Assembly (NCBI GenBank): GCA_012514175.1
Contig: JAAZAU010000011.1
Coordinates: 1-63,671, forward strand
DNA from: Parcubacteria group bacterium
GTDB lineage: Bacteria > Patescibacteriota > Minisyncoccia > Phycocordibacterales > WO2-35-19
Direction: 5' to 3'
Length of the DNA stretch: 63,671 nt
Shown here: piece after piece, positions 1 through 63,671 of the stretch
Position numbering within the stretch: position 1 is the stretch's first letter
How the letters are laid out: each line of letters starts with the position of its first letter
Made by a program: the position numbers and the translations under genes
The notes under the pieces: generated by a model
Databases searched by the model: none
What the model saw: the letters and a program-made list of their open reading frames with translations, nothing else
What the model was told of the DNA's origin: nothing

Positions 1-264
1 AAGTCCCTTTCGTCCACCTATTGCCTGTTCGCTAAGCTCACAACGGCAATTCTGCTCACATTCGTTCGCAGACCGGATGAAAAGCAAAGCAGTTTGCTTT
101 TCATCCACTCAGCCAACTCTCCGTTTGTCGCTCGCTTTGTTGTTTCTATTCTTACACGAAATGAAGACTTTTTCAAAGATTAAAATAAAGAAAAAATAAT
201 CTAAATAAATTAAAGGGGCAGGTGAGACCAAAAAGATTTTAATTAATTTCGCGATAATCAATTA

Positions 265-1053
265 TCAGCTGACAATAAAGAACCAAAAAACAATAGCGAT
301 AATAATTCTATAAACACCAAAAGGGATAAAATTACGCTTTCTGATAAAAGAAAGCAAAAATTTAATACTAAATAAGGCGACTATAAAAGAAACAATAAAA
401 CCAATGCTCAAAATTCCAAATTGATCTTTGGAAAATGTGTCAGCGCTTTTGATAAGATCTAAACCACTCGCTGCCACCATAGTCGGCACCGCAAGAAGAA
501 AAGAAAATTCTACGATAACTTTTCTCTTAATACCTAAAGCTAGTCCGCCAACTATGGTAGAAGCCGAACGTGAGAGGCCGGGGATGATTGATAACGATTG
601 ACAGACTCCTATCCAAAAAGATTTTTTATAAGAAATTTCCGAAAGATTGCCTGTTTCTCCACTTGTTTCTGGGGTTTGGGTTGGTTCTTTGTAAAACCAT
701 TCAAAAAGAATCAGAGCAATTCCACCTAAAAATAAAGCTATCAAAACCACTTGCTGGTTACCGAGCAGGTAAGTTTTTACGACTTTGTAAAAAGTGAGTC
801 CGATAATTCCTGTTGGCAAAAAAGCGACAAACAATTTTTTAATATTTTCAATCTTAAATAAAGCTTTCCAATATAAAAACACTACCGAAAGAATGGCTCC
901 AAGTTGAATAATAATTTCAAAACTTTTAAGAAAATCTGATTTAGAGATTTTTAAAATTTCGCTAGCTAAAATGAGATGACCTGTGGAGGAAATAGGCAAG
1001 AATTCTGTGACACCTTCTATGATTCCTAAAATAAAGCTTTGAAAAATTGCCAT
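265..1053 (-). CDS. uppP: undecaprenyl-diphosphate phosphatase (UppP/BacA)
   Basis: ORF 265..1188 trimmed to the internal ATG at 1053. MAIFQSFILGIIEGVTEFLPISSTGHL is the UppP N-terminal signature. The protein is multi-TM throughout. Confidence 0.85.
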   Translation of the reverse strand: MAIFQSFILGIIEGVTEFLPISSTGHLILASEILKISKSDFLKSFEIIIQLGAILSVVFLYWKALFKIENIKKLFVAFLPTGIIGLTFYKVVKTYLLGNQQVVLIALFLGGIALILFEWFYKEPTQTPETSGETGNLSEISYKKSFWIGVCQSLSIIPGLSRSASTIVGGLALGIKRKVIVEFSFLLAVPTMVAASGLDLIKSADTFSKDQFGILSIGFIVSFIVALFSIKFLLSFIRKRNFIPFGVYRIIIAIVFWFFIVS

Positions 1054-1347
1054 AACGTTTATTGTAACACAAATTAATGATAGATTGACTTTTTTTATCC
1101 AATTTGCTATAATTAGGGGTAGGCTATTCGAGAAAGCTGAGGGGGCGTCTCTGGTTATCAAATCATCGGTAATCGGGGGCGTCCCCATTTTTATTTATAT
1201 TTTTTAATGCAGAATTAACACAGAAAAAGTGGAATAAAAAATCAAGCGGTTTTTGGGTGTAATGGGTTAATTTTGATTTGACACTTTTCTTCTTATTTGT
1301 TAGCTTAAAAGGAGCCCGTTTAAGGGCTTTTTAATGGGTATTTATAT

Positions 1348-1533
1348 ATGGCAAAAACTTCAGTAAAAGCAAGAGCTTTAAAAAAACCGAAATTTAAAAC
1401 TCGGGCAGTTAACCGCTGTTTCAAATGTGGTAGAAGTAGAGGTTATATGGGTGATTTCGGACTTTGCAGAATATGTTTTCGTGAGCTTGCTAATGAAGGT
1501 AGAATACCGGGAGTAAAAAAATCATCATGGTAA
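1348..1533 (+). CDS. rpsZ: 30S ribosomal protein S14, type Z (zinc-binding)
   Basis: 61 aa with two CxxC pairs (CFKCG, CRIC) and a ...KKSSW end. It lies directly upstream of S8 and overlaps it. Confidence 0.95.
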
Positions 1534-1922
1534 CCGATCCGATAGGAGATTTTATAGTTAGAATAAAGAATGCCGGAGTTGCAAAAAAGAAGACTGTTTC
1601 GGCGCCTTTTTCAAAAATTAAACTTGCTATAGCCGAGTTACTTTTGGCTAAAGGATATATTGCTGGAGTAACCCAAAAAACCAAAAATAACCTAAAATAT
1701 CTTGAAATAACTTTGCTTTATTCAACTGACGGCAAATCAGCGGTTTCAGGGGTTGAAAGGGTTTCTAAACCATCTAGACGTTTGTATGAAAGCGCTAAGA
1801 ATATAAAGAGATTTCGCAGAGGTTTTGGTTTGTCGGTATTTTCCACTCCAAAAGGCATTATGGCAGATGTGGACGCTAAGAAAAATAATTTAGGTGGAGA
1901 ATTTTTGTTTAATATTTGGTAA
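1527..1922 (+). CDS. rpsH: 30S ribosomal protein S8
   Basis: [16 protein letters not shown]... is the typical S8 N-terminus. 131 aa, positioned S14-S8-L6. Confidence 0.95.
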
Positions 1923-1937
1923 AACGAATAAATAAAA

Positions 1938-2471
1938 ATGTCACGAATTGGGAAAAAAGGAATAAAGATACCAGAAAAAACAGAAGTTGTTATGAATAAC
2001 GGCTTGGTTTCTGTTAAAGGTCCCAAAGGTTCTCTTGAAAGAAATTTTAGATCTGATGTTACTATCTCTATAAATGATGGTCATATTTCTTTTTCTATCG
2101 CCAAAGAGAACAAACAAACTAGAAGTTTGTGGGGCACCTACGCTTCTCATTTAAAAAATATGATAAAGGGTGTCAACGAAGGTTTTGAGAAAAAGCTTAT
2201 TTTGGAAGGGGTTGGATATAAATCTCAAGTTAACGGTAACAAATTGGTTTTGGCTTTAGGTTTTTCTCATCCAGTAGAAGTAGAAATCCCTTCTGAATTA
2301 ACAGTTAAAGCTGAGAAAAATATAATTTCAGTTTCTGGTATGGATAAAGAATCTGTAGGAGCTTTTACCGCTAAGGTTAGAGCTTTGAAGAAACCGGAGC
2401 CATACAAAGGTAAGGGTTTCAGATATGACAATGAGGTTATCAGAAGAAAACAAGGTAAGAAATCTGTATAA
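1938..2471 (+). CDS. rplF: 50S ribosomal protein L6
   Basis: MSRIGKKGIKIPEKTEV... and ...PEPYKGKGFRY motifs. 177 aa, canonical position. Confidence 0.95.
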   Translation: MSRIGKKGIKIPEKTEVVMNNGLVSVKGPKGSLERNFRSDVTISINDGHISFSIAKENKQTRSLWGTYASHLKNMIKGVNEGFEKKLILEGVGYKSQVNGNKLVLALGFSHPVEVEIPSELTVKAEKNIISVSGMDKESVGAFTAKVRALKKPEPYKGKGFRYDNEVIRRKQGKKSV

Positions 2472-2476
2472 TTACA

Positions 2477-2824
2477 ATGAACACAAAGGTAAAAAAAATT
2501 CAGAGAGCAAGAAGAAGAAAGCGTATCAGAGCTAAGGTTTTTGGTACCAGCGAAAAACCAAGACTTTCTATATTTAAATCCAACAGATACATTTCCGCTC
2601 AGTTGATAGACGATAGCAAAGGGGTGACTTTAGTAGCAGGCACCAGCAAAGGCTTAAAAGAAAAAAGCGCTTTGGAAAGAGCTAAAGCTGTCGGGGTTAT
2701 GATTGCCACCCAAGCTAAGGCTAAAAAAATAACCAAAGTTGTTTTTGACAGAGGAGGTTATCTTTATACCGGTTCTGTTTCAGCATTGGCTCTTGGGGCT
2801 AGAGAAGGTGGTTTGGAGTTTTAA
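2477..2824 (+). CDS. rplR: 50S ribosomal protein L18
   Basis: RRKRIRAKV...PRLSIFKSNRYISAQLIDD...FDRGGYLYTG pattern. 115 aa. Confidence 0.95.
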   Translation: MNTKVKKIQRARRRKRIRAKVFGTSEKPRLSIFKSNRYISAQLIDDSKGVTLVAGTSKGLKEKSALERAKAVGVMIATQAKAKKITKVVFDRGGYLYTGSVSALALGAREGGLEF

Positions 2825-2838
2825 TAATAAAATTAATT

Positions 2839-3465
2839 ATGATAGATACAGAAGAAAAAATAATAGAAGAGGAAATAGCAGAAACTGACGAAGAGGTTGC
2901 TGTTCAAGATCAAGACAGCGCAGACGATGTTGCGTCCGAGCCAGTTGAGTCGGCTGTGTCGCCAGTCAAAAACAACAGACGAAAAAATGAACGCCGACCT
3001 TCTAGAAGATCTGAAAGAGCCAGACAAGAATTTGAAAACAAAATTATAAGTGTCAGGAGGGTCACTAGAGTGGTTTCTGGTGGTCGCAGATTTAGTTTTA
3101 GTATTGCTGTTGTTATTGGTGATAAGAAAGGCAAAGTTGGGGTTGGGGTTGGTAAGGCGTCTGATACTCCGATTGCAATAGAAAAAGCTATCAGAAACGC
3201 TAAAAAGAATATGATTAAAGTCGCGCTTACTCCTAGAGGTTCTATTTCTCATCCAACGGAGACCAAATATGCAAGCGCCAGAGTGTTTTTAACTCCGGCT
3301 CCAGGTAAAGGTGTTATTGCTGGTAGCGCTGTCCGAGTAGTTTTGGAGTTAGCGGGGGTTAAAGAAGTTTCTTCTAAAATTTTATCTAGATCAAAAAATA
3401 AACTCAATATAGCCAGAGCTACTGTTAAAGCTTTGAAACAATTGAAAACCAAAAAAGTTAAATAA
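2839..3465 (+). CDS. rpsE: 30S ribosomal protein S5 with acidic N-terminal extension
   Basis: S5 core VRRVTRVVSGGRRFSFSIAVVIGDKKGKVGVGVGKA, preceded by about 60 acidic residues. Confidence 0.93.
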   Translation: MIDTEEKIIEEEIAETDEEVAVQDQDSADDVASEPVESAVSPVKNNRRKNERRPSRRSERARQEFENKIISVRRVTRVVSGGRRFSFSIAVVIGDKKGKVGVGVGKASDTPIAIEKAIRNAKKNMIKVALTPRGSISHPTETKYASARVFLTPAPGKGVIAGSAVRVVLELAGVKEVSSKILSRSKNKLNIARATVKALKQLKTKKVK

Positions 3466-3471
3466 AAGAAA

Positions 3472-3894
3472 ATGCAATTTCATAATCTAAAAAAGAATAA
3501 ATCAAACAGGAAAGCCAGACAGATTGGTCGCGGTGGTATTCGTGGTAAGACCTCAGGCAGAGGCACCAAGGGTCAAAATGCCAGAAGTGGTAGAAAAAAG
3601 AGACCAGAAATGCGAGATATCATAAAAAGATTACCAAAACTTCGCGGACGTGGGAAAAATTCTTTGAAATCTAGATTAGAAAAAGCTTTTCCAGTAAAAC
3701 TTTCTGTGTTGGACGAAAAATTCGCTACTGGCGCAGTTATAAATCGCAAAGTTCTTTTAGAAAATGGTATTATTGTTAAAAAAGCAGGGAAATTACCAAG
3801 GGTGAAAATTTTATCTGATAAAAAAGATATTAAAAAGAACTTCCAGTTTGAAGACGTGGAAGTGTCGGAAGCGGTTAAAAAAGTGTCAGCTTAA
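3472..3894 (+). CDS. rplO: 50S ribosomal protein L15
   Basis: GRGGIRGKTSGRGTKGQNARSG motif. It follows S5 directly, with no L30 ORF in the 6-nt gap. Confidence 0.93.
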   Translation: MQFHNLKKNKSNRKARQIGRGGIRGKTSGRGTKGQNARSGRKKRPEMRDIIKRLPKLRGRGKNSLKSRLEKAFPVKLSVLDEKFATGAVINRKVLLENGIIVKKAGKLPRVKILSDKKDIKKNFQFEDVEVSEAVKKVSA

Positions 3895-3908
3895 TTTGTT
3901 AATTAAAG

Positions 3909-5180
3909 ATGAATAGTTTCATTTACAAAACAAAATTAGTTTTAGGGGACAAGATTTTAAGAAGCAGAATTATATTCACTCTTTTTGTTTTAGTGCTTTT
4001 CCGTTTTATGGCAACTATTCCTATTCCTGGTATTGACGCTCTTAAACTTCAACAATTTCTTTCTGGTAATGACTTCTTTGGACTTTTGAACATCTTCTCT
4101 GGAGGCGGTCTTTCAAATCTTTCTATAATAATGCTTGGTGTTTCTCCTTACATTACTTCTTCTATTATTATGCAACTTATGACAGTAATGTTTCCGAAAC
4201 TCAAGGCGATGTATCAAGAGGAAGGGGACGCTGGTAGAAAAAAGTTCACTCAATATTCAAGGTTGCTGACCGTGCCTTTGGCATTAATGCAAGGTTACGC
4301 TTTTATTGTTTTGTTGCAAAATCAAGGCATTTTAGCTAATTTGGGCACTTTTTCTCTGATCACTAATCTTGTTGTTATTGCGACTGGGTCAATTTTGTTA
4401 ATGTGGCTCGGTGAGCTTATAAGTGAATTTGGGGTTGGTAATGGTGTATCCATCATTATCTTTGCTGGTATCGTATCGGTTTTGCCAAGCTCAGTAGGTC
4501 AACTTATATTTACTTTTGAACCATCACAGTTGCCGTCTTATATCGGGTTGGCAGCTGCCTCAGCTTTAATTATCTGGGGTGTGGTTATTATCACTGAAGC
4601 TGAGAGACCAATACCGGTTACTTACGCTAAACAAGTGAGGGGTAATAAAATGTACGGTGGGGTTTCTACTTATCTTCCACTCAGAGTCAACCAAGCTGGA
4701 GTTATTCCTATCATTTTCGCTTTGTCTATTTTGCTTTTTCCTCAAATGATAGTGAGATTCCTTTCTAATTCAGCCAACGCTGTCGTTCAGAAGGTTTCTG
4801 AAGTCATACTTTCTCTTTTGTCTAACCAGATTTTTTACGGTGTAGTTTACTTTTTGTTAGTTTTTGCTTTCACTTACTTTTATACTGCGATTACTTTTGA
4901 CCCAGATACCATATCTAAGAATTTACAAAGAGGTGGCGCTTTCATACCGGGAGTTCGCCCTGGAGTTTCTACTTCTCAATACATAGCAAAAGTGCTTTTT
5001 CGTTTGACTATGATAGGCGCTCTGTTTCTTGGTATTATTGCTGTTTTACCTCTTATTGTTAAAGGTATAACTGGTATTAATGCTATAGCTGTCGGCGGTA
5101 CTTCTCTTCTCATCGTTGTTTCTGTTGTTATTGATCTTGTTAAAAAAATTGACGCTCAAATTTCTGCCAGAGAGTATTAA
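3909..5180 (+). CDS. secY: preprotein translocase subunit SecY
   Basis: 423 aa polytopic protein with IPIPGID, GGGLSNLSIIMLGVSPYITSSIIMQL and RPGVSTSQYI motifs. Confidence 0.96.
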   Translation: MNSFIYKTKLVLGDKILRSRIIFTLFVLVLFRFMATIPIPGIDALKLQQFLSGNDFFGLLNIFSGGGLSNLSIIMLGVSPYITSSIIMQLMTVMFPKLKAMYQEEGDAGRKKFTQYSRLLTVPLALMQGYAFIVLLQNQGILANLGTFSLITNLVVIATGSILLMWLGELISEFGVGNGVSIIIFAGIVSVLPSSVGQLIFTFEPSQLPSYIGLAAASALIIWGVVIITEAERPIPVTYAKQVRGNKMYGGVSTYLPLRVNQAGVIPIIFALSILLFPQMIVRFLSNSANAVVQKVSEVILSLLSNQIFYGVVYFLLVFAFTYFYTAITFDPDTISKNLQRGGAFIPGVRPGVSTSQYIAKVLFRLTMIGALFLGIIAVLPLIVKGITGINAIAVGGTSLLIVVSVVIDLVKKIDAQISAREY

Positions 5181-5277
5181 AAACAAATCAAGAAATGCAA
5201 GTTTTAAATTAGGCAAAAACTTGCCAATAAGTTTTTTTATTATTATGCTTAATTTATAATTCTTAATTTATATTTTT

Positions 5278-5868
5278 ATGCAACCACACACATTTATATT
5301 TTTTGGTCCGTCAGGTTGTGGCAAGGGGACACAAGCTAAACTTTTACAAAAAGAACTTGAGAAAAGAGATCCAGGTAGAAATATTCTCTATATAGAAACA
5401 GGAGAAGAGTTAAGAAAATTTGTTACTCAAGATAATTTAACCGCTCAAGAAACCAAAAAAGTAATAGAAGGCGGAGGGTTGTTGCCAGAATTTATTCCGA
5501 TTTATATTTGGACAGGAATAATGATAAACAAAATTAAAGGTGATGAGCACATTTTTATGGATGGAATTTCCAGAAGATTGGTTGAAGCTTCTGTTTTGGA
5601 TTCAGCTATACAATTTTATAAAAGAGAAAAACCTTTTGTGATTTTAATGGAAGTTTCTGATGAGTGGGCTAGTAAGCTTATGAAAAGTCGGGGTAGAGTT
5701 GATGATACAGACGAAAAAATAAAAACAAGATTAGATTGGTATAAAAAGAATGTTGTGCCCGCTGTTGAATATTTTAAAAACAACCCTTATTACAATTTTA
5801 TCTCTATAAATGGCGAGGGTAGTATTGAAGAGGTGCATCAGGAATTGATGTCAAAGATATTTGGCTAG
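5278..5868 (+). CDS. adk: adenylate kinase
   Basis: P-loop FFGPSGCGKGTQAKLL. 196 aa, canonical position after secY. Confidence 0.85.
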   Translation: MQPHTFIFFGPSGCGKGTQAKLLQKELEKRDPGRNILYIETGEELRKFVTQDNLTAQETKKVIEGGGLLPEFIPIYIWTGIMINKIKGDEHIFMDGISRRLVEASVLDSAIQFYKREKPFVILMEVSDEWASKLMKSRGRVDDTDEKIKTRLDWYKKNVVPAVEYFKNNPYYNFISINGEGSIEEVHQELMSKIFG

Positions 5869-5880
5869 TTTGCTAAAAAT

Positions 5881-6657
5881 ATGATCAGATACAAAACAGA
5901 AGATGAAATAGCGATAATGCGTGAAGGTGGCAAGATTCACGCACAAATTTTGAAAGAATTAGGTAAAAAAATTAAGCCAGGAATTAGAACTGGTGAGCTA
6001 AATGATTATGCCGAAAGACTTATAGATGAAGCTGGATGCACGGCTTCATTTTTAGGTTATGCGCCTAAAGGTGTGCGTCAACCTTTTCCAGCTGCTCTTT
6101 GTGTTTCTATTAATGAAGAAATTGTTCACGGCATACCAAATGGCGATGATGATAGATTGCTTTTGGAGGGCGATATTGTTTCGTTGGACTTGGGTGTCAC
6201 GTATCAAGGTTTTGTTACTGATGCGGCGATTACTGCACCTGTTGGCAAAATCAGTGAAGAAGCAGAAACCCTTATAAGAGCTACAAAAGAAGCTTTAGAT
6301 AGAGGAATAAGCTCAATGAGACTAAGGGGTCACATTGGTGATATAGGCGCTTCTGTGATGGAAGTGGCTATGAAGTATGGTTTTGGTGTGATTGAAGGCC
6401 TCTCAGGTCATGGGGTGGGTTATGGTGTGCATGAAGAGCCGTTTGTGCCCAATAGAGCTATGAGAGGAGAAGGTCCAGAAATAAAACCAGGTCTGGTGAT
6501 AGCAATTGAGCCGATGCTTTCAACTGGCAGTCGTGATATCAAACTTTTGAGCAATGATTGGACTTTTATTACTCGTGACAGATCGCTTTCAGCTCATTTT
6601 GAACACACAGTGGCGGTGGGGTACGATGGTAAAATTGAAGTATTAACAAAATTATAA
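5881..6657 (+). CDS. map: type I methionine aminopeptidase
   Basis: IVHGIP, DIVSLDLG, GHGVG, IAIEPM and EHTV metal-ligand blocks. 258 aa. Confidence 0.95.
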   Translation: MIRYKTEDEIAIMREGGKIHAQILKELGKKIKPGIRTGELNDYAERLIDEAGCTASFLGYAPKGVRQPFPAALCVSINEEIVHGIPNGDDDRLLLEGDIVSLDLGVTYQGFVTDAAITAPVGKISEEAETLIRATKEALDRGISSMRLRGHIGDIGASVMEVAMKYGFGVIEGLSGHGVGYGVHEEPFVPNRAMRGEGPEIKPGLVIAIEPMLSTGSRDIKLLSNDWTFITRDRSLSAHFEHTVAVGYDGKIEVLTKL

Positions 6658-6717
6658 AAAGCAAAAAATATTTATTAGATTAACAATAGGGGTATTAATT
6701 TTAATTAAGTAATTTTT

Positions 6718-7329
6718 ATGAATTATTCAAAAAGACAACAAGAAAGAACTTTAGTAGTGATAAAACCAGATGGTGTGCAAAGATCATTGATTGGTGAAAT
6801 TATTGGTAGATTTGAAAAACTTGGACTTAAACTCACCGCTATGAAAATGTGTTTGTTAACGGAAGAATTTGTTGAAAAACATTACACCCTTGATCCGGAA
6901 TGGAGAAGAATTACTGGTGAAAAAAGAATTAAAGCTGCAAAAGAAAAAGGGGAAAAATTGGAAACTGAAGATCCATTAGAAATCACTGCGGTTATTTTAG
7001 AAAAACTTAAAAAATATATGACTTCTGGTCCCGTTATAGCTATGGTTTGGCAAGGAGTTCACGCTACTGAATTGGTGCGCAAAATGGTAGGTGGAACGGA
7101 GCCTCGTTCTTCTGATGTTGGAACCATAAGAGGTGATTATGTTTTAGATTCTTATATTTTAGCTGATAGTGATGGGAGAGCGGTAAGAAATCTTATTCAT
7201 GCATCAGGCACTGCTGAGGAATCAGAAGCAGAAATAAAGCATTGGTTTAAGCCAGAAGAGATTGTTAATTACAGACTAATTGCTGAACAAATTTTGTATG
7301 ATGTAAATCTGGATGGTTTACTTGAATAG
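6718..7329 (+). CDS. ndk: nucleoside-diphosphate kinase (with insertions)
   Basis: ERTLVVIKPDGVQRSLIGEIIGRFEKLGLKL, YMTSGPVIAMVWQG, GTIRGDY and NLIHASG (catalytic His). 203 aa versus the usual ~140-150. Confidence 0.85.
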   Translation: MNYSKRQQERTLVVIKPDGVQRSLIGEIIGRFEKLGLKLTAMKMCLLTEEFVEKHYTLDPEWRRITGEKRIKAAKEKGEKLETEDPLEITAVILEKLKKYMTSGPVIAMVWQGVHATELVRKMVGGTEPRSSDVGTIRGDYVLDSYILADSDGRAVRNLIHASGTAEESEAEIKHWFKPEEIVNYRLIAEQILYDVNLDGLLE

Positions 7330-7537
7330 AGGTATAATTATTACAGAGTCGCTCAAATATTTTCTTCTTTGTTCTTTTTTAGGGAGGCTAACTTTCTATA
7401 ATATGTGAACGCAAATGTGTTCTAATTGTTATAGTCGAGGCCACCCACCTAATTTTTTTCAATTAGGAAATTATTGAGCGACTCCACACAAAACCCGTTC
7501 CGCTTATGCAGGACGGGTTTTGTGCTAAAATAACTTA

Positions 7538-7996
7538 ATGAAAATGCCTCAAATAAAAATAAATTTTAAACCACTTTTTTGGGAGGCTTTATCTTTGTTT
7601 ATTGTTGTAATTATTCTGCATTGCATGGCAAGCGCGTATCATCTTTACTGGAAAATTTATGAATTTGATAGTATTTTGCATTTTTTGGGTGGCGCAACTC
7701 TTTCCTTATTCTTTTTGTGGCTTTATTTTTATTCTGGCTTGTTTAAGCCTCGGAACAGAAAACTTAAAGATTTTATTGTTATAGCTCTTTTAGGTTCGGT
7801 TTCCATTGCTTTATTTTGGGAAATTTATGAACTTATTTTTAAACGATATATGGTGCAGATTTCTGATTATCCTTATGATCTCACTATGGATTTGATAATG
7901 GATGTTTTGGGCGCCTCCGTTGGGTTTTTGTATGGCTATATGAGAGAGTTGGAAATTTTAAAAGGTGAAAAAACAAAAAACAATGAGCAATCCTAA
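7538..7996 (+). CDS. hypothetical membrane protein
   Basis: 152 aa with about 4 hydrophobic helices and no recognisable motif. Confidence 0.5.
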   Translation: MKMPQIKINFKPLFWEALSLFIVVIILHCMASAYHLYWKIYEFDSILHFLGGATLSLFFLWLYFYSGLFKPRNRKLKDFIVIALLGSVSIALFWEIYELIFKRYMVQISDYPYDLTMDLIMDVLGASVGFLYGYMRELEILKGEKTKNNEQS

Positions 7997-9395
7997 ATTA
8001 ACATTTTATGGCGGTGTCGGATTTACTACCGGAGCAAATTTTTTGGTTGAATATAAAGATTTAAAACTTTTGGTGGATTGCGGACTTCTTCAAGGTACTA
8101 GAAATGCCGACGAAGTAAATTCTGCTCCGTTTAAATATAATCCATCTGAAATTCAGTTTCTTTTTGTTACTCACGCTCATATGGATCATATCGGTAAAAT
8201 ACCTAAATTAGTCAAAGATGGTTTTAAGGGTCAAATAATTTCAACTTTTGAAACTAAAGAATTGGCGAAACATTTGCTTGTTGATGCTTACAAAATAATG
8301 ATTTCTAGAGAAAGAGGTGGAGTCTCAAGAAATTTTTATGAAGAGAAAAATATAGGTGAATCTCTCAGTTTGTGGGAAAGTGTAGCTTATGGAGAAAAAC
8401 AGCAAATTAATTCTGAAGTTTCTTTTCGTTTTCTTGATGCTGGTCACATTTTGGGGTCAGCGATAATTGAATTAAATTTTAATGGCAAAAAAGTAGTTTT
8501 TACTGGTGATCTGGGTAATAGTCCTTCTCCGTTACTTAGAGATACTGAAATTCCTGAAGATGTTGACTATTTAATTATAGAAAGCGTTTATGGAGATAGA
8601 AACCATAAAGATAAAGAAGAGCGCCGAGAAATGTTTAAAAAAATAATTAAAGAAACTCTTGAGCGAAAAGGAGAAGTTATTATTCCAGCTTTTTCTGTTG
8701 ATAGGACGCAAATTATTCTTTACGAATTAAATAATATGGTAGAAGATGGCGAATTGCCGAGTGTGCCAGTATTTTTAGATTCACCGCTGGCTGAAAAAGT
8801 GACAGCAATCTATAGTAAATCCGATAGATTATTTAACCAAAATATTCAAAAAGAAATCGCTTCAGGTGATGATATTTTTAGTTTTCCAAAATTAGATATT
8901 GTGGGTTCCGCTAGAGAAAGCCAAGCTATTGAAAACATACCCAATCCCAAAATAATTATTGCAGGTAGCGGGATGTCAGAAGGGGGGCGTGTTTTAGAGC
9001 ACGAAGCCAGAGCTTTGCCTCATCCAGAGAACACAATTTTACTTATGGGCTATCAGCCTGTTGGGACTTTGGGTAGAGAGCTTCAAGATGGCGCAAAAAC
9101 CGTTACTCTTCCAGCTTCTTACGTAAAAGGAAAAGGGGGCAAACAAAAGGTTCCAGTCAGAGCAAGAATAGAAAGTGTTCATGGTTACAGCGCACACAAA
9201 GACAGTGAGCACTTATTGGAATTTGTAGAGAAATCTGCTGGCGTCAACGAAGAAAACCAAAAAACCAAACTTAAAAAAGTTTTCGTAGTAATGGGTGAGC
9301 CAAAATCATCGCTTTTTCTTGTGCAACGCATCAGAGACTATCTAGATATTCCTGCTATTTATCCAGAAGAAGGGAAGGAATACGAATTGATCTAA
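7965..9395 (+). CDS. MBL-fold / beta-CASP family (RNA) metallo-hydrolase
   Basis: HAHMDHIG (HxHxDH), DAGHILGSA and later ESVHGYSAHKD, typical of the beta-CASP RNase J/CPSF-like fold. The start may be the ATG at 7983. Confidence 0.8.
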   Translation: MKKQKTMSNPKLTFYGGVGFTTGANFLVEYKDLKLLVDCGLLQGTRNADEVNSAPFKYNPSEIQFLFVTHAHMDHIGKIPKLVKDGFKGQIISTFETKELAKHLLVDAYKIMISRERGGVSRNFYEEKNIGESLSLWESVAYGEKQQINSEVSFRFLDAGHILGSAIIELNFNGKKVVFTGDLGNSPSPLLRDTEIPEDVDYLIIESVYGDRNHKDKEERREMFKKIIKETLERKGEVIIPAFSVDRTQIILYELNNMVEDGELPSVPVFLDSPLAEKVTAIYSKSDRLFNQNIQKEIASGDDIFSFPKLDIVGSARESQAIENIPNPKIIIAGSGMSEGGRVLEHEARALPHPENTILLMGYQPVGTLGRELQDGAKTVTLPASYVKGKGGKQKVPVRARIESVHGYSAHKDSEHLLEFVEKSAGVNEENQKTKLKKVFVVMGEPKSSLFLVQRIRDYLDIPAIYPEEGKEYELI

Positions 9396-10925
9396 TTATC
9401 TTGCGAACTCAATAGCGCGAGACTCGCGGATGACAACTACTCTAATTTCTCCAGGGTATTTGAGTTCGTTTTCAATGCGAACAGCAATATCGCGAGCGAT
9501 ATTTTTAGCTTCAATATCACTAACCTCAGATGGAGTTACAAAAACTCTGATTTCACGACCAGCTTGTAAAGCGTAAGCTTTTTCTACTCCTTTAATGTCG
9601 GTGGCAATGGTTTCCAATTCACCGAGTCTCTTGAGATAATTTTCAACACTGTCGCGTCTAGCGCCAGGTCTAGCACCAGATATCGCATCAGCAGCTTGAA
9701 CTATGTAGGATTCTAAAGTAGAGAAAGGGTATTCACCGTGATGGGATTCCATAGCGCGAATAATTTTTTCATCAGTGCCAAATTTTTGCAAAATTCTGCG
9801 CCCAATTTCAACATGGGTGCCTGCTATCTCATGATCTACCGCTTTACCAATATCGTGAAGAAGTGCGCCCGCTTTGGCTACATTTACGTTGGCTCCTATT
9901 TCACTAGCCAACATACCGGCAATATGAGCCATTTCAATTGAATGTTGTAATACGTTTTGACCATATGAGGTGCGGAAATGTAAACGACCAAGGATAGCAA
10001 CCACTCTGGGGTCTAAATTAAAGACTCCACATTCGTAAGCGGCAGCCTCACCTTTTTCTTTGATGGTTTTATTGATTTCTTGTTTAGCTTTTTCTACCAT
10101 TTCTTCAATTTTTACAGGTTGGATTCTGCCATCTTGAATAAGGTTTTCTAAAGCTACTTTAGCTACTTGTCTACGAACGGAGTCATAAGAAGAAATAGTA
10201 ATAAGCCCAGGTGTATCATCAACAATAATTTCTACCCCAGATATTCTTTCAAAAGCTTTGATGTTACGACCTTCCTTACCGATAATTTTCCCTTTTATTT
10301 CGTCTGAAGGGATGGTAACTGTGGTAGAAAAAACTTCAGAAGAGACAGAGTTGGCTAATCTTTGGATAGATGAGGTTAATATTTCTTTAGCTTTTGATTC
10401 TAATTTCTCATTACCAGAATTTTCAAGTTTTTGCATTCTAACCGTTAAATCTTCTTCATATTTTCTTTCAGTTTCTTTAAACAAAAGTTCTTTCGCCTCT
10501 TCTTCAGTCATTTTGGAAACTTTTTGTAATTCTTCGTATTTTTCTTTTTCTAAATTTTCAGCTTTTTCTTTGATGTTTTTGATTTCGGAAACCTTTTCTT
10601 TAACTTGTTCTATTTCTTTATCAATATCAAGCTGTCTTTTGTCTAAGAATTCCTCTTTTTTGATAAGACGATCTTCGGTTTTTTTAACTTTCTCTTCTCT
10701 TTCTTTGAATTCGGTCCGAATTTCTTTCAAAGTTTCTTCTGCTTTAGCTTCTGCTTCTTCAGTGATTTTTTTGGCTTCTTCTCTGGCATGTAACTCCATT
10801 TGTTTTATACGAAGCTCAACTGAACCTCTTTGACCCAAAGAAATAATCCATCTAAGAAAGTAACCAAATCCAACACCTACAAAAGCCGCTAGACCGGCTA
10901 AGAGTATTGCTAGTTTTAATGACAT
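9396..10925 (-). CDS. rny: ribonuclease Y
   Basis: N-terminal TM, long coiled coil, KH domain (GKIIGKEGRNIKAFE) and HD domain (LLHDIGKA...HH). Confidence 0.93.
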   Translation of the reverse strand: MSLKLAILLAGLAAFVGVGFGYFLRWIISLGQRGSVELRIKQMELHAREEAKKITEEAEAKAEETLKEIRTEFKEREEKVKKTEDRLIKKEEFLDKRQLDIDKEIEQVKEKVSEIKNIKEKAENLEKEKYEELQKVSKMTEEEAKELLFKETERKYEEDLTVRMQKLENSGNEKLESKAKEILTSSIQRLANSVSSEVFSTTVTIPSDEIKGKIIGKEGRNIKAFERISGVEIIVDDTPGLITISSYDSVRRQVAKVALENLIQDGRIQPVKIEEMVEKAKQEINKTIKEKGEAAAYECGVFNLDPRVVAILGRLHFRTSYGQNVLQHSIEMAHIAGMLASEIGANVNVAKAGALLHDIGKAVDHEIAGTHVEIGRRILQKFGTDEKIIRAMESHHGEYPFSTLESYIVQAADAISGARPGARRDSVENYLKRLGELETIATDIKGVEKAYALQAGREIRVFVTPSEVSDIEAKNIARDIAVRIENELKYPGEIRVVVIRESRAIEFAR

Positions 10926-11103
10926 ATATTTTGCTGTAATTCCGCTTTAGTTTAGAGCAGCAGAAAACGGAAGCCTATTTTTTTGTTAGAAAATAAAGAC
11001 ATTTTGATGAAAATCAGCTCTGTAATCTTAACGGAAATTACGAAATTTAATGCTAATACTGGCATTATATAAGAAAGGTCCCAAAATCGCAAATTTTGTT
11101 TTT

Positions 11104-11697
11104 TTATAGGATTTTATCAACAATTCCGTATTTTTTGGCTTCTTCAGCAGACATAAAGAAGTCTCGTTCTACATCGTTTTCTATTTTAGAAAGTGGTTGG
11201 CCAGTGTTTTCAGCAAGCATTTTGTTCAGATTTTCTTTGGTTTTCAAAATATGTTTGGCTGTAATTGCAATATCCGTAGCCTGACCTTCAGCGCCACCGA
11301 TTGGTTGATGAATCATCACTTCAGCATTTTTTAAGATAAATCTTTTGCCTTTGGTCCCAGCGGAAAGCACTAAAGCTGCACCAGAGGCAGCAATACCAAC
11401 GCAGAAAGTAGAAACGTCTGGCTTTATGAATTTCATAGTGTCTACAATGGCTAGGGTAGAAGTGACAGAACCTCCTGGGGAATTTATATAAAGAGAAATT
11501 TCTTTTTTAGAATTTTCTGATTGCAAAAAAAGAAGTTGGGCAATGATGAGATTGGCCATTGTGTCTTCAATTGGGCCACCCAAAAAGATAATCCTATCTT
11601 TTAACAGTCTAGAATAAATATCATAAGCTCTCTCACTGTTATGAGTTTTTTCTATAACTGTTGGAACCAATATTGAATTTTGTATTGTGTTTTTCAT
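11104..11697 (-). CDS. clpP: ATP-dependent Clp protease proteolytic subunit
   Basis: [22 protein letters not shown]..., [14 protein letters not shown] (catalytic Ser), MIHQP (His). Confidence 0.96.
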
Positions 11698-11719
11698 AAT
11701 TCGTATACTAGCATATTTT

Positions 11720-12814
11720 TTATTGATTTTCTAAAAGTTTTAGAACTTCTTGGTTTAGGAGAGTGGTGATGACAAAAATACGGATATTTTCTTCTGAAGC
11801 TTCAGGGTAGTGTTTCTTTAATTCTTTTATTTCATTATCCAAAATTTCCTGGTTTGGTTTTAATTTTTCAGTTTCAGCTATTTTGTTAAAAATAAGTTGC
11901 ACTTTGGCTTTTTTCTCAGAATTATCTTTCAAATCTTTTTTTAGTTCTTCCTCTGCTTTTGCTAAAGCTTCAGCGGATGAATCAATCTTTTTGGTGTGGG
12001 CAAGATATTCTTCCCACTTCATACCCACTCTCTCTACATCATCTTTCATTTGAGCTAAAGATTTTTGAATTTCACTTTCCACTAAGATTTCTGGTAAATC
12101 CATTTTAGATTTTTCAATTAATTTTTCTATTATGTTTGCTCTGAGTTTATCTTTACTTCTGAGTTTTTTTTCTGCGATTAGATTTTCTTTAACTTTTTCT
12201 TTTAGTTCGGCTAAATTTTTGAAATTACCGGCTTCTTTGGCTAAATTATCATCAAGTTTTGGTAAATCTTCATCTTTAATATCGGGGTGATTGTGGCCTT
12301 TTTCATCAGGATGATTTTTATGCCAATCAAAATAAGCTTTATTTTTTCTGATCTGTAACAAAACGTCGTCCACCTCTTTTTCCGTAGCTTCAAATTTTTC
12401 TTTTTTCCCTTTTTCTTTTTCAATAATGTCTTTCGCAATTTTTTTGTAATCGGGTAGGGTGATTTCCGGCATTACAGCCAAGACCACTTTGAATTCCACG
12501 GGGTTATTTAAGGCTAATTTGGTGACTGAAACTTTAGGGTGACCAATGACATCTAGTTTTTCTTGTTCTACAATTTTAGGAAAATGTTCATTGAGAAGAA
12601 GGTCAACCGCTTCTTCTAAAAGTCGGTTTTCGCCAACTTTTTCAATAACAATATTTTCAGGCACAAAACCTTTGCGAAAACCATCAACCTCTAAGGAGTT
12701 GCAAAAGTTTTTTATAGCTTTTTTTCTAGCAGAATCTAATAATTCAGCTGGTAAAGATACCTCTAATTCTATTTCTGATTTAGGTAATTTTTTTGTTTTT
12801 ATATTGTATTCCAT
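11720..12814 (-). CDS. tig: trigger factor (short form)
   Basis: N-terminal ribosome-binding domain with GFRKGFVP (GFRxGxxP) motif. Lies upstream of clpP as in many bacteria. Confidence 0.85.
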
Positions 12815-12852
12815 TTGGCTAGTCTATATGAAAAACGCTTTTGAGTCAAAAC

Positions 12853-12877
12853 AAAAAATCCCATCCAGGGATTTTTT
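12853..12877 (-). terminator. intrinsic terminator hairpin (bidirectional A-run/T-run)
   Basis: AAAAAATCCC-atcca-GGGATTTTTT, immediately downstream of the minus-strand ORF ending at 12909. Confidence 0.6.
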
Positions 12878-12908
12878 GTTTTTTTATGTTGTTTTTTTAC
12901 TCAATTAT

Positions 12909-13223
12909 TTATTGAAGTTCTGCTTCAATAGCGGCAGTGCCTTGATCAAGACTATCTAAATCGGTAGCGTTCAAGTCAGCTTCTATGGCATCTAATTCAT
13001 CTGAACCAGATTGTTGATTTAAGGATTCGGTGATAGCGTCTGGTTGTTCAACTGGTATTTCAGGCACAAAAACTTTTTGGGAACTTCTCATTTGAAAGAA
13101 ATATAGACCACCTATAATTATAAGAGCTAAAATAACAATGACTGCAAAAAGCGGACCAATTGAAGATTTTTTTTCAGGTTGGCTTTGCATTGGTGGCATT
13201 TGGTTTGGGTTGAATGTGTCCAT
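12909..13223 (-). CDS. hypothetical membrane-anchored protein
   Basis: 104 aa with a single TM (IGPLFAVIVILALIIIGGLYFF) and an acidic C-terminal tail. Confidence 0.5.
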   Translation of the reverse strand: MDTFNPNQMPPMQSQPEKKSSIGPLFAVIVILALIIIGGLYFFQMRSSQKVFVPEIPVEQPDAITESLNQQSGSDELDAIEADLNATDLDSLDQGTAAIEAELQ

Positions 13224-13249
13224 ATATTTTTTAGTTTAATTTAATAATT

Positions 13250-13921
13250 TTATTCGTTTGTAGTTGTTGTGGTGGTTGTTGAAGTGCGAGTCTGATTTTC
13301 TTTTTCAAGTTTATTTTGTCCAGGTTTTAAACTACTTATTACATCAACTAAAGCGGCGTGGGCGTCTTTGAGCTCTTCTTTAGCTTTTGTTATTTGAGTT
13401 TTTGTTTTTCCAAACGAATTTTTGAGAATATTTGCGGTAGAAGAAGCGGTATCGGTAGAATCTTTAGTTTCTGAAGCGCCAATAAGAGCTATACTAGCTT
13501 TAGCTGTGGCTATTTTAGTTTTGGCTTTAGCTAAAAGCTCTTCTGCTTCTGAAACGTCAATATTTGCAATTTTGAGTTTAGCGATTCTTGATTCTATTCT
13601 TAAGGCTAAAGTCTCAAGTCTTTTTGCTGCTGCTTCGTATCTTTCTTTCAGTTTTTCTGTGAATTGATTGACTCGTTCTTCCATTCTGTTGGTAATACTT
13701 TGCTTTTTTTCTTGGACTGAATTTTTAATAGTTTCTGTTCTTGAGGCTGTTTCCTGTCGCATCTCTTCTTTTTTGGTTTCTATACGATCTTTTATGGTTT
13801 CTCTCTTTTGTTCTGCTTGGGCCTTGTTTTCCTTTGCCACGTCAGATTGAGCGAAAGAAAGATTTGGCATAGCCACCAACAAAGAAAATAGCATTAAAAA
13901 TAATAGTATTTTACTTTTCAT
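13250..13921 (-). CDS. hypothetical secreted coiled-coil protein
   Basis: Signal peptide MKSKILLFLMLFSLLVAMPNLSFA, K/E-rich helical body and a poly-Thr tail. Confidence 0.5.
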   Translation of the reverse strand: MKSKILLFLMLFSLLVAMPNLSFAQSDVAKENKAQAEQKRETIKDRIETKKEEMRQETASRTETIKNSVQEKKQSITNRMEERVNQFTEKLKERYEAAAKRLETLALRIESRIAKLKIANIDVSEAEELLAKAKTKIATAKASIALIGASETKDSTDTASSTANILKNSFGKTKTQITKAKEELKDAHAALVDVISSLKPGQNKLEKENQTRTSTTTTTTTNE

Positions 13922-13996
13922 AGATTATAAATTAATTGTAAACAGCTGCCCCTGCTGTCCTCAATTTTAGCACATTATAATCTTAATGAAAGTGGA

Positions 13997-15133
13997 TTAT
14001 TCTGCTGTTTCCAAGTCTTCTCCTTGGATTGATTTGATGTCAATTCTCCAACCGGTGAGTTTAGCTGCTAGTCGCACATTTTGACCACCTTTACCAATAG
14101 CTAAAGATTGTTGATCTTCAGAAACTACGACATTGGCTTGGTGATCTTCTTCGTTTATTTCAACGGAAGCTATTTTGGCAGGAGAGAGTGCATCCTCAAT
14201 AAACTCAACAGGATCTTCAGACCACTCTATAATGTCAATTTTTTCGCCTCCAAGTTCGGAAGTTACCGTAGCGACCCTGACACCTCTTTGCCCAACCAAT
14301 GAGCCGACAGGATCAATATAATCATCGTTAGAAACTACAGCGACTTTGGAACGAGAACCGGCTTCTCTAGCCACTGATCTAATTTCAATTGTGCCATTTG
14401 CCAGTTCTGGTGCTTCATTTTCAAAAAGTTTTACTAGAAAACGTGGGTGTGAGCGTGAAAGCCTAAGAGTGACGCCTTTTGGTCCATCTTCTACTCTGTA
14501 AAGGTAAGATCTAACCCTTTCACCCTGACTAAATCTCTCACCAGGGATTTGTTCTTCATAGGGCAATATACCCACAGCTCTTCCCACGTCAATAAAAATA
14601 TTACCGCGTTCAATTCTTTGAACTGTGCCGGTGATAATATCTCCTTCACGTTCACCAAATTCTTTAAGCACAGAACTTCTTTCAGCTTCTCGGATTTTTT
14701 GAATGATAACTTGTTTGGCGGTTTGGCTGGCGATACGTCCATAATTACCCTTTGATTCAATAGGGAATATTATTTCATCTCCAACTTCGGCATCTTTTTT
14801 GATTTTTTTGGCATCTGGCAATAAAATATGATGTTCCTCATTGTAAAGCACTCTGTCGTCGTCATTAGCTTCCGCAGTCTCTAAAGCTTTCTCTAAATCT
14901 TCCTTATTCATAAAAACTTTACTGTCATCAACTACGATTTTAATTTGGTTCATTTCTACAGAACCGGTATCTATATCAAAAGTTGCTCGGATGATTTGTC
15001 CGCGTTTACCGTATTCTTTTTTGTAAGCGGTAGCTAAAGCCATCTCAATAGCTTCAATAACTTTGTCTTTGGCGATACCACGCTCTTCTTCTAGTTGATC
15101 AAGAACCGAATTTATAACCTTTAAATCAAACAT
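13997..15133 (-). CDS. nusA: transcription termination/antitermination factor NusA
   Basis: N-terminal domain, S1 domain (GDIITGTVQRIERGNIFIDVG) and two KH domains (GQRGVRV, GKGGQNVRLA). Confidence 0.93.
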   Translation of the reverse strand: MFDLKVINSVLDQLEEERGIAKDKVIEAIEMALATAYKKEYGKRGQIIRATFDIDTGSVEMNQIKIVVDDSKVFMNKEDLEKALETAEANDDDRVLYNEEHHILLPDAKKIKKDAEVGDEIIFPIESKGNYGRIASQTAKQVIIQKIREAERSSVLKEFGEREGDIITGTVQRIERGNIFIDVGRAVGILPYEEQIPGERFSQGERVRSYLYRVEDGPKGVTLRLSRSHPRFLVKLFENEAPELANGTIEIRSVAREAGSRSKVAVVSNDDYIDPVGSLVGQRGVRVATVTSELGGEKIDIIEWSEDPVEFIEDALSPAKIASVEINEEDHQANVVVSEDQQSLAIGKGGQNVRLAAKLTGWRIDIKSIQGEDLETAE

Positions 15134-15292
15134 ATAATTGGAATTTTAAGTTTTTAATTTGCTTCACTGGTTAATAAAAAAACCGCGGGTTGAGCGGAAT
15201 TTTTATCATTCAGTATTAACTCTATTATATACCTAAGGTAGTCAACAGTCAAGCTTTTGTTTTTGATATTAATTTAGAATATAATTTAGGAT

Positions 15293-17935
15293 ATGGAACG
15301 AGCACCTACCCCAAACAATCTACCATCGGGTTTTGAAAATTGGCCAAAGTGGAAGCAAAGAGAAGAATACAAAAATCTTGAGACAAATTTGCTTAGAAAA
15401 TCTTTAGATATCCCTACGGAAGATAATAGATCTGTGGAAGAAATTTTTGAAGAAATGGAAAAACTTAATCCTTACAATCCATATAAAACTGTTAGAGATA
15501 GAGCGTATCTAGAAAATAGATTAAAAGAGCTTGAATCAGAAGGCTCCCTTTCTTCAGAAGAACAAGCTCAGGATTTTTTAGATTCATCTCCTGCGATTGA
15601 AGAAAACCAAGAATCGTTAGATGTTAAACCAGAAACCCAAAGCGAAAAAACATCCGCAGAATTTCAATATGAAAATCAAGCTGAAACAAAACCCGATTTT
15701 TACGCAAAAAATTATGTAGCAGATTTTGGTGGAGAAGAAACTGTTCGTTATGAACCAACTGAACAAAGTGACGAAGATTTAGAAATTTTGGAGCAAAAGA
15801 AAAAAAGCGGTGAAGCTATTAATGTTATAGACAAAAGAAATTTTGATTTATTTGAAGATGACAAAAAAGTAGGTATTCAAAATGATCAGAAACCTGAAAG
15901 CAACGATTCTCGTATAGACGATAACAAAGAATATGTGAGTAATGCTGAATATGAATTAAACAGAGAACAGGAAGAGCAAATTAAAGAGCGGGTAATAGAG
16001 ACGAAAGAAGATGTTTATAGGTGGGAAAATAGCGAAGAGCAGGACAATTTGGAGAATTTTAGGATGGATAGAATTTTGGCGGAAGACAGTTTTAAACGGG
16101 GGCAAATAAAACAAGATACATTAAATACTTCAATTGAAAACTATAAATACGCTTTGGGCGCGGCGGCAGATAAGATAAAAGAAAGTTTAAGGAAGGAGGC
16201 GGGGGAAAATCTTGATGCTGTAAAAGAAGCGCAATTAAGATTAAAAATAAACAGAACCATTTTTGAAGAGCTTGTAGAGAAAGAAAACGAAGTTTATTTA
16301 GCGTTTTTAAGAAATGAAAGAGCCGAAACTACACAAGATAAAATTATTGAGGGTTTGAAAAATGCTTTAAGTGATAAAGTAACGAAGTGGTATGAAGGAC
16401 TTTCAGAGGGGCAAAAATTTGCTCTAAATTTTGGTTCTGCTGGACTCGTGGGTTTAACTTTTGATGCGGTTAAGGATTTGAAAGAAGCTGAGGAAAGAGA
16501 GATAGAAGAATTAAAAAACTCTAATCTTTCTGTTAACGAAAGGGCTGAAAAGCTTTTGGAAATAAAAAATAGATATAAAAAAGACAGAATAAAAAGAACC
16601 TTGAAACAAATGAAAGAAAACACCGTGGGGGCTGGCAAAGAGGTTCTTATGGAGTTGGTTAAAAATGTTGAAGATCGGCTTCCTTCAAGAAGAGGTTATG
16701 ACCCGGGAAATATAAACTCACCAGAGTTTCCACCCGATGTTGCTCCAGAGCAAATGTCTTTTGACCCATCGCTTTTAACACATAAAGTGTTGGAAGGAGA
16801 ATCCACTTGGCAGATTTTGGAGAGTATTCTGAACCATAATGATCGGTTTGAAAAAATGTCTGAAGCTCAAAAAACCTATGTTCTAAGTTATTTAACTAAT
16901 AAAGCTATTCAAAATCCTGAACAATATGGTTTAAACAGTGATGGTTCTATAAGTATGGGTAGCAAAACGGACTTTACAAAAATGTTTGAAGACACTAAGG
17001 AGATCAAAACTGTTTTTAACAAGGCTGAGCAAACCATAACTCCAGGCAGTCCTCAAGAAGAGTCAATTCTTTCAAATAATCAAAAAATAAAAGATTGGGT
17101 CAAGGGTCGCTCTCAAGAAGTTTTAGATGAGAAAACTGTGCCAGAAATTTTAAGTGATAAACCGATTCCAAGTGTGGAAACTAAGCCTGAGCCCGACGTT
17201 GTTGAACAAACAGGGGGACCGCCCGAAACCATTGAGTCAGAAAGTGCAGAAAAAGTGGATCCAATATCACAAGAAGCTCAAGAGGAAGTAAATAAATTAG
17301 TTGAACAAGTAGATTTAGCAAATGGTAATGTTGACAGAGATGGGCGGTTGATTGACACAGATCAAACAACTGAAGCAGAAACAGACTCAATAGAAGACGG
17401 TGACGTTGATGAATCGGTTAACATGGATCAGGTAGCTAAAGAATTAGCAGAAGCAAAAGCAAGGTTAGCGTTTCTAGAAGATGCTAAAAAAAATAACAAC
17501 AATAATAATGATGTAGAAAATTTATTTAATTCCAACAAAAAATATGCTGAAGACCTTGAAGAGGCTTTTAATACAGAAATAGATGAGTTTTACGGTAAAA
17601 GGGGTTTGTTGGGATTTGGTAAAGAGAGAGGAGTAGACACACTTGAATGGAAAGAGATATCAAGATTGCCAGTTGTTAAGGTTATAGATTATTATACTGG
17701 TGACTCTATGAAATCTGATTTGCATCCAGAAATTGTAAGAAGGTTTTCAGAATCACCAAGACACCAACGTTTTATAGAGCATATGGATGGACTTATAAGA
17801 CAAACTGGCGGATTGGTAAAACCTTTTGAGAATGAAAGTGTGGAACAGTTTGTAAAACGTCTCGGAGGTTATCTCTTAAGGACCCACTTGCAAAAAATGC
17901 ATCTTTCTGAAATAGGTCTGAAAGAAACGGCATAA
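15293..17935 (+). CDS. large acidic hypothetical protein (880 aa)
   Basis: Long uninterrupted ORF, E/D/K/N-rich, with no recognisable catalytic motif. Confidence 0.6.
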   Translation: MERAPTPNNLPSGFENWPKWKQREEYKNLETNLLRKSLDIPTEDNRSVEEIFEEMEKLNPYNPYKTVRDRAYLENRLKELESEGSLSSEEQAQDFLDSSPAIEENQESLDVKPETQSEKTSAEFQYENQAETKPDFYAKNYVADFGGEETVRYEPTEQSDEDLEILEQKKKSGEAINVIDKRNFDLFEDDKKVGIQNDQKPESNDSRIDDNKEYVSNAEYELNREQEEQIKERVIETKEDVYRWENSEEQDNLENFRMDRILAEDSFKRGQIKQDTLNTSIENYKYALGAAADKIKESLRKEAGENLDAVKEAQLRLKINRTIFEELVEKENEVYLAFLRNERAETTQDKIIEGLKNALSDKVTKWYEGLSEGQKFALNFGSAGLVGLTFDAVKDLKEAEEREIEELKNSNLSVNERAEKLLEIKNRYKKDRIKRTLKQMKENTVGAGKEVLMELVKNVEDRLPSRRGYDPGNINSPEFPPDVAPEQMSFDPSLLTHKVLEGESTWQILESILNHNDRFEKMSEAQKTYVLSYLTNKAIQNPEQYGLNSDGSISMGSKTDFTKMFEDTKEIKTVFNKAEQTITPGSPQEESILSNNQKIKDWVKGRSQEVLDEKTVPEILSDKPIPSVETKPEPDVVEQTGGPPETIESESAEKVDPISQEAQEEVNKLVEQVDLANGNVDRDGRLIDTDQTTEAETDSIEDGDVDESVNMDQVAKELAEAKARLAFLEDAKKNNNNNNDVENLFNSNKKYAEDLEEAFNTEIDEFYGKRGLLGFGKERGVDTLEWKEISRLPVVKVIDYYTGDSMKSDLHPEIVRRFSESPRHQRFIEHMDGLIRQTGGLVKPFENESVEQFVKRLGGYLLRTHLQKMHLSEIGLKETA

Positions 17936-17994
17936 ATCTGTAATAGGCTTTAGAGAGAAATTAATAAATTTAAAAATTTAAGATTAAAAAAGTA

Positions 17995-18294
17995 ATGAGT
18001 GAAGAATTTAATAAGAAAATAGCTGCCGATTTCGGTTTGGAAAATATGGATTCCAGAGAGCAAACTTTAATGATTGAAAAAATTGGTAATCTGCTTTTTG
18101 AATCCGTTATGGAAAGAGCCATAGATGCTATGGATGGGCCAGTGATGAATGATTTTGAAGATACTCTAGTTGAGGCTGGTAATGACTACCCCAAAATAAT
18201 TTCTTTTCTAAAACAAAGAATTCCTGGTTTTGATGTAATAGTTTCAGAAGAAATGAATCGCTTAAAGCGGGCTACTTCTGGCATATTTGCATAA
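17995..18294 (+). CDS. hypothetical small protein
   Basis: 99 aa ORF with plausible spacing. No motif recognised. Confidence 0.45.
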   Translation: MSEEFNKKIAADFGLENMDSREQTLMIEKIGNLLFESVMERAIDAMDGPVMNDFEDTLVEAGNDYPKIISFLKQRIPGFDVIVSEEMNRLKRATSGIFA

Positions 18295-18388
18295 AATTTT
18301 GTTTTTGTTATGATATAATTTATTGATAAAAATGGCGCTTTTTATTTTATTTTGCGTCGCAAATTTTATTCATTTTTAATTTAAATTT

Positions 18389-19591
18389 ATGGCAGAAACT
18401 TTTGATCGTTCTAAGCCTCACGTTAACGTGGGAACCATTGGTCACGTTGACCACGGCAAAACCACATTGACCGCTTCAATCCTCAAAACTCTCGATTTGA
18501 GAAAAGATGAGGGTTATGGTGCTCGTGTGGAAGCAGTTGAGAGTATTGACAAAGCTCCTGAAGAAAAAGCTCGCGGTATTACTATTGCTTTGCACCACTC
18601 AGAATATTGGACCCCAACTAGACATTATGCTCACATTGATGCTCCGGGTCACGCTGACTACATCAAAAATATGATTACTGGTGCTGCTCAGATGGATGCC
18701 GCCATTCTTGTGGTTGCTGCTACCGATGGTGTGATGCCTCAAACTAGAGAGCACATTCTTTTGGCTCACCAAGTAGGTGTTCCAAGAATTGTAGTCTTTA
18801 TAAACAAATGCGATATGGTTGCTGAACAGGATTTGATAGATTTGGTTGAAGAAGAAATTAGAGAACTTTTGACCAAAAACCATTACGATGGTGCTAATAC
18901 TCCGATTATTCGTGGTTCTGGTCTAAAAGCTTTGGAAGCTAAAGATATAAATGATGAATGGTCTAAAAAAGTTGTTGAACTTATAGACACTTTGGAATCT
19001 TATGTTCCAAATCCAGTCAGGGAGCTTGATAAACCTTTCCTTATGCCAATTGAAGACATTTTCTCAATTGAAGGACGAGGTACTGTGGTAACAGGTAAAA
19101 TAGAAAGAGGTGTTATTAAGGTTGGAGAGGAAGTTGAAATTATAGGTCTCAAAGAGGCTCAAAAAACTACTGTTACTGGTATTGAAATGTTTAACAAGCA
19201 ACTTCAAGAAGGTCAATCTGGAGACAACGCAGGTATTCTTCTCCGAGGTCTTAAGAAAGAAGATGTCCACAGAGGTCAAGTTATTGCTAAAGTCGGTTCG
19301 GTTACTCCTCATACCGAATTTGAATCGGAAGTTTACATTTTGAAAAAAGAAGAAGGTGGTAGACACACTCCGTTCTTCTCAGGTTACAAACCTCAGTTCT
19401 ACATTAGAACTACTGACGTTACTGGTGAAGTAACTTTGAAAGAAGGTGTTGAAATGGTTATGCCAGGAGATACTGTAACTTTCAAAGTTAAATTGGTAGC
19501 TCCAATTGCTTTGGAACAAAATCAGAGATTTGCTATCCGTGAAGGTGGTAAAACTGTGGGAGCAGGAGTAGTCACCAAAATTGTTGCATAA
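18389..19591 (+). CDS. tuf: elongation factor Tu
   Basis: [18 protein letters not shown] and NKCD GTPase motifs. 400 aa. Confidence 0.98.
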
Positions 19592-19625
19592 AATCGCAAT
19601 TTAAGGTAGGTTAGAGATTAATATT

Positions 19626-20000
19626 ATGGCGGAAGGTGAAAGCACATTAAAAAAATCAAAAACAACAAAGAAATCTTCCAAAAAAGAAGAAGCAATTTCA
19701 AAGTTGCGCATCAGAGTAAGGGCTTATGAATATAAAGTCTTAGATATTTCAGTTAAGCAGATAATAGACACCGCTCTTCGGTATGATGCTAAGATTGTTG
19801 GACCGGTGCCGTTACCGACTGAAATAAAGAAATATACTGTAAATCGTTCTCCATTCGTTTACAAAAACGCCAGGGAACAGTTTGAGATGCGTGTTCATCG
19901 TAGAGTGATTGATATTATCAATCCTTCACCGAAAATAATGGAAGCTTTGACTAACCTTTCTCTGCCGTCTGGAGTCAACATAGATGTTAAAATAATCTAA
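19626..20000 (+). CDS. rpsJ: 30S ribosomal protein S10 (N-terminal extension)
   Basis: LRIRVRAYEYKVLD...GPVPLPT...FTVNRSPFVYK...FEMRVHRR pattern. Confidence 0.95.
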   Translation: MAEGESTLKKSKTTKKSSKKEEAISKLRIRVRAYEYKVLDISVKQIIDTALRYDAKIVGPVPLPTEIKKYTVNRSPFVYKNAREQFEMRVHRRVIDIINPSPKIMEALTNLSLPSGVNIDVKII

Positions 20001-20016
20001 AAAATCTGATTAAAAC

Positions 20017-20050
20017 AAAAACCCCACTCAAAAGCGGGGTTTTTGTTTTG
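20017..20050 (+). terminator. intrinsic terminator after rpsJ
   Basis: AAAAACCCC-loop-GGGGTTTTTGTTTT hairpin directly after the S10 stop codon. Confidence 0.6.
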
Positions 20051-20271
20051 GCTACCAATTTTTAAAGTATTGGAAAAAAAAGAACGCATAATATTCATAT
20101 GAATAATCAAGAAATTAATATGAAAATTTTTTATAAAATTTTAGCAAGCTAAGTAGGTTTTTCTAAATTACGAGAATTATCACAAAAAACTATTCTATTA
20201 AATAAAGGATTATCTTTTGACTTTTTTAGAGCATTCTGATAATCTACTGAAAGCCGGATGGCGTTTTTTAT

Positions 20272-20892
20272 ATGAAATTTACATTAGCCAAAAAAGTGAA
20301 TATGACTCAGGTTTTTGGAGAAGATGGTAAAGTGACCCCAGTCACTATTTTGAGCGTAACTCCTGCTACTGTTTCCCAGATTAAAACTAAAGATATAGAT
20401 GGCTATAACGCTATCCAAATTGGTTCCGGTGTGCGTCACGATAAAAATATTTCTAAACCCATTAAAGGTCATTTGAAAGATTTAGGTAATTTGGCTGTTT
20501 TGAGAGAGTTTAGGGTTGAAGATGTTTCTTCATATAATAAAGGTGACAAAATTGGGGTGGAAGTTTTTGCGGTTGGCGACAAAGTAGAAGTTTCTGCGGT
20601 TTCCAAGGGCAAAGGTTTTCAGGGAGTAGTCAAAAGACATGGTTTTCGTGGCGGATCTCGCACCCATGGTCAAAAGCACTCTGAAAGAGAGCCAGGTTCT
20701 ATTGGTGGTGGTGGCAGAAGCGCTGGTAGAGTTGTTAAAGGAAAGAAAATGGCTGGAAGAATGGGTGGTGATATGGTTACCGTTAAAAACCTCAAAGTTA
20801 TCGGCATAGATGGTGAGAGTAATATTATGTTGGTCTCAGGTGCTGTTCCGGGTAGGAGAGGAACATTAATTGAAGTGCGAAGTATGAATTAA
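20272..20892 (+). CDS. rplC: 50S ribosomal protein L3
   Basis: KGKGFQGVVKRHGF.GG..THG motif. 206 aa. Confidence 0.95.
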   Translation: MKFTLAKKVNMTQVFGEDGKVTPVTILSVTPATVSQIKTKDIDGYNAIQIGSGVRHDKNISKPIKGHLKDLGNLAVLREFRVEDVSSYNKGDKIGVEVFAVGDKVEVSAVSKGKGFQGVVKRHGFRGGSRTHGQKHSEREPGSIGGGGRSAGRVVKGKKMAGRMGGDMVTVKNLKVIGIDGESNIMLVSGAVPGRRGTLIEVRSMN

Positions 20893-20937
20893 TAATTATG
20901 GAGAATTCATAGTTAATGTTCATAATTCAAAAATAAT

Positions 20938-21597
20938 ATGGAAACGAAAATATACAATCAGCAAGGAAAGGAAACAGGAACAATCAATCTTCCAAAGGCA
21001 GTTTTTGGTTTACCTTGGAAAGAGGCTTTGGTTCATCAAGTAGCTGTATCTATGATGGGTAACAGAAGAATTCCTATAGCTCACACCAAAGATAGGGGTG
21101 AGGTTGCTGGTTCTGGAATAAAACCTTGGAGACAAAAAGGTACCGGTAGGGCTAGACACGGTTCTCGTAGAAGTCCGATTTGGGTTGGAGGCGGTGTGGC
21201 TCATGGTCCTAGAAACGAGAGAGATTATTCCAGAAAGATAAACAAAAAAATGAAGGTTAAAGCCCTCTTTACTACTCTTTCTAAGAAGTTTAAAGACGGA
21301 GAAGTTATTTTTCTTGATAACCTTTCGTTTAAGGCACCAAAAACAAAGGAGGCTAAAGATGTTATTATGTCTCTTTCAAAGATTAAAGAATTTTCGGCTA
21401 TAAATAGAAGAAAAAATTCTGCTTTCATAACTCTTCAAGCCAAAGATGAAAATGTTTCTAAGAGTTTCAATAATTTTAGTAATTTAGAAGTGGGTCAATT
21501 GAAAGATTTGAATGTTTTAGATTTGATGCAATACAAATATTTAGTTATAACTAATCCAGAAAAAGCGATTTCTTCTTTGGAATCAAAATTAAAATAA
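20938..21597 (+). CDS. rplD: 50S ribosomal protein L4
   Basis: KPWRQKGTGRARHGSRRSPIWVGGGVAHGP motif. Confidence 0.95.
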   Translation: METKIYNQQGKETGTINLPKAVFGLPWKEALVHQVAVSMMGNRRIPIAHTKDRGEVAGSGIKPWRQKGTGRARHGSRRSPIWVGGGVAHGPRNERDYSRKINKKMKVKALFTTLSKKFKDGEVIFLDNLSFKAPKTKEAKDVIMSLSKIKEFSAINRRKNSAFITLQAKDENVSKSFNNFSNLEVGQLKDLNVLDLMQYKYLVITNPEKAISSLESKLK

Positions 21598-21607
21598 TAT
21601 TTTTATC

Positions 21608-21895
21608 ATGACTTTAGATTTAAAAGTAAAATATGCAAATGTGCTTCTGAGGCCTAGAATAACTGAAAAGGCTAATTTTGCTGCTGAATCTAATGTGCAC
21701 ACTTTTGAAATTTCCACTTCAGCAACTAAAAAACAAGTCTTGGAAGCTGTGAAAGCTTTTTATAAGGTGACTCCGGTCAAAGTAAATATTGTTAAAAATC
21801 CAGCTAAGACGGTTTTTGTAAGAGGTAAAAAAGGTGTTAAATCAGGTGTTAAAAAAGCTTACGTTTATTTGAAAAAAGGTGACAAGCTTGAATAA
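21608..21895 (+). CDS. rplW: 50S ribosomal protein L23
   Basis: 95 aa with LLRPRITEKA... start, located between L4 and L2. Confidence 0.93.
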   Translation: MTLDLKVKYANVLLRPRITEKANFAAESNVHTFEISTSATKKQVLEAVKAFYKVTPVKVNIVKNPAKTVFVRGKKGVKSGVKKAYVYLKKGDKLE

Positions 21896-21947
21896 GAGAT
21901 GAAAATAATGAATTAATACGAATGATGCGAATATAATAAAAAATAAA

Positions 21948-22799
21948 ATGGCAATAAAAACTTACAAACCAACAACCAAATCAAGAAGACACATTTCCAA
22001 TGTGCTTTACAAAGCTGTTTTGACAGCTGGCAAACCTGTCAAAGCTTTGACTTTTGGAAGAAAAAGAGCAGTCGGCAGGAATAATGCTGGCAGAATAACC
22101 GTTCGTCATAAAGGTTCGGGACACAAAAGATTGTTCAGAGATGTTGATTTCAAATATGACAAAATTGGTATACCTTTTAAGGTTGTCTCAATAGAATACG
22201 ACCCAAACAGAACAGGTTTTATTGGTTTGGCTGTTTATAAAGATGGTGAGAAGAGATACACGCTTTTACCTAGAAATATCAAAGTTGGAGATAATTTCTT
22301 GATCGCTGAAAATGCTGAAATAAAACAAGGTAACAGGTTGCCGCTAAAAAATATTCCAGTTGGTACTTTTGTGTATAATGTAGAACTCAAACCAAAAGGA
22401 GGCGCCAAAATTGCTCGTTCGGCTGGAAACTTTGTGCAAATCATTGCTAAGGATGCTGGTATGGTTGATTTGAAAATGCCTTCTTCAGAGATTCGTAAAG
22501 TTAGGGAAACTTGTTGGGCTTCAATTGGTGAAGTTTCTAATGAAGAAAAAAGACTTGAAAGTTATGGCAAAGCTGGTAGAAGTCGTTGGAAAGGTATTCG
22601 CCCAACAGTTCGGGGCACAGCTCAAAACCCGGTTGATCACCCACACGGTGGAGGTGAAGGGAGACAAGGTAGGGGGCGTAGGAGAGCCGTTTCCCTTTGG
22701 GGTAAGCCAACGGGTAAAGGACAGAAGTCCAGAAGAGCTAAAAAGTATTCTGATAAATTTATTGTTAGTAGAAGAAAAGTAGGTAAGAAGAAAGATTAA
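21948..22799 (+). CDS. rplB: 50S ribosomal protein L2
   Basis: GRNN.GRITVRHKGSGHKR and RGTAQNPVDHPHGGGEG motifs. Confidence 0.97.
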   Translation: MAIKTYKPTTKSRRHISNVLYKAVLTAGKPVKALTFGRKRAVGRNNAGRITVRHKGSGHKRLFRDVDFKYDKIGIPFKVVSIEYDPNRTGFIGLAVYKDGEKRYTLLPRNIKVGDNFLIAENAEIKQGNRLPLKNIPVGTFVYNVELKPKGGAKIARSAGNFVQIIAKDAGMVDLKMPSSEIRKVRETCWASIGEVSNEEKRLESYGKAGRSRWKGIRPTVRGTAQNPVDHPHGGGEGRQGRGRRRAVSLWGKPTGKGQKSRRAKKYSDKFIVSRRKVGKKKD

Positions 22800-22809
22800 T
22801 TCCACTATT

Positions 22810-23298
22810 ATGAATATAAAAATTTCACCAGTAAACATTGAGGAAAGAAAAAAGCTAGATATTAGATCTGGCGATACTGTCAAAGTTACTCAGAAAATAA
22901 TTGAAAAAGACAAAAAGACTGGCAAACCAAAAACTCGTTTGCAAGATTTTGAAGGTTTGTGTCTTTCTGTTAAACACGGCAAAGAAGCTGGTGGCACTTT
23001 TACTTTGAGAAAAGTGGCGAGTGGTGTGGGGGTAGAAAGAATTTTTCCAATTTATTCCCCAATGATTGAAAAGATTGAGATAACTAAACGTTCTAAAGTT
23101 CGTCGAGCCAAGCTTTATCATATTCGCAAAAAGGCCGCTAAAGAAATTAGACGTCAAATGAGAAATGTAAGAGATTTACCAGAAATAGAAGAAACAGAGG
23201 TTACCGAGGAAGTGTCAAATGAAGAAACTCCGGTTGCCGACACTTCTACTCCTGAAGCAGTGGAGCAAACAGAAGAAGTCAAAGAAACCAAAGAATAA
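22810..23298 (+). CDS. rplS: 50S ribosomal protein L19 (acidic C-terminal tail)
   Basis: IRSGDTVKV...RLQDFEGLCLSVKHGKEAGGTFTLRKVASGVGVERIFPIYSP is the L19 core. It sits where S19 is normally found. Confidence 0.9.
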   Translation: MNIKISPVNIEERKKLDIRSGDTVKVTQKIIEKDKKTGKPKTRLQDFEGLCLSVKHGKEAGGTFTLRKVASGVGVERIFPIYSPMIEKIEITKRSKVRRAKLYHIRKKAAKEIRRQMRNVRDLPEIEETEVTEEVSNEETPVADTSTPEAVEQTEEVKETKE

Positions 23299-23314
23299 TT
23301 TAATCTTTAAAAAT

Positions 23315-23350
23315 AAACAGCTCAGCAACTATCGCTGAGCTGTTTGTTGA
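23315..23350 (+). terminator. intrinsic terminator after rplS
   Basis: AAACAGCTCAGC-aactatc-GCTGAGCTGTTT, a 12-bp perfect stem followed by GTTG. Confidence 0.65.
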
Positions 23351-23382
23351 AAAAAGCTGAAAAATAGATATACTTTCTTTAT

Positions 23383-23467
23383 GCCCAGGTGTTGAAATTG
23401 GTAGACAAGCAGCCTTGAGGTGGCTGTGCCGAGAGGCGTGGAGGTTCAAGTCCTCTCCTGGGCACCA
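23383..23467 (+). tRNA. tRNA-Leu(GAG), CCA encoded
   Basis: Acceptor GCCCAGG/CCTGGGC, anticodon arm CAGCC-TTGAGGT-GGCTG, long variable arm, T-arm GGAGGTTCAAGTCCTCC. Confidence 0.9.
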
Positions 23468-23601
23468 AAATTAACTTTTGAAATTAATTATTTAGTGTTT
23501 TTTGTTGTTATTGAATTGTTATTAAAAATTATTTACTCTTCTTGATTTTTAAGATAACATAAAGGTAAGTAATTTAATCTTATAAAACTTAATATAAACT
23601 T

Positions 23602-25062
23602 ATGGCCAACAAACAAGTTTTGGATTACACCAAAAAATCACTTGAAAAAGGATATACAGTTGAGCAAATAAGCACTGCTCTATTAGATCAAGGTTGGAGT
23701 CCAACAGAAATAAATGAAGCTTTACTAAAAGCGCAAGAAACGATCCAACAAAAGCTCGCTAAATCAATTGCACCTCCTGCTCCGCCGAAAAAATCTGAAT
23801 GGAGTATTGATTTGAAAAGTTTGTCCGCTTCTCAGATTTTACTTTATCTTGGTGGGCTTATTATTGTGCTTGCTGGGGCGATTTATATAGGAATCAATTG
23901 GTCACAGTGGGGATTGGTGGCGCGAATTTTTGCTATCTTTTTACCAATGCTGATTTGTTATATTGTTGGTGTTCCAATGTTCTTTAATGATGGGTATAAA
24001 AAACAAAGTGTGGTGTTTTTAGCTGTCGGCTCATTGCTTTTTCCGTTTTTCCTTACGATTTTGTTTACAGAATTAAAAATTTTTGCTCAACCATTTGATA
24101 ACGACTTTTGTCTAGCAGTTTCTTTGTTATCTTTTGTTTTGTATCTTGTCTCTAGTTTTATTTTCCGTTTCCCGATTTGGGCGTTTTTGTATCAAGGGGC
24201 TGGTTTGAGCGTCTTTTATTTTCTCATTGTGTTTGTTGGTGCTGGTAATATTTTTGGTAGGACAACAATGTCTTGGTTGTTTCTTGTGTTAGGTACCGCA
24301 TATTTGTTTTTTAGTTTGCTTTATGACAAAAGTGGGCAAAAAGATGAAGGGCGTTATTCTTATAGATTTGGTACATTGGTCGTTGCTTGGTCATTTATTG
24401 TTTTATTGAATGAGACATTCAGCAATCAAGGGTATTTAGCTTATCTTCTATTTATTTTGGGTGTAGCGTATTTCTTTTTTGGAGTTTTTTGCGAGAAAAA
24501 CAATTTCAGAAAATATTGTCAAGCCCCGTATTTTATTGGTGCTGGTGTGATTTTCTTTTCTTTGTCACGTTTAGCCTCTGGTGGTACTTTACTTAAAAAT
24601 CTTACTGGAAGTGCTGCTCACTACAGTTGGGATATTTTTAATTGGTCATCGCTGATCATCGGTATCGTTTATATGTTTATCGGGTGGGGTATGGAAAAAT
24701 TAAAATACTCACAACTAGAAGAGGCGCCAAAATTCAAAATACTATTTGATGTTATTGGTCCATTATTTGTGCTTGGATCTATACTTAATTTTGGTTCAGG
24801 TGGTAATAAACCTATTTATGAGACCTTATTGTTGCTTTCAAGTCTCGGCTTTATTTTTGGGAGTATTTTGAGATCATCACGTAGTTACCTTTATATCGGA
24901 ACTTTGTTTTTGATAATTTATATTTTTGGCATTGGGTACGAATACTTCCAAGATAAAGTTGGTTGGCCAATCATCTTGTTTGTGGCTGGACTTTTCTCAA
25001 TGGGTATAGGTGTTGCTATTGAAAAAATGAGAAAGAAATATTTTATAACTAACAAGGTTTAG
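23602..25062 (+). CDS. hypothetical polytopic membrane protein
   Basis: 486 aa: soluble helical N-terminal ~70 aa followed by more than 10 TM segments. Confidence 0.6.
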   Translation: MANKQVLDYTKKSLEKGYTVEQISTALLDQGWSPTEINEALLKAQETIQQKLAKSIAPPAPPKKSEWSIDLKSLSASQILLYLGGLIIVLAGAIYIGINWSQWGLVARIFAIFLPMLICYIVGVPMFFNDGYKKQSVVFLAVGSLLFPFFLTILFTELKIFAQPFDNDFCLAVSLLSFVLYLVSSFIFRFPIWAFLYQGAGLSVFYFLIVFVGAGNIFGRTTMSWLFLVLGTAYLFFSLLYDKSGQKDEGRYSYRFGTLVVAWSFIVLLNETFSNQGYLAYLLFILGVAYFFFGVFCEKNNFRKYCQAPYFIGAGVIFFSLSRLASGGTLLKNLTGSAAHYSWDIFNWSSLIIGIVYMFIGWGMEKLKYSQLEEAPKFKILFDVIGPLFVLGSILNFGSGGNKPIYETLLLLSSLGFIFGSILRSSRSYLYIGTLFLIIYIFGIGYEYFQDKVGWPIILFVAGLFSMGIGVAIEKMRKKYFITNKV

Positions 25063-25150
25063 CAGTGTGCCATTAGTTTAGTTTAAAAAATTGGGATAAA
25101 GTGTATGATTAAATTATCAGCGCTGTATTAAGAGTTTATTCAAAAGTTTT

Positions 25151-25798
25151 ATGCTTTACACAAGAGTTGGTGATGATGGAAAAACTGGAAACTTTGGTTG
25201 TGACCAAAGAATTGCTAAGAGTTCTACAATGGCAGAAGCCACAGGTAGTTTAGACGAGATTAATTCGTTTCTCGGTCTTTGTAAGGTCCAATCTGCTTAT
25301 CTTGGTTTTAAAATAAAGGAGAGAAGTCTGTGCGATATTGTTCACGAAATACAAAAAAATCTTTTCATCATTCAGGCGGAAATTTGGAATAATGGTCTGT
25401 CTGCAGAAAAAAATAAAATTATTACTGAAGAAAAAGTTAAAGAATTAGAAGACATAATAGATCAGATTGAAAAAGAATTACCCCCAATAAAATCTTTCTC
25501 TATCGCAGGTGGACCGGTTGATATTACCAAATGGCAACAATCAGCGGCGGGTCTTGGGGCTATATTTGATATTGCTCGCACAATTGCACGTCGTGCTGAG
25601 AGGCGGGTAATTGCTTTAGCAGAGGAAGAGTCTCAACCCTCTCTTTTAGATTCAGAATCAGAGAAAAACAAAAATATAAAACCTGTAAGTAAAAATGTAA
25701 AAAGTTACTTAAATAGACTTTCAAGCGCTCTTTATGCTTTAGCTCGTTATTCTAATCACGTAATGGGTATTAAGGAAGAAGCTCCAGATTATAAATAA
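25151..25798 (+). CDS. ATP:cob(I)alamin adenosyltransferase, PduO/MMAB type
   Basis: N-terminal YTRVGDDGKTG motif characteristic of the PduO-type family. Helical bundle with an internal insertion. Confidence 0.75.
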   Translation: MLYTRVGDDGKTGNFGCDQRIAKSSTMAEATGSLDEINSFLGLCKVQSAYLGFKIKERSLCDIVHEIQKNLFIIQAEIWNNGLSAEKNKIITEEKVKELEDIIDQIEKELPPIKSFSIAGGPVDITKWQQSAAGLGAIFDIARTIARRAERRVIALAEEESQPSLLDSESEKNKNIKPVSKNVKSYLNRLSSALYALARYSNHVMGIKEEAPDYK

Positions 25799-25847
25799 AA
25801 TACTGGAAAATATTAGTTTTTTATGTCACAATAACTAGGTTTAGGAT

Positions 25848-25922
25848 GGTGACTATGGTGTAGTGGTAACACGACAGCTTGTGGAGCTGTTTTCGCCGGT
25901 TCGAGTCCGGCTAGTCACCCCA
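25848..25922 (+). tRNA. tRNA-His(GUG) with encoded G-1 and CCA
   Basis: G-1 + GTGACTA/TAGTCAC acceptor with C73 opposite G-1, anticodon arm ACAGC-TTGTGGA-GCTGT, T-arm GCCGGTTCGAGTCCGGC. Confidence 0.9.
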
Positions 25923-27497
25923 TTCGAGAATGAGTGTTGCAAAAGCAACATTTCGTGCCTCAACAGAGGCGTATTCTCTCAGTCCTAACCTCTCAAATTC
26001 AGCCCTAAATTCAGGGTATGCTTCTTTGATTGGTTGAAACCATTCATTGCCGGTAATGAAGACTTTGCCGTCTTTGATGTAGAAGTTTTGACCTAGTGCC
26101 GAGAATATCTCACGCTTTTTCTGAAGATTACCTGTAACGAACTCTTTTCGGGCATAGCAGGCGAAGTTAAATACCTGTTCAGTAAGGTCCAGCCACTTTG
26201 AGGCACGTCCCTCGGTTTCGCGGAGTTTCGCTTGTAATCGGGCAATTTTATCTTTCAAAATGTCACGTTCTTTCACAAAAGTCTCATCGTCGATAAGATC
26301 GCGGTAACGCATCTTGGTGAGGTTATCGAGCTCAGTCTGCGATTCTACGACAGTCTTGTGTTGCATTTCATAGATCTTGGTACGGTCCTCGATTTCTTTA
26401 TCATTATTGCGATTCAAAGCCTCAATAGCCCAAGTTTGGAATTCAGGAAGGATTGTATATTCCTCAAGCAAGAGTTCGATCTGCTGTTCAAGATCAGAAA
26501 GGGTGATGGGGTTTCGCTTAGGACATGGCACGCCTTTCTTGTGGCCGGTGCAGTGATAGTAGGTGTACACTTTTTTCTGACCCGTTTTCTTTATATCCTT
26601 AACCTTTTCAGTGCCGGTATACATTGCACCGTATAGTCCACATCGAATAAGCCCGGTGAATGCAAACTCATGGGTTTTGGCTCGTGGCTTTTCAGTCCTA
26701 TCAAAGATAGCTTGGACCCGATCGAACTCCTCAAGAGTAATCATCGGCTTGTGATTGCCCCTGTATACTTTCTTGCCCCAGTGAAAGTTTCCGGTATAGA
26801 AAATATTGTTGAACATTTTATAGATCACACTCGGTGCCATCTCTACTCCACCGCTATGTTTGCTCTTTAGGGACCGATAGCCCCACTCTTTATTCGCAAT
26901 CTCCGCAATTTTCTTTGGTGTGTAATTGCCAGTAAGCATAAGGTCCCACATCTTACGGACCAAATGGAAACGTTCAGGATCAGGCAGGATTATATGCTCA
27001 AGTCGCTCGTTGATATAACCAGCAGGCGCCTTCGAAGGGAACCAACCACGATCAGCTTTGCCATGCATGCCTCGCTTGGTATTTTTGCGTAGCTCAATAA
27101 TGAACTGATTAGCCATGCCACTTTCAACACTGAAAAGAAGAACGTTATCATCAGGCAGATATTCTCGTTCCATTGTTTGAATGGATTCGATAATGCCTTT
27201 CTGAAGCATCCAGCTAAGCTTTCCGCTATCGATAGGGTTACGAGCGAGGCGATTGATCTGCCAGCAGAGTATTCCTTTTGCTTCGCCTTTCTCAATACGC
27301 CGAAGCATATCGTTAAAGATTGGTCGGCCTGGTTGCTTGGCCGACTTTGCTTCGGTTAGAATCTCTTTGACTGAAATACCAAGAGAGTTGGCTCGCTCTT
27401 TGAGCCTATTCACCTGGTCCTCGATTGATTGCTCTTGTCGATCCTCTGATTCAGAAGACTTACGAGCATACATGAAATATTGAACGTTTGTCGCCAT
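25911..27497 (-). CDS. large serine recombinase (integrase)
   Basis: N-terminal resolvase domain YARKSSESEDRQEQSIEDQ (Ser nucleophile), recombinase domain, Cys-rich zinc-ribbon region (CGLYG...YYHCTGHKKGVPC) and coiled coil. 528 aa. Confidence 0.88.
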   Translation of the reverse strand: MATNVQYFMYARKSSESEDRQEQSIEDQVNRLKERANSLGISVKEILTEAKSAKQPGRPIFNDMLRRIEKGEAKGILCWQINRLARNPIDSGKLSWMLQKGIIESIQTMEREYLPDDNVLLFSVESGMANQFIIELRKNTKRGMHGKADRGWFPSKAPAGYINERLEHIILPDPERFHLVRKMWDLMLTGNYTPKKIAEIANKEWGYRSLKSKHSGGVEMAPSVIYKMFNNIFYTGNFHWGKKVYRGNHKPMITLEEFDRVQAIFDRTEKPRAKTHEFAFTGLIRCGLYGAMYTGTEKVKDIKKTGQKKVYTYYHCTGHKKGVPCPKRNPITLSDLEQQIELLLEEYTILPEFQTWAIEALNRNNDKEIEDRTKIYEMQHKTVVESQTELDNLTKMRYRDLIDDETFVKERDILKDKIARLQAKLRETEGRASKWLDLTEQVFNFACYARKEFVTGNLQKKREIFSALGQNFYIKDGKVFITGNEWFQPIKEAYPEFRAEFERLGLREYASVEARNVAFATLILEWGD

Positions 27498-27563
27498 AAG
27501 TGGGTAATATTAATTAATAAAGGGTGTTGCTGTGTTACCTTCTTCGTGGGCTGATTGCAAGTC

Positions 27564-28913
27564 TTAGAAGGGCACATCTTCCGCCTTTATCTCACCCACA
27601 TGACTATCTACCCCCGACTCATACGCACTATTTATTTTCTCAGTTTGCTCAAGCTTTCTAATGGCCGTCGTAGGATATGTCAGCAGTTGTCGGCGATCAT
27701 TCGGGTCTGGTTCTTGGAAGATAAGCCCGGCAGATTCGATATTTGGTAGGTAGTCATAGCGGAGTCTGAACATGCCGAGGTTACCGCCATAGAAGTGGGC
27801 ATATTGCTTAAGCATGTCTTGTCTGGTCACACCGATCTTCTTTTCTTCAGGCACAGGATCGCCAAATTCATCTACCTGGTCCCGATTCCATAAAGGCAGA
27901 ATGATTTGCTGGTAGAACTCATAAAGATACGGAGATATTTCAAGCTCTTGAAAGAGTGATATCTTGTCCCAGATTTCAAAACCGGTATCAATATCAAACT
28001 CAGAGGCGTACACCGTTGAGCCTTCACGCTTACGATGCCAAACATTGAGAAGGGTGACTGACTTGATGATGGAGTAAATACGTTTGATGTCGCGTTGATT
28101 TCTCGGTTGAGGATTTTTGATATGAGCCAGGAATCTATCCTGAACCAATTTCTCATTTTCGATAATAATTTCATCAATACCTTCAGCTTTGATAGCTTGA
28201 ATGCGTTTTATAAGAGCCTTACGGAGAGGATTTTCATTGAGTTCTTTGTAGTATTTCTTTTTGTCAGACTCCTTACGAGAAGATTGATGGATACCGGCAA
28301 AGATTTTCTCCTGATTTATCTCGGGACTAAGAAGAAGGAAACGAGTCATCTCTTGCTGGTCCATTTTGGCATTGGCTGAGCAGAATATAACTGAAGGAAA
28401 GCCTCTCACAACAGCCGTCTTTGTTTTGGTTCCACCTTTCTGAGTCTTGTCAGTAATCTTGTGCCTTGTTTCTTTCTCATCGTGAGATAGAAGTGATCGC
28501 AGTTTAGTAAGGAGTGTCGCATGAGGCATATCAAGGAAAATGATGATCTTTCTTGATAGGTCAATGAAGTGCTCATTGGTCTCTTTTTTGTACACACCAG
28601 TCTCATGGAGAAATGAAGTTGGCGATGCGCCAGCAAGTTTCATCACATCTTCCTGTGGAAAGAGGTGAGATATCTCAAGCGGTATAAAACTTTTACCAGA
28701 AGACGATGGTGCGTTAAAGCTGATATTGAATTGTGCATTGTCGGTATATGCCGCAAGCATGGCAAGAAAGGTGATAATTTTATTGCCATCATCTTTCTTG
28801 ATAGTAAGGTCCAATACTTCCCGGACCTGATCGAGAGTGATTGGTTCGGGCAGAGTAATGCGGTCCTTAATCTTGTCGAGTTCCTCTTTGATTGTAAGTG
28901 ACTGTAGGTTCAT
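27564..28913 (-). CDS. P-loop NTPase, putative replication/helicase-like protein
   Basis: Walker A NAPSSSGKS and Walker B-like IIIFLDM. 449 aa, lying next to the recombinase. Confidence 0.45.
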   Translation of the reverse strand: MNLQSLTIKEELDKIKDRITLPEPITLDQVREVLDLTIKKDDGNKIITFLAMLAAYTDNAQFNISFNAPSSSGKSFIPLEISHLFPQEDVMKLAGASPTSFLHETGVYKKETNEHFIDLSRKIIIFLDMPHATLLTKLRSLLSHDEKETRHKITDKTQKGGTKTKTAVVRGFPSVIFCSANAKMDQQEMTRFLLLSPEINQEKIFAGIHQSSRKESDKKKYYKELNENPLRKALIKRIQAIKAEGIDEIIIENEKLVQDRFLAHIKNPQPRNQRDIKRIYSIIKSVTLLNVWHRKREGSTVYASEFDIDTGFEIWDKISLFQELEISPYLYEFYQQIILPLWNRDQVDEFGDPVPEEKKIGVTRQDMLKQYAHFYGGNLGMFRLRYDYLPNIESAGLIFQEPDPNDRRQLLTYPTTAIRKLEQTEKINSAYESGVDSHVGEIKAEDVPF

Positions 28914-29127
28914 TGTTTTGTAATTTATGTGTTAGTAATGGAAGTGTTTCGAGTCGTCGCTTATGAATAAGCTCATGCTCTTCTTTGGTCATTGGCTTGT
29001 AGACGAGTTCCATCAAGCGCAAAAGCTGAGTCCCTTTTGCAAGAGCCTCATCTTTGCTTATATCCATTCCAAAACGAGCCTTGTAGAGCTCTTGGAATTT
29101 CTTGATGTCTGCGTCCAAAAGCAACAT
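28867..29127 (-). CDS. small hypothetical protein (paralog of 37487..37741)
   Basis: Shares the F.E....G.DI.D.A......LL.LM..VYKP..K pattern with the 84-aa ORF at 37487. Confidence 0.5.
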   Translation of the reverse strand: MLLLDADIKKFQELYKARFGMDISKDEALAKGTQLLRLMELVYKPMTKEEHELIHKRRLETLPLLTHKLQNNEPTVTYNQRGTRQD

Positions 29128-29129
29128 AG

Positions 29130-29405
29130 CTATTCCGAGTAAAGCTTGTTCTTCAGAGCTTTAATGCTGTCGAACATAGAACGAGCCTTCACCTCGACCT
29201 CGTCAGTGAAGTATTTGTTGGCGTACTCCTCGATACGAGGCTCACGCTTGAACATAAACAAGGCTTTGCGCGGGTTATCGCGGTCCAGAGATTCAAGTTT
29301 GAATCCGAGACACAGCAAAAAGCTGGCACAGCCCAAGTCGTATGTCGTAAAGACATCTGATGGATCGGAATCTTCCGATGACCATCTGGTTTTCTTTTTG
29401 ATCAT
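29130..29405 (-). CDS. small protein, DUF5659-like
   Basis: TTYDLGCASFLLCLGFKLESLDRDNPRKALFMFK...ALKNKLY pattern, recalled from the DUF5659 family common in mobile elements. Confidence 0.5.
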   Translation of the reverse strand: MIKKKTRWSSEDSDPSDVFTTYDLGCASFLLCLGFKLESLDRDNPRKALFMFKREPRIEEYANKYFTDEVEVKARSMFDSIKALKNKLYSE

Positions 29406-29540
29406 GGGTAATCGAATTAATTGGTAATGAATGCTCTAAACAAAAAGCCAAAGCATTGTGCTTTGACTGTATTCGTCCGAGGGGAATAAATGGACGGAAC
29501 GATTATGGGTTTATTGTGGGCTTAATGTGCCCGAGTGTGA

Positions 29541-30110
29541 TCAGGGTGCGAGCTTGTAGCCAACGCCTTTGATGTTTTTGATTATGTCCTTATTTTTAGC
29601 TTTCTTTGCGGGCAAAATGCCGAGTGCCTCTTTGATATTGCGTATCACAAAAGTCAGGTTGCGCTTGGTAGTTTTGGAAACAGATTCGCCAAGAATATCG
29701 GAGTAGGTTATCTGATTGCCCTTGGCCGTAGCGAGTTTGAGAAGAGTTGCGAACTCCTGGCTCTTCGGATTGAAAATAGCTTGAACAGTATTCAAACGGA
29801 CCGTAGCAGTAACTTTGTCGATAGAGAGAGTATTGGCCCCGATTGTGACGGAAATGAGATCGTCATCAGTCTTGATGGGCTTTACGTAATCATCAAAAGT
29901 ACTAATAACCCAGAAACTTACAGCTTTCCCGATAACATTGAGATCCTTGATAAGACCCTCCTGTTCAAGCTTTTTCAAGACGAGTATCTGTTCACCTGTA
30001 GAAAATGAGAGTGTGTCTTTGAGCTGGAACTTCAAAATACCTGCCGGACTTATCTGTGCTCGTTCGTGTATTAAATCTTTGATGAATTGTAATTTTTCTC
30101 CAGCCTTCAT
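29541..30110 (-). CDS. winged-helix (OmpR/PhoB-type C-terminal) DNA-binding protein
   Basis: C-terminus ...FVIRNIKEALG......IKNIKGVGYKLAP. ORF trimmed to MKAGEKL at 30110, because the upstream part overlaps the divergent ORF. Confidence 0.55.
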   Translation of the reverse strand: MKAGEKLQFIKDLIHERAQISPAGILKFQLKDTLSFSTGEQILVLKKLEQEGLIKDLNVIGKAVSFWVISTFDDYVKPIKTDDDLISVTIGANTLSIDKVTATVRLNTVQAIFNPKSQEFATLLKLATAKGNQITYSDILGESVSKTTKRNLTFVIRNIKEALGILPAKKAKNKDIIKNIKGVGYKLAP

Positions 30111-30203
30111 GAAACGGTAATGGTAATGTTCCCTTAATCTACTCTTTTTTCGTAGATTTTCCAATATAGTGAGCTGGTATGTGGGGTAGTAGACTTCTTC
30201 GGA

Positions 30204-30560
30204 GTGTTCCAGTATGTTCGTCGTGCGATGAAGACATTTATAAAAGCAGAGGCAAAAGATATCAACGGCACAAGCTTTGTCGGCTATCTCCAGGCAGATT
30301 ACGAACACATGTTCGCACTATTTAGCTTTCCGAATGATAGGACCAGAGACGATGAATGGAGATCATCAGATCAAAAGACTCGCTTTGAGTGGGCGTTCAA
30401 GACCAAGGGCAAGAAACCAACGGTAGCCACAATTTATGACTACAAGGATAATAGGTCGATTGAAGATATTGATATGTGGCATGTGGGATATAAGGGGTCC
30501 GAGAGGCATGTTGAGGATTTCTTTAAAAAGTTGCATTTGTTCGTAATGCCGAAAGCATAG
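30204..30560 (+). CDS. hypothetical protein
   Basis: 118-aa ORF divergent from the wHTH gene, with no motif. Followed by an 11-12 bp palindromic hairpin at ~30673..30698. Confidence 0.45.
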   Translation: MFQYVRRAMKTFIKAEAKDINGTSFVGYLQADYEHMFALFSFPNDRTRDDEWRSSDQKTRFEWAFKTKGKKPTVATIYDYKDNRSIEDIDMWHVGYKGSERHVEDFFKKLHLFVMPKA

Positions 30561-30721
30561 GATCAGTTATTAGGAATTTCCGAATAACTCAAAAATGAAC
30601 CGGAAGTAAGGTTAAACCTAACATCCAGTCACAAAATGATAAGAATGGAACTTTTAATTTGAAACCAGCATATTAAAAGTTAAGGGCTTAACTTTTAATA
30701 CGTAAAATTGCTCGCGTTGAC

Positions 30722-30949
30722 TTGTTTCCTGTATTGATCAACGATCAGAGTATGACAACAGAAAATATTCTTAAAAAATTAGAAGAGTTTATAAATATAA
30801 AAGCTAAAGAAAATAGGTCCTTATGGAAAAGAGAGATGTGCGAAAGTGAGGATATTGAGAAATATGGCCTAAACGAGTTTGTCGGCGGTAAGGCAGACGC
30901 TTATGAAGACTGCCTAGATTATCTAAAAGAACTAAAAACTAGTGAATAG
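30722..30949 (+). CDS. hypothetical small acidic protein
   Basis: 75-aa ORF (TTG start in the track; an ATG at 30752 is more plausible). Confidence 0.35.
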   Translation: MFPVLINDQSMTTENILKKLEEFINIKAKENRSLWKREMCESEDIEKYGLNEFVGGKADAYEDCLDYLKELKTSE

Positions 30950-31062
30950 AAGGCTAAAACAGGTGTCCATTCACTAAAAAGTCTTAAAAGATATTGAATT
31001 AAATTTTTTCTAAATTTTTCGCACAAAGTAAATTAGGCTAACAGCTTTAAATCTGCTAAAAT

Positions 31063-31890
31063 GTGGGTATTATGTCACCAGAAGTATTAGATAAAAAACA
31101 AGCAATTCGTTCACTAGTGCACACCGCGGTTGAATCATATGCCGCAGGTTTCCAAGCTCGACATGAGGGCGAAATAGATGATCCAGAGGGAACTCTGAAT
31201 ATGAAAATACATAATGTTTTTATTGCTGTCCTCGGTCCCGAAATACAATATTTTACTGCTCTCGTTCGATCACTAGATAGCTCTCTTGGAAATATGCTCG
31301 AAAAATTGGCGATAAATATTGCTAAATTTTCTTATGAGGTCAAACAGAATGTTGAGGGTCCTTTAAGTGTTCAGCAAACTCAATCAATTGCAGAGCTTCT
31401 AGAAAAATATAAAAGACGAGAGCTAACCCCGAGCAGTGATGACTATCAGCTTTTAAGGACAAAACCCACAGATCAATCATTAGTTACAAAGAGGCACGAT
31501 AGTGACTATTATTTGATTGATAAAGAGACAGGAGAGAACTATCTAATCGAACTTAAGATAGGTGGTGATCTTGATAATAAAAAAGCTCGATCTGAAAAAG
31601 AAGCACTTTTGGAACAGCTTGCCATTCTTTCAAATACATTACCTGTTAATTCTAAAGTAAAAATATTCTTTGCAACAGTATATAACCGTTATGGTGAAGA
31701 CAAACCATGGAAACAAGAGCGAGTAAAGCAATTTTTTGCTGAAGATGAGCTGATGATAGGTAAAGATTTTTGGAATTTTGTATGTAAGTCTGACGATGGA
31801 TATAAAATTGTTCTTGATGCATATAAGGAAAAAGCTGGACTAATCAAGAATTCTTTGGATTCAATAAAGAAGACCTACCTAGGGGTATAG
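31063..31890 (+). CDS. candidate type II restriction endonuclease
   Basis: Lies immediately upstream of two DNA methyltransferases. Has a PD-(D/E)xK-like D...ELK segment (DSDYYLIDKETGENYLIELKIGGD). Family assignment not verifiable by eye. Confidence 0.5.
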   Translation: MGIMSPEVLDKKQAIRSLVHTAVESYAAGFQARHEGEIDDPEGTLNMKIHNVFIAVLGPEIQYFTALVRSLDSSLGNMLEKLAINIAKFSYEVKQNVEGPLSVQQTQSIAELLEKYKRRELTPSSDDYQLLRTKPTDQSLVTKRHDSDYYLIDKETGENYLIELKIGGDLDNKKARSEKEALLEQLAILSNTLPVNSKVKIFFATVYNRYGEDKPWKQERVKQFFAEDELMIGKDFWNFVCKSDDGYKIVLDAYKEKAGLIKNSLDSIKKTYLGV

Positions 31891-31906
31891 CTAGGGTTTA
31901 AAAATT

Positions 31907-33094
31907 ATGCAACCACTTATAAAATGGCCTGGCGGCAAATCAAAAGAATTTGAATACATAAAAGATCTTATTCCTCACCATACACGTTATGTTGAGCCGT
32001 TTTTTGGTGGTGGTGCCGTTTTCTTTCAATTGAAACCAAAGAAAGCAATAATAAATGACATTAATCTTGAGTTAGTGAACTTTTATAAGTTTATTAAAGG
32101 TGAAGAAGATAAAAAATCTTTTGAGAAGGCCCTGTATGATTATGTCGACAATTGGGAAAAAATCCCTAAATATATTGCCATATTTGAAGATAAGCTAACT
32201 AAGCTGTATTTGGATTTTAAACACGACAAGATTTCCAAGGAAGATCTTAAAGTGACCGTAAATAAATACCTACAGTCTGAAGAGAAAAGATTCAATGGTC
32301 TTTTTCATGAAGACTTTTGCCTCGACGAGAAAAACTTGTTAAGACAGATAATTTCTAATCTTGTCTCTAAGCTCGGCAGAATAAAGAAAATCGAAAAAGA
32401 ACGTGGAAAGATTGGTGATGGTGATTTACATAAAAACATAGAAACCGCCTTCCGTAGTGGTTTTTATATGCATTTCAGAGATGTAATGAATTATAATGGC
32501 TCACGTTTTAAAACCACTCTAGCTAAAAAAGTTGCGAATTATTATTTCATAAGAGAATTTTGCTACGCGTCAATGTTTAGGTTCAATGCGGCTGGGCATT
32601 TTAATATACCTTATGGTGGCATTGGATATAACAATAAAGATTTTAGAAGTAAGGTGGATTATATTCTCAGTAAAGATGTTGAAGACTTATTCAAAAATAC
32701 AGAGATAGAAAATACTGATTTTGAAAAGATCTTTAAAAAAAGTAAGCTGAGTGAAAATGACTTTATATTTCTAGATCCACCATATGATACCGACTTTAGT
32801 GATTATGAAAAACACTCTTTTGGTAAAAAAGATCAAGAGAGGCTTGCTGAGTGTTTGTACACTACAAAAGCTAGATTTATCTTAATAATTAAAGACACCC
32901 CATTTATTTCAAGTTTATATAAGAACAAGAAAGGAATAAACGTTGTCTCTTTTGATAAGACTTATCTTTATAACGTAAAAGGTCGAAACGATAGAGAGGT
33001 TGAACATCTGATCATCTATAACTTCAATGAAAAAATATCTGAACAAAATCATACATGGAAATTGCCTAGAAGTGTTGAAAGGGTTTCCAGATAA
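31907..33094 (+). CDS. Dam-family (D12 class) DNA adenine-N6 methyltransferase with large insertion
   Basis: KWPGGKS, EPFFGGGAVFF, NDIN and DPPY motifs. 395 aa. Confidence 0.85.
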   Translation: MQPLIKWPGGKSKEFEYIKDLIPHHTRYVEPFFGGGAVFFQLKPKKAIINDINLELVNFYKFIKGEEDKKSFEKALYDYVDNWEKIPKYIAIFEDKLTKLYLDFKHDKISKEDLKVTVNKYLQSEEKRFNGLFHEDFCLDEKNLLRQIISNLVSKLGRIKKIEKERGKIGDGDLHKNIETAFRSGFYMHFRDVMNYNGSRFKTTLAKKVANYYFIREFCYASMFRFNAAGHFNIPYGGIGYNNKDFRSKVDYILSKDVEDLFKNTEIENTDFEKIFKKSKLSENDFIFLDPPYDTDFSDYEKHSFGKKDQERLAECLYTTKARFILIIKDTPFISSLYKNKKGINVVSFDKTYLYNVKGRNDREVEHLIIYNFNEKISEQNHTWKLPRSVERVSR

Positions 33095-33809
33095 TAGTGT
33101 TGACCTCATTTTTGCTGATCCGCCATATTATCTACAACTACCAAAAGGTAAGAGATTAAAGCGACCGGATGGTTCAGAGATTATTCCTGTTGATGATGCA
33201 TGGGATCAGTTCGATGGTTATGAAGACTATGATCGTTTTACAACAGATTGGCTTAAAGAATGCCAAAGAATTTTAAAACCGACAGGAACTATATGGGTTA
33301 TAGGGATGTACCATAATATTTTTAGAGTTGGAAAAATTATGCAGGATTTGGGTATTTGGTTTTTGAATGATGTTATATGGGTTAAGATCGGTGCACTTCC
33401 TAATTTAAATTGTCGTCGTCTGACTAACAACCATGAGACTTTGATATGGGGTGTGAAAGATAAAAAATCAAAAGGTTATACCTTTAATTATCAATTACTT
33501 AAAAAGATGAATGGTGATAAGCAGATGAAAGATACAGACTGGAGTTTCGGCATATGTCGTGGAAGTGAAAGGTTAAGAGGTAAAGATGGAATTAAGTCTC
33601 ATCCCACTCAAAAACCTCTTAAACTAATTCAGCAGGTACTTCTGACCTCGAGCAAAAAGGGGGACATTGTACTCGACCCATTTATGGGTAGCGGCACTAC
33701 CGCTGTAGTCGCAAAAGCTCTTGGTAGAAAATGGGTTGGAATAGAAAGAGAAAAGAAGTACGTTGACTTAGCTATCAAAAGAGTGGAAAATTTCACGATT
33801 GCTAAATAA
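33027..33809 (+). CDS. beta-class N6A/N4C DNA methyltransferase
   Basis: IIHGNCLEVLKGFPDNSVDLIFADPPYY ... HPTQKPLKL ... DPFMGSGTTAVVA. Its start overlaps the previous MTase by 68 nt. Confidence 0.88.
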   Translation: MKKYLNKIIHGNCLEVLKGFPDNSVDLIFADPPYYLQLPKGKRLKRPDGSEIIPVDDAWDQFDGYEDYDRFTTDWLKECQRILKPTGTIWVIGMYHNIFRVGKIMQDLGIWFLNDVIWVKIGALPNLNCRRLTNNHETLIWGVKDKKSKGYTFNYQLLKKMNGDKQMKDTDWSFGICRGSERLRGKDGIKSHPTQKPLKLIQQVLLTSSKKGDIVLDPFMGSGTTAVVAKALGRKWVGIEREKKYVDLAIKRVENFTIAK

Positions 33810-33828
33810 TACTAATTTATTCTAGCGT

Positions 33829-33863
33829 AAAAAATCACCCATCCTTCCTGTGGGTGATTTTTA
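33829..33863 (+). terminator. intrinsic terminator after the RM operon
   Basis: AAAATCACCCA-tccttcctg-TGGGTGATTTTT. Confidence 0.65.
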
Positions 33864-33880
33864 AAAGCCTCAAAAATGGC

Positions 33881-34234
33881 TTATATCATTTGCCATGGCC
33901 AGGGTAGAAAAGCTTGAATTGGATTTACATTTGGAAATGCATCACCAACTCTAGGCTTTAGAATATTTGCGAGATATCTTTCTACTCCGTTACGACATGC
34001 AGCGGATACTGGTGCCCACGTCACATATAGATTTTGATAAGCAGTAATGTCTGTATCTCTACGGTGTGCCGACAGGCGATCTCGAATTATTCCTTGTCCA
34101 ACCCTGATCACTGGACCGTTGCCTTGCCAGATAATGTAGACACCTTCCATACCATTGAAATGAGAGTGACTCAAGTCAACAGTAAGTAATGGTCCCCATA
34201 CATCACCTAGGCACTTTTGCCATGCAAGTTGCAT
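33881..34234 (-). CDS. GIY-YIG-like domain protein
   Basis: EGVYIIWQGNGPVIRVGQGIIRDRLSAHRRD ... VERYLAN resembles the GIY..YIG..R..H...E layout. Confidence 0.45.
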   Translation of the reverse strand: MQLAWQKCLGDVWGPLLTVDLSHSHFNGMEGVYIIWQGNGPVIRVGQGIIRDRLSAHRRDTDITAYQNLYVTWAPVSAACRNGVERYLANILKPRVGDAFPNVNPIQAFLPWPWQMI

Positions 34235-34264
34235 ATATGTGGTCCTCTGAGTTAGGGATGGTGC

Positions 34265-34423
34265 CTATTTCTTCTTACCACCTCTGCCAGTATCACCGTT
34301 TCCTGATTTAGGAATGCGTTCAACTGTAGTGGTGTTTGGACGGCCCTTAGCTTCCTTAACAGGAATAAATTCTCCTGTCTTGGAATCTCGGCCGAGTAGG
34401 AACGTTTTGGATCCTTTACTCAT
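34265..34423 (-). CDS. small basic protein (52 aa, below ORF-track cutoff)
   Basis: Hand translation: MSKGSKTFLLGRDSKTGEFIPVKEAKGRPNTTTVERIPKSGNGDTGRGGKKK. Lies 30 nt upstream of the GIY-YIG-like gene. Confidence 0.4.
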   Translation of the reverse strand: MSKGSKTFLLGRDSKTGEFIPVKEAKGRPNTTTVERIPKSGNGDTGRGGKKK

Positions 34424-34823
34424 AGTAATTGTAATTTAGGTTTGATAAAAGGGCGTAAGGTGTGATAGAGTATAGGTGTTCAGGCCATAATCTATTTTCT
34501 ACCTGTTTGTCGAATAATCGACACAGAGTATCTTTTAAGGAAGGCTACTCCTATTCAATTTAGACGCCCAGGAAAGTTACCAAACTTCCTTTGGTCGCTT
34601 TTCTTGGCGCATAACAGTTTTTATTTTGTTAAAGAGCATTTATTTGCTAGTATTTTATCAGTAACCGCGAATTGAAGTTAAGCATTGATTAACGTCTAAT
34701 GTAAATATATGAAACATCATATATTTACGACATGTGTAAAACTATGTTTGACCGATACGGGCCGACGGTGCTATTATTAAATTATGCCAATCTTGGTACA
34801 AAAAAGGTCGATTTTAAAAGAAA

Positions 34824-35120
34824 ATGAGATTTCAATTCGCAAACTCAGATCTCGAAGATCTGTACTATGAGGAAAAAGGTAAGGAAGCTTATCCTGACTA
34901 TGTCGTCACTGCCTTTTTTAAAAGGATGCAGACAATCAAATCAGCAAAAAATGAGAATGATTTGAGAGCCATAAAAGGCAACCATTTTGAGAAAATGGAA
35001 GGTGAAAACAACAAGTATTCGATCAGACTTAACCAGCAATACAGACTAATCTTCAGTTTAGAGAATGACGGTGTCTGTAAGATTATGCTGATAAAAGAAA
35101 TCTCGAATCACTATTCGTAA
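34824..35120 (+). CDS. higB: HigB-type (RelE superfamily) toxin
   Basis: 98 aa with the 'plasmid maintenance system killer' pattern (...LRAIKGNHFEKMEGENNKYSIRLNQQYRLIF...). Followed by a HigA-like HTH gene. Confidence 0.75.
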   Translation: MRFQFANSDLEDLYYEEKGKEAYPDYVVTAFFKRMQTIKSAKNENDLRAIKGNHFEKMEGENNKYSIRLNQQYRLIFSLENDGVCKIMLIKEISNHYS

Positions 35121-35130
35121 CCTCATCATC

Positions 35131-36255
35131 ATGAAAAAAAATATAAAAAATGAAAAACAAGCCGCTCGAGTATTTCACCCGGGGGACATTTTGCTTGATG
35201 AGCTAAATGACAGACAGCTTACTCAAGCTGAGTTTTCAGATATCATTGGCCGTCCAGCTAGGACTGTAAATGAGATCATTAAGGGAAAGAGGGGTATTAC
35301 TCCTGAAACAGCAGGGGTTATTGCAGCTGCACTTGGAACGTCTCCTGATATGTGGCTCGCTATGCAGGCTGAGTATGATTTATATGTTTTAAGTAAAAAA
35401 TCAAAGGATAAACCTCAAGAAGTTGAACAAAGATCAGAGTTGTATTCTTTGTTTCCAATTGCTGACCTCGTTAGACGGTCCTATATAAAAAGAAAGACTA
35501 AAGTTGAGGAACTCAAAAAAGATATTCTCAGCCTTTTGAATTTGTCATCTATTGATGACTTTAATACCAGACTCGCCGGTGCTCGTTTTAGAGTATCTAA
35601 TGGGGACATTGTTTTAGGTTATTTAAATACTTGGGTACTTTTAGCAAAGAAAAAAGCTTCTGAGCAGAAACTTGATAATAAGTATGATAAGGAAAAATTG
35701 AAGGAGTTTGCGAAAACTATTAAGGATTATTCTTGTAAAGAGAAAGGTATAGAGACAGTAATTAATGAGCTTAAAAAGCTTGGTGTTAGAGTTATTCTCT
35801 TACCACATTTTTCTAAGACACGTGTTGATGGTGCAGCTTGCTGGATTGACGACCAATCGCCGGTTATTGTCATGTCTTTGAGATATCAAAGAGTAGATAA
35901 TTTCTTCTTCACATTACTGCACGAAATAGGACACATTGTCTTACATGCACCTACTGATACCAATGCCTTTTTTGTGGATGATTTAAATAATCTAGAAAAA
36001 GAAAACAAACAAGAAAAAGAGGCTAACGATTTCGCGATTCAAAATCTCGGACTTAATGGAGTTGTTTCTAGTCTTAAGTTTATAGATATTACTCCACAGA
36101 TATTACTTAAAAAGAGTGAAGAAGTTGGAGTGCATCCTAGTTTGCTGATTGGTCATCTTCAGCATGAAAATCTGCTTGCTTATACTGCATATCAGAAGTT
36201 TTTGAATAAAGAAAAAATCAATCAGATGATTCCTGCTACCTTGATTGAGAAATAG
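35131..36255 (+). CDS. HigA-like XRE HTH antitoxin fused to ImmA/IrrE (M78) metallopeptidase domain
   Basis: N-terminus FHPGDILLDEL...LTQAEFSDIIGRPARTVNEIIKGKRGITPE (HigA/VapI HTH). C-terminal HEIGHIVLH (HExxH). Confidence 0.75.
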   Translation: MKKNIKNEKQAARVFHPGDILLDELNDRQLTQAEFSDIIGRPARTVNEIIKGKRGITPETAGVIAAALGTSPDMWLAMQAEYDLYVLSKKSKDKPQEVEQRSELYSLFPIADLVRRSYIKRKTKVEELKKDILSLLNLSSIDDFNTRLAGARFRVSNGDIVLGYLNTWVLLAKKKASEQKLDNKYDKEKLKEFAKTIKDYSCKEKGIETVINELKKLGVRVILLPHFSKTRVDGAACWIDDQSPVIVMSLRYQRVDNFFFTLLHEIGHIVLHAPTDTNAFFVDDLNNLEKENKQEKEANDFAIQNLGLNGVVSSLKFIDITPQILLKKSEEVGVHPSLLIGHLQHENLLAYTAYQKFLNKEKINQMIPATLIEK

Positions 36256-36355
36256 GTAGAAGATCAAATACTTTGTTTTTTTAACAGAGTGAATATTATA
36301 AAAAATAAATTAGAGGTTTTTCGATGTGATTCAATAATAAGGAATAAAATAATTT

Positions 36356-36946
36356 ATGTTAGTCAAAGAATGCAACATGCCAGATATTAGCGATTTGAAA
36401 CACTCAGTTGTGGGGCATTTTATCCTGACATCTTTAGCTGGTTTTGATAAACAACACTCACAAAAGACGATCAAGACACTTTCTGTTATCTCGCGTCTGA
36501 TGGATAAGGCAAAATATGAGTATCAAGTTGCCAGAGAAACTGCGATCGAAGAAGAGAAAGAAAATAAACTTACATATGAGGAATTAATGAAAAGAGATAG
36601 CGGACAGTATATGTATACATGTCCGATTATAAATCATCTTGAAAACTGTATTAATGCATTATCGAGAATTTTCAAACTCGTTAAACTTTTACCGAAAGAA
36701 TATAATTTCACTCACCAAAAAAAGATTGTTGATATACGAAATGCAATTGAACATATGGATGAACGTATCAGTAGCTCTAAACAAGGATCGCTTTCGTTAA
36801 ATATTTCTGAGGATGCACTAGCGGTTGAAATTACAGGGGAAATCATTAAGCTTGAGGATGTTGCGGGCCAGATTAGGGTTCTATACAAAGAGATAAGAGA
36901 TTTTATATATAAATCGGATGACAAAGTTACTTCAGGCAATAAATAA
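36356..36946 (+). CDS. HEPN-like hypothetical protein
   Basis: Helical 196-aa protein with IRNAIEH (R-x4-H). Confidence 0.45.
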   Translation: MLVKECNMPDISDLKHSVVGHFILTSLAGFDKQHSQKTIKTLSVISRLMDKAKYEYQVARETAIEEEKENKLTYEELMKRDSGQYMYTCPIINHLENCINALSRIFKLVKLLPKEYNFTHQKKIVDIRNAIEHMDERISSSKQGSLSLNISEDALAVEITGEIIKLEDVAGQIRVLYKEIRDFIYKSDDKVTSGNK

Positions 36947-36949
36947 TAT

Positions 36950-37471
36950 ATGAAAGAAATAACTACAATTAACTGGCATACCAAAGTCCTCAAAGAGCAT
37001 AAGAAAGAAATCACATACTCGGCGGCTTTCTCTTTTGTCGTGGCACTCGGATATCTTATCTGGTCCTATGCTCAAGGCTCGGTATTTGTATGGCAATCGA
37101 TAAGTCCGATAGAACAACCAAGTATTTTGGTCCGAGTATTTTACAGCGCATTGGCTTTTGCAGTCCCGGGCTATCTGCTCTACATCGCCGGATTTTATAA
37201 ATTCCTGCATAACGTCATCGTTCGAGGTTTGAGAGACTGGCAACTCTATAGGGGAATAAAGGCTGTGATCTGGGTCGGTCTTATATTTTTGATGTACGAA
37301 GTATTTGGAATTATCGTCAGTATCATGAACGCGGTCTTCTCATTTTTCTACAACCTTTTCAAGTTGGTTTTATACATTTCACCGGGAATCGGAGTATTCC
37401 TGATTCTCACCATAGTTGGCGCATATGCCGTAGTTTTGGCCAAAAAGAGGCTTAAGTTACCCCATAATTAG
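36950..37471 (+). CDS. 4-TM membrane protein
   Basis: Starts 4 nt after the HEPN-like stop. Four long hydrophobic helices. 173 aa. Confidence 0.55.
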   Translation: MKEITTINWHTKVLKEHKKEITYSAAFSFVVALGYLIWSYAQGSVFVWQSISPIEQPSILVRVFYSALAFAVPGYLLYIAGFYKFLHNVIVRGLRDWQLYRGIKAVIWVGLIFLMYEVFGIIVSIMNAVFSFFYNLFKLVLYISPGIGVFLILTIVGAYAVVLAKKRLKLPHN

Positions 37472-37486
37472 CCCCTAAATGCCCTT

Positions 37487-37741
37487 GTGTACGCTTTTCG
37501 GGAGAGGTTCGGGGGTAATTACAAACATATGATTTCAAAACAAGCGTTAGAAGAATTCAAAGAGATTTGGCGACAGGAAAACCCTGGCCAAGACATCGAC
37601 GATGCAACCGCAATGGATCAGGCGGTAGCTTTGCTTACCCTCATGGATACGGTCTATAAACCAGTGAAGAAAGATTGGCTCGAAAAGTACAAGAACGAAG
37701 TGACCAAAGAAAATAGTGATGACAAGGGTGGGGTAAAATAA
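37487..37741 (+). CDS. small hypothetical protein (paralog of 28867..29127)
   Basis: EEFKEIW....PGQDIDDATAMDQAVALLTLMDTVYKPVKK aligns with the 86-aa ORF at 28867. Confidence 0.5.
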   Translation: MYAFRERFGGNYKHMISKQALEEFKEIWRQENPGQDIDDATAMDQAVALLTLMDTVYKPVKKDWLEKYKNEVTKENSDDKGGVK

Positions 37742-38373
37742 TTGACCGCACATTATTACGGAAAAAACAGGTAGCCTGATAACGCCTGATCACACCTGTT
37801 AACTCCTGACCGTTAATACGGTCGAAATACGGTGATCAACCTGATAGATCAGGAAAAGATCAGGTGAACATGTCCGGTCCAAAATTACGGGAGTTGCGGT
37901 CACTGTGAAGTAATCCGAAATAGTGAATGAGACTGTGGGGTAAGCGGTTCTCGGTTCCCGTAATAACGGGAAATTAACGGGAAGGCACTTTTGCATGAAA
38001 TAGTGAGTGAGAGTGTAGGGTAAAGACTGATAAAACAGTTAAATAACAGTCTTTGACTTATCGATCACGAATTACAAAACAGAGTAGGTGCCCGCCGTTA
38101 AAAAACGGTGAAAAAACGGGTGCGAGCCACCATTAGAAAAAGGTGAAAAAATGGGCAGACCAACTTTCAGCAGAAATTACGGGGGTTCGATAGAATACAG
38201 AGTAGAAGTGTAGGGTAAAGCTGCGATTGTAATTTAAGTGCAACAAAACTCTCTGTTGTTAATACAACGCAAAAGCAACGTGTGTCCACCTGCAAATGCA
38301 GGTAAAATGCAGGAGTAATTATTATTTAGATATAGTGAGCGCGAGGGTGGGGTAAATGTTATAATGGTCACAA
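37742..38373 (+). repeat. repeat-dense non-coding region (iteron-like)
   Basis: Four copies of a 24-nt motif ATAGTGAG.G.GAGTGTRGGGTAA (37920, 38000, 38195, 38332). At least 9 copies of an A/T-rich + ACGG(G) decamer. CCTGAT/ATCAGG repeats, including the palindrome CCTGATAGATCAGG (37840..37853). Confidence 0.8.
38319..38355 (+). repeat. left copy of ~37-nt direct repeat
   Basis: TTATTATTTAGATATAGTGAGCGCGAGGGTGGGGTAA, about 33/37 identical to 44768..44804. Confidence 0.85.
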
Positions 38374-38772
38374 ATGACTATTTTTGAAGATGTAAAAAAG
38401 CTTAATTTGCCTATTGGTCAGTATGCAGTTGTCGGCAGTGGAGTGATGTCTGCTTATGGTATACGACCGCACCACGATGTTGATCTAATTGTGACCAAGA
38501 ATCTTTTTGTAATCTTAAAGAATAGTGGCTGGCAAAGTGTTCCGAATAGAAATGGTGTTCTTAAAAGTGGTAACTATGAAGTTGATGCTGATTATAAATA
38601 CAGGGAATATCAGCCGGACCACGATGAATTGATTAGAAATGCGGAAATTATTGAGGGAGTACCATTTATAAGACTCAGTGAGCTGATTAAATTTAAGACG
38701 GCTCTCGGTAGGGATAAGGATAAAAAAGATATTGAGCTCATAGAGCAATATTTGATAAAACAGAAAATTTAG
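38374..38772 (+). CDS. minimal nucleotidyltransferase-fold (Pol-beta superfamily) protein
   Basis: VGSGVMSAYGIRPHHDVDLIV (GS...DxD NTase signature). 132 aa. An extended -10 (TGTTATAAT) lies just upstream. Confidence 0.6.
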   Translation: MTIFEDVKKLNLPIGQYAVVGSGVMSAYGIRPHHDVDLIVTKNLFVILKNSGWQSVPNRNGVLKSGNYEVDADYKYREYQPDHDELIRNAEIIEGVPFIRLSELIKFKTALGRDKDKKDIELIEQYLIKQKI

Positions 38773-38784
38773 ACTAATATCGTT

Positions 38785-39399
38785 ATGATTATGAATACAG
38801 GTAAATTACTTTTAACTTCAACGGGTCTATCCTCTGAAAATATCGCAAAAAGATTTCAGAGTTTTTTTGCTGACCCAGGAAGCCAGGCTGTTGCAATAGT
38901 AACGACGGCTGCAGAAGGTAAGGATCAAAATAAATATTCTCAGCTTGCAAAAAAGCAGTTTGAAGAAATGGGATTCACTAAGATTGATTTTGTTGACCTT
39001 GAGGCAGAGCTAGACAGAGACTTTTCTTCATACGGTGTTATTTATGTATGTGGCGGAAACACCTTCAAGCTTCTTAAATTCGCTCGTGAGGCAAATTTCA
39101 AAACCTCAATCGAGAATCTCCTAAGTCGGGGTGGTGTATATGTGGGCGTTAGTGCTGGAAGTATTATTGTCGGTCCATCAATCAATATAGCTAATGAAGT
39201 CGAACCTGACCCGAATGATATCGGCCTAGAAGATCTCACTGGCTTTAATATCACCGATCTTATTATTCTTCCGCACTATTCTCCAGAGGTTGAGGAAGAA
39301 ACAAAAGTTTTTGAGAAAAAATATAATGTTATTGTGGAGAGATTAAATAATTCTCAGGCTGCTCTCTTAGAAAACGGAGAAAAGATTATTGTTGAATAA
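38785..39399 (+). CDS. peptidase S51 (dipeptidase E-like) family protein
   Basis: VIYVCGGNTFKLLKF ... VYVGVSAGSII (Ser nucleophile context) ... LPHY. 204 aa. Confidence 0.7.
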   Translation: MIMNTGKLLLTSTGLSSENIAKRFQSFFADPGSQAVAIVTTAAEGKDQNKYSQLAKKQFEEMGFTKIDFVDLEAELDRDFSSYGVIYVCGGNTFKLLKFAREANFKTSIENLLSRGGVYVGVSAGSIIVGPSINIANEVEPDPNDIGLEDLTGFNITDLIILPHYSPEVEEETKVFEKKYNVIVERLNNSQAALLENGEKIIVE

Positions 39400-39404
39400 A
39401 AAAA

Positions 39405-39428
39405 GGAGACACACTTGCGTATGTCTCC
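39405..39428. terminator. hairpin between convergent genes
   Basis: GGAGACA-10 nt-TGTCTCC between the S51 peptidase (+) and the 251-aa ORF (-). Confidence 0.45.
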
Positions 39429-39431
39429 CTG

Positions 39432-40187
39432 TTAGAGCAACTTCTCAATCTTACCCATCAGATTCTTCACCCTTTTCCTTTTGGAAAGTTCAAGAGCGAT
39501 TTCAAAGATAGGTCGGTCCAAAGACCGAAGGAGAATTGCTTGTCGTTCAAGCGAACGGAACCCCCGGCAGTACTGACGGCTACGTGCAAACGCTAGCCTG
39601 ATCATTGCGGCTGTAACATCCGAGAGGCATAACTCTCGCTCGATAATTGCATCTTCATGCAATCTTTCAAGCGTTGAGAGTTTTTGCCTTATCTCCTCAG
39701 TACACAGTTCAACAATTTTCTTCGAGAGCGAGATGGGATAGGGAACAAGTAGTTCCCTTAAGCGGTCACTGATATCGGTTACGTCATGTAAAGTTTCAGC
39801 AGTAGCTAAATCTCCGCACAACGCTTCCGGCAACCAGTACCCGGTAGCCCATGGGCGATGTTGACCACCCAAATTCTTGCCCTCAATCCACTCTTCGACC
39901 TGCCTGACGAGCAGAGCTGCATCGCAAACTGCGATACCTCCTGTACTCGTCGGCAGATCAAAGCGTACGCTATCGTCGCACACGAAGAAGTTTCCATCAG
40001 GCCATCGTTTCTTCAGCAAGGATTCGATGATAGGCGAATATGTTTCAATTCTGCCTTCATCGCAACCTGCTAAGAGATCAATCTTGCCTTTTGAAGAGTT
40101 CCTCTTCAGTCCGACGTGTAAGAGCACTTTCATGCCCTGCATCTCACGCAGAACGTGAGTTAGATCGGAGATCACACTACTTTTCAT
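39432..40187 (-). CDS. hypothetical protein (last gene of the AKR-rSAM-AlaRS-like operon)
   Basis: 251 aa in the GC-rich region. Its start overlaps the upstream stop as ATGA. No motif recognised, other than a weak NTase-like G..x8..D segment. Confidence 0.6.
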   Translation of the reverse strand: MKSSVISDLTHVLREMQGMKVLLHVGLKRNSSKGKIDLLAGCDEGRIETYSPIIESLLKKRWPDGNFFVCDDSVRFDLPTSTGGIAVCDAALLVRQVEEWIEGKNLGGQHRPWATGYWLPEALCGDLATAETLHDVTDISDRLRELLVPYPISLSKKIVELCTEEIRQKLSTLERLHEDAIIERELCLSDVTAAMIRLAFARSRQYCRGFRSLERQAILLRSLDRPIFEIALELSKRKRVKNLMGKIEKLL

Positions 40188-41302
40188 AGTGTCTCCTTTC
40201 CGCGTCTTGATTCCTCAAGCCCGATTAAGGCTTTCGGAAATCCGAATGTGGATGCCAGATACTCGATGTCTGATTCAGTAAGAGGACCATTCCTGCGGGA
40301 AACGAGTTTTTGATACTCTTTTCTTCCACGTTCAAGCCCTTTCTCGAACTTTGACACCTCTTCAGCAAAAACGGCTTGCACCGCTTCGGCCGAAGACCAT
40401 TGATTTCCCGATATCACAACAAACTCATGGAACGGAATCGACGTTTGCTGACAGAGGATGAAAGCCTCTCGGATGAGTTTCCGAAGGACGTAATCCGCCG
40501 CCTTGTTTCCAGGCCGAAGCCCTTGTGATACCAAGAGAACCGCTGCTTTGCCTAAATCGGCTAAGCGACACATGGTGGTTTGATCCTGAACTTTTGATCG
40601 TTCAGTGAGAGTACTGATCACACCTCTCCAGTTCGAGTTTTCATAATCGCTTCGGCTGCATTCGATTGCAGTGACGATACGATCAATACTTGCTCCTGAG
40701 TCGGCAGCGATCATCTCTAACGAAGATTCAAAGAGAACTTCTCCCTGAAACTCAGTAAAGACCAAGTTCCAAAGTTCCATCGACTTTCCTGTGCCTGGAT
40801 TTTGCCAGACGATCTCCGTACGAACGCCACATCGGTTCCGAGTCGGGGTATAGGTGACATTTCCGTCATTACTAACGGTCCTGACACCTAACCTTTCCCA
40901 GATTCTTTGCGACGTTGCATCTTTCGGATGCACTGTAGCTGACAGCGTGTTCGAACTAATGCCTAAGCACGCCGTCAGATATCGCCAGGCACTCTCGATC
41001 ATTACATCCTTCACTTCAGCTTCCTTGCCCTCATAGAGGGAAAAGTGGCCGAGCATGTCGAATGCTAGATGATGCCTTCCTGAACGACCGATTTTCTCCC
41101 ATCCGTCAGTTCTCAAGCAGGTTTGTACTGAAACAACGCGGCTGCTCTCGTGGTTTTTTCCATGAGAGATCACGTCTTCAAATACAACTCCACCTGAGAT
41201 GTTGAACAGGAGTTTCGGATTTGAACTTACGATCGGAACGCTGTCCTGCCACTTGAAACCGAAGGTCCCGAAGTGGCGTCTGATTTCATCATACGACTTC
41301 AT
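40184..41302 (-). CDS. alanyl-tRNA synthetase catalytic-domain paralog (no editing/C-Ala domains)
   Basis: CLRTDGWEKIGRSGRHHLAFDMLGHFS, ELWNLVFTEF, DSGASIDRI, ADYVLRKLIREA and STFGFP align with AlaRS core blocks. 372 aa. Confidence 0.7.
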   Translation of the reverse strand: MKSYDEIRRHFGTFGFKWQDSVPIVSSNPKLLFNISGGVVFEDVISHGKNHESSRVVSVQTCLRTDGWEKIGRSGRHHLAFDMLGHFSLYEGKEAEVKDVMIESAWRYLTACLGISSNTLSATVHPKDATSQRIWERLGVRTVSNDGNVTYTPTRNRCGVRTEIVWQNPGTGKSMELWNLVFTEFQGEVLFESSLEMIAADSGASIDRIVTAIECSRSDYENSNWRGVISTLTERSKVQDQTTMCRLADLGKAAVLLVSQGLRPGNKAADYVLRKLIREAFILCQQTSIPFHEFVVISGNQWSSAEAVQAVFAEEVSKFEKGLERGRKEYQKLVSRRNGPLTESDIEYLASTFGFPKALIGLEESRRGKETL

Positions 41303-42525
41303 GCAGAACCTCCCATTGCCAAGTGTTTGAATACAGTCTGCCTGACTGCGTAGGTGAACTTGCTCATCTCAGGATGAGTAACAAGTCCGCGGTTAATATC
41401 CCAACTTACAACGTGAGCTGGAATCCCGAGATTATCCAATATTGCCTGAGCGCGTTCGATGTTCATGGAATATGCTGATCCATGAGCACAGATTTGCCGT
41501 TGAGCAAGAGGACAACGAGACTCCTCGCACTCGTGTCTGGCAAACGCCTGAACCGAAGTGATGCTTGGAATCTTGAGCATCCGAGTAAGCGCGCATGAGG
41601 ACTTCAGGAATACAGGAACGCCAGGGAAGTGTTCTGCACTCAAGGAAAAGATAAAGTCTATCAAATCCTGAGGCAGCATCTTCACATTGTCGTTCCGAGG
41701 AATGTTCGGCATGGGGAGTTTGTGAATCTCCACCAAACCATTCTCGATACCTTCAGTCCAACGCAATCCTCCGGGGATGATCATATCAATGACATTGCCG
41801 TAGTGCTTTTTTACCCAGAGCATCATCATTTCAATGCGGTCCCTGTTTCCGCTCCATTCAGGAACGATCGGGCGCATATACCATGCGATGGTGGCACCAG
41901 CTTCCTTTGCTTCTTCAGCGTTAAGAAAACGGTTGTTGTGAGCAGGTTCAATCGTATCAGGATTGTCTGCCCAGCACAGAGACAACATCAGACCTCGCGT
42001 CGCATTTGTGATGCGGGCGATGTCGAGCTTTCTTCCTTTCGGAACTCCGCCCTTGGTAACGATCCAGAAGGGATTTTGAAGACCGCGGCGCACGAATGCA
42101 TCCATGATCTCAAATGTGCTTTCTGTAACCGGTCCAGGTGCAAACGGTTCAGTGCTTGCTGTTCCGATGCTGATGATTGTCTCGCCAGCAACGAAAAACG
42201 GATGTTTGATCAATTCATCGACGATTTGATCGACGGTGAACTGATTGCGCCGTCTCGGTCTTTTTGGCATTGTGCCTTGATCTGCAAGATCTTGATGGGT
42301 GTCTTGAACGTGGCAGTATCTGCACTGCCAAGAACATCCAACCCACAGATCAATACTCAGCGAGCTGTTAGACACGCTGACGCACGAGAGCGGATGATTG
42401 CTATCCGGTACAAGAACTCCGTACGTATATTCACGAACAGAAAACTCGCGGCCGGTAGTCATCCCATTGATCGTTACGCGCGGTTCCGAATTGGCAGCCG
42501 CTACGTATTCTTGTTTTGAATTCAT
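41299..42525 (-). CDS. radical SAM enzyme
   Basis: VGCSWQCRYCHV (CxxxCxxC). Trimmed to MNSKQEY at 42525, which has a GGAG RBS and an ATGA overlap with the upstream gene. 408 aa. Confidence 0.75.
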   Translation of the reverse strand: MNSKQEYVAAANSEPRVTINGMTTGREFSVREYTYGVLVPDSNHPLSCVSVSNSSLSIDLWVGCSWQCRYCHVQDTHQDLADQGTMPKRPRRRNQFTVDQIVDELIKHPFFVAGETIISIGTASTEPFAPGPVTESTFEIMDAFVRRGLQNPFWIVTKGGVPKGRKLDIARITNATRGLMLSLCWADNPDTIEPAHNNRFLNAEEAKEAGATIAWYMRPIVPEWSGNRDRIEMMMLWVKKHYGNVIDMIIPGGLRWTEGIENGLVEIHKLPMPNIPRNDNVKMLPQDLIDFIFSLSAEHFPGVPVFLKSSCALTRMLKIPSITSVQAFARHECEESRCPLAQRQICAHGSAYSMNIERAQAILDNLGIPAHVVSWDINRGLVTHPEMSKFTYAVRQTVFKHLAMGGSA

Positions 42526-43259
42526 GTGACAACTCCTTTCAAGTGGTTGATGTTGCGTGATATTTGTTCTTCTGTGGTCATACCGATGACAACAGATGTT
42601 CCGAGCTGCATTGCATCTTTGATGAGCAGCTCGACTGGATGAAGGGTAAGTATTTTTCCCTGACAGAAAAGACTTCTCAAGAGAATCTCCTTTTTCATGG
42701 CGATCAAAGAGGGAAGCTGATTCAGTATCCATCTTTGATTCGGATTAAAAGGGGCTTCTACAACATCAATGTAAGGCAAAGCCTCATCACTGATGACTGA
42801 TGAAAAATCATCCGGTAGAGAAATTCCTACTCTTCGAGTCGTATTCCCACTCTTCATCTTTTGCAAGTGTTGAATAATGGGGATTGCATCTGACGTCCAC
42901 GAGGGAAGCCAGTTGTGCAACAAGACGGTGTCGACCTGTGTTCTCTTGAGCCGGTCCAATGAACCTTCAACACTTCGATCAAGATGATCTGGTGTATAAA
43001 ATTCACTGATCGGAGTACGAGTTTTAAGGTCGGGTTTTTTGATTGCTGGGATTTTGGTCACGATGACCGCATCTCCCGGCAACCATGTGCCAATCATCTC
43101 CTCAACTTTTCCTCCACCATAGACAGCCGCCGTATCAAAACGACGAATGCCCGAACTGATGGCGAAAAGCAGAAGAGATTCAATGTAGTCGGGGGGCAGC
43201 TTTTTGAACTGTCCTCCAAGCTGCCATGTGCCGAAGTAGAGTCGTTCAAACCATTTCAT
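42522..43259 (-). CDS. aldo/keto reductase family protein
   Basis: LYFGTWQLGG..., IRRFDTAAVYGGGKVEEMIG, and ...LLHNW blocks. 245 aa. Confidence 0.7.
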   Translation of the reverse strand: MKWFERLYFGTWQLGGQFKKLPPDYIESLLLFAISSGIRRFDTAAVYGGGKVEEMIGTWLPGDAVIVTKIPAIKKPDLKTRTPISEFYTPDHLDRSVEGSLDRLKRTQVDTVLLHNWLPSWTSDAIPIIQHLQKMKSGNTTRRVGISLPDDFSSVISDEALPYIDVVEAPFNPNQRWILNQLPSLIAMKKEILLRSLFCQGKILTLHPVELLIKDAMQLGTSVVIGMTTEEQISRNINHLKGVVT

Positions 43260-43425
43260 GTTTTTCTCCTAATTTTGAGGTTGTTAAAGAGCCTTCAGTT
43301 AAAATTGTTTCTGGCATAAAACTACAACAAAATCAGCTCTAGGTCAACCGATGTCTTGCCAATCATTAAAATAAATGTTAATCTATTTCCGGATTTGAAA
43401 CCTTAACAAAAGAAAGGAGATAAAC

Positions 43426-44717
43426 GTGAGTTTACCTTACAAGACAACAGAGGAAGTGCGTCAGACGTTTCTGGGGCATTTTCTTAAGCGCGATCACCAG
43501 TTGATCGAGCAATCGGGGATTATTCCAAGGAATGATCCAACACTTATGTTCATCAACTCGGGGATGGCTCCGCTCAAACCCTATTTTACGGGCCAAGCGA
43601 CACCGCCATATCCGCGTTTGACAAACGTGCAGGACTGCATCCGTTTCGTCGATGTCGAAAGCGTCGGCATTCCTATCATGGGACGAACTTTCGAATGATG
43701 GGGTCATGGTCTTTCGGTGATTATTTCAAAGAGCGAGCCATTGAGCTTGCCTTCGAACTGATTACTGAAGGTTTCGGGATTCCGGCCGAACGATTGTCCG
43801 CGACGGTATTCATGGCTGATGAAAGTCTGCCGGGAGTACCGAGTGACGAAGAGTCAGCTCGCATCTGGGAGAAATTCCTGCCGCGAGAACGCATCATCGG
43901 TCGACCGCCAGTAGACAACTTCTGGGGTCCTGCTGGCACGAGTGGACCTTGTGGTCCATGCACCGAAGTCTTTTTTGATCGAGGCGAAGAATTCGCTGAG
44001 AAAAAAACTGATGACGTGCTTGTTCCTGGGCGGCACATCGAGATCTGGAACGCTGGAGTGTTCATGCAATACTTCAAGGATGAGCAAGGGAATTTTTCTC
44101 CGCTCCCCATGAAGTGCGTGGACACTGGCGCTGGTCTCGAGCGCTTCGCTATGATTCTTCAGGGTCGGGCTTCGATTCACGAGATCGATCAGTATGAACC
44201 ATCCTACCAACTCATCAATCAGCGCATTGGTGATACGGCGTGGACTCGGATCATTCTTGATCATATCAAGACATCGATTCTGATGATCAGGGAAGGAATC
44301 GTCCCGAGCAATACTCGGGAAGGTTACCTCCTGCGTCGTGCGCTTCGGCGTGCGATGATCGGAGTCTTCCTGCGAGGTATCAATCTGACCATTCTCCAGG
44401 AGTGGGCAGACTCCCTCAGTGAAGTGATTGATAATAAGGATCTGACCGTTCGTCAGAAATCTGTTATCGCTCACTGGCTTAGCGAGGAACGCGACAGCTT
44501 CGAGAAACTGATGCATCGCAGCAGGAAGTATCTGGACAAGATCGTGACGGCAAAGGAGTTGGATGCGCAACACGCGTTCACCCTGAAGACCGGCATGGGC
44601 ATTCCCGAAGATCTCCTGGAAGAATTCTGTGCTCGTCATGGGATTCCGTTTCCGAAGGTCGAGTTCCTCCGGCTTATCGAAGAGCACAGGAACATCTCCC
44701 GCCGTCCGAAGAAGTAG
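43426..44717 (+). pseudogene. second AlaRS catalytic-domain paralog, interrupted by a 1-nt frameshift
   Basis: ORFs 43426..43698 and 43695..44717 join as ...GRTFE|MMGSWSFGDYFK (AlaRS FEMLGNFSFGDYFK motif). Downstream blocks are GPCGPCTEVFFD, EIWNAGVFMQY, DTGAGLERF and GYLLRRALRRA. Confidence 0.8.
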
Positions 44718-44767
44718 TTCTTTCAGTAGCAAACAAGCCCACCTCGTTTACACCGGGGTGGTCTTTT

Positions 44768-44804
44768 TTATTATTTAGACATAGTGAGCGCGGGTGTAGG
44801 GTAA
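44768..44804 (+). repeat. right copy of ~37-nt direct repeat
   Basis: TTATTATTTAGACATAGTGAGCGCGGGTGTAGGGTAA. It marks the end of the GC-rich cassette. Confidence 0.85.
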
Positions 44805-45074
44805 CAATCTTTGAAGCTTGGAATGTAGATCGTAGCGTCATCGATTTTCTCAAATATTTTTCTGACCCGCGCGACCACGCGACCCCAGTGATTAAAGACG
44901 TTTTGTGCTCAAAAAAATAAGTCTTAACTTCAATAATCCACAATATAATCTGTGGATTAACTAGGTTTTGCTATAATAATTAAGCGGGCTCTTATTTAAG
45001 ACCTAAAAGTCAAAAAAAGAGTTTCCGTTATTATAATTAATCTAAGTATCAAATCGCATATACGAAAATATGTT

Positions 45075-45365
45075 GTGATTTCTACTTCTACCAGGATGGA
45101 ATCTAATAACGTAGATTATAAACAAATAATTACTGAAATAATAAAAAAGCAAATTGTTATTTTAGGTCCTCAAATTGCTATACTTAAGGCTAGAGGAGTA
45201 GAAGGACTTAAGGTTTCTGATGAAGGCGAAGTGATTAGCGTTGAAGGTCCGGGTCAAATTATTTTACAAAAACTTATAGACGAATACGTGTTGTTGTCTG
45301 GCGAGATAGTGAAAAATGCTGTTAACTCAATCTTTGAAAAATATCCTTCTATTAAAAAACATTAA
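45075..45365 (+). CDS. hypothetical protein
   Basis: 96-aa ORF (GTG start; an ATG at codon 8 is possible). AT-rich, host-like composition. Confidence 0.45.
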   Translation: MISTSTRMESNNVDYKQIITEIIKKQIVILGPQIAILKARGVEGLKVSDEGEVISVEGPGQIILQKLIDEYVLLSGEIVKNAVNSIFEKYPSIKKH

Positions 45366-45383
45366 TTTATTAATATAAAAAAT

Positions 45384-45779
45384 ATGAAAAAGTTTTTATT
45401 ATTTTGCATCGCAGGTTTGCTTCCATCAATTACCGTTTTTGCTCAAGGGCGTGAAATACCGACGGTTGATAATAATGTTGCTTACGCCTCTGTGTTTGCG
45501 AGAGATTTTTCGCTTTTGTTGTCCATTGTTATAGGTCTTATTGCCACTTTTTTAGTTTTCCGATCCGCTAAAAAACTTAGAGGCGGTTTGTTTGGATTAG
45601 TTTTGAACTATATAGGTGTTGGTATGTTGCTTGTTGTCTTCGGAACACTGTTTTCTGTGGTTGGGCAATGGTATGGTGATTTTTGGTTTAATGTTTTGAG
45701 CACAGTTTTGTTTGCATTCGGTTATATTTTTATGGTTCTCAGCGCCAACAAACTTCTTAAAAGCATAATGAACACCTAG
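45384..45779 (+). CDS. hypothetical membrane protein with signal peptide
   Basis: MKKFLLFCIAGLLPSITVFAQG signal followed by 3 TM helices. Confidence 0.5.
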   Translation: MKKFLLFCIAGLLPSITVFAQGREIPTVDNNVAYASVFARDFSLLLSIVIGLIATFLVFRSAKKLRGGLFGLVLNYIGVGMLLVVFGTLFSVVGQWYGDFWFNVLSTVLFAFGYIFMVLSANKLLKSIMNT

Positions 45780-45781
45780 CG

Positions 45782-47557
45782 ATGAATTTTGCGCTTCCTA
45801 CAAGCGCCGTTTTATATTTGATTTCTTTACTGATAGTCCTAATATCGGTTGGTTTTGTTTTTTATTTTTATAAACTTTTTAGAAATAAAAATAAAGAAAT
45901 AATAAAAGAAAGAGAGGATTCTGCTAGACACCTCTATGAACTCGCCATACTTAAAGAGTTAGGTGAAAGAACTGGATATTCGCTCAATGTTGAAGAGATA
46001 CTCCAAATTATTACTGGTTCTCTCAGGCAGTTTATTGATTACACAGTTGTGGGTTATGTGGTTATCACACCTGAAAAATTAAAAATAAATACATACATAG
46101 AAAAACCAGTCGGTGATATTTTTCTAAATGAAATGAAAGAAAAGATGATTGCGTCTCTTTCAGCTTTAACCGATAACGATTTTGAATCTTACACCAAAGA
46201 TGATGTGGTCTCGGGTGCGATCGTGATTGATGGCATTAAACAAAAAATAGGCTCTTTGTTTAATATTCCTATTGTAATAAATGGTAGAGTTGTGGGGGTT
46301 CTGTCAGTTGCTCACGTTGACGTAGGACTTTATAAAGAAGAAGATATGACCATTCTTTACAAGATTACAGGTCAAGCTTCTGAAGCGGTTTCTCGTCTGG
46401 AAGAAGTGGTAAATATGGAAAAAGGTAAGCTTAACGCTATGGTGGAAAGTATGGGGGACGGTGTGCTTATGGTTGATCCTGAATACAAAATTGTAGTCGC
46501 CAATCCTTCTGTTAAAAAAATCATAAAATTTGATCCGTCTCAGGAAAAGGAAAAAGATCTCAGTATTTTTAATTTTGTAGATTCGTTGGGTGGTAAATTT
46601 GATATTTACGGCAAACTGGAAGAAGCTTTGGTTAAGAATAACACTTTTCTTTCAGAAAGAATAAACATTAACGAATCTTTTTTTGAAATTGGAGTTTATC
46701 CAGTTATGCACACTTCTCCTAAGAAAAATAGTCAGATACTGGGAGCGGTAGCAGTTTTTAATGATGTTACTAGAGATGTAGAACTTGAAAAAGTTAGAGA
46801 AGAATTTACCGGTATGATAGTGCACGAATTGCGTTCACCCCTGGATAGTATCAAAAAAATATCTGAACTAGGGGTTTCTGGTCAGTTAGATAGAAATTCC
46901 GATCAATTCAAAGAATATCTAGAAATGATACATCAAAATTCTGCATCAATGCTGGAAATGGTTAGTGACATCTTGGATCTCACCAAACTTCAAGCGGGTA
47001 AATTTGAAGTTAATAAGGAACAGTCTGATGTTAAAGATTTGATAGAAAACCGCATAATGTTTTATAAAGTTTTAGCCGATAGCAAAAAGATAAATCTAGA
47101 ATTTTCTTTTGATAAGAGTTTGCCGGAATTCGCTAGTTTTGACCCACAAGCACTCAAACAAATTTTAAATAACTTGCTCTCAAACGCTTTGAAGTTTACT
47201 AAAGCCGGGGGTTCAGTTTTAGTTTCCGCTTTCGTTTTTGATCCCCAAGGTCCATATTTAGAAGATTTTGATAAAGCGAGAGTTCCAGTTTTTCCAACTT
47301 CTACTGATATTAAGACAAAGAAAAAATCGTTGTGTGTTGTAGTTTCTGACAATGGATTAGGTATTCCAAAAGAAGAAATTGGTAAACTTTTCCAAACTTT
47401 TCAACAAGCCAAACTTGGTCCTGTAGATAAAGAAAGCAAAGGCACCGGCCTAGGTTTGGTAATAGCTAAAGGTATCGTTGAAGCCCATAATGGAACCATT
47501 GGAGTGGTTTCTGAAGAAACTAAAGGATCTAGTTTCTTCTTTACAATACCTTTGTAA
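45782..47557 (+). CDS. sensor histidine kinase
   Basis: N-terminal TM, GAF/PAS-like middle, H-box VHELRSPL, N-box LLSNALKFT, G-boxes DNGLGI and GTGLGL. Confidence 0.9.
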   Translation: MNFALPTSAVLYLISLLIVLISVGFVFYFYKLFRNKNKEIIKEREDSARHLYELAILKELGERTGYSLNVEEILQIITGSLRQFIDYTVVGYVVITPEKLKINTYIEKPVGDIFLNEMKEKMIASLSALTDNDFESYTKDDVVSGAIVIDGIKQKIGSLFNIPIVINGRVVGVLSVAHVDVGLYKEEDMTILYKITGQASEAVSRLEEVVNMEKGKLNAMVESMGDGVLMVDPEYKIVVANPSVKKIIKFDPSQEKEKDLSIFNFVDSLGGKFDIYGKLEEALVKNNTFLSERININESFFEIGVYPVMHTSPKKNSQILGAVAVFNDVTRDVELEKVREEFTGMIVHELRSPLDSIKKISELGVSGQLDRNSDQFKEYLEMIHQNSASMLEMVSDILDLTKLQAGKFEVNKEQSDVKDLIENRIMFYKVLADSKKINLEFSFDKSLPEFASFDPQALKQILNNLLSNALKFTKAGGSVLVSAFVFDPQGPYLEDFDKARVPVFPTSTDIKTKKKSLCVVVSDNGLGIPKEEIGKLFQTFQQAKLGPVDKESKGTGLGLVIAKGIVEAHNGTIGVVSEETKGSSFFFTIPL

Positions 47558-47604
47558 GAGTGTTATTATTATAAGTAGCAGTTTATTCGTTATTTTGAAC
47601 CAAT

Positions 47605-48006
47605 ATGAAGAAAAAAATACTTGTTATAGATGACGACCAATTTTTCTCAAAGACCTTGCAAGCCGCACTGTCGCCTGAAAAATATATTTTAGTAAGCGCG
47701 GAAGACGGCGAAACAGGTTTAGAAAAAGTTAGAACAGAAAAACCTGATCTTATCGTCTTAGATCTTATGATGCCTAAACTTGATGGCACTGCTTTCTTGA
47801 AAAAAATGCAGGAGTCAACTGATTTACCTAAAATTCCAGTCTTAGTTTCTTCAAATCTTTCTAGTGTTAAAAAAATAAGTGATGTGATGTCTATGGGGGC
47901 TGTGGGTTATGTCATCAAATCTGATGAAAGTTTACAGTCAATTGTCCAAGATATTGAAAGAATATTGGGGCAAGCAAGTGGTGACAACAAACGAGAAGTT
48001 GCTTAG
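47605..48006 (+). CDS. response regulator, receiver domain only
   Basis: KILVIDDD ... DLIVLDLMMPKLDG ... receiver motifs. 133 aa with no output domain. Confidence 0.88.
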   Translation: MKKKILVIDDDQFFSKTLQAALSPEKYILVSAEDGETGLEKVRTEKPDLIVLDLMMPKLDGTAFLKKMQESTDLPKIPVLVSSNLSSVKKISDVMSMGAVGYVIKSDESLQSIVQDIERILGQASGDNKREVA

Positions 48007-48576
48007 TTAAATTATTTTTGAAGCTAAGGTAGCTAAATAAAGTGCCACAATGTGACTTGGCATAGAGCCCGTGATTGTGCCCAGTATATAATCTTTAGTT
48101 TTGATACTGGAAATCCCCATTAATATATTGAGCACATTAAAAGGCATAACCGGAAGGATTCTTAGAACAGTTAAATCCCAAACTCCGTTTTCGGCAAGTT
48201 TTTTGTTGTATTCGTCTAATTTTTTTAAGTATTTATTTTTCAAAATATTCTCAACTTCTTCTCGGCCTAATTTGCGACAAAAAGAAAAAACTATTATCGC
48301 ACTTATAAGCCCTCCAACAAAAGTGTAAAGAAGTCCGTACCAGAAACCAAAAAGCAATCCAGCTATAATCATAAGGGGAGTGGTTGGTATAAATATGGAA
48401 AGTAAAATATAAGTTAAAACAAAAACTGTTGGTGCCCAAATGCCCAAATCTTTTATATAATATCTAAGAGTTTGCAAATCCAAATCTTCCCCGAAAACGT
48501 AATAAGAAACAATTGAAAATACTACCAAAATCAGAAAAATCCAGAATATAATTTTTTGTAATTTTCGCCAAAACAC
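48007..48576 (-). CDS. TVP38/TMEM64 (DedA-like, SNARE-associated) membrane protein
   Basis: 189 aa multi-TM with family-typical ...LPVMPFNVLNILMGIS... segment. Confidence 0.65.
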   Translation of the reverse strand: MFWRKLQKIIFWIFLILVVFSIVSYYVFGEDLDLQTLRYYIKDLGIWAPTVFVLTYILLSIFIPTTPLMIIAGLLFGFWYGLLYTFVGGLISAIIVFSFCRKLGREEVENILKNKYLKKLDEYNKKLAENGVWDLTVLRILPVMPFNVLNILMGISSIKTKDYILGTITGSMPSHIVALYLATLASKII

Positions 48577-48767
48577 AACAATATATTAACACAATAGCAG
48601 CAACAATTTTATATGATGCTCCTATGGGGAAAACATCAAGCAGGAATTGATTAAAAGAGCAAAAAAGTCTAAATTTTTTAAAAACTGTGTATATTTTACT
48701 TGTTTTTAGACGCTAAAAATGCTATAATTAGGGGTAGTTAAGTAATTTAATAGCTAATCTAATTAAT

Positions 48768-49577
48768 ATGTTTAAGCAAATTTTTGGTGAAGAAGGTGCA
48801 AAAAGAGTAACAAAATGGACCGTGTCGGTTTTATTTTTTCTTTCCTTGTTTTTAATTGTGCAAATCTTCACCGTTCTTAAAAAATTACCAAATATTGGTA
48901 ACGAATTTTACCCTCAGTCTGTAATTTCGGTTTCTGGGAAAAGTGAAGTTTATGTGATTCCCGATATAGCTACTTTTAATTTTACCGTGACTGAACGTGG
49001 TGGGACTGTTAAAGAAGCCCAAGAGAAAGCTGACACCAAAATCAACAAATCTTTGTCTGCTGTGCGTGAATTAGGAGTTGAAGACAAAGATATTAAAACT
49101 ACCGGCTATAATGTTTATCCAAAATATGAATGGGTGCAACCTGCTTGCGTGACTTACCCATGTCCTGCCGGTAGAAATGTTTTAACTGGTTACGAAGTTA
49201 GTCAATCAATAACTGTAAAAGTGCGTGATACTGAAAAAGCGGGAGACTTAGTGACCAAAGTTGGCGCTTCAGGTGTTTCTAATATAAGTGGTTTAGAATT
49301 TACCGTAGATAACAAAGATGAGCTTGCAGCTAAAGCTCGTGAAGAAGCTATAGCTGAGGCTAAAGAAAAAGCCAAGGTGCTTGCTAAACAACTTGGGGTG
49401 CGTTTAGGTAAAATGATGAATTACTACGAAAACAGCAACAATAATTATGATTATGATTATGCTTACGGCAAAGGTGGCGGTGTTGCAAACGAGGCTGTTT
49501 CAAAAGTGATGGCTGAATTACCAGCAGGAGAAACTAAAATTATTTCTGATATAAGCATCATCTACGAGGTTAAATAA
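48768..49577 (+). CDS. SIMPL (DUF541) domain protein
   Basis: N-terminal TM, then ISVSGKSEVYVIPDIATFNFTV ... GYEVSQSITVKVRD ... pattern typical of SIMPL/26-kDa periplasmic proteins. Confidence 0.7.
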   Translation: MFKQIFGEEGAKRVTKWTVSVLFFLSLFLIVQIFTVLKKLPNIGNEFYPQSVISVSGKSEVYVIPDIATFNFTVTERGGTVKEAQEKADTKINKSLSAVRELGVEDKDIKTTGYNVYPKYEWVQPACVTYPCPAGRNVLTGYEVSQSITVKVRDTEKAGDLVTKVGASGVSNISGLEFTVDNKDELAAKAREEAIAEAKEKAKVLAKQLGVRLGKMMNYYENSNNNYDYDYAYGKGGGVANEAVSKVMAELPAGETKIISDISIIYEVK

Positions 49578-49698
49578 GTGAAATACTTTATCCGCGTTTG
49601 TTTAAATGGTCTTCTTGACACTCTTTTTAATAAGAGTATAATGGAAGTTACAATTTAATAAGAAAAACCCCGACAAGGGGTTTTTTAGAATACGATAT

Positions 49699-49875
49699 AT
49701 GTCAATCAACAATTATTTAAAAGAAACAAAAGCCGAACTTTCGCACGTAAACTGGCCGACTAAAAAACAGTCCATAGTGTTTTCTTTGGTCGTCGTTATT
49801 ATTTCTGTTTTGGTAGCGCTTTTTTTAGGTCTATTTGATTTCTTGTTTTCTAAAATATTGAATTTATTTATATAA
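49699..49875 (+). CDS. secE: preprotein translocase subunit SecE (58 aa, below ORF-track cutoff)
   Basis: Hand translation: MSINNYLKETKAELSHVNWPTKKQSIVFSLVVVIISVLVALFLGLFDFLFSKILNLFI. Lies directly upstream of nusG. Confidence 0.85.
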   Translation: MSINNYLKETKAELSHVNWPTKKQSIVFSLVVVIISVLVALFLGLFDFLFSKILNLFI

Positions 49876-49881
49876 ATTTAT

Positions 49882-50427
49882 ATGTCTAAACAACAAATAC
49901 AAAAAAAAAGAAATTGGTATGCGATTCATACCTACTCGGGTTATGAAAATGCAGTGATGCGAAATCTTAAACAGCGCATTGAATCTCTAGGTATGGAGGA
50001 TAAAATTTTTGACGTAATTGTCCCAACCGAGAAAAAAATAAAAATAAAAGGCAGTAAACGTGTTGAAGAAGAAGAAAAAATATACCCGGGTTATGTTTTA
50101 GTAGATATGATCGTAACCGATGATTCTTGGTATGTAGTTAGAAATACTCCCAGAGTAACAGGTTTTGTTGGTGCCGGTGTTTTTCCAGTACCGCTTGAAC
50201 CTAAAGAAATTGAAAGTCTCTTTAAGAGAATGAGTTCTGAAAAAGTTAAACACAACATTGATCTCTCTTTGGACGAAGCGGTTAAGATTGTGGACGGTCC
50301 ATTCAAAGATTTGGAAGGTAAAGTTGGTGAAGTGGATGAAGAAAGAGGTAAAGTTAAAGTCTTGGTGCCGATGTTTGGTAGAGAAACTCCGGTAGAATTG
50401 GATTTCTTGCAAGTGAAGAAAATCTAG
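49882..50427 (+). CDS. nusG: transcription termination/antitermination factor NusG
   Basis: WYAIHTYSGYENAV..., NGN domain and KOW (VKIVDGPFKDLEGKVGEVD). Confidence 0.95.
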   Translation: MSKQQIQKKRNWYAIHTYSGYENAVMRNLKQRIESLGMEDKIFDVIVPTEKKIKIKGSKRVEEEEKIYPGYVLVDMIVTDDSWYVVRNTPRVTGFVGAGVFPVPLEPKEIESLFKRMSSEKVKHNIDLSLDEAVKIVDGPFKDLEGKVGEVDEERGKVKVLVPMFGRETPVELDFLQVKKI

Positions 50428-50481
50428 GTTATATTACAATCTCCTCGGGCTTCTGGAGGAAATCAATATTAAAATACAAAA

Positions 50482-50904
50482 ATGGCAAAGAAAGTATCAA
50501 AAAAAATAAAATTAGTGATTGCGGCTGGCAAAGCTACACCGGCACCTCCTGTGGGCACCGCTCTTGGTCCAGCTGGTATTAACATTGGTGAATTCGTTAA
50601 ACAATTTAATGACGCCACCAGAGAGATGGATGGGCTTGTTCCTGCTGATATTACTGTTTATGAGGACCGAAGTTTTGATTTTGTGCTTAAAACTCCACCC
50701 GCCTCAAGTCTTATCAAAAAGGTTTTAGGTATTGAAAAAGGCGCTGGTAAGACGCCTTCTCAGAAAGTGGGCACTATCACCAGAAAACAATTAGAAGAAA
50801 TTGCTCAAATCAAAATGGTTGATCTTAGCGCCAATGATTTAGACACAGCTGTTGATATTATTGCTGGTCAATGTCGTTCAATGGGTGTGGAGGTCAAGGG
50901 TTAA
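50482..50904 (+). CDS. rplK: 50S ribosomal protein L11
   Basis: [34 protein letters not shown] motif. Confidence 0.96.
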
Positions 50905-50924
50905 AAACAAAATTTAATTACAAA

Positions 50925-50962
50925 ATAAAAAGACTTTTTAACAAGTCTTTTTATTTTTTTGT
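50925..50962 (+). terminator. intrinsic terminator after rplK
   Basis: ATAAAAAGACT-ttttaaca-AGTCTTTTTAT followed by a T-run. Confidence 0.7.
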
Positions 50963-51022
50963 TTACATGATAGAAAGAAATTAGAGCGAGTGTTATTTCA
51001 CAAAATTAATTTTGGAGGTGTT

Positions 51023-51604
51023 ATGTCACCAACACTGAAAAGTGTTTTGCAAGGGAAAGATTGGCAAGACAAATATATTGCCAATTTTGAGGAGCTTGAA
51101 AAGATTGTCAAACAACTCAAGGAAGGGGGTTTTTCTATTGCTTTAACCCAGGGTGTGTTTGATATGTTCCACGTTGGTCATGGACGTTATTTGGCCGAAG
51201 CTGGAACTTATGGTGATGTGCTCATCGTTGGAGTTGATTCAGATGAATTAACTCGAGCAATGAAAGGTCCGAAGAGACCGTTTGATGTCTTTGAAGAAAG
51301 GATTGAGATTATTTCAATGCTTTCTTCGGTGAGTATAGTGGTAAAACGAGACACAGATCAGCACAAGTATGATCTTATTAAACTTGTGCAACCCAACGTT
51401 TTGATTATGTCAAAAACCACCAGCTCTTTTACCGAAGAAGACAAAAAAGAATTGAGTCAGTATTGTGGTGACATCAAGCATTTGGAGGCGAAAGCGGCTA
51501 CGACCACTACAGCCAAGACGCTGCGTTTGATGACAGAGGGAGCGGAAGAATTGGCTGTTAAGATACAGCAAACTGTATCTGACTTTCTGGGGGGCAAGAA
51601 ATGA
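51023..51604 (+). CDS. cytidylyltransferase-family nucleotidyltransferase (HxGH)
   Basis: ALTQGVFDMFHVGHGRYL (HxGH). Start set at the ATG at 51023, preceded by GGAGG; the track ORF starts at 50990. Confidence 0.7.
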   Translation: MSPTLKSVLQGKDWQDKYIANFEELEKIVKQLKEGGFSIALTQGVFDMFHVGHGRYLAEAGTYGDVLIVGVDSDELTRAMKGPKRPFDVFEERIEIISMLSSVSIVVKRDTDQHKYDLIKLVQPNVLIMSKTTSSFTEEDKKELSQYCGDIKHLEAKAATTTTAKTLRLMTEGAEELAVKIQQTVSDFLGGKK

Positions 51605-52458
51605 ACAACCTCATTGCCTATATGCCGGTTATTAATCGGCAATATCTGGGGTGGCTTGAAAAACATAAGCCATTTCACTTATATCTCATTACCCAAGATG
51701 TGGCGGAAGCACTAAATCCCAAGTTGGGTAGAAATATTGTTTCTTTGCCGGCCAATATTGTTTCAGTTTTTTTGAACAATGTTCAGAATGAATTTTCTTG
51801 GGAAAGTCTGGTTGAAGTTTTTTGTTTAACCAATTTGGACCTTTCAAAACAAAAGGACCAGAATTGGATTATGCCAGATGAAGATATTTCCCATCTTGTC
51901 GCTGGAAAGTATCTGACCCCGTCGGGTTGTCAGGTTTATTTTGAACCAATTTGGGCGCGATGGGATATGACTGCGGTTAAACGTCAAGAACCAATTATGC
52001 CGGATTTGGAAACGAGTTCGGACATAGTAGATGGTTTACGGATGAGTGTCGCAGAAAAATTTGGTCAAAAAACTCCGGATTGGTGGAGGCAGATCGGAGC
52101 TTTAGCTTTCAAGGATCAAAAAATGATTGCTTTTTCGTATTGTAAACATCTTCCTACAGAATACGAAACGGTTATTTTTGGGGATCCTCGTATTAATTTT
52201 GACGCGGGTGATTCTGCGGGCGCTGAGGTTTATCTTTCTTTGCACGCAGAAAAAGGTATCGTTGCCACCTGTGCACGAGAGGGAATTTCCCTCAAAGGCG
52301 CTTCGGTTTATTGCACCACATTTCCTTGTGGTGATTGTGCTCGGATGCTAGCCGAGTGTCAAATCAAGGAATTGTTTTTCACCGAAGGATACAGTGTGCT
52401 GAAGGGTTTTGAAACTCTTAAAGCTGCAGGTATCCGAATTGTGAAAGTTAATAAGTAA
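51601..52458 (+). CDS. CMP/dCMP-type zinc deaminase with ~170-aa N-terminal domain of unknown function
   Basis: C-terminal HAEKG ... PCGDCARML (H-A-E / PCxxC). ATGA overlap with the upstream gene. Confidence 0.7.
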   Translation: MNNLIAYMPVINRQYLGWLEKHKPFHLYLITQDVAEALNPKLGRNIVSLPANIVSVFLNNVQNEFSWESLVEVFCLTNLDLSKQKDQNWIMPDEDISHLVAGKYLTPSGCQVYFEPIWARWDMTAVKRQEPIMPDLETSSDIVDGLRMSVAEKFGQKTPDWWRQIGALAFKDQKMIAFSYCKHLPTEYETVIFGDPRINFDAGDSAGAEVYLSLHAEKGIVATCAREGISLKGASVYCTTFPCGDCARMLAECQIKELFFTEGYSVLKGFETLKAAGIRIVKVNK

Positions 52459-52508
52459 AAAGTCCCGAGATTGAATTTAGTGGTTACTAAACAATCTCGG
52501 GACTATTT

Positions 52509-52988
52509 TTATTCTGGGGTTTTGTAGCCCAGAACTGAAATAATAAACGAATCCGGGAACTTCACAGAATTTTCAATTTTTTTCTTAGAAGCCCCAGATA
52601 TGATGTGTGCGTGAAGATGAGAAATAGAGGCACCGGTATAATCCATCTCTCCGAAACGAAGTAAAATACTTGCGCCTTCTATTTTTTTCTCCGCGCAAAA
52701 TCTTGAAAACAAAGAAAACAATTCTTCGCTGGCCCCTTTTTTTAACTCAGCGATGGAGGAGATATGCTCTTTATAGATAGCCAAGTAATGATGTAGGCTA
52801 CCTTTGTAAGGGTAATCGTTTTCGGTGATAACCCAAAACTTACCCTTTTTAATCACAGGTGCGTTATGCCACTCCTCCAGGTTTTCCCAACAAAGAGGGC
52901 AGACGTTAAGTCTTTGACATTCTGCCATTCTCTTTTTTTGGGCTGACACCCTGGCATGAGACATCTCAACCAAAGGCTTTTTTTTCAT
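52509..52988 (-). CDS. HIT-family protein
   Basis: ISHLHAHII histidine triad, plus an N-terminal CPLC. Confidence 0.75.
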   Translation of the reverse strand: MKKKPLVEMSHARVSAQKKRMAECQRLNVCPLCWENLEEWHNAPVIKKGKFWVITENDYPYKGSLHHYLAIYKEHISSIAELKKGASEELFSLFSRFCAEKKIEGASILLRFGEMDYTGASISHLHAHIISGASKKKIENSVKFPDSFIISVLGYKTPE

Positions 52989-53003
52989 TAAATCTCCTTT
53001 CCT

Positions 53004-53930
53004 TCAAAGTGTGGTAGGTATGCTCATTGCTGGGTGTGCTTTATACTCTGTGAGTATAAAATGGTCGGCTCTGAAGTCAAAAATATTTTTGATTTTTTGA
53101 CCCTCAGAAGAAAGTTTCAGAATTGGAAAAGGAAACGGATCTCTTTTGAGCAATTCATTCACCTTTTCCAATTGGTTTTCATAAATTTGGGCATCATTTA
53201 TTTTGTGGATGAACTTGTAAGGTTCATAACCACAAACGTGAGCCAGCATTATGGTGAGAGCCGCGTATTGAATAATGTTGGAAACAACTCCAACAGGGAC
53301 ATCTCCCGAACGTTGCACCATAGAGAGAACAAGTTTTTTGTTCTCTATAACCGTGCACTGGATGAGAGTGCCATGACACGGCGCTACCACTACTTTTCTT
53401 TGCAACTTAGAATGTTGCATATTGAAGGGTGGGAACCAGGTTGATACCACATGAGTATTGAGCCCGGGACCATCCTTAAGTGATTGCACCAGATTTTCAA
53501 TCTGGTTAAAAAATTTAGGTAATTCCCCCTCACAAAATGGTAATTTGTGAAGATTTGGTCCATAAGAACCGGGTCCCAAGTCGCCACTTTCAAGGCCAAA
53601 CTTTTGACACTGTTCCGGAGAAACCCATTCTTCCCACCAATCACAACCCGCATCTTTCATTTCTTGTAAAGTGTGTACTCCTTTTATGAAAAGGAGTATT
53701 TCCGTAATAGGTTTTTTCCAAAAAGTAATTTCTCTTTCTGTGATGATGGGAAAACCATTTTCAAAAGAGTAAACCAGATTGTCTGTTTCCAGGTTAGTAA
53801 ATCTTCCACGCACCTGGTGTGGGTTTTTCGCCAAAAAAGAATCGGGCGAATAAACGATGTGCCGAAGCAAATCCTGATATTGAGTATCAGGTTCTCTTTT
53901 TGAGAAAGGCTTATAGTTAATAACTGTCAT
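53004..53930 (-). CDS. thyA: thymidylate synthase (ThyA)-like, divergent
   Basis: VAPCHGTLIQ (catalytic Cys), VQRSGDVPVGVVSNIIQY and INDAQIY align to ThyA blocks. Trimmed to MTVINYK at 53930 (AGGAG RBS). Confidence 0.7.
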   Translation of the reverse strand: MTVINYKPFSKREPDTQYQDLLRHIVYSPDSFLAKNPHQVRGRFTNLETDNLVYSFENGFPIITEREITFWKKPITEILLFIKGVHTLQEMKDAGCDWWEEWVSPEQCQKFGLESGDLGPGSYGPNLHKLPFCEGELPKFFNQIENLVQSLKDGPGLNTHVVSTWFPPFNMQHSKLQRKVVVAPCHGTLIQCTVIENKKLVLSMVQRSGDVPVGVVSNIIQYAALTIMLAHVCGYEPYKFIHKINDAQIYENQLEKVNELLKRDPFPFPILKLSSEGQKIKNIFDFRADHFILTEYKAHPAMSIPTTL

Positions 53931-54088
53931 TTTCTCTTCTCCTTTCTTTCCCTTGTTTTCTTGTATTTCAATAAACCATAAGTCCACTTTTTATTCTCCA
54001 TTTAAATACCTTAAAGTCAAATTTATAAAAAAAGCCGTTTCGGTGTAGGTTCACTGAAACGGCTGGTAAGATAAAAGTGGCAAGGTAT

Positions 54089-54661
54089 TTAAACTTGACG
54101 CTTAAATACAGAATACCACGATCTGACTTTGTCTCTCGGAGTTTTTTCTTCTCCGGGGTTGAAAAAATGAATGTAAATTCTTTCCCAACTTGCCCAATCA
54201 AGATTGGGAAAGAAGGTGTCTCCTTTGACTTTTTTATCTACCATTGTTTGGTAGATACAATCGGCATATGGCAGAGCCAATTTGTAAATTTCAGCGCCAC
54301 CCATCACCCAAACTATTTTTGACTCAGCCAACAGAACAGCCTTTTTGAAAGAGTCCACTGTAACCACTAGGTTTGAGTGGTTTGGGTAGTTTTGGGCGAT
54401 ATTTCTAGAAATCTTTTTGGGATTTCTGGTGATGATTATATTTTGACGTAACACTAACGGCCGGGATTTTTCAGGGATTGAATCCCAGGTTTTACGTCCC
54501 ATAATCACCGACTTGTAGATGGTGAGATTTTTGAATCTCTCCATATCTGAGGGGACCAAACCCCTCCAAGGGATGTCGTTTTGATCACCAATAACCAACT
54601 TGCCTTGGAAGCAGTAGGCTGAAGTGGCGAAGATGATCTTGATAAATTTTTCATAGAGCAT
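54089..54661 (-). CDS. folA: dihydrofolate reductase
   Basis: GDQNDIPW, VIMGRKTWDSIP and VMGGAEIY motifs. Adjacent to thyA. Confidence 0.85.
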   Translation of the reverse strand: MLYEKFIKIIFATSAYCFQGKLVIGDQNDIPWRGLVPSDMERFKNLTIYKSVIMGRKTWDSIPEKSRPLVLRQNIIITRNPKKISRNIAQNYPNHSNLVVTVDSFKKAVLLAESKIVWVMGGAEIYKLALPYADCIYQTMVDKKVKGDTFFPNLDWASWERIYIHFFNPGEEKTPRDKVRSWYSVFKRQV

Positions 54662-54782
54662 AAAGCCTCCTATTTGAAATATTTTAGAACAGTCCGTCTA
54701 TTTTAGATTTTGCACTAAAATAACAGAAAGTCAAATAAAATGAATGCGAGATTTTGACGATAAAAATTGTTAGAATAAAAGA

Positions 54783-55205
54783 ATGCAACTTAAGATTAAA
54801 AGGATAGATCCTGAGGCCAAATTGCCAAAATATGCTCATTCCTATGATGCTGGTATGGATTTGTTTGCCCTTGAACAAGTAAAGGTAAAACCTGGCGAAA
54901 TAGCTAAAATAAGGAGTGGTATTGCGATGGAAATATCTGAAGGGTATGTTGGTCTCTGTTGGGACAAAAGTGGTTTATCAATGAATAATGGCATTAAAGT
55001 TTTGGCGGGCGTTATTGATGCTGGTTTTAGAGGTGAGGTTATAATGGGAGTGATAAATTTGGGCAAAGAAGAATATGTTTTTGAAAAAGGGCATAAGGTA
55101 ACACAAATGCTTATTCAACCGATTGAAATTATGGATATAATAGAGGTAGAAGAGCTTTCCGATACCACTAGAGGCGAAGGTGGTTTTGGAAGTACTGGAA
55201 AATAA
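54783..55205 (+). CDS. dut: dUTP diphosphatase
   Basis: AGMDLFA, GVIDAGFRGE and RGEGGFGSTG motifs. Confidence 0.93.
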   Translation: MQLKIKRIDPEAKLPKYAHSYDAGMDLFALEQVKVKPGEIAKIRSGIAMEISEGYVGLCWDKSGLSMNNGIKVLAGVIDAGFRGEVIMGVINLGKEEYVFEKGHKVTQMLIQPIEIMDIIEVEELSDTTRGEGGFGSTGK

Positions 55206-55214
55206 TTTAAAAAA

Positions 55215-56900
55215 ATGGATATTTACGAAACATTAAAAAGTTGGATTAAAGAAACTTTAAAAATCAAAAATGATTTTGTTTTAGCGCACCCGAAAGATTT
55301 GAAAAACGGTGACTATTCTTTTTTTTGTGTTACAGAAAACCCAAAAGATCAGGTGGAAAAATTAGAAAAAAACAAAATAAAAGAGGTAGAAAGGATAGAA
55401 GCAGTTGGTAAGTTTATAAATTTTTATTTGTCAAAAGATTTTTTTTCTAGCGTTATTGGTGAGATAAATGAAAAAAAAGAAAAATGCGGTGAAAACAATT
55501 TACTTACTGGGGGTAAAATTTTGATTGAGCATACCCAGCCTAATCCTTTCAAAGAATTTCATATCGGACATCTAATGAATAATGCTATTGGTGAGTCGGT
55601 TTCTAGGATTTTGCAAGCTTGTGGTGCTGAAGTGATATCGGTTGGTTATCATGGCGACATCGGACTTCATGTCGCTAAAGCTGTTTGGGCTTTAAAATAT
55701 GATTCTAAAAATGAAAAAGACAAAAAGAGTGTCTTTAATTATGCCAAAGCTTACGCTCGGGGTGCTAAGGCTTACGAAGAGGATGAAAACGCTAAAAGAG
55801 AAATTATTGAAATAAACAAAAAAATTTATGATAAAAGTGACGTGTTAGTAAATGAGATATATGAAAGAGGTAGGAGAATTTCTTTTGAGTATTTTGATCA
55901 TCTTTATAAAGAACTAGGGAGTAAATTTGATCATCATTTTTATGAAAGTGAGACGGGGGAGATAGGTAAAAAAATTGTTTTGGAAAATATTCCTAAAATT
56001 TTTACGAAATCTGAAGGAGCAGTAATTTTTAAAGGTGAAGAATTTGAACCAAAAACTCATACTCGGGTTTTTATAAATTCGGATGGCATTCCGACTTATG
56101 AAGCTAAAGAAGTCGGTCTTACCCAACTCAAAAGAGAAAAATATGATTATCGGCAATCTATCACTGTGACAGCTAACGAACAAGACAGTTTTTTTGATGT
56201 GGTGGAAGTGGCTATTGGAGAAATTTTTCCTGAGCTTAAAGGTGGGTTGACTCATCTTTCACATGGGATGCTTAAATTGTCGGAAGGTAAAATGTCTTCT
56301 CGTACCGGCGATGTGATCACTGCCGAATCTTTGCTGGCACAAGTTAAAGAAAAAGTTTTAGAGAAAATAGAAGATAGGAAATTTTCGGAGGAACAAAAGA
56401 AAAAAATTTCCAAAATTGTGGCTCTAGGGGCGATAAAATATTCCATTCTTAAACAAGCGATTGGTGGTGATATAATTTTTGATTTTAATAAATCCATTTC
56501 GTTTGAGGGAGATTCTGGACCATACTTACAATATACTGCTGTGAGAGCTAACTCTGTGCTTGAAAAATCAAAACTTCAAGTTTCTAGATTCCAATCAGTT
56601 TTTAAATTTCTAAATCCAAAAATAAAAAGACCAGAAAACTTTGAAATTACCGAGTTAGAAAAATATTTATATCGTTTTCCTGAAATAGTAGAAAGAGCAG
56701 GGAAGGAATATGCTCCGCACTATATTGTGACTTATCTAACCGAGCTCGCTAGTGTTTTCAACGGTTTTTATGCACACGAGCAGATTATTGATTCAAAAAA
56801 TCCGGCTTCGCCTTATAAAATCGCGTTAACTACCGCCGTTTCTTATGTGCTTACTTCTGGCTTAAATCTTCTTGGTATTGAAGTGCCAGAAAGAATGTAG
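55215..56900 (+). CDS. argS: arginine--tRNA ligase
   Basis: PNPFKEFHIGHLMN (HIGH), MSSRTG (KMSKS-like) and a C-terminal DALR-type anticodon-binding domain ending ...ERM. Confidence 0.9.
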   Translation: MDIYETLKSWIKETLKIKNDFVLAHPKDLKNGDYSFFCVTENPKDQVEKLEKNKIKEVERIEAVGKFINFYLSKDFFSSVIGEINEKKEKCGENNLLTGGKILIEHTQPNPFKEFHIGHLMNNAIGESVSRILQACGAEVISVGYHGDIGLHVAKAVWALKYDSKNEKDKKSVFNYAKAYARGAKAYEEDENAKREIIEINKKIYDKSDVLVNEIYERGRRISFEYFDHLYKELGSKFDHHFYESETGEIGKKIVLENIPKIFTKSEGAVIFKGEEFEPKTHTRVFINSDGIPTYEAKEVGLTQLKREKYDYRQSITVTANEQDSFFDVVEVAIGEIFPELKGGLTHLSHGMLKLSEGKMSSRTGDVITAESLLAQVKEKVLEKIEDRKFSEEQKKKISKIVALGAIKYSILKQAIGGDIIFDFNKSISFEGDSGPYLQYTAVRANSVLEKSKLQVSRFQSVFKFLNPKIKRPENFEITELEKYLYRFPEIVERAGKEYAPHYIVTYLTELASVFNGFYAHEQIIDSKNPASPYKIALTTAVSYVLTSGLNLLGIEVPERM

Positions 56901-56970
56901 AGTTTGACAATAAATCCTTATTTGTTAATATATCAAGGTCCCGCTTAGCGGGTTTAATTTTAGTTAAAGT

Positions 56971-57312
56971 ATGTCCAGATCACTTAAAAAAGGTCCATAC
57001 GTTGACCCAAGAGTCCTTAAAAAGATAGAAGGTAAAAAACCACAGGATACTGGGGTTATTAAGACTTGGTCTAGAGCTTGTGTTATAGCGCCCGAAATGG
57101 TGGGTTTTATTTTTGGGGTACACAACGGTCGTGATCACATAGAAGTTTTGGTAAGTGAAGATATGGTAGGTCACAGACTTGGCGAATTTTCTCCTACTCG
57201 TAAATTCATAAAACACGGAGGTAAAATGCAGAAAGAACTTGAGGCCAAGAAAAAACAAGATGAACTCAATGCTGCCAGAGCCGCTAAAGCAGCTGCTGAT
57301 GCCAAGAAATAA
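56971..57312 (+). CDS. rpsS: 30S ribosomal protein S19 (C-terminal extension)
   Basis: [12 protein letters not shown] ... [10 protein letters not shown] ... [11 protein letters not shown]. Confidence 0.95.
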
Positions 57313-57324
57313 AATTAAAATAGT

Positions 57325-57660
57325 ATGACAGAAGTAACAGCACAACTAAATAATTACAGACAATCACCTAGAAAAGTTAGAGTGGTGGCTGATGTGATGA
57401 GAGGTAAATCTGTTAAAGAAGCAAAAACCAAACTTACTTTTATAACCAAACGAGCCACTGGTCCTTTGCACAAACTTTTAGATTCGGCTATTGCTAATGC
57501 GAAAAATAAAGGTATGAGCGCAGATAATCTTTTTGTTAAGTCTATTACTGTAGATGGTGGTAGTATTTTATACAGACGCAGACCAGCTGCTCGCGGTAGT
57601 GCTCACCCAATTCGTAAAAGGACTTCTCATATTAAAATAATGCTTGTAGAAAAAAATTAA
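57325..57660 (+). CDS. rplV: 50S ribosomal protein L22
   Basis: RQSPRKVRVVADVMRGKSV.EA pattern. 111 aa. Confidence 0.94.
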   Translation: MTEVTAQLNNYRQSPRKVRVVADVMRGKSVKEAKTKLTFITKRATGPLHKLLDSAIANAKNKGMSADNLFVKSITVDGGSILYRRRPAARGSAHPIRKRTSHIKIMLVEKN

Positions 57661-57664
57661 TTTT

Positions 57665-58339
57665 ATGACTCACACAGTACACCCATATGCACATAGATTA
57701 GGAATTATTCGTGACTGGAAATCACGCTGGTTTAGCGTAAAAGCTAAATACAAAGAAAATCTCCAAGGTGATGTTTTGATATATGAATATTTAAGAAAGA
57801 GACTCAAGGGTTGTTTTGTGAGTTCTATTGAAATAGAAAGAAGTGTAAAGATTTTTAGAATTATTATTGAAACTTCCAGACCAGGATTTATTATTGGGCG
57901 TAATGGTGAAGGGATGACTAAACTTCGTGATGACATTATGAAGTTTGTAAGAAGACGCAAATTAAATCTCAACGAGGAGCTCAAGATAGATATCAAAGAG
58001 GTTAAATCTCCTGAAGCAAGTGCTATGATTGTGGCTCAAATGGTTGCTGAAAGTCTTGAAAAAAGAATGCCTTTCAGAAGAGTGATGAAGACTATGGTTG
58101 AAAAAGCTTATGCTAATCGTGATGTTAAAGGGGTCAAGATCACCCTTTCTGGTATTTTGGGTGGTTCCAATATGGCTAGAGTTGAGTCTAAAAAAGTTGG
58201 TCGTATACCTTTGCAAACCTTGCGTGCCGATATTGATTATGCTTTTTATGAGGCAAAGTTGCCATTAGGTAAAATTGGTATTAAGGTTTGGATATACAAA
58301 GGTGATATTTTCAGTAAAGACAAAAATGTAAAAGTTTAA
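57665..58339 (+). CDS. rpsC: 30S ribosomal protein S3
   Basis: HPYAHRLGIIRDWKSRWF, KH domain, GRIPLQTLRADIDY. Confidence 0.95.
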   Translation: MTHTVHPYAHRLGIIRDWKSRWFSVKAKYKENLQGDVLIYEYLRKRLKGCFVSSIEIERSVKIFRIIIETSRPGFIIGRNGEGMTKLRDDIMKFVRRRKLNLNEELKIDIKEVKSPEASAMIVAQMVAESLEKRMPFRRVMKTMVEKAYANRDVKGVKITLSGILGGSNMARVESKKVGRIPLQTLRADIDYAFYEAKLPLGKIGIKVWIYKGDIFSKDKNVKV

Positions 58340-58349
58340 ATTTAAAATT

Positions 58350-58769
58350 ATGTTATTCCCAAAGAAAGTTAAATACAGAAAGTGGCAGACTATGCGCAAG
58401 AACCCGAAAAAAGTAGGTCCGGCTACTCGTGGAATAAAAGTATCTTTCGGTTCACATGGTCTTAAAGCTATGACTCCGGGTAGAATTACTTCTAATCAAA
58501 TAGAAGCAGCCAGAAAAGCCATCACCAGAAGTCTCGGCAAGACCGGTAGAGTCTGGATCCGCATTTTTCCTGATATGCCCTTCACTAGCAAGCCAGCAGA
58601 AGTAAAAATGGGTAAAGGCAAAGGTGACCTTGAAGGTTACTGCGCCAGAGTTTTTGCGGGGCAAGTGATGTTTGAGGTTGATGGTGCTTCAGCAGCAGTG
58701 GCCACTGAATCATTGCGCAAAGGTGGCACCAAAATGCCAGTTAAAACCAAAATTGTGTCCAGGGAATAA
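58350..58769 (+). CDS. rplP: 50S ribosomal protein L16
   Basis: [11 protein letters not shown] ... [16 protein letters not shown] ... KMGKGKG. Confidence 0.96.
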
Positions 58770-58804
58770 TACAATGTAAATAACGAATAAATGCAAATAT
58801 AAAA

Positions 58805-58993
58805 ATGGCAAAAGAACTAGCAAAAAAGAATACTGATTTAATAAAAGAGCTTGGCGAGAAAAGTTTGGCTCTTAGAAACTTGAGATTTGGTATTACTGGC
58901 AGTAAAACTAAAAATGTTAAAGAGCAAAAAATGATCAAAAAAGATATTGCTAGAATAAAAACAGCCTTAAATGATTTAAACAACACAAAATAG
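58805..58993 (+). CDS. rpmC: 50S ribosomal protein L29
   Basis: 62 aa, helical, in the canonical slot between L16 and S17. Confidence 0.88.
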   Translation: MAKELAKKNTDLIKELGEKSLALRNLRFGITGSKTKNVKEQKMIKKDIARIKTALNDLNNTK

Positions 58994-59011
58994 AAAATTA
59001 TAGATTCCAAA

Positions 59012-59284
59012 ATGAAAAAAACTGAAACAAAAAAGAATATCGCAGAAAAAAATTCAAAACCGAAGATTTTGAGTGGAGTAGTTATTTCCGACAAGATGAA
59101 AGATACTTGTGTGGTTTCAGTTGATAGATTTGTTAAACACAAGAAGTATAAGAAATATTACAGAATTAGTAAAAAATACAAAGCTCACGATGTTGGTAAT
59201 ACTAAAAAAGTGGGGGACAGAGTCTCAATAATGGAAAGTCGGCCAATATCAAAAGATAAGCATTTTGTAGTGGTCGCTAGTTAA
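59012..59284 (+). CDS. rpsQ: 30S ribosomal protein S17
   Basis: [28 protein letters not shown] ... [11 protein letters not shown]. Confidence 0.93.
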
Positions 59285-59307
59285 GAAAGATATTTAAAGA
59301 AATTAAC

Positions 59308-59685
59308 ATGATACAACCAAGATCAATCGTAAAAGTAGCTGATAACTCAGGCGCCAAAATAGGGCGAGTTTTTAAGGTGCTTGGCGGTTCCAAAAAAAGA
59401 TATGCTAAAGTTGGTGAACTTGTTAAATTTTCCGTCCAAAAAGCTGAGCCTCGTAAAGAAATCAAAAAGAAAGCAGTGCTTTTGGGTTTAGTTGTTAGAC
59501 AAAAAGCTCCTCTTAGAAGAAAAGATGGTTCTTACATTCGTTTTGATGAAAATGCGGTCATTGTCGTGGACCAAAAGAAAGGCGAGATAGTTCCTAGAGC
59601 AGGAAGGATTTTCGGCCCTATTCCAAGAGAGATTGCTGAATTGGGTTACCAAGCTATAGTTTCTTTAGCTCCAGAAGTTATTTAA
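59308..59685 (+). CDS. rplN: 50S ribosomal protein L14
   Basis: [17 protein letters not shown] ... [10 protein letters not shown]. Confidence 0.96.
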
Positions 59686-59716
59686 TACAATTACAGACAC
59701 AAATAAAAAACAAAAA

Positions 59717-59941
59717 ATGAAAATAAAAAAAGGAGACAAAGTGATAGTGATAACTGGCAAAGACAAGGGCAAGTCTGGGATGGTTGTTCGTGCTTTTCCG
59801 AAACTTTCCAAAGTTTTAGTTGAAGGAATGAATAAGAAAAAGTTGCATAAAAAACCAAGAAAGCAAGGTGAAAAGGGTAAGATTATAGAACAAGCTGCTC
59901 CGATTCATGTTTCAAATGTAAAGAAAGTAAAAGATAAATAA
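59717..59941 (+). CDS. rplX: 50S ribosomal protein L24 (short)
   Basis: [24 protein letters not shown] motif. Confidence 0.93.
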
Positions 59942-59946
59942 AAAAT

Positions 59947-60498
59947 ATGAAATTAATGAAAGAAAAAACTAAAGACGCATTTCAAGCACTCAAAGAAAAA
60001 TTGGGTCTTAAAAACGTAATGCAAGCTCCAAAAATAATGAAAGTTGTTGTGAGTTCGGGTGTGGGTTCGTTTTCAGATAAGAAAAAAACTGATGTTGTTA
60101 TAGATAGATTGGCTAAAATTACTGGACAAAGACCAATAAAAAGAGGTGCCAAAAAATCTATTGCTTCTTTTAAATCCAGAGAAGGTGATATTGTTGGTGT
60201 TCAGGTTACACTTAGAGGTGAAAAAATGTGGAGTTTCCTAGACAGGCTTTTTAGTGTTGCTCTTCCAAGAACTAAAGATTTTAGAGGTATTTCTCTTTCT
60301 GCGGTTGATGAAATGGGCAACTATACTCTTGCTGTTAAAGAGCACACCGTTTTTCCAGAAACTTCAGATGAAGATCTAAAAGATGTTTTTGGTTTTTCTG
60401 TCTCTATTGTTACCAATCTTACAAATAAAGCTGATGCCCTAGCTTTCTTTAAAGCGCTTGATTTTCCATTCAAAAAAACTGCTGAAAAGAAAAAATAA
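59947..60498 (+). CDS. rplE: 50S ribosomal protein L5
   Basis: ...NVMQAPKIMKVVVSSGVG ... ITGQRP ... SIASFKSREG ... pattern. Confidence 0.95.
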   Translation: MKLMKEKTKDAFQALKEKLGLKNVMQAPKIMKVVVSSGVGSFSDKKKTDVVIDRLAKITGQRPIKRGAKKSIASFKSREGDIVGVQVTLRGEKMWSFLDRLFSVALPRTKDFRGISLSAVDEMGNYTLAVKEHTVFPETSDEDLKDVFGFSVSIVTNLTNKADALAFFKALDFPFKKTAEKKK

Positions 60499-60522
60499 AA
60501 TACCACACTCTATCATTAAAAA

Positions 60523-60553
60523 GCAGGCAGACCTGAATTTCGGGTCTGCCTGT
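60523..60553. terminator. hairpin between rplE (+) and convergent small ORF (-)
   Basis: GCAGGCAGACC-tgaatttcg-GGTCTGCCTGT. The T-run is only on the minus-strand side. Confidence 0.5.
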
Positions 60554-60573
60554 GCTTATATGGACGGAAAAAG

Positions 60574-60789
60574 CTAAAGGAGCTCACCTTTCTTGAGAAG
60601 GCGATTATACTCTATCAAGATGAGCAACCGATATTTTTCGGCTGAGGTTTTGAATTGTCCGTTTTCCGGCTTGAGCGGGTCGCTTAAGATCACCGTGTGG
60701 TTTTTTTCATCAAAGTCAACCACCGGACAACAACAGTCACCACTGCAGAACTTGCTTCCGTCGTAAACTCTTTTGACATTTTTTACCAT
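60574..60789 (-). CDS. small Cys-rich hypothetical protein
   Basis: 71 aa with a FCSGDCCCPVVDF cluster. Confidence 0.4.
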   Translation of the reverse strand: MVKNVKRVYDGSKFCSGDCCCPVVDFDEKNHTVILSDPLKPENGQFKTSAEKYRLLILIEYNRLLKKGELL

Positions 60790-60937
60790 AACTTTCCTTT
60801 CCTTTTAGAGTTTATACAATTTTTCCGAGTAAAAGTTTATCACAAATGTTTTCACTGTAAAGTTTTTCTGTTGATTTTTAAAAAATGTATAGAAAAACAA
60901 AAAGCCCGAGTGTAAAAATCACTCGGACTTAAAAAAG

Positions 60938-61165
60938 TTATCGCGGAATAAGATTGTTGATATCAAGTTGGGTAGTGGTGGTGCCCAGTTTTGATATCAA
61001 GATATTGGCTACGTTGAGCACACTTACAGCAGTGTTCTCAAACGCCGCGAAAACTTCTTTCATAAGGAACCTGAGGATAAGAATCATTAACCCCAGTCCC
61101 AACGCTCTTCTAATCATAATATTAAAATTGCGGGGGCTAAATGCAAAGCTGACGAAGCTTAGCAC
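60938..61165 (-). CDS. small hypothetical (membrane?) protein
   Basis: 75-aa ORF with one hydrophobic stretch. Competes with an overlapping plus-strand ORF. Confidence 0.3.
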   Translation of the reverse strand: MLSFVSFAFSPRNFNIMIRRALGLGLMILILRFLMKEVFAAFENTAVSVLNVANILISKLGTTTTQLDINNLIPR

Positions 61166-61389
61166 GAGAGTTAATGACTCTCCTCCCTCCGGACAATAAC
61201 TCCGATTTTCGGGGGTATTGTCCGGAGGCTTTCCTTATGAAGGATCTTAAAGAACTATATTAATAGTATAGCATATTTGAGCTTTAATGTAAAGCTGTTT
61301 TAAAGCAGATTGAACGTTGATTTAACATTGTTATTGGTATGTGATATCCTCTGAATAGATGTCCAAAAAACAAAGAAAGGAAAGGGTTT

Positions 61390-61620
61390 ATGAAATGCAC
61401 TATGTTTGGTTGTGGTGGTCAAGTGCCACGCAACCCAAAGACTTATTTGAAAGTGGGGTATTGTAATGTCGCGCTAGCATCCCGTTGTGACAAATGCGGT
61501 CGGTTGTATTGGTTGATAAATGGAAAACCTGTTTTTGATCTGCAAGGTCACGCAGCTTTCTTGCGAGACGGGATTATTATAAACCGAGATAAAGATGGGA
61601 GGGAAGTGAGTAGGACTTAA
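61390..61620 (+). CDS. small zinc-ribbon-like hypothetical protein
   Basis: 76 aa with Cys pairs (C.MFGC ... CDKCG). GGAAAGG RBS-like sequence upstream. Confidence 0.45.
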   Translation: MKCTMFGCGGQVPRNPKTYLKVGYCNVALASRCDKCGRLYWLINGKPVFDLQGHAAFLRDGIIINRDKDGREVSRT

Positions 61621-61748
61621 TTCATTTTCCTGTTTCCAAAACAAGAGTCGTTCTAAATAGAGCGACTCTTTTTATGGGAGAGTAAAGTTGATTTTTGTGT
61701 ATATAAGTGTTATTATAAGGAAAGAATAAATAAAGAAAAGAGGAAAAT

Positions 61749-62396
61749 ATGGAGGAGGATTTTACAGTGGAAGGGTTTAATTCCATATCAGAAGACCTCA
61801 AGATTGTCTTGAGTTTTCTGGTAGATGATGTGCCGGAAAAATGGCTTGCGCCTAAAAATACAATTTTTGTCTTTGGGCACACCGACAAGCGGGTCGCCGA
61901 ACATGGCGCCAAGCTTTTTCTGGCTGGCAAAAGTTCGTCTGTCATTGTTTCTGGTGGCGGGCGATCAACCAACACGGTGCCGGAAGGGTTTTCGTCAGAA
62001 GCAGAATTTTATGCTTCTGTGATGGAAAAGCTTGGGGTGCCAAAGGAAGCCATTTTTCTTGAAACTCAGGCTTCCAACAGCCTTGAGAATGTTTTATTTG
62101 GGATGAAGGTTCTGCACGAAAAAAACTTTCATCCGAAGTCTGTAATTGTGGTGTCATTACCGCCACAATTACGTCGCCTGCGGGCGACTTTCGCCAAGCA
62201 TTTTCCGTCCATCTCTACTTTCGGCAGTTCTTTCACTACTGAATTGTCAAGGAAAGAGTGGAATCGGAAACGCATTCGTTGGGTATTAGCTGAGATAGAT
62301 CGTCTCAAGGTCTATGCTCAGAAGGGTGACATTGTGCCCGTATCTATACCCCGACAGGTGGAAGAGTCCTGTCGGGCTATCTCTTACCGTATTTGA
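61749..62396 (+). CDS. DUF218 / YdcF-like family protein
   Basis: IFVFGHTD...VSGGG...SEAEFYASVMEKLGVP...IFLETQASNSLENV matches the DUF218 layout. Confidence 0.65.
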   Translation: MEEDFTVEGFNSISEDLKIVLSFLVDDVPEKWLAPKNTIFVFGHTDKRVAEHGAKLFLAGKSSSVIVSGGGRSTNTVPEGFSSEAEFYASVMEKLGVPKEAIFLETQASNSLENVLFGMKVLHEKNFHPKSVIVVSLPPQLRRLRATFAKHFPSISTFGSSFTTELSRKEWNRKRIRWVLAEIDRLKVYAQKGDIVPVSIPRQVEESCRAISYRI

Positions 62397-62400
62397 TGAT

Positions 62401-62438
62401 CTCCGCGGTTTCGTGTTTTGAAACCGCGGATATTTTTT
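62401..62438 (+). terminator. intrinsic terminator
   Basis: TCCGCGGTTTC-gtgtttt-GAAACCGCGGA followed by TATTTTTTG. Confidence 0.8.
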
Positions 62439-62494
62439 GTTTGAAAAAAGCAAAACAAAATGTTATCTTCTGATAAGAAGAAAGGAGGAGGGAG

Positions 62495-62731
62495 ATGTCC
62501 AAAGTTATTGATTTTCCATTTAAAAAAACAACTTCACTAACTGAAGACGTAACACATTTTTGTGAAGTTGTGGAAGTGTGTCTTAAAATAAAACAGGAGT
62601 TTTCTCTCCTTAAAAAAAAGGTTTTGGTGGAGGGGATTGAAGCTGTCACAGATCAAGATGTTGTGAGGTTAAAGAAATTGAACCTTCAACTCAATTTACT
62701 CTGTGACATTTACGGCTTCAAAATAGAGTAA
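62495..62731 (+). CDS. hypothetical small protein
   Basis: 78 aa ORF with GGAGGAGGGAG RBS-like sequence upstream and a terminator downstream. Confidence 0.45.
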   Translation: MSKVIDFPFKKTTSLTEDVTHFCEVVEVCLKIKQEFSLLKKKVLVEGIEAVTDQDVVRLKKLNLQLNLLCDIYGFKIE

Positions 62732-62747
62732 AAATCCAAAAAACCTC

Positions 62748-62775
62748 AAAGGTGGCTTTGGCCACCTTTTTTAAT
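62748..62775 (+). terminator. intrinsic terminator
   Basis: AAAGGTGGC-tttg-GCCACCTTT followed by TTTAATT. Confidence 0.75.
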
Positions 62776-62829
62776 TCACTTTTAAATAAACTAATTTGAA
62801 GTTAATAAGATTTAAAGTAAAATAAAATA

Positions 62830-63671
62830 ATGAATTCTTACCATATTTTTTTCATATTAGGTATTGTGGCTCAGTCTTTTATTCTGTTATTTCCAAAATG
62901 GAAGAAAACGGATTTTATTAAATTATTTTTTATGTTTATTGCTGGTTCTTTTGGAATGTTACCTTTTAAACATGAAATTAGTTATGATTTTGATCTCCAT
63001 TTAGTTTTTTCAAGTATTATTGCTGCTTTTTTTCTTACAGCAACCTGCGCTTCTCGTTTTATAACACATATTGGCGCGCGCACATTGATAGTGCTTAACG
63101 CTCTTGTTTTGTTTATTGTGTGTGAGCAATTTGGTTGTTCTCATTTATTTTTTATTTTGTTACTTATTCCCACATTTGCAACCATTATCAATAGTTTTAC
63201 TAATCTTGATAAACATTTTGGGTGGCAGGTATTTTTTTATTTATGGTTCTGTGCGATGTCGGTAATTATTGGTGTTTTGCATTTTCTAAAAGGAGAAATT
63301 TTAAATATTTCTGTATCTGATTTTGGTATGTTACAAATTCCTCCCGTAAGTGCTTTTTTTGTTGGAGCGTCGTTTTTGTATATACTTTCCAATATTTGGT
63401 ATATCTTTTATATGATACCTGTACCAACAAGTAAACGCGAAAGTTTTTCTGTTAGGATTATGAAAATTAAGAGACATATGCAACTTTTGGCGCATGGTTA
63501 TGTGAGACAAAAAAATGACACGCTAGGAAATATAATTATATTGATAATATTACCCGTTATTTTGTTCGTAAATTATCAATATGCTTTTATAAGTTCAGAT
63601 ATGGTTATATTTTTTATATTAACTCTGATTCCTCTTGTGTCACGTTTTGGTTTAAACTCTGAAGAATCCGA
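62830..63671 (+). CDS. polytopic membrane protein, 3'-truncated by window end
   Basis: ATG at 62830. I read the frame through to 63671 without a stop (not in the ORF track because it is open-ended). Very hydrophobic (MNSYHIFFILGIVAQSFILLF...). Confidence 0.6.
   Translation, partial: MNSYHIFFILGIVAQSFILLFPKWKKTDFIKLFFMFIAGSFGMLPFKHEISYDFDLHLVFSSIIAAFFLTATCASRFITHIGARTLIVLNALVLFIVCEQFGCSHLFFILLLIPTFATIINSFTNLDKHFGWQVFFYLWFCAMSVIIGVLHFLKGEILNISVSDFGMLQIPPVSAFFVGASFLYILSNIWYIFYMIPVPTSKRESFSVRIMKIKRHMQLLAHGYVRQKNDTLGNIIILIILPVILFVNYQYAFISSDMVIFFILTLIPLVSRFGLNSEES

Follow-up and report, generated by a model that had tools for sequence, protein, structure and literature searches.

Cargo-slot boundary repeats in a new family of serine-recombinase integrative elements of Patescibacteria

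What do two direct repeats signify when they lie exactly at the two ends of a gene cassette? In the window, the whole 63,671-nt stretch of Parcubacteria group DNA analysed here, the left repeat TTATTATTTAGATATAGTGAGCGCGAGGGTGGGGTAA occupies 38319-38355 and the right repeat TTATTATTTAGACATAGTGAGCGCGGGTGTAGGGTAA occupies 44768-44804, both on the plus strand. The original prediction took them either for attL/attR-like scars of a nested or tandemly accreted element or for cassette-boundary sites of an integron-like capture system. The pair is real. The copies are in direct orientation and identical at 33 of 37 positions (four differences), and the similarity stops at both repeat ends. The 25-nt core of the repeat, with up to 3 mismatches allowed, matches only these two places in the window, where shuffled sequences give an expectation of 0.00. 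The repeats are the cargo-slot boundary repeats of a new family of elements in Patescibacteria (CPR).

The host is a CPR bacterium with a 635-kb genome. The repeats belong to an island of ~19 kb (25.9-44.9 kb; ~12.6 kb without this cargo) at tRNA-His. It encodes a helicase-type Rep as well as a large serine recombinase (LSR), and taken as a whole it is an LSR integrative element. Its integration target is the tRNA-His(GUG) gene (25849-25922, plus strand), with the core ACCCCA at 25917-25922. The LSR gene (25911-27497, minus strand) encodes 528 aa in the integrated state, with the Pfam domains Resolvase, Recombinase, and Zn_ribbon_recom, and its stop codon falls in tRNA-derived sequence. The domain set, the tRNA-His junction with a common core, and naive sites in relatives are all observed, the last being unoccupied tRNA-His sites in the same-genus genomes G024 and G026. 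The marker of the element family is the helicase-type Rep, P0001, a P-loop protein of 449 aa (27564-28913, minus strand) with a C-terminal winged-helix-like "DPNDRRQLLTYP" segment. Longer relatives of P0001 carry a Toprim primase domain. A search with P0001 found 18 loci at 75-98% identity and one more at 50%, in other MAGs of Patescibacteria (Paceibacteria, Nomurabacteria, Vogelbacteria, and some labelled "Saccharibacteria").

The repeats are not a lone boundary pair, as had been supposed, but two copies of a seven-copy family on one strand. The shared motif, M, is 23-27 nt long (about 24 nt) and has the form ATAGTGAG-N7-GTGGGGTAA. Its copies start at 30166, 37713, 37920, 38000, 38195, 38332, and 44781, all on the plus strand. 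With a position weight matrix (PWM), true copies score at least 23.6 bits and the background at most 20 bits, and a control with the reversed pattern gave no matches. The left repeat has the top score in the genome, 40.9 bits. The 3' end of the Rep gene contains a weak eighth copy of 20 bits (27607-27635, minus strand), which points the same way as the Rep and integrase genes and precedes the integrase start by ~110 nt; it is kept in sister elements. M copy 1 (30166-30188) is situated between a winged-helix regulator gene on the minus strand and the first cargo slot on the plus strand, and the homology of relatives breaks 1-13 nt past it (30190-30201). Four copies, those at 37713, 37920, 38000, and 38195, form a non-coding array (37713-38217) with conserved hairpins and A-tract boxes between them, and the left repeat is the terminal unit of this array, immediately upstream of the cargo. 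The spacing is irregular (207, 80, 195, and 137 nt). The 80-nt spacing is kept in at least 10 elements, and relatives differ by unit-sized indels inside the array. The blocks ATAGTGAG and GTGGGGTA are unlike each other, there is no internal dyad, and the strong copies are all direct. Read on the opposite strand, block 2 (TGGGGT) gives the crossover core ACCCCA.

It would count against the original prediction if the repeat proved to be a common promoter/leader element elsewhere in the genome, and this objection holds in part. M is a multi-copy cis element within the island, but no further copy exists in the whole 635-kb genome outside 25.9-44.9 kb, and the right copy is integrase-tail coding sequence. 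Beyond this genome, M is also found in unrelated rep-integrase elements of Patescibacteria and in two phages. In five lineages its place is the 3' end of rep genes, and three other element lineages have it between the rep and LSR genes. In the two phages, which are unrelated, M occurs once, as an inverted pair; there is no serine recombinase near this pair, and these phages do not have this Rep.

The right repeat has a coding role as well. The conserved right end of the element (83 nt, 44805-44887) encodes, on the minus strand, WGRVVARVRKIFEKIDDATIYIPSFKDC of the episomal integrase and ends in the crossover core ACCCCA (44882-44887). On the same strand, the right repeat supplies the last 10 integrase codons, YPTPALTMSK, and the tandem TAA stops at 44771-44773 and 44768-44770, as they would be read in the excised circle. 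In all 24 distinct right ends a single minus-strand frame stays open and has its stop at the same place, and their variable columns fall on codon positions one, two, and three in the numbers 12, 13, and 31. The attP site lies inside the integrase ORF, and the integrated form (528 aa) is therefore shorter than the form predicted across the circular junction (563 aa). A protein database search for the 563-aa integrase returned only forms of 527-535 aa. As read from the sequence, the repeat unit has two roles: a full M site on the plus strand, and the integrase tail with its stop on the minus strand of the predicted circle.

Between the repeats lies a cargo of 6412 nt (38356-44767). Pfam confirmed the gene content given in the original prediction (NTase/S51/rSAM/AlaRS-like) and the absence of any recombinase gene between the repeats. 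The genes are a 132-aa ORF, Peptidase_S51, a 251-aa unknown, an AlaRS-like catalytic domain (372 aa), radical SAM, aldo/keto reductase, and a second AlaRS-like gene, which is split in two and frameshifted in the window. The 132-aa ORF is the gene that had been called NTase-fold; it has no Pfam match. The GC content is 0.45-0.49 over 39-45 kb and 0.33 from 45 kb onward. Directly after the left repeat, the extended -10 box TGTTATAAT (38357-38365, plus strand) can be read as the cargo's own promoter-like element, and it is kept with the cargo in L133 and L134. An intrinsic-terminator-like hairpin (44739-44761, plus strand) ends the cargo, and its T-run runs into the right repeat.

The empty site proposed as a check, one repeat copy joining the flanks at 38.3 and 44.8 kb, was found in sister elements. 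In L034r, positions 17546-17806 correspond to 38094-38354 of the window and 17771-17888 to 44768-44885, with a single copy between them. The same state is seen in at least 14 elements besides L034r/G048, including G039, G041, G052, G054, and ten metagenome contigs. The common state of the family is a single repeat unit, with the non-coding M array on one side and the 83-nt right end on the other. The homology to sister elements stops exactly at 38355, the end of the left repeat. Since a single M joins both flanks in relatives, the 6.4-kb block can be assigned as a cargo insertion, and the slot that it fills is a recurrent one. In G049, G046, and G004 the same slot holds unrelated cargo between copies of the same 37-40 nt unit, which are ~7.0 kb apart in G049, ~8.4 kb apart in G046, and on separate contigs in G004. 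According to Pfam, which was run on the G004 copy, this cargo includes thioredoxin/DsbA-like genes and aminotransferase genes. Downstream of the terminal M, at least six different sequences were seen.

Two other M positions are also used. In L039r, two copies of M copy 1 flank a 5.6-kb insert with deformylase, ZIP, and ECF sigma genes; in G041, two M copies of the array flank a 2.7-kb insert with a reverse transcriptase. The repeats flanking inserts in slot 1 vary, from ~10 nt in L025r-L027r to ~45 nt in L039r. Tandem forms are seen as well: G040 reads right end, M, two ORFs, M, M, right end, and L101 has M-M without cargo. The cargos are multi-gene blocks of 2-8 kb with genes on both strands, and have their own sigma-70-type promoters directly after M (TTGACA-N17-TATACT or TGTTATAAT). 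The other bracketed cargos encode no recombinase either. These relatives bear out the insertion reading of the segment, and the idea of cassette boundaries stands with them. The two specific systems named in the original prediction do not. The attL/attR of a self-mobile element is contradicted by cargo that has no recombinase and by the same module occurring elsewhere without the repeat. An integron-like capture system is contradicted by the lack of an IntI-type tyrosine recombinase and of attC-like dyads, and by promoters belonging to the cargo.

The same seven-gene block is present in L133, L134/L135, and L136. L134/L135 is a fossil locus, where the cargo was left behind after decay of the element, and it indicates that deletions remodel these elements. 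In L136, a 7.3-kb contig, the left side of the block has no M, and 140 nt beyond its right side there is only a weak M-like site (18.6 bits). A six-gene rSAM/AlaRS-like module is found in seven further loci (L126-L132), at different chromosomal places (L127/L128, L131) and on 5.9-kb contigs, and no M above 15 bits lies beside it. Read as a circle, the gene order of the six-gene module is that of the window cargo, but the linear break falls between different genes. Campbell-type entry was considered from this order and set aside; the argument is weak because the seven-gene order of the window type is also found in L136, where M is missing on the left.

It is likely that the repeat pair is a duplication of the last unit of the M array at the integrase-proximal right end of the element, and that this duplication, which brackets cargo in an LSR/Rep element, arose by recombination between M copies. 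Most likely, co-resident, tandem, or mini-circle forms would exchange DNA at their M copies by unequal or Campbell-type recombination, similar to the gene shuffling attributed to the promoter/terminator cassettes (PeSLs) of T4-type phages. Both roles of the unit would be kept only by insertions that leave an intact copy on each side, and this need would explain the same 37-40 nt around two unrelated cargos. Some observations count against exchange between M copies. Two unrelated cargos have exactly the same boundaries of the duplicated unit, and a precise enzymatic reaction could also leave such a mark. With a unit of 37 nt at ~89% identity, RecA-type exchange would be close to its lower limit. 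The way in which the chromosomal module first gained flanking M copies is left unexplained by the model. The variable flanking repeats of slot 1 argue against one precise mechanism, without demonstrating exchange between M copies. A dedicated cassette integrase is less likely than such exchange as the source of the duplication.

The enzymatic alternative is that M is a site-specific recombination site of an integron-like platform: the serine recombinase of the element, perhaps in its long episomal form, or another enzyme would insert circular cassettes at M and leave M on each side. The fixed boundaries of the terminal slot, M-bracketed inserts at three different M positions, an array that adjoins attP and overlaps the integrase tail, and the place of M between rep and LSR genes in the three other lineages are all as expected. 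So are the inverted phage pair, which has the geometry of a full recombinase site, and the complementarity of block 2 to the core. However, a single M has no dyad symmetry and is therefore a half-site at best, the rSAM module occurs elsewhere with no M beside it, and the flanking repeats of slot 1 show no fixed unit. The cargo has neither an attC-like 3' element nor a tyrosine integrase, and the phages have no serine recombinase near their pair. We regard this alternative as unlikely. Decidedly unlikely is a state-dependent platform for cargo capture, composed of M, the array, and the attP-spanning integrase, in which only the excised circle would make the 563-aa form, and this form or a partner protein would recognize M and insert or exchange M-flanked blocks. 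It is improbable that the ancestral state had both copies, with a separate function for each, and that recombination between the repeats then deleted the cargo to give the one-copy elements. Deletion is indeed promoted by direct repeats of 37 nt, and the fossil locus is an example of such remodelling, but one-copy elements are the majority across the whole diversity of the family (Rep 75-98% identical). The two-copy elements hold unrelated cargos, so that complete replacement of cargo would be needed repeatedly, and no conserved inner flanks were seen. Target-site duplication by a transposon-like insertion, or chance similarity, can hardly account for the repeats. They do abut the inserted DNA exactly, but 37 nt is far above known target-site duplication lengths, the copies differ at four positions and belong to a multi-copy family, the insert has neither transposase nor terminal inverted repeats, and the shuffled expectation speaks against chance.

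The function of M itself is a separate question. M is most likely a transcription-linked protein-binding site. Because M is always oriented in the direction of the local genes, it is putatively a promoter or operator; we take this leading reading at a little under an even chance. A replication iteron is possible: M lies beside rep 3' ends in five lineages and the array has A-tract boxes, but the spacing is irregular, the orientation follows genes, and phages without this Rep carry M. A recombination site is rather doubtful, and some other function is unlikely. Several specific candidates were rejected. For a sigma-70 promoter, the blocks are too close (~9-12 nt) and no -10 box is at a fixed distance after M; a consensus promoter scan of the array found no promoter, whereas the cargo has canonical promoters of its own. 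For a T7/T3-like promoter on the reverse strand (CTCACTATA), the specificity-conferring positions are variable and the orientation makes no sense for most copies; no gene for a single-subunit RNA polymerase was seen. A host DnaA box or another host regulon site is not indicated, as GTRGGGTA is clustered nowhere else in the genome. An Rfam search gave no match except the tRNA. A phage cos/pac site shared with a helper phage was also rejected: the M pair is 1.6-3.4 kb upstream of terminase genes, and no proteins are common to the phages and the element.

Patescibacteria have tiny genomes and are hard to grow, and little is known of how they acquire genes. To our knowledge, almost no other gene-transfer machinery is known in CPR. 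The family delimited here targets tRNA-His across several CPR lineages and has at least two cargo slots edged by M copies. The cargo in these slots includes restriction-modification, toxin-antitoxin, copper-resistance, thioredoxin/DsbA-like, reverse transcriptase, and ECF sigma factor genes and the rSAM/AlaRS-like biosynthetic-type module. With such different cargo, the element seems to serve CPR as an all-purpose carrier of accessory genes. If the function of M is found, M in unrelated elements and phages, together with the change at the integrase C-terminus, would offer a simple handle on regulation and gene flow in CPR. A cargo-capture platform, if true, would be a serine-recombinase counterpart of the integron.

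Among known systems, PeSLs of T4-type phages are demonstrated sigma-70 promoters with terminators, and exchange between their copies has been proposed to release or insert small circles (Arbiol et al. 2010, PMC2839356; Comeau et al. 2014, PMC4122927). Like M, they are short conserved regulatory-type motifs in one orientation that flank non-essential variable genes, and where close relatives differ by insertion, deletion, or replacement, the break points fall on the motif, as they do for M at 38355 and 30190-30201. PeSLs, however, belong to lytic phages, whereas M belongs to a Patescibacteria integrative element and does not resemble a sigma-70 promoter. Promoter or terminator activity of M is putative, the sequence hints being the gene-following orientation and the terminator-like hairpin and T-run before the right repeat. 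One M copy doubles as integrase coding sequence, and mini-circles are a proposal here. Integrons also have an array of short sites in one orientation beside a recombinase gene, delimiting variable cargo. In contrast, the only recombinase among the island ORFs (Pfam) is the LSR, with no IntI tyrosine recombinase, and the M array is at the 3' end of this serine recombinase gene. M has no attC hairpin or dyad, while attC consists of imperfect inverted repeats (R''-L''...L'-R') that form a hairpin at the 3' end of the cassette. M-bracketed cargos consist of several genes, some of them on the opposite strand, and bring their own promoters, whereas integron cassettes are mostly promoterless single genes in one orientation. 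In mycobacteriophage BPs, attP lies inside the repressor gene gp33 and integration changes the C-terminus (PMC4557955). The element likewise has attP inside an ORF whose integrated form ends in host (tRNA) sequence, but the gene is the integrase itself, an LSR, and no degradation-tag motif was identified in its 36-residue tail. Elements of the SCCmec type and the PICI/P4-like type are similar in tRNA-gene integration, the LSR with Resolvase, Recombinase, and zinc-ribbon domains, the P-loop Rep with a winged-helix end, the repeat-rich non-coding region, and accessory cargo at the ends. This element differs from them in showing no capsid, packaging-interference, or conjugation genes and in its CPR hosts with 0.6-Mb genomes. 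The pdif modules of Acinetobacter plasmids are cargo flanked by XerC/D sites, 28-bp dyads used by the host XerC/D. They share with the M-edged slots discrete cargo modules bounded by short conserved sites in different backbones, whereas M is asymmetric and absent from the host chromosome.

The two copies of the 37-nt repeat, at 38319-38355 and 44768-44804, lie on the same strand and are identical at 33 of 37 positions, as the original prediction held. Its description of the bracketed segment was also borne out: the listed genes are present between the repeats with no recombinase among them, and GC content drops near the right repeat, from 0.45-0.49 over 39-45 kb to 0.33 from 45 kb onward. With up to three mismatches allowed, the 25-nt core matched only the two repeat sites, while shuffled sequences gave an expectation of 0.00. 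The repeat belongs to a motif family, designated M, which was defined with a repeat finder and a degenerate pattern as 23-27 nt of ATAGTGAG-N7-GTGGGGTA(A/G). Copies of M are located at 30166, 37713, 37920, 38000, 38195, 38332, and 44781, all on the plus strand. A search of the genome (635 kb in 14 contigs, the window being contig 10) found no copy besides those in the window. In a weight matrix, true copies score at least 23.6 bits and background at most 20 bits; the top background match, at 27635-27607 on the minus strand, is a weak copy that is conserved. Of the three forward frames of M, two contain stop codons (TAG-TGA, and a terminal TAR), and thus ORFs end inside M or pass through it in one frame.

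The copies reside in an integrative element of about 19 kb (25.9-44.9 kb) at a tRNA-His gene (25849-25922). A large serine recombinase gene with Resolvase, Recombinase, and zinc-ribbon domains (25911-27497, minus strand) overlaps the 3' end of tRNA-His. It is followed on the minus strand by P0001, the helicase-type Rep of the element (a 449-aa P-loop protein), an 86-aa protein, DUF5659, and a winged-helix regulator. The plus strand encodes restriction-modification and HigB/HTH-M78 genes, other cargo, and a small DUF7695-related ORF, and continues with a 630-nt non-coding M array, the bracketed cargo, and the last M copy. The array also contains two tandem 29-nt boxes, CCGCCGTTAAAAAACGGTGAAAAAACGGG and CCACCATTAGAAAAAGGTGAAAAAATGGG (38092-38155), which are conserved in sister elements; their A-tract richness would suit DNA bending or an origin. 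Genomes of the same genus align to the window only from ~45013, and two of them (G024 and G026) lack the island and have the same downstream gene after tRNA-His. The tRNA-His of the window is strongly unlike that of same-genus genomes and resembles those adjoining sister elements in other lineages (L020 993-1067, L016 3377-3450). At locus L020, the last 19 nt of tRNA-His are repeated 150 nt downstream, a sign of another past integration.

A search with P0001 recovered 18 loci from variously labelled Patescibacteria MAGs, most of them 75-98% identical, and all the longer loci have M at corresponding positions. In a right-end search, 12 of the 18 genomes showed M and, after it, ~80 nt of conserved element end. 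Genome G004, from the same family but another genus, has four M copies and shows 84% nucleotide identity to the window over 25915-30201 and 72-79% over 37465-38355. The homology ends directly after M copies, at 30201 and 38355. An empty site, in which one repeat copy joins the two flanks, had been envisaged in the original prediction and is present at locus L034 (genome G048). There a single copy, TTATTTTTTAGATACAGTGAGCGCGGGTGTGGGGTAG, is preceded by a homologue of window 38094-38318 and followed by a homologue of 44805-44885. The element terminus, ...CGCGACCACGCGACCC, is common to L034 and the window, and the host sequence beyond it differs. The one-copy state is also observed in G039, G041, G052, G054, and about ten metagenome contigs. 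Measured against this state, which is the common one in the family, the window has gained 38356-44767 together with one 37-nt unit by insertion. Many metagenome contigs break near the terminal M, as strain heterogeneity there would produce, and the breaks hide part of several cargos.

The right repeat copy has a second role as coding sequence. An excised circle was modelled by joining the two ends of the element at the core ACCCCA that they share (25917-25922 on the left, 44882-44887 on the right). Across this junction, the integrase frame runs for 36 further codons, RVVARVRKIFEKIDDATIYIPSFKDCYPTPALTMSK, and ends at a stop codon (44771-44773) backed by another at 44768-44770. The integrase would thus be 563 aa in the circle, compared with 528 aa in the integrated form, which ends in tRNA-derived sequence. 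All 24 distinct right ends keep the tail frame open with the stop at the same place; the remaining two frames are interrupted by stops in 4 and 22 of them. Variable columns number 12, 13, and 31 at the first, second, and third codon positions, and the variation in the M spacer of right-end copies is synonymous. The conserved frame and stop imply that the 37-nt repeat is the last ten codons and the stop of the episomal integrase. The protein database yielded no 563-aa form, and we can therefore only infer the excised circle. These alignments indicate that the terminal unit is used doubly, as an M site and as an integrase tail.

Other cargos are associated with M in related elements. G049 and G046 have a different cargo (~7.0 and ~8.4 kb) after the terminal M, and beyond this cargo the same 37-40 nt recur, with the right end next. 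In G004 the start of this cargo is present, including thioredoxin/DsbA-like and aminotransferase genes, and the right copy is on a separate contig. At L039, the first M is present twice and brackets 5.6 kb encoding a peptide deformylase, a ZIP transporter, and an ECF sigma factor. A 2.7-kb insert between two array copies in G041 encodes, together with a 237-aa partner, an RVT_1 reverse transcriptase (L064 6547-7581), the gene for which overlaps an M copy at its 3' end. In L025-L027 and G004, the first M is followed by a copper cassette (CsoR, DUF305, CopA) with a flanking repeat of only ~10 nt, AGCTAGACTT. The cassette starts with TTGACA-N17-TATACT (12640-12700 in reverse-complemented L025-L027, about 3760-3810 in L012), and the palindrome ATATACCCCTAGGGGGTATAT within this spacer looks like a putative CsoR operator. 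What comes after the terminal M varies, with at least six different sequences in the data. Locus L101 has tandem M-M with no cargo between, and a tandem mini-element of G040 (L071, G040:C11, reverse complement 1914-3760) is composed of a right end, 60 nt, M, two ORFs, M, M, and a right end. Taken together, the related elements indicate that insertion recurs at M copies.

The cargo is also found elsewhere. Homologues of its radical SAM protein, 80-95% identical, occur in many Patescibacteria. A six-gene module (radical SAM, a 372-aa AlaRS-like protein, and a 251-aa protein; S51 peptidase, a 430-aa AlaRS-like protein, and an aldo/keto reductase) sits at differing chromosomal loci (L127/L128, L131). 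It also assembles in many runs as 5.9-kb contigs (L126, L129, L130, L132), whose ends are inverted repeats of 29-48 nt comprising the leader, RBS, and ATG common to the radical SAM and aldo/keto reductase genes. No M above 15 bits was found beside the module at these chromosomal loci or in the 5.9-kb contigs. The aldo/keto reductase gene is inverted in the window relative to these contigs. The seven-gene arrangement of the window, which includes the NTase-like gene, recurs in three further settings. L133 is a sister element with the cargo bracketed as in the window. At L134/L135 (9657-16400, in a 225-kb contig), tRNA-His is followed by ~25 nt of the element left end, two array units, one M, and the cargo, while the integrase, Rep, and right end are all absent. 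This locus is a fossil of the element, with the cargo left behind once the element decayed. The 7.3-kb contig L136 has no M left of the cargo. The cargo itself carries neither a recombinase nor M. The second AlaRS-like gene (43426-44717), a single 430-aa ORF in L126-L136, occurs in the window as two ORFs of 90 and 340 aa; either a frameshift (pseudogene) or an assembly error accounts for the split.

When metagenomes were scanned for a single M subtype, 42 loci were found. Beyond the family, M is located at the 3' end of Toprim-primase/P-loop/winged-helix Rep genes, whose products have the same C-terminal '...DKRKxLIYP' as P0001. A large serine recombinase gene comes next at three of these loci, the same order as Rep, weak M, and integrase in the window. 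Two unrelated tailed phages have exactly one divergent inverted M pair each (L077/G057 32906-32967; L083 9816-9879), positioned between early/replication and late/structural genes, and neither phage has a protein in common with the element. Judged by this distribution over the family, other Rep loci, and phages, several types of mobile DNA in these hosts have M as a cis element, and it is not a signal of the host chromosome. Every M, the lone minus-strand copy included, is oriented with the local direction of the genes, and for this reason a putative transcription-linked binding site is favoured. The main alternative is a role as replication iteron beside rep genes. A precise M-specific recombination reaction could account for the identical boundaries of two cargos and for the inverted pairs in phages, but it is unlikely, since M is asymmetric, the repeats flanking insertions at the first M are variable, and the module elsewhere is M-less.

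The duplication would preserve an M site for the array and cargo side together with an intact integrase tail. It probably arises when M copies of co-resident, tandem, or circular forms recombine with one another. The same copy-to-copy exchange has been proposed for promoter-early stem-loop (PeSL) cassettes of T4-type phages (PMC2839356, PMC4122927). In having a C-terminus that changes on integration, the integrase parallels mycobacteriophage BPs, in which attP also lies within a gene, there the repressor gene (PMC4557955).

Follow-up and report, generated by a model that had tools for sequence, protein, structure and literature searches.

We describe a compact gene cassette in a Patescibacteria genome whose core consists of a short aldo/keto reductase (AKR), a radical SAM enzyme resembling spore photoproduct lyase (rSAM), a 251-aa protein (p251), and a Peptidase_S51 hydrolase (S51), and whose aminoacyl-tRNA synthetase (aaRS) part is an interchangeable module. 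The cassette is horizontally mobile and compositionally foreign to its host. We put the probability at roughly one half that it is a mobile biosynthetic unit whose product is a small molecule with a modified nucleoside or nucleotide scaffold and an attached amino acid. It lies in a window of 63,671 nucleotides, the whole stretch of DNA analysed here, from contig JAAZAU010000011.1 of a Parcubacteria group bacterium. A limited literature search returned no description of such a cassette.

Gene Organization

How is the cassette built? The initial annotation proposed a minus-strand unit of four genes coupled by ATGA start/stop overlaps, and direct reading of the sequence places all three overlaps where they had been claimed (42525–42522, 41302–41299, and 40187–40184). 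Its family guesses—AKR, radical SAM enzyme, AlaRS catalytic-domain paralog, and an SplB/COG1533-like branch for the rSAM—are upheld by profile or fold matches. The unit actually comprises six genes, however: a convergent S51 peptidase gene (38785–39399, plus strand) and a divergent, frameshifted second paralog of the AlaRS N-terminal part, Ala430 (43426–44717, plus strand), had been overlooked. The features, in window coordinates, are:

38374..38772, plus strand: 132-aa ORF with a GSG...DVDL nucleotidyltransferase-like motif; accompanies the cassette in some genomes
38785..39399, plus strand: S51, 204 aa, convergent with p251, cassette member (PF03575, E 4e-29)
39403..39430, minus strand: terminator-like hairpin where the p251 and S51 genes converge; 12-pair stem, then a T-run
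39432..40187, minus strand: p251, 251 aa; predicted nucleotidyltransferase fold (ANT(4')/LinB-like), C-terminal helical domain resembling DUF4037 (model and Foldseek)
40184..41302, minus strand: Ala372, truncated AlaRS paralog, 372 aa, aminoacylation and tRNA-recognition domains only (PF01411, E 1e-42)
41299..42525, minus strand: rSAM, 408 aa, SPL-like fold, additional conserved cysteine set (PF04055 and fold match)
42522..43259, minus strand: AKR, 245 aa, first gene of the operon (PF00248, E 4e-24, 85.6 bits)
43260..43425, no strand: AT-rich intergenic stretch from which AKR and Ala430 diverge, GC 0.32; presumed promoters
43426..43698, plus strand: Ala430 N-terminal fragment, 90 aa, truncated through the frameshift (PF01411 positions 1–78, E 4e-25)
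43695..44717, plus strand: Ala430 C-terminal fragment, 340 aa (PF01411 positions 88–430, E 2e-68); its ATG overlaps the stop of the N-terminal fragment (ATGA)
44739..44761, plus strand: terminator-like hairpin after Ala430, at the right end of inter-genome homology

The 477-aa ORF listed for the rSAM begins within the AKR gene; the start shared by orthologues is the coupled ATG at 42525. The 132-aa ORF has no Pfam match, and no strong consensus promoter was found in 43260..43425. DNA homology to other genomes stops on the right at 44723–44774, and on the left homology with three other loci (L011, L036, and L043) reaches 38249–38371, hence past the 132-aa ORF.

Mobility and Assembly Integrity

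GC content by cassette gene is 0.45–0.52, against 0.375 in the whole window and about 0.33–0.36 in the flanks; the cassette is richer than its host, as first described, although not to the ~55% then estimated. Across dozens of Patescibacteria assemblies its GC is ~50% independent of host GC, and its flanks always differ from genome to genome. At the start of the host island lie a tRNA-His and a large serine recombinase; a TdeIII restriction-modification (RM) system and an HTH-M78 gene are among its contents. An earlier description of this island as containing RM and HEPN modules thus holds for the former, while HEPN is a sub-threshold match only. The neighborhood is conserved in other genomes, which removes one doubt attached to the original proposal: the gene set was found again in >40 independent loci. 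All cassette genes are under purifying selection (dN/dS 0.02–0.23).

Is the cassette instead a chimera with a GC-rich fragment, or a split housekeeping AlaRS? A sharp GC step at both cassette ends and the retention of AlaRS catalytic residues in both paralogs would fit such an origin. Yet at least 24 contigs (from 54 index blocks), one as long as 442 kb, show the same cassette–host junction and the Ala430 frameshift, which excludes an assembly chimera, and the cassette sits within long contigs of many other genomes. Nor is either paralog the housekeeping alaS: neither attains the alaS cut-off, both are optional across loci (some lack one or both), and Ala430 is frameshifted here. p251, for its part, is carried by only 10 of 185,579 species representatives. 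An artefactual or housekeeping origin is already contradicted, and we leave it almost no probability.

Core Enzymes

The rSAM family is rare (506 matches among 1.84 billion representatives) and under purifying selection here (dN/dS 0.03–0.06). PF04055 is matched at E 7e-4 only, under the gathering score, and the matches to the Rv2578c and PA0069 families are weak, far under the family cut-offs. The CxxxCxxC cysteines C64, C68, and C71 are nevertheless invariant, as are C184, C311, C333, C338, and C346. Spore photoproduct lyase (4fhc, E 2.7e-4) is the top PDB match of the AlphaFold model (pLDDT 91), agreeing with the SplB/COG1533-like layout suspected from the sequence. The likeness to these enzymes consists in that structural match and the weak Rv2578c/PA0069 ones; identity to spore photoproduct lyase is 17% at a TM-score of 0.46–0.54, and, unlike SPL/COG1533 enzymes, the rSAM bears an extra C-terminal domain with conserved cysteines, in a context that gives no pointer to DNA repair.

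p251 had been described as a protein with no nameable motif and has no match in the family profile search, but its fold can be named: the predicted model (pLDDT 88) matches kanamycin/lincosamide nucleotidyltransferases in a Foldseek search of the PDB (6p01, 1kan, and 3jyy; E 6e-5 to 2e-4, TM 0.58). Firmicutes and fusion homologues read GS...DxD where the CPR (Patescibacteria) copies read VGL...KIDLL; the latter have lost the first Asp of DxD, and p251 may therefore be non-catalytic. The AKR (residues D42, Y47, K69, and H115 legible in the sequence) is found in 36 of the 44 loci compared, and S51, which matches PepE weakly (54.6 bits against a cut-off of 156), adjoins the cassette in 32.

Because gene fusions join the AKR to the rSAM (P0356, P0358, P0359, and P0366) and the rSAM to p251 (P0333 and P0350), the three proteins are suggested to act together. 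The substrate of the rSAM's radical chemistry would be a nucleotide or nucleotide-sugar; the AKR would reduce with NAD(P)H a carbonyl arising from that step, and p251 may bind or (de)nucleotidylate the shared substrate. S51 is a candidate for removing the aminoacyl cap, for immunity or for activation.

The Interchangeable aaRS Module

What have the AlaRS paralogs kept? Ala372 spans positions 10–402 of the PF01411 profile, scores 150.8 bits against TIGR00344 (cut-off 457), and in the profile search lacks the editing and C-Ala domains. All adenylate-forming residues are kept in 95/95 sequences of its family, in which R69, H86, H87, F90, E209, N212, D235, G237, and R242 are invariant; W170 is lost, and the motif-2 loop G71–H74 is deleted, including K73, which we take to be the residue contacting the tRNA 3' end. 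Changes across the Ala430 family are the same G71–H74 deletion, R85Y, H87G, and E91R. Compared with six intact 430-aa orthologues, the gene in the window lacks 1 nt at 43668/43669, which shifts its frame; at least 24 contigs (54 index blocks) share its 340-aa ORF unchanged, and the C-terminal fragment has a dN/dS of 0.02–0.04.

An AlaRS paralog does belong to the system at this locus, as proposed, but it is not a defining component. Elsewhere the module is an AspRS pair (a 303-aa AspRS core plus a 435-aa AspRS scoring 487 bits), a class I LysRS (349 bits), or a carrier protein with a ligase, an ATP-grasp enzyme, and an MFS exporter; where Ala372 is present, its partner is Ala430 or, at locus L031, a bona fide 895-aa alaS scoring 854 bits. 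The full-size copies exceed equivalog cut-offs. Cassette relatives occur in Priestia and Thermoactinomyces, and the Firmicutes loci combine genes for a carrier protein and an MFS transporter with aa:CP-ligase-like, C-domain-like, and ATP-grasp genes. In these relatives a class IIa aaRS-core protein and the carrier protein replace Ala372, recalling the amino acid:[carrier protein] ligases (truncated SerRS homologues; NCBIfam NF005479), although the match is a weak one, 72 bits where the cut-off is 357, and the CPR cassette is without a carrier protein.

The small paralog (Ala372, or the AspRS core elsewhere) would activate the amino acid and attach it to the scaffold, while the large aaRS (Ala430, full AlaRS, full AspRS, or class I LysRS) might supply activated amino acid and/or act as an inhibitor-insensitive copy of the target. 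Among the 44 loci the large aaRS is missing from some and the small paralog from the Lys-type ones; therefore, the roles of ligase and resistant copy are not both universal.

Could the cassette be a resistance island only, in which the aaRS copies, S51, and p251 guard against a foreign aaRS-targeting antibiotic and nothing is synthesized? The nearest folds of p251, ANT(4') and LinB, inactivate antibiotics, the full-size aaRS copies pass equivalog cut-offs, and the S51, S66, and HIT hydrolases resemble known immunity functions, namely MccF and the HIT hydrolases for microcin C. But fusions link the most conserved parts, the rSAM and AKR, with one another and with p251, for which resistance offers no rationale; Ala372 and the AspRS core, which has no anticodon domain, would be poor substitutes for housekeeping aaRS; and the Firmicutes relatives are plainly biosynthetic. 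We consider resistance alone highly improbable.

Genomic Neighborhoods and Predicted Product

Members of the rSAM family elsewhere neighbor thymidylate kinase with NUDIX and S66 genes, MazG, CYTH with NDK, CYTH with Ham1, HIT, or AAA_28 kinases. MFS exporters adjoin non-CPR versions; the CPR cassette has neither an exporter nor an obvious regulator. That the scaffold is a nucleotide is thus suggested through guilt by association. Under the biosynthetic reading the predicted product is an aa-AMP or aminoacyl-nucleoside mimic, which Firmicutes and some other relatives would export and which in Patescibacteria may be aimed at host cells, competitors, or phages. The conserved gene set, fusions, swapping of matched aaRS pairs, Ala372 active site, nucleotide-enzyme neighbors, and exporters were observed directly and, with the precedents below as analogies, speak for this reading. 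Folds and mobility are likewise shown, whereas the substrate, the product, and each catalytic step are predictions. Counting against it are the p251 motif loss, the motif-2 changes and local frameshift of Ala430, and the missing CPR exporter and regulator; one variant also lies within a polysaccharide/glycosyltransferase cluster.

Comparison with Known Systems

The initial annotation knew of no characterised pathway of this composition, which is too strong: ascamycin (AcmD/AcmF/AcmE) and albomycin (AbmK/AbmF/AbmJ) share its logic. In the ascamycin cluster of Streptomyces sp. 80H647, AcmD is an extra AlaRS that charges tRNA-Ala and is more product-resistant, AcmF is a truncated AlaRS-like transferase (aminoacylation and tRNA-recognition domains) that places alanine onto a nucleoside analogue, and AcmE is a hydrolase that takes it off (PMC12945691). 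Likewise, our cassette has two AlaRS homologues, one truncated, and a hydrolase, and the L031-type variant pairs a full-length alaS with a truncated paralog. AcmF, however, lost the ATP/alanine activation residues (N219Q, D232E), whereas Ala372 retains all; it keeps N212 and D235 and is therefore not an AcmF-type enzyme by that criterion. The cassette further differs in that both AlaRS paralogs are usually truncated, the hydrolase has the S51 rather than an alpha/beta-hydrolase fold, sulfamate and halogenation genes are absent, the scaffold enzymes rSAM, AKR, and p251 are unrelated, and the hosts are Patescibacteria and Firmicutes.

In albomycin biosynthesis, the aaRS-like AbmF condenses a nucleoside amine with Ser-AMP from AbmK, which also confers immunity; the rSAM AbmJ works on the sugar of the nucleoside, and AbmG is a nucleoside kinase (PMC9032320). 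With the roles predicted for our cassette, shared features are an aaRS-like enzyme that joins activated amino acid and modified nucleoside, a second aaRS of the same specificity for supply and self-immunity, an rSAM remodelling the nucleoside sugar, and a nucleoside kinase homologue. The albomycin cluster is Ser-specific, has a siderophore carrier, PLP enzymes, and another rSAM family, and lacks AKR, S51, p251, and module swapping between amino acids.

The predicted product class, an aa-AMP mimic, also recalls microcin C. Immunity of the microcin C type involves MccF, an S66 peptidase, and HIT-family hydrolases; S66 and HIT genes occur in cassette variants L029 and L083, and a serine hydrolase may cut an aminoacyl-nucleotide bond in both cases. 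The cassette differs in having neither an MccB-type adenylating enzyme nor a precursor peptide gene, and its constant hydrolase is S51, not S66.

Antiviral and Macromolecule-Modifying Alternatives

An aminoacyl-nucleoside toxin pathway and a nucleotide-targeting antiphage system, the two possibilities raised at the outset, are still the two best readings. In an antiviral system of the abortive-infection or chain-terminator kind, the rSAM, like prokaryotic viperins, would form a non-canonical nucleotide intracellularly; its activation would fall to kinases or nucleotidyltransferases, sanitising hydrolases would limit self-harm, and the aaRS would couple the system to translation or yield a puromycin-like aminoacyl-nucleoside halting translation in infected cells. 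Prokaryotic viperins are rSAM enzymes with adjacent nucleotide kinases, and here too an rSAM lies beside nucleotide kinases or NTP-handling enzymes in defence or mobile islands, such as the present one with its serine recombinase, TdeIII system, and HTH-M78 gene. At L029, the rSAM, a thymidylate kinase (PADLOC VakA, E 7e-14), NUDIX, S51, and S66 (LD-carboxypeptidase family) adjoin an MmeI-type RM system, a DEAD helicase, and T5orf172. Plasmids of Agrobacterium vitis and Nostoc carry relatives at 22–25% identity, each paired with an AAA_28 kinase; in A. vitis there is also a DEDDh exonuclease, and anti-phage dGTPase, GIY-YIG, WYL, and TIR genes lie alongside. The lack of an exporter in the CPR cassette also speaks for this reading.

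However, the PADLOC library, viperin models included, gives no match to any of the six proteins, the rSAM is of another, SPL-like family with AKR, aaRS, and S51 partners, and viperins are not known to have an aminoacylation module. Neither a sensor nor an effector is evident; the carrier protein, C-domain-like gene, ATP-grasp, and MFS exporters of Firmicutes and other relatives are typical of secreted metabolites; and we know of no defence system that employs matched aaRS pairs. The cassette was not found in phage and viral collections, which is neutral here. Overall, we hold an antiviral role to be unlikely.

Might the target of aminoacylation instead be a macromolecule of the cell or a part of its envelope? 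Candidate acceptors are a lipid, a nucleotide-sugar, a polysaccharide of the surface, a translation factor, or a modified tRNA nucleoside. Preparing either this acceptor or the amino acid would then be the task of the rSAM and AKR, and S51 would undo the modification. Such modifications have precedents: EF-P is acted on by EpmA, a LysRS paralog, together with the rSAM EpmB; queuosine is aminoacylated by GluQRS; and dedicated aaRS copies serve tRNA-dependent transfer of Lys, Ala, and Asp to lipids or sterols. In loci L027 and L028, the AKR and an rSAM–p251 fusion lie inside a polysaccharide flippase/glycosyltransferase cluster, and L029 has its LD-carboxypeptidase-family gene. In its sporadic occurrence, mobility, and foreign composition, though, the cassette is unlike core modification pathways; it has no transferase from known lipid or peptidoglycan aminoacylation families; house-cleaning NTPases (MazG, Ham1, NUDIX) and HIT nearby point to free, potentially toxic nucleotides; and non-CPR variants have MFS exporters. 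We judge macromolecule modification distinctly unlikely. Lys, Ala, and Asp, the amino acids of lipid and sterol transfer, are the same three as those of the cassette's aaRS types.

Gene content and composition of the cassette

Which genes make up the cassette? The initial annotation described four minus-strand genes as one translationally coupled unit, and ATGA overlaps at all three operon junctions (42525–42522, 41302–41299 and 40187–40184) bear this out. The unit as described was two genes short, because a peptidase gene (S51) and a second, larger AlaRS paralog (Ala430) also belong to it. The S51 gene is convergent with that of the 251-aa protein (p251), a hairpin being common to both, while Ala430 is divergent from the aldo/keto reductase (AKR) gene and is present as two ORFs.

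Genes of the cassette in the window
43259–42522, minus strand: AKR, 245 aa; Aldo_ket_red PF00248, E = 4e-24
42525–41299, minus strand: radical SAM enzyme (rSAM), 408 aa; Radical_SAM PF04055, E = 7e-4, below the gathering score
41302–40184, minus strand: AlaRS catalytic paralog (Ala372), 372 aa; tRNA-synt_2c PF01411, E = 1e-42, profile positions 10–402
40187–39432, minus strand: p251, 251 aa; no family match
38785–39399, plus strand: Peptidase_S51 gene (S51); PF03575, E = 4e-29
43426–43698, plus strand: Ala430 N-terminal fragment, 90 aa; AlaRS profile positions 1–78
43695–44717, plus strand: Ala430 C-terminal fragment, 340 aa; AlaRS profile positions 88–430

The GC content of the cassette genes is 0.45–0.52, compared with 0.375 for the whole window and ~0.33–0.36 for the flanks. 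An earlier estimate of about 55% was too high, but the cassette is still richer than its surroundings, and its composition is clearly foreign to the host. It contains no tRNA, and an Rfam search returned only sub-threshold matches: two overlapping archaeal C/D-box snoRNAs, inside the Ala372 coding sequence and below the gathering score. As for a precursor-peptide (RiPP) reading, the cassette-locus ORFs of 60 aa or more include no conspicuous conserved small ORF, and the partners encode nucleotide enzymes. A 132-aa ORF (38374–38772) with a nucleotidyltransferase-like GSG...DVDL motif and no Pfam match moves with the cassette in three loci (L011, L036 and L043) and is absent from most others.

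Two truncated AlaRS paralogs

Ala372 had been read as the aminoacylation and tRNA-recognition part of AlaRS without the editing and C-Ala domains. It matches PF01411 only, in agreement with that reading, and a Pfam search found neither the tRNA_SAD editing domain (PF07973) nor DHHA1 (PF02272) in Ala372 or Ala430. Ala372 aligns to residues 25–407 of Escherichia coli AlaRS and Ala430 to residues 2–436. Seven residues for binding of ATP and alanine (R69, F90, E209, N212, D235, G237 and R242; E. coli numbering) are invariant across 95 Ala372-family and 23 Ala430-family sequences. The Ala372 family (n = 95) also retains H86 and H87 and has lost W170; the Ala430 family carries R85Y, H87G and E91R and keeps W170 and the remaining residues. 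Missing from both families is the motif-2 loop G71–H74, which includes K73, presumably a contact of the tRNA 3' end, and this shared loss suggests an altered acceptor.

Is either paralog the housekeeping alaS? Against the alaS equivalog TIGR00344 (cut-off 457 bits), Ala372 scores 150.8 and the Ala430 fragments 88.2 and 243.9. Alignment with six intact 430-aa orthologues places a 1-nt deletion at 43668/43669 in Ala430. The same 340-aa ORF with the same neighbours occurs in at least 24 contigs (54 index blocks), one of them 442 kb long; thus, the frameshift is real in this population, an assembly error is ruled out as its cause, and the cassette–host junction is not the chimera against which the initial annotation had cautioned. 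That the cassette is an artefact, or its AlaRS-like gene the housekeeping alaS, is extremely improbable, contradicted as it is by both the recurrent junction and the frameshift. The ATGA coupling of the 90-aa and 340-aa pieces is an accident of that frameshift. Since dN/dS of the fragments against intact orthologues is 0.02–0.08 despite the deletion, Ala430 is either a pseudogene of recent origin or a protein that functions in split form.

The nearest described counterpart in layout is AcmF of the ascamycin pathway, a truncated AlaRS-like protein (aminoacylation and tRNA-recognition domains) that attaches alanine to a nucleoside sulfamate and has lost its adenylate-forming residues, Asn to Gln and Asp to Glu (PMC12945691). 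Ala372 and Ala430 are likewise cut down to these two domains. However, N212 and D235 are invariant in Ala372, so that by AcmF's own criterion (PMC12945691) it is not of the AcmF type. Judged from its residues, Ala372 may be an AcmF-like, aminoacyl-tRNA-dependent transferase or a direct ATP-dependent ligase.

The radical SAM enzyme and its partners

In the rSAM, C64, C68 and C71 of the CxxxCxxC motif are invariant among 20 diverse homologues, as are five further cysteines, although PF04055 scores only 20.2 bits against a gathering cut-off of 29.5. Sequence search against the PDB gave nothing significant, and the fold search alone was informative: the confidently predicted model (pLDDT 91) most resembles spore photoproduct lyase (SPL; 4fhc, E = 2.7e-4, TM 0.46/0.54, 17% identity) and also matches the rSAM enzymes LipA, SkfB and NifB. 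The SplB/COG1533-like layout noted earlier is echoed in the nearest fold and in weak NCBIfam matches to the COG1533-type families Rv2578c and PA0069, but membership does not follow: scores against both families fall far below their cut-offs (NF038135, 25.5 bits vs. 430; NF033668, 14.3 vs. 360), and the modeled similarity to SPL would be one of fold, not of family. Among 1.84 billion representatives, 506 match it at E ≤ 1e-3, of which 60 reach E ≤ 1e-30.

The AKR assignment stands (PF00248, 85.6 bits vs. a cut-off of 24; the Asp-Tyr-Lys-His tetrad present as D42, Y47, K69 and H115), with the alignment restricted to profile positions 2–142 of 291; the C-terminal half is divergent or shortened. 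The p251 protein, in which the initial annotation could name no motif, matches no family, yet its fold can be named: the model (pLDDT 88) has a kanamycin/lincosamide nucleotidyltransferase fold (Foldseek: 6p01, 1kan, 6un8 and 3jyy; E = 6e-5 to 5e-4, TM 0.58) and the predicted two-domain layout, Pol-beta NTase plus helical domain, of ANT(4')/LinB. Firmicutes and fusion homologues retain VGS...DYDLL or GS...DIDLL. The p251 of the window and of other Patescibacteria (CPR) departs from the hG[GS]...[DE]x[DE] motif, reading VGL...KIDLL with D37 alone invariant, and so lacks the first DxD carboxylate. S51 scores 102 bits against PF03575 (cut-off 23.9), and falls short of the PepE (54.6 vs. 156) and cyanophycinase (27.8 vs. 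126.6) equivalogs.

We treat rSAM, AKR and p251 as one catalytic unit, mainly because two types of fusion join them: AKR–rSAM (P0356, P0358, P0359 and P0366; 589–648 aa) and rSAM–p251 (P0333 and P0350; 642–663 aa). The rSAM–p251 fusions of L027 (3275–5203) and L028 are encoded in a cluster of polysaccharide flippase and glycosyltransferase genes, a hint at nucleotide-sugar substrates for some members of the family. Apart from this polysaccharide-cluster variant, the neighbours of rSAM in the surveyed variant loci without the aaRS module are nucleotide enzymes, including CYTH and NDK (L030, L066 and L067) or CYTH and Ham1 (L070).

Variant operons without the aaRS module
L029, 8001–12190: rSAM, thymidylate-kinase-like protein (PADLOC VakA), NUDIX, S51 and S66 (MccF-family peptidase)
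L033, Agrobacterium vitis plasmid NZ_CP118262.1, 6923–9218: rSAM relative, AAA_28 P-loop kinase and DEDDh exonuclease
L035, Nostoc plasmid, 6974–8782: rSAM relative and AAA_28 P-loop kinase

The plasmid-borne rSAM relatives of A. vitis and Nostoc are at 22–25% identity. MazG, Ham1, NUDIX and HIT proteins break down non-canonical nucleotides or aminoacyl/phosphoramidate nucleotides. The neighbouring enzymes and the p251 nucleotidyltransferase fold point, by guilt by association, to a nucleotide or a nucleotide-sugar as the likeliest substrate of rSAM. The L029 operon lies beside an MmeI-type restriction-modification system, T5orf172 and a DEAD helicase, and may itself be a nucleotide-based module, with defence or a toxin as candidate roles. 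The A. vitis operon is flanked by anti-phage dGTPase, GIY-YIG nuclease, WYL and TIR genes.

Recurrence, mobility and arrangement

How widespread is the cassette? Homologues of p251, Ala372 and rSAM form 109–216 clusters at 90% identity, and the named ones are nearly all Patescibacteria (Paceibacterota and Uhr-, Buchanan-, Nomura-, Yonath- and Zambryskiibacteria). The neighbourhood proposed as a candidate system in the initial annotation is conserved well beyond this genome: tblastn mapping (74 loci) found the same gene set repeatedly, with the AKR in 36, an aaRS-like gene in 35, and S51 and p251 in 32 each of the 44 non-redundant loci with sufficient flank. All cassette genes are under purifying selection (dN/dS 0.02–0.23), and GC content is ~50% in hosts of 33% and 61% GC alike. 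At the DNA level, homology of the window to other genomes begins at 38.25–38.9 kb and ends at 44.72–44.77 kb, the limits of the cassette, and does not extend into the flanks.

The window carries the cassette as distal cargo of an island that starts at a tRNA-His and a large serine recombinase, likely the left end of a ~19-kb integrated element. A direct repeat of the tRNA-His end was sought at the cassette border as a sign of an att site, and just an 11-mer was found, at chance level. Large serine recombinases also lie near the cassette in L018, L039, L046 and L086. The cassette has no match in IMG/VR or among 50,697 phage records.

Island features in the window
25849–25922: tRNA-His
25849–27497: tRNA-His with the 528-aa large serine recombinase directly after it
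31063–33809: TdeIII-type restriction enzyme and two DNA methyltransferases
35131–36255: HTH-M78 (ImmA/IrrE-like) gene
36356–36946: 196-aa protein with an RNAIEH (Rx4H) motif

Of the restriction-modification and HEPN modules previously ascribed to the island, the former is present as the TdeIII system, while HEPN is represented by a sub-threshold match of the 196-aa protein (HEPN_LA2681, E = 0.016), for which this identity is plausible.

Two gene orders occur. In the window type, the AKR gene comes first in the rSAM operon. In type B it is the first gene of the Ala430 (or Asp/Lys aaRS) operon instead, and the cassette is bracketed by inverted repeats of 67–427 nt, up to 100% identical, in which the start codon of rSAM and that of AKR are duplicated along with their RBS and 5'UTR. 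Such repeats could mediate inversion or gene conversion. Many cassette contigs are 5.87–5.96 kb long, because assemblies break at these repeats; a circular 5.9-kb plasmid was ruled out, the ends of L001 being inverted copies and not a direct overlap.

Inverted repeats of type-B cassettes
L018: 8344–8770 and 14433–14859
L055: 7870–8007 and 12278–12415
L014: 7564–7670 and 13505–13611
L001: contig ends

An interchangeable aaRS module

The aaRS genes differ in amino-acid type among loci. In the Asp type, the AlaRS pair is replaced in L018 by a bacterial-type AspRS core (303 aa, without the anticodon-binding domain) and a complete AspRS (435 aa; 487 bits vs. a cut-off of 353); L050, L053 and L054 have the core only. 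A further variant, L083, combines AspRS with a HIT hydrolase. The Lys type carries a class I LysRS (L019, L039, L047, L052 and L055–L059; 349 bits vs. 147), a homologue of which is also found in L084 and L085. In L031, L032 and L076, a full 895-aa AlaRS (854 bits) heads an operon containing an Ala372-type gene, and in L025, whose organism also has carotenoid genes, all six genes form one operon. The Firmicutes type (Thermoactinomyces sp. DSM 45892 and Priestia megaterium) has the same p251–AKR–rSAM–S51 core together with a carrier protein, a class IIa core resembling amino acid:[carrier-protein] ligases, a condensation-like protein with an HxxxDG motif, an MFS transporter and an ATP-grasp ligase, and P. 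megaterium has MazG in addition. Across these variants, the small paralog or carrier-protein ligase is the usual constant, the exception being Lys-type loci with a full-size LysRS only; a large aaRS, nearly complete and matching in specificity, accompanies it in some loci. In L066 (3863–6017), the start of an archaeal-type ProRS and an S51-like gene overlap, 3.4 kb upstream of an rSAM copy that is disrupted; this may be a further (Pro) variant of the S51–aaRS pairing or a coincidence.

Proposed function

What might the cassette make? With a confidence of about 0.5, we propose biosynthesis of an aminoacylated modified nucleoside or nucleotide, every catalytic step being inferred, because the logic matches that of the ascamycin and albomycin pathways. 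The ascamycin pathway has, besides AcmF, an extra AlaRS (AcmD) that charges tRNA-Ala and is more product-resistant, and AcmE, which removes alanine hydrolytically (PMC12945691). In albomycin, the SerRS AbmK confers immunity and also provides the seryl-adenylate that the aaRS-like AbmF joins to a nucleoside amine; AbmJ is an rSAM remodelling the sugar, and AbmG a nucleoside kinase homologue (PMC9032320). By this logic, rSAM, AKR and p251 would produce the modified nucleoside or nucleotide, and Ala372 would activate and attach alanine. Ala430 would supply activated alanine and/or be an insensitive AlaRS core, and S51 would remove the cap, as a step of either immunity or activation. That the cassette instead aminoacylates a macromolecule or envelope component we consider quite unlikely, and an island serving resistance only is more doubtful still.

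A viperin-like antiviral system would be in keeping with the island settings and with the missing exporter of the CPR cassette. It appears unlikely, since none of the six cassette proteins matches a defence model in PADLOC-DB v2 and the Firmicutes relatives look biosynthetic. Nor does any PADLOC model match the L033/L035 rSAM relative itself, and among the distant L029 variant genes only the kinase is matched (VakA).

A more specific form of the aminoacyl-nucleoside proposal, which we offer tentatively, is a "programmable" family of aminoacyl-nucleoside antimetabolites (aa-AMP mimics or puromycin-like). Here a fixed chassis of rSAM, AKR, the nucleotidyltransferase-fold protein and S51 would build the nucleoside part; a swappable aaRS module would set the amino-acid warhead (Ala, Asp, Lys, possibly others) and bring the matching insensitive aaRS as immunity, the whole ~6-kb mobile cassette travelling among Patescibacteria.

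Nucleoside-type pathways that use aaRS paralogs are a known kind, of which the cassette would be a variant. New are a chassis unrelated to known examples, aaRS swaps between amino acids, and Patescibacteria as main hosts; full-text literature searches, of limited coverage, yielded the ascamycin and albomycin precedents and no description of this gene set. Patescibacteria are regarded as nearly devoid of secondary metabolism, and if the "programmable" form held, this would be, to our knowledge, the first specialised-metabolite toxin pathway in these ultrasmall episymbionts, for possible use against hosts, competitors or phages. Our view of their parasitic/episymbiotic lifestyle would change if they had a toxin or antimetabolite pathway that is both conserved and mobile. 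The swapping of aaRS types on a single chassis would serve as a model from nature for redirecting aaRS inhibitors to other synthetases, and as a new handle for resistance-guided genome mining. The rSAM family is rare (~500 among 1.84 billion representatives) and without a known reaction. The question is directly testable, because P. megaterium and Thermoactinomyces sp. DSM 45892 are cultured carriers.

Elsewhere in the window, a 476-aa metallo-beta-lactamase/beta-CASP protein (7965–9395) has as its best NCBIfam match "type VII CRISPR-associated Cas14" (390 bits, well under the 800-bit cut-off). With further matches to aCPSF1-like ribonucleases, it is probably a housekeeping nuclease of the RNase J/CPSF type.
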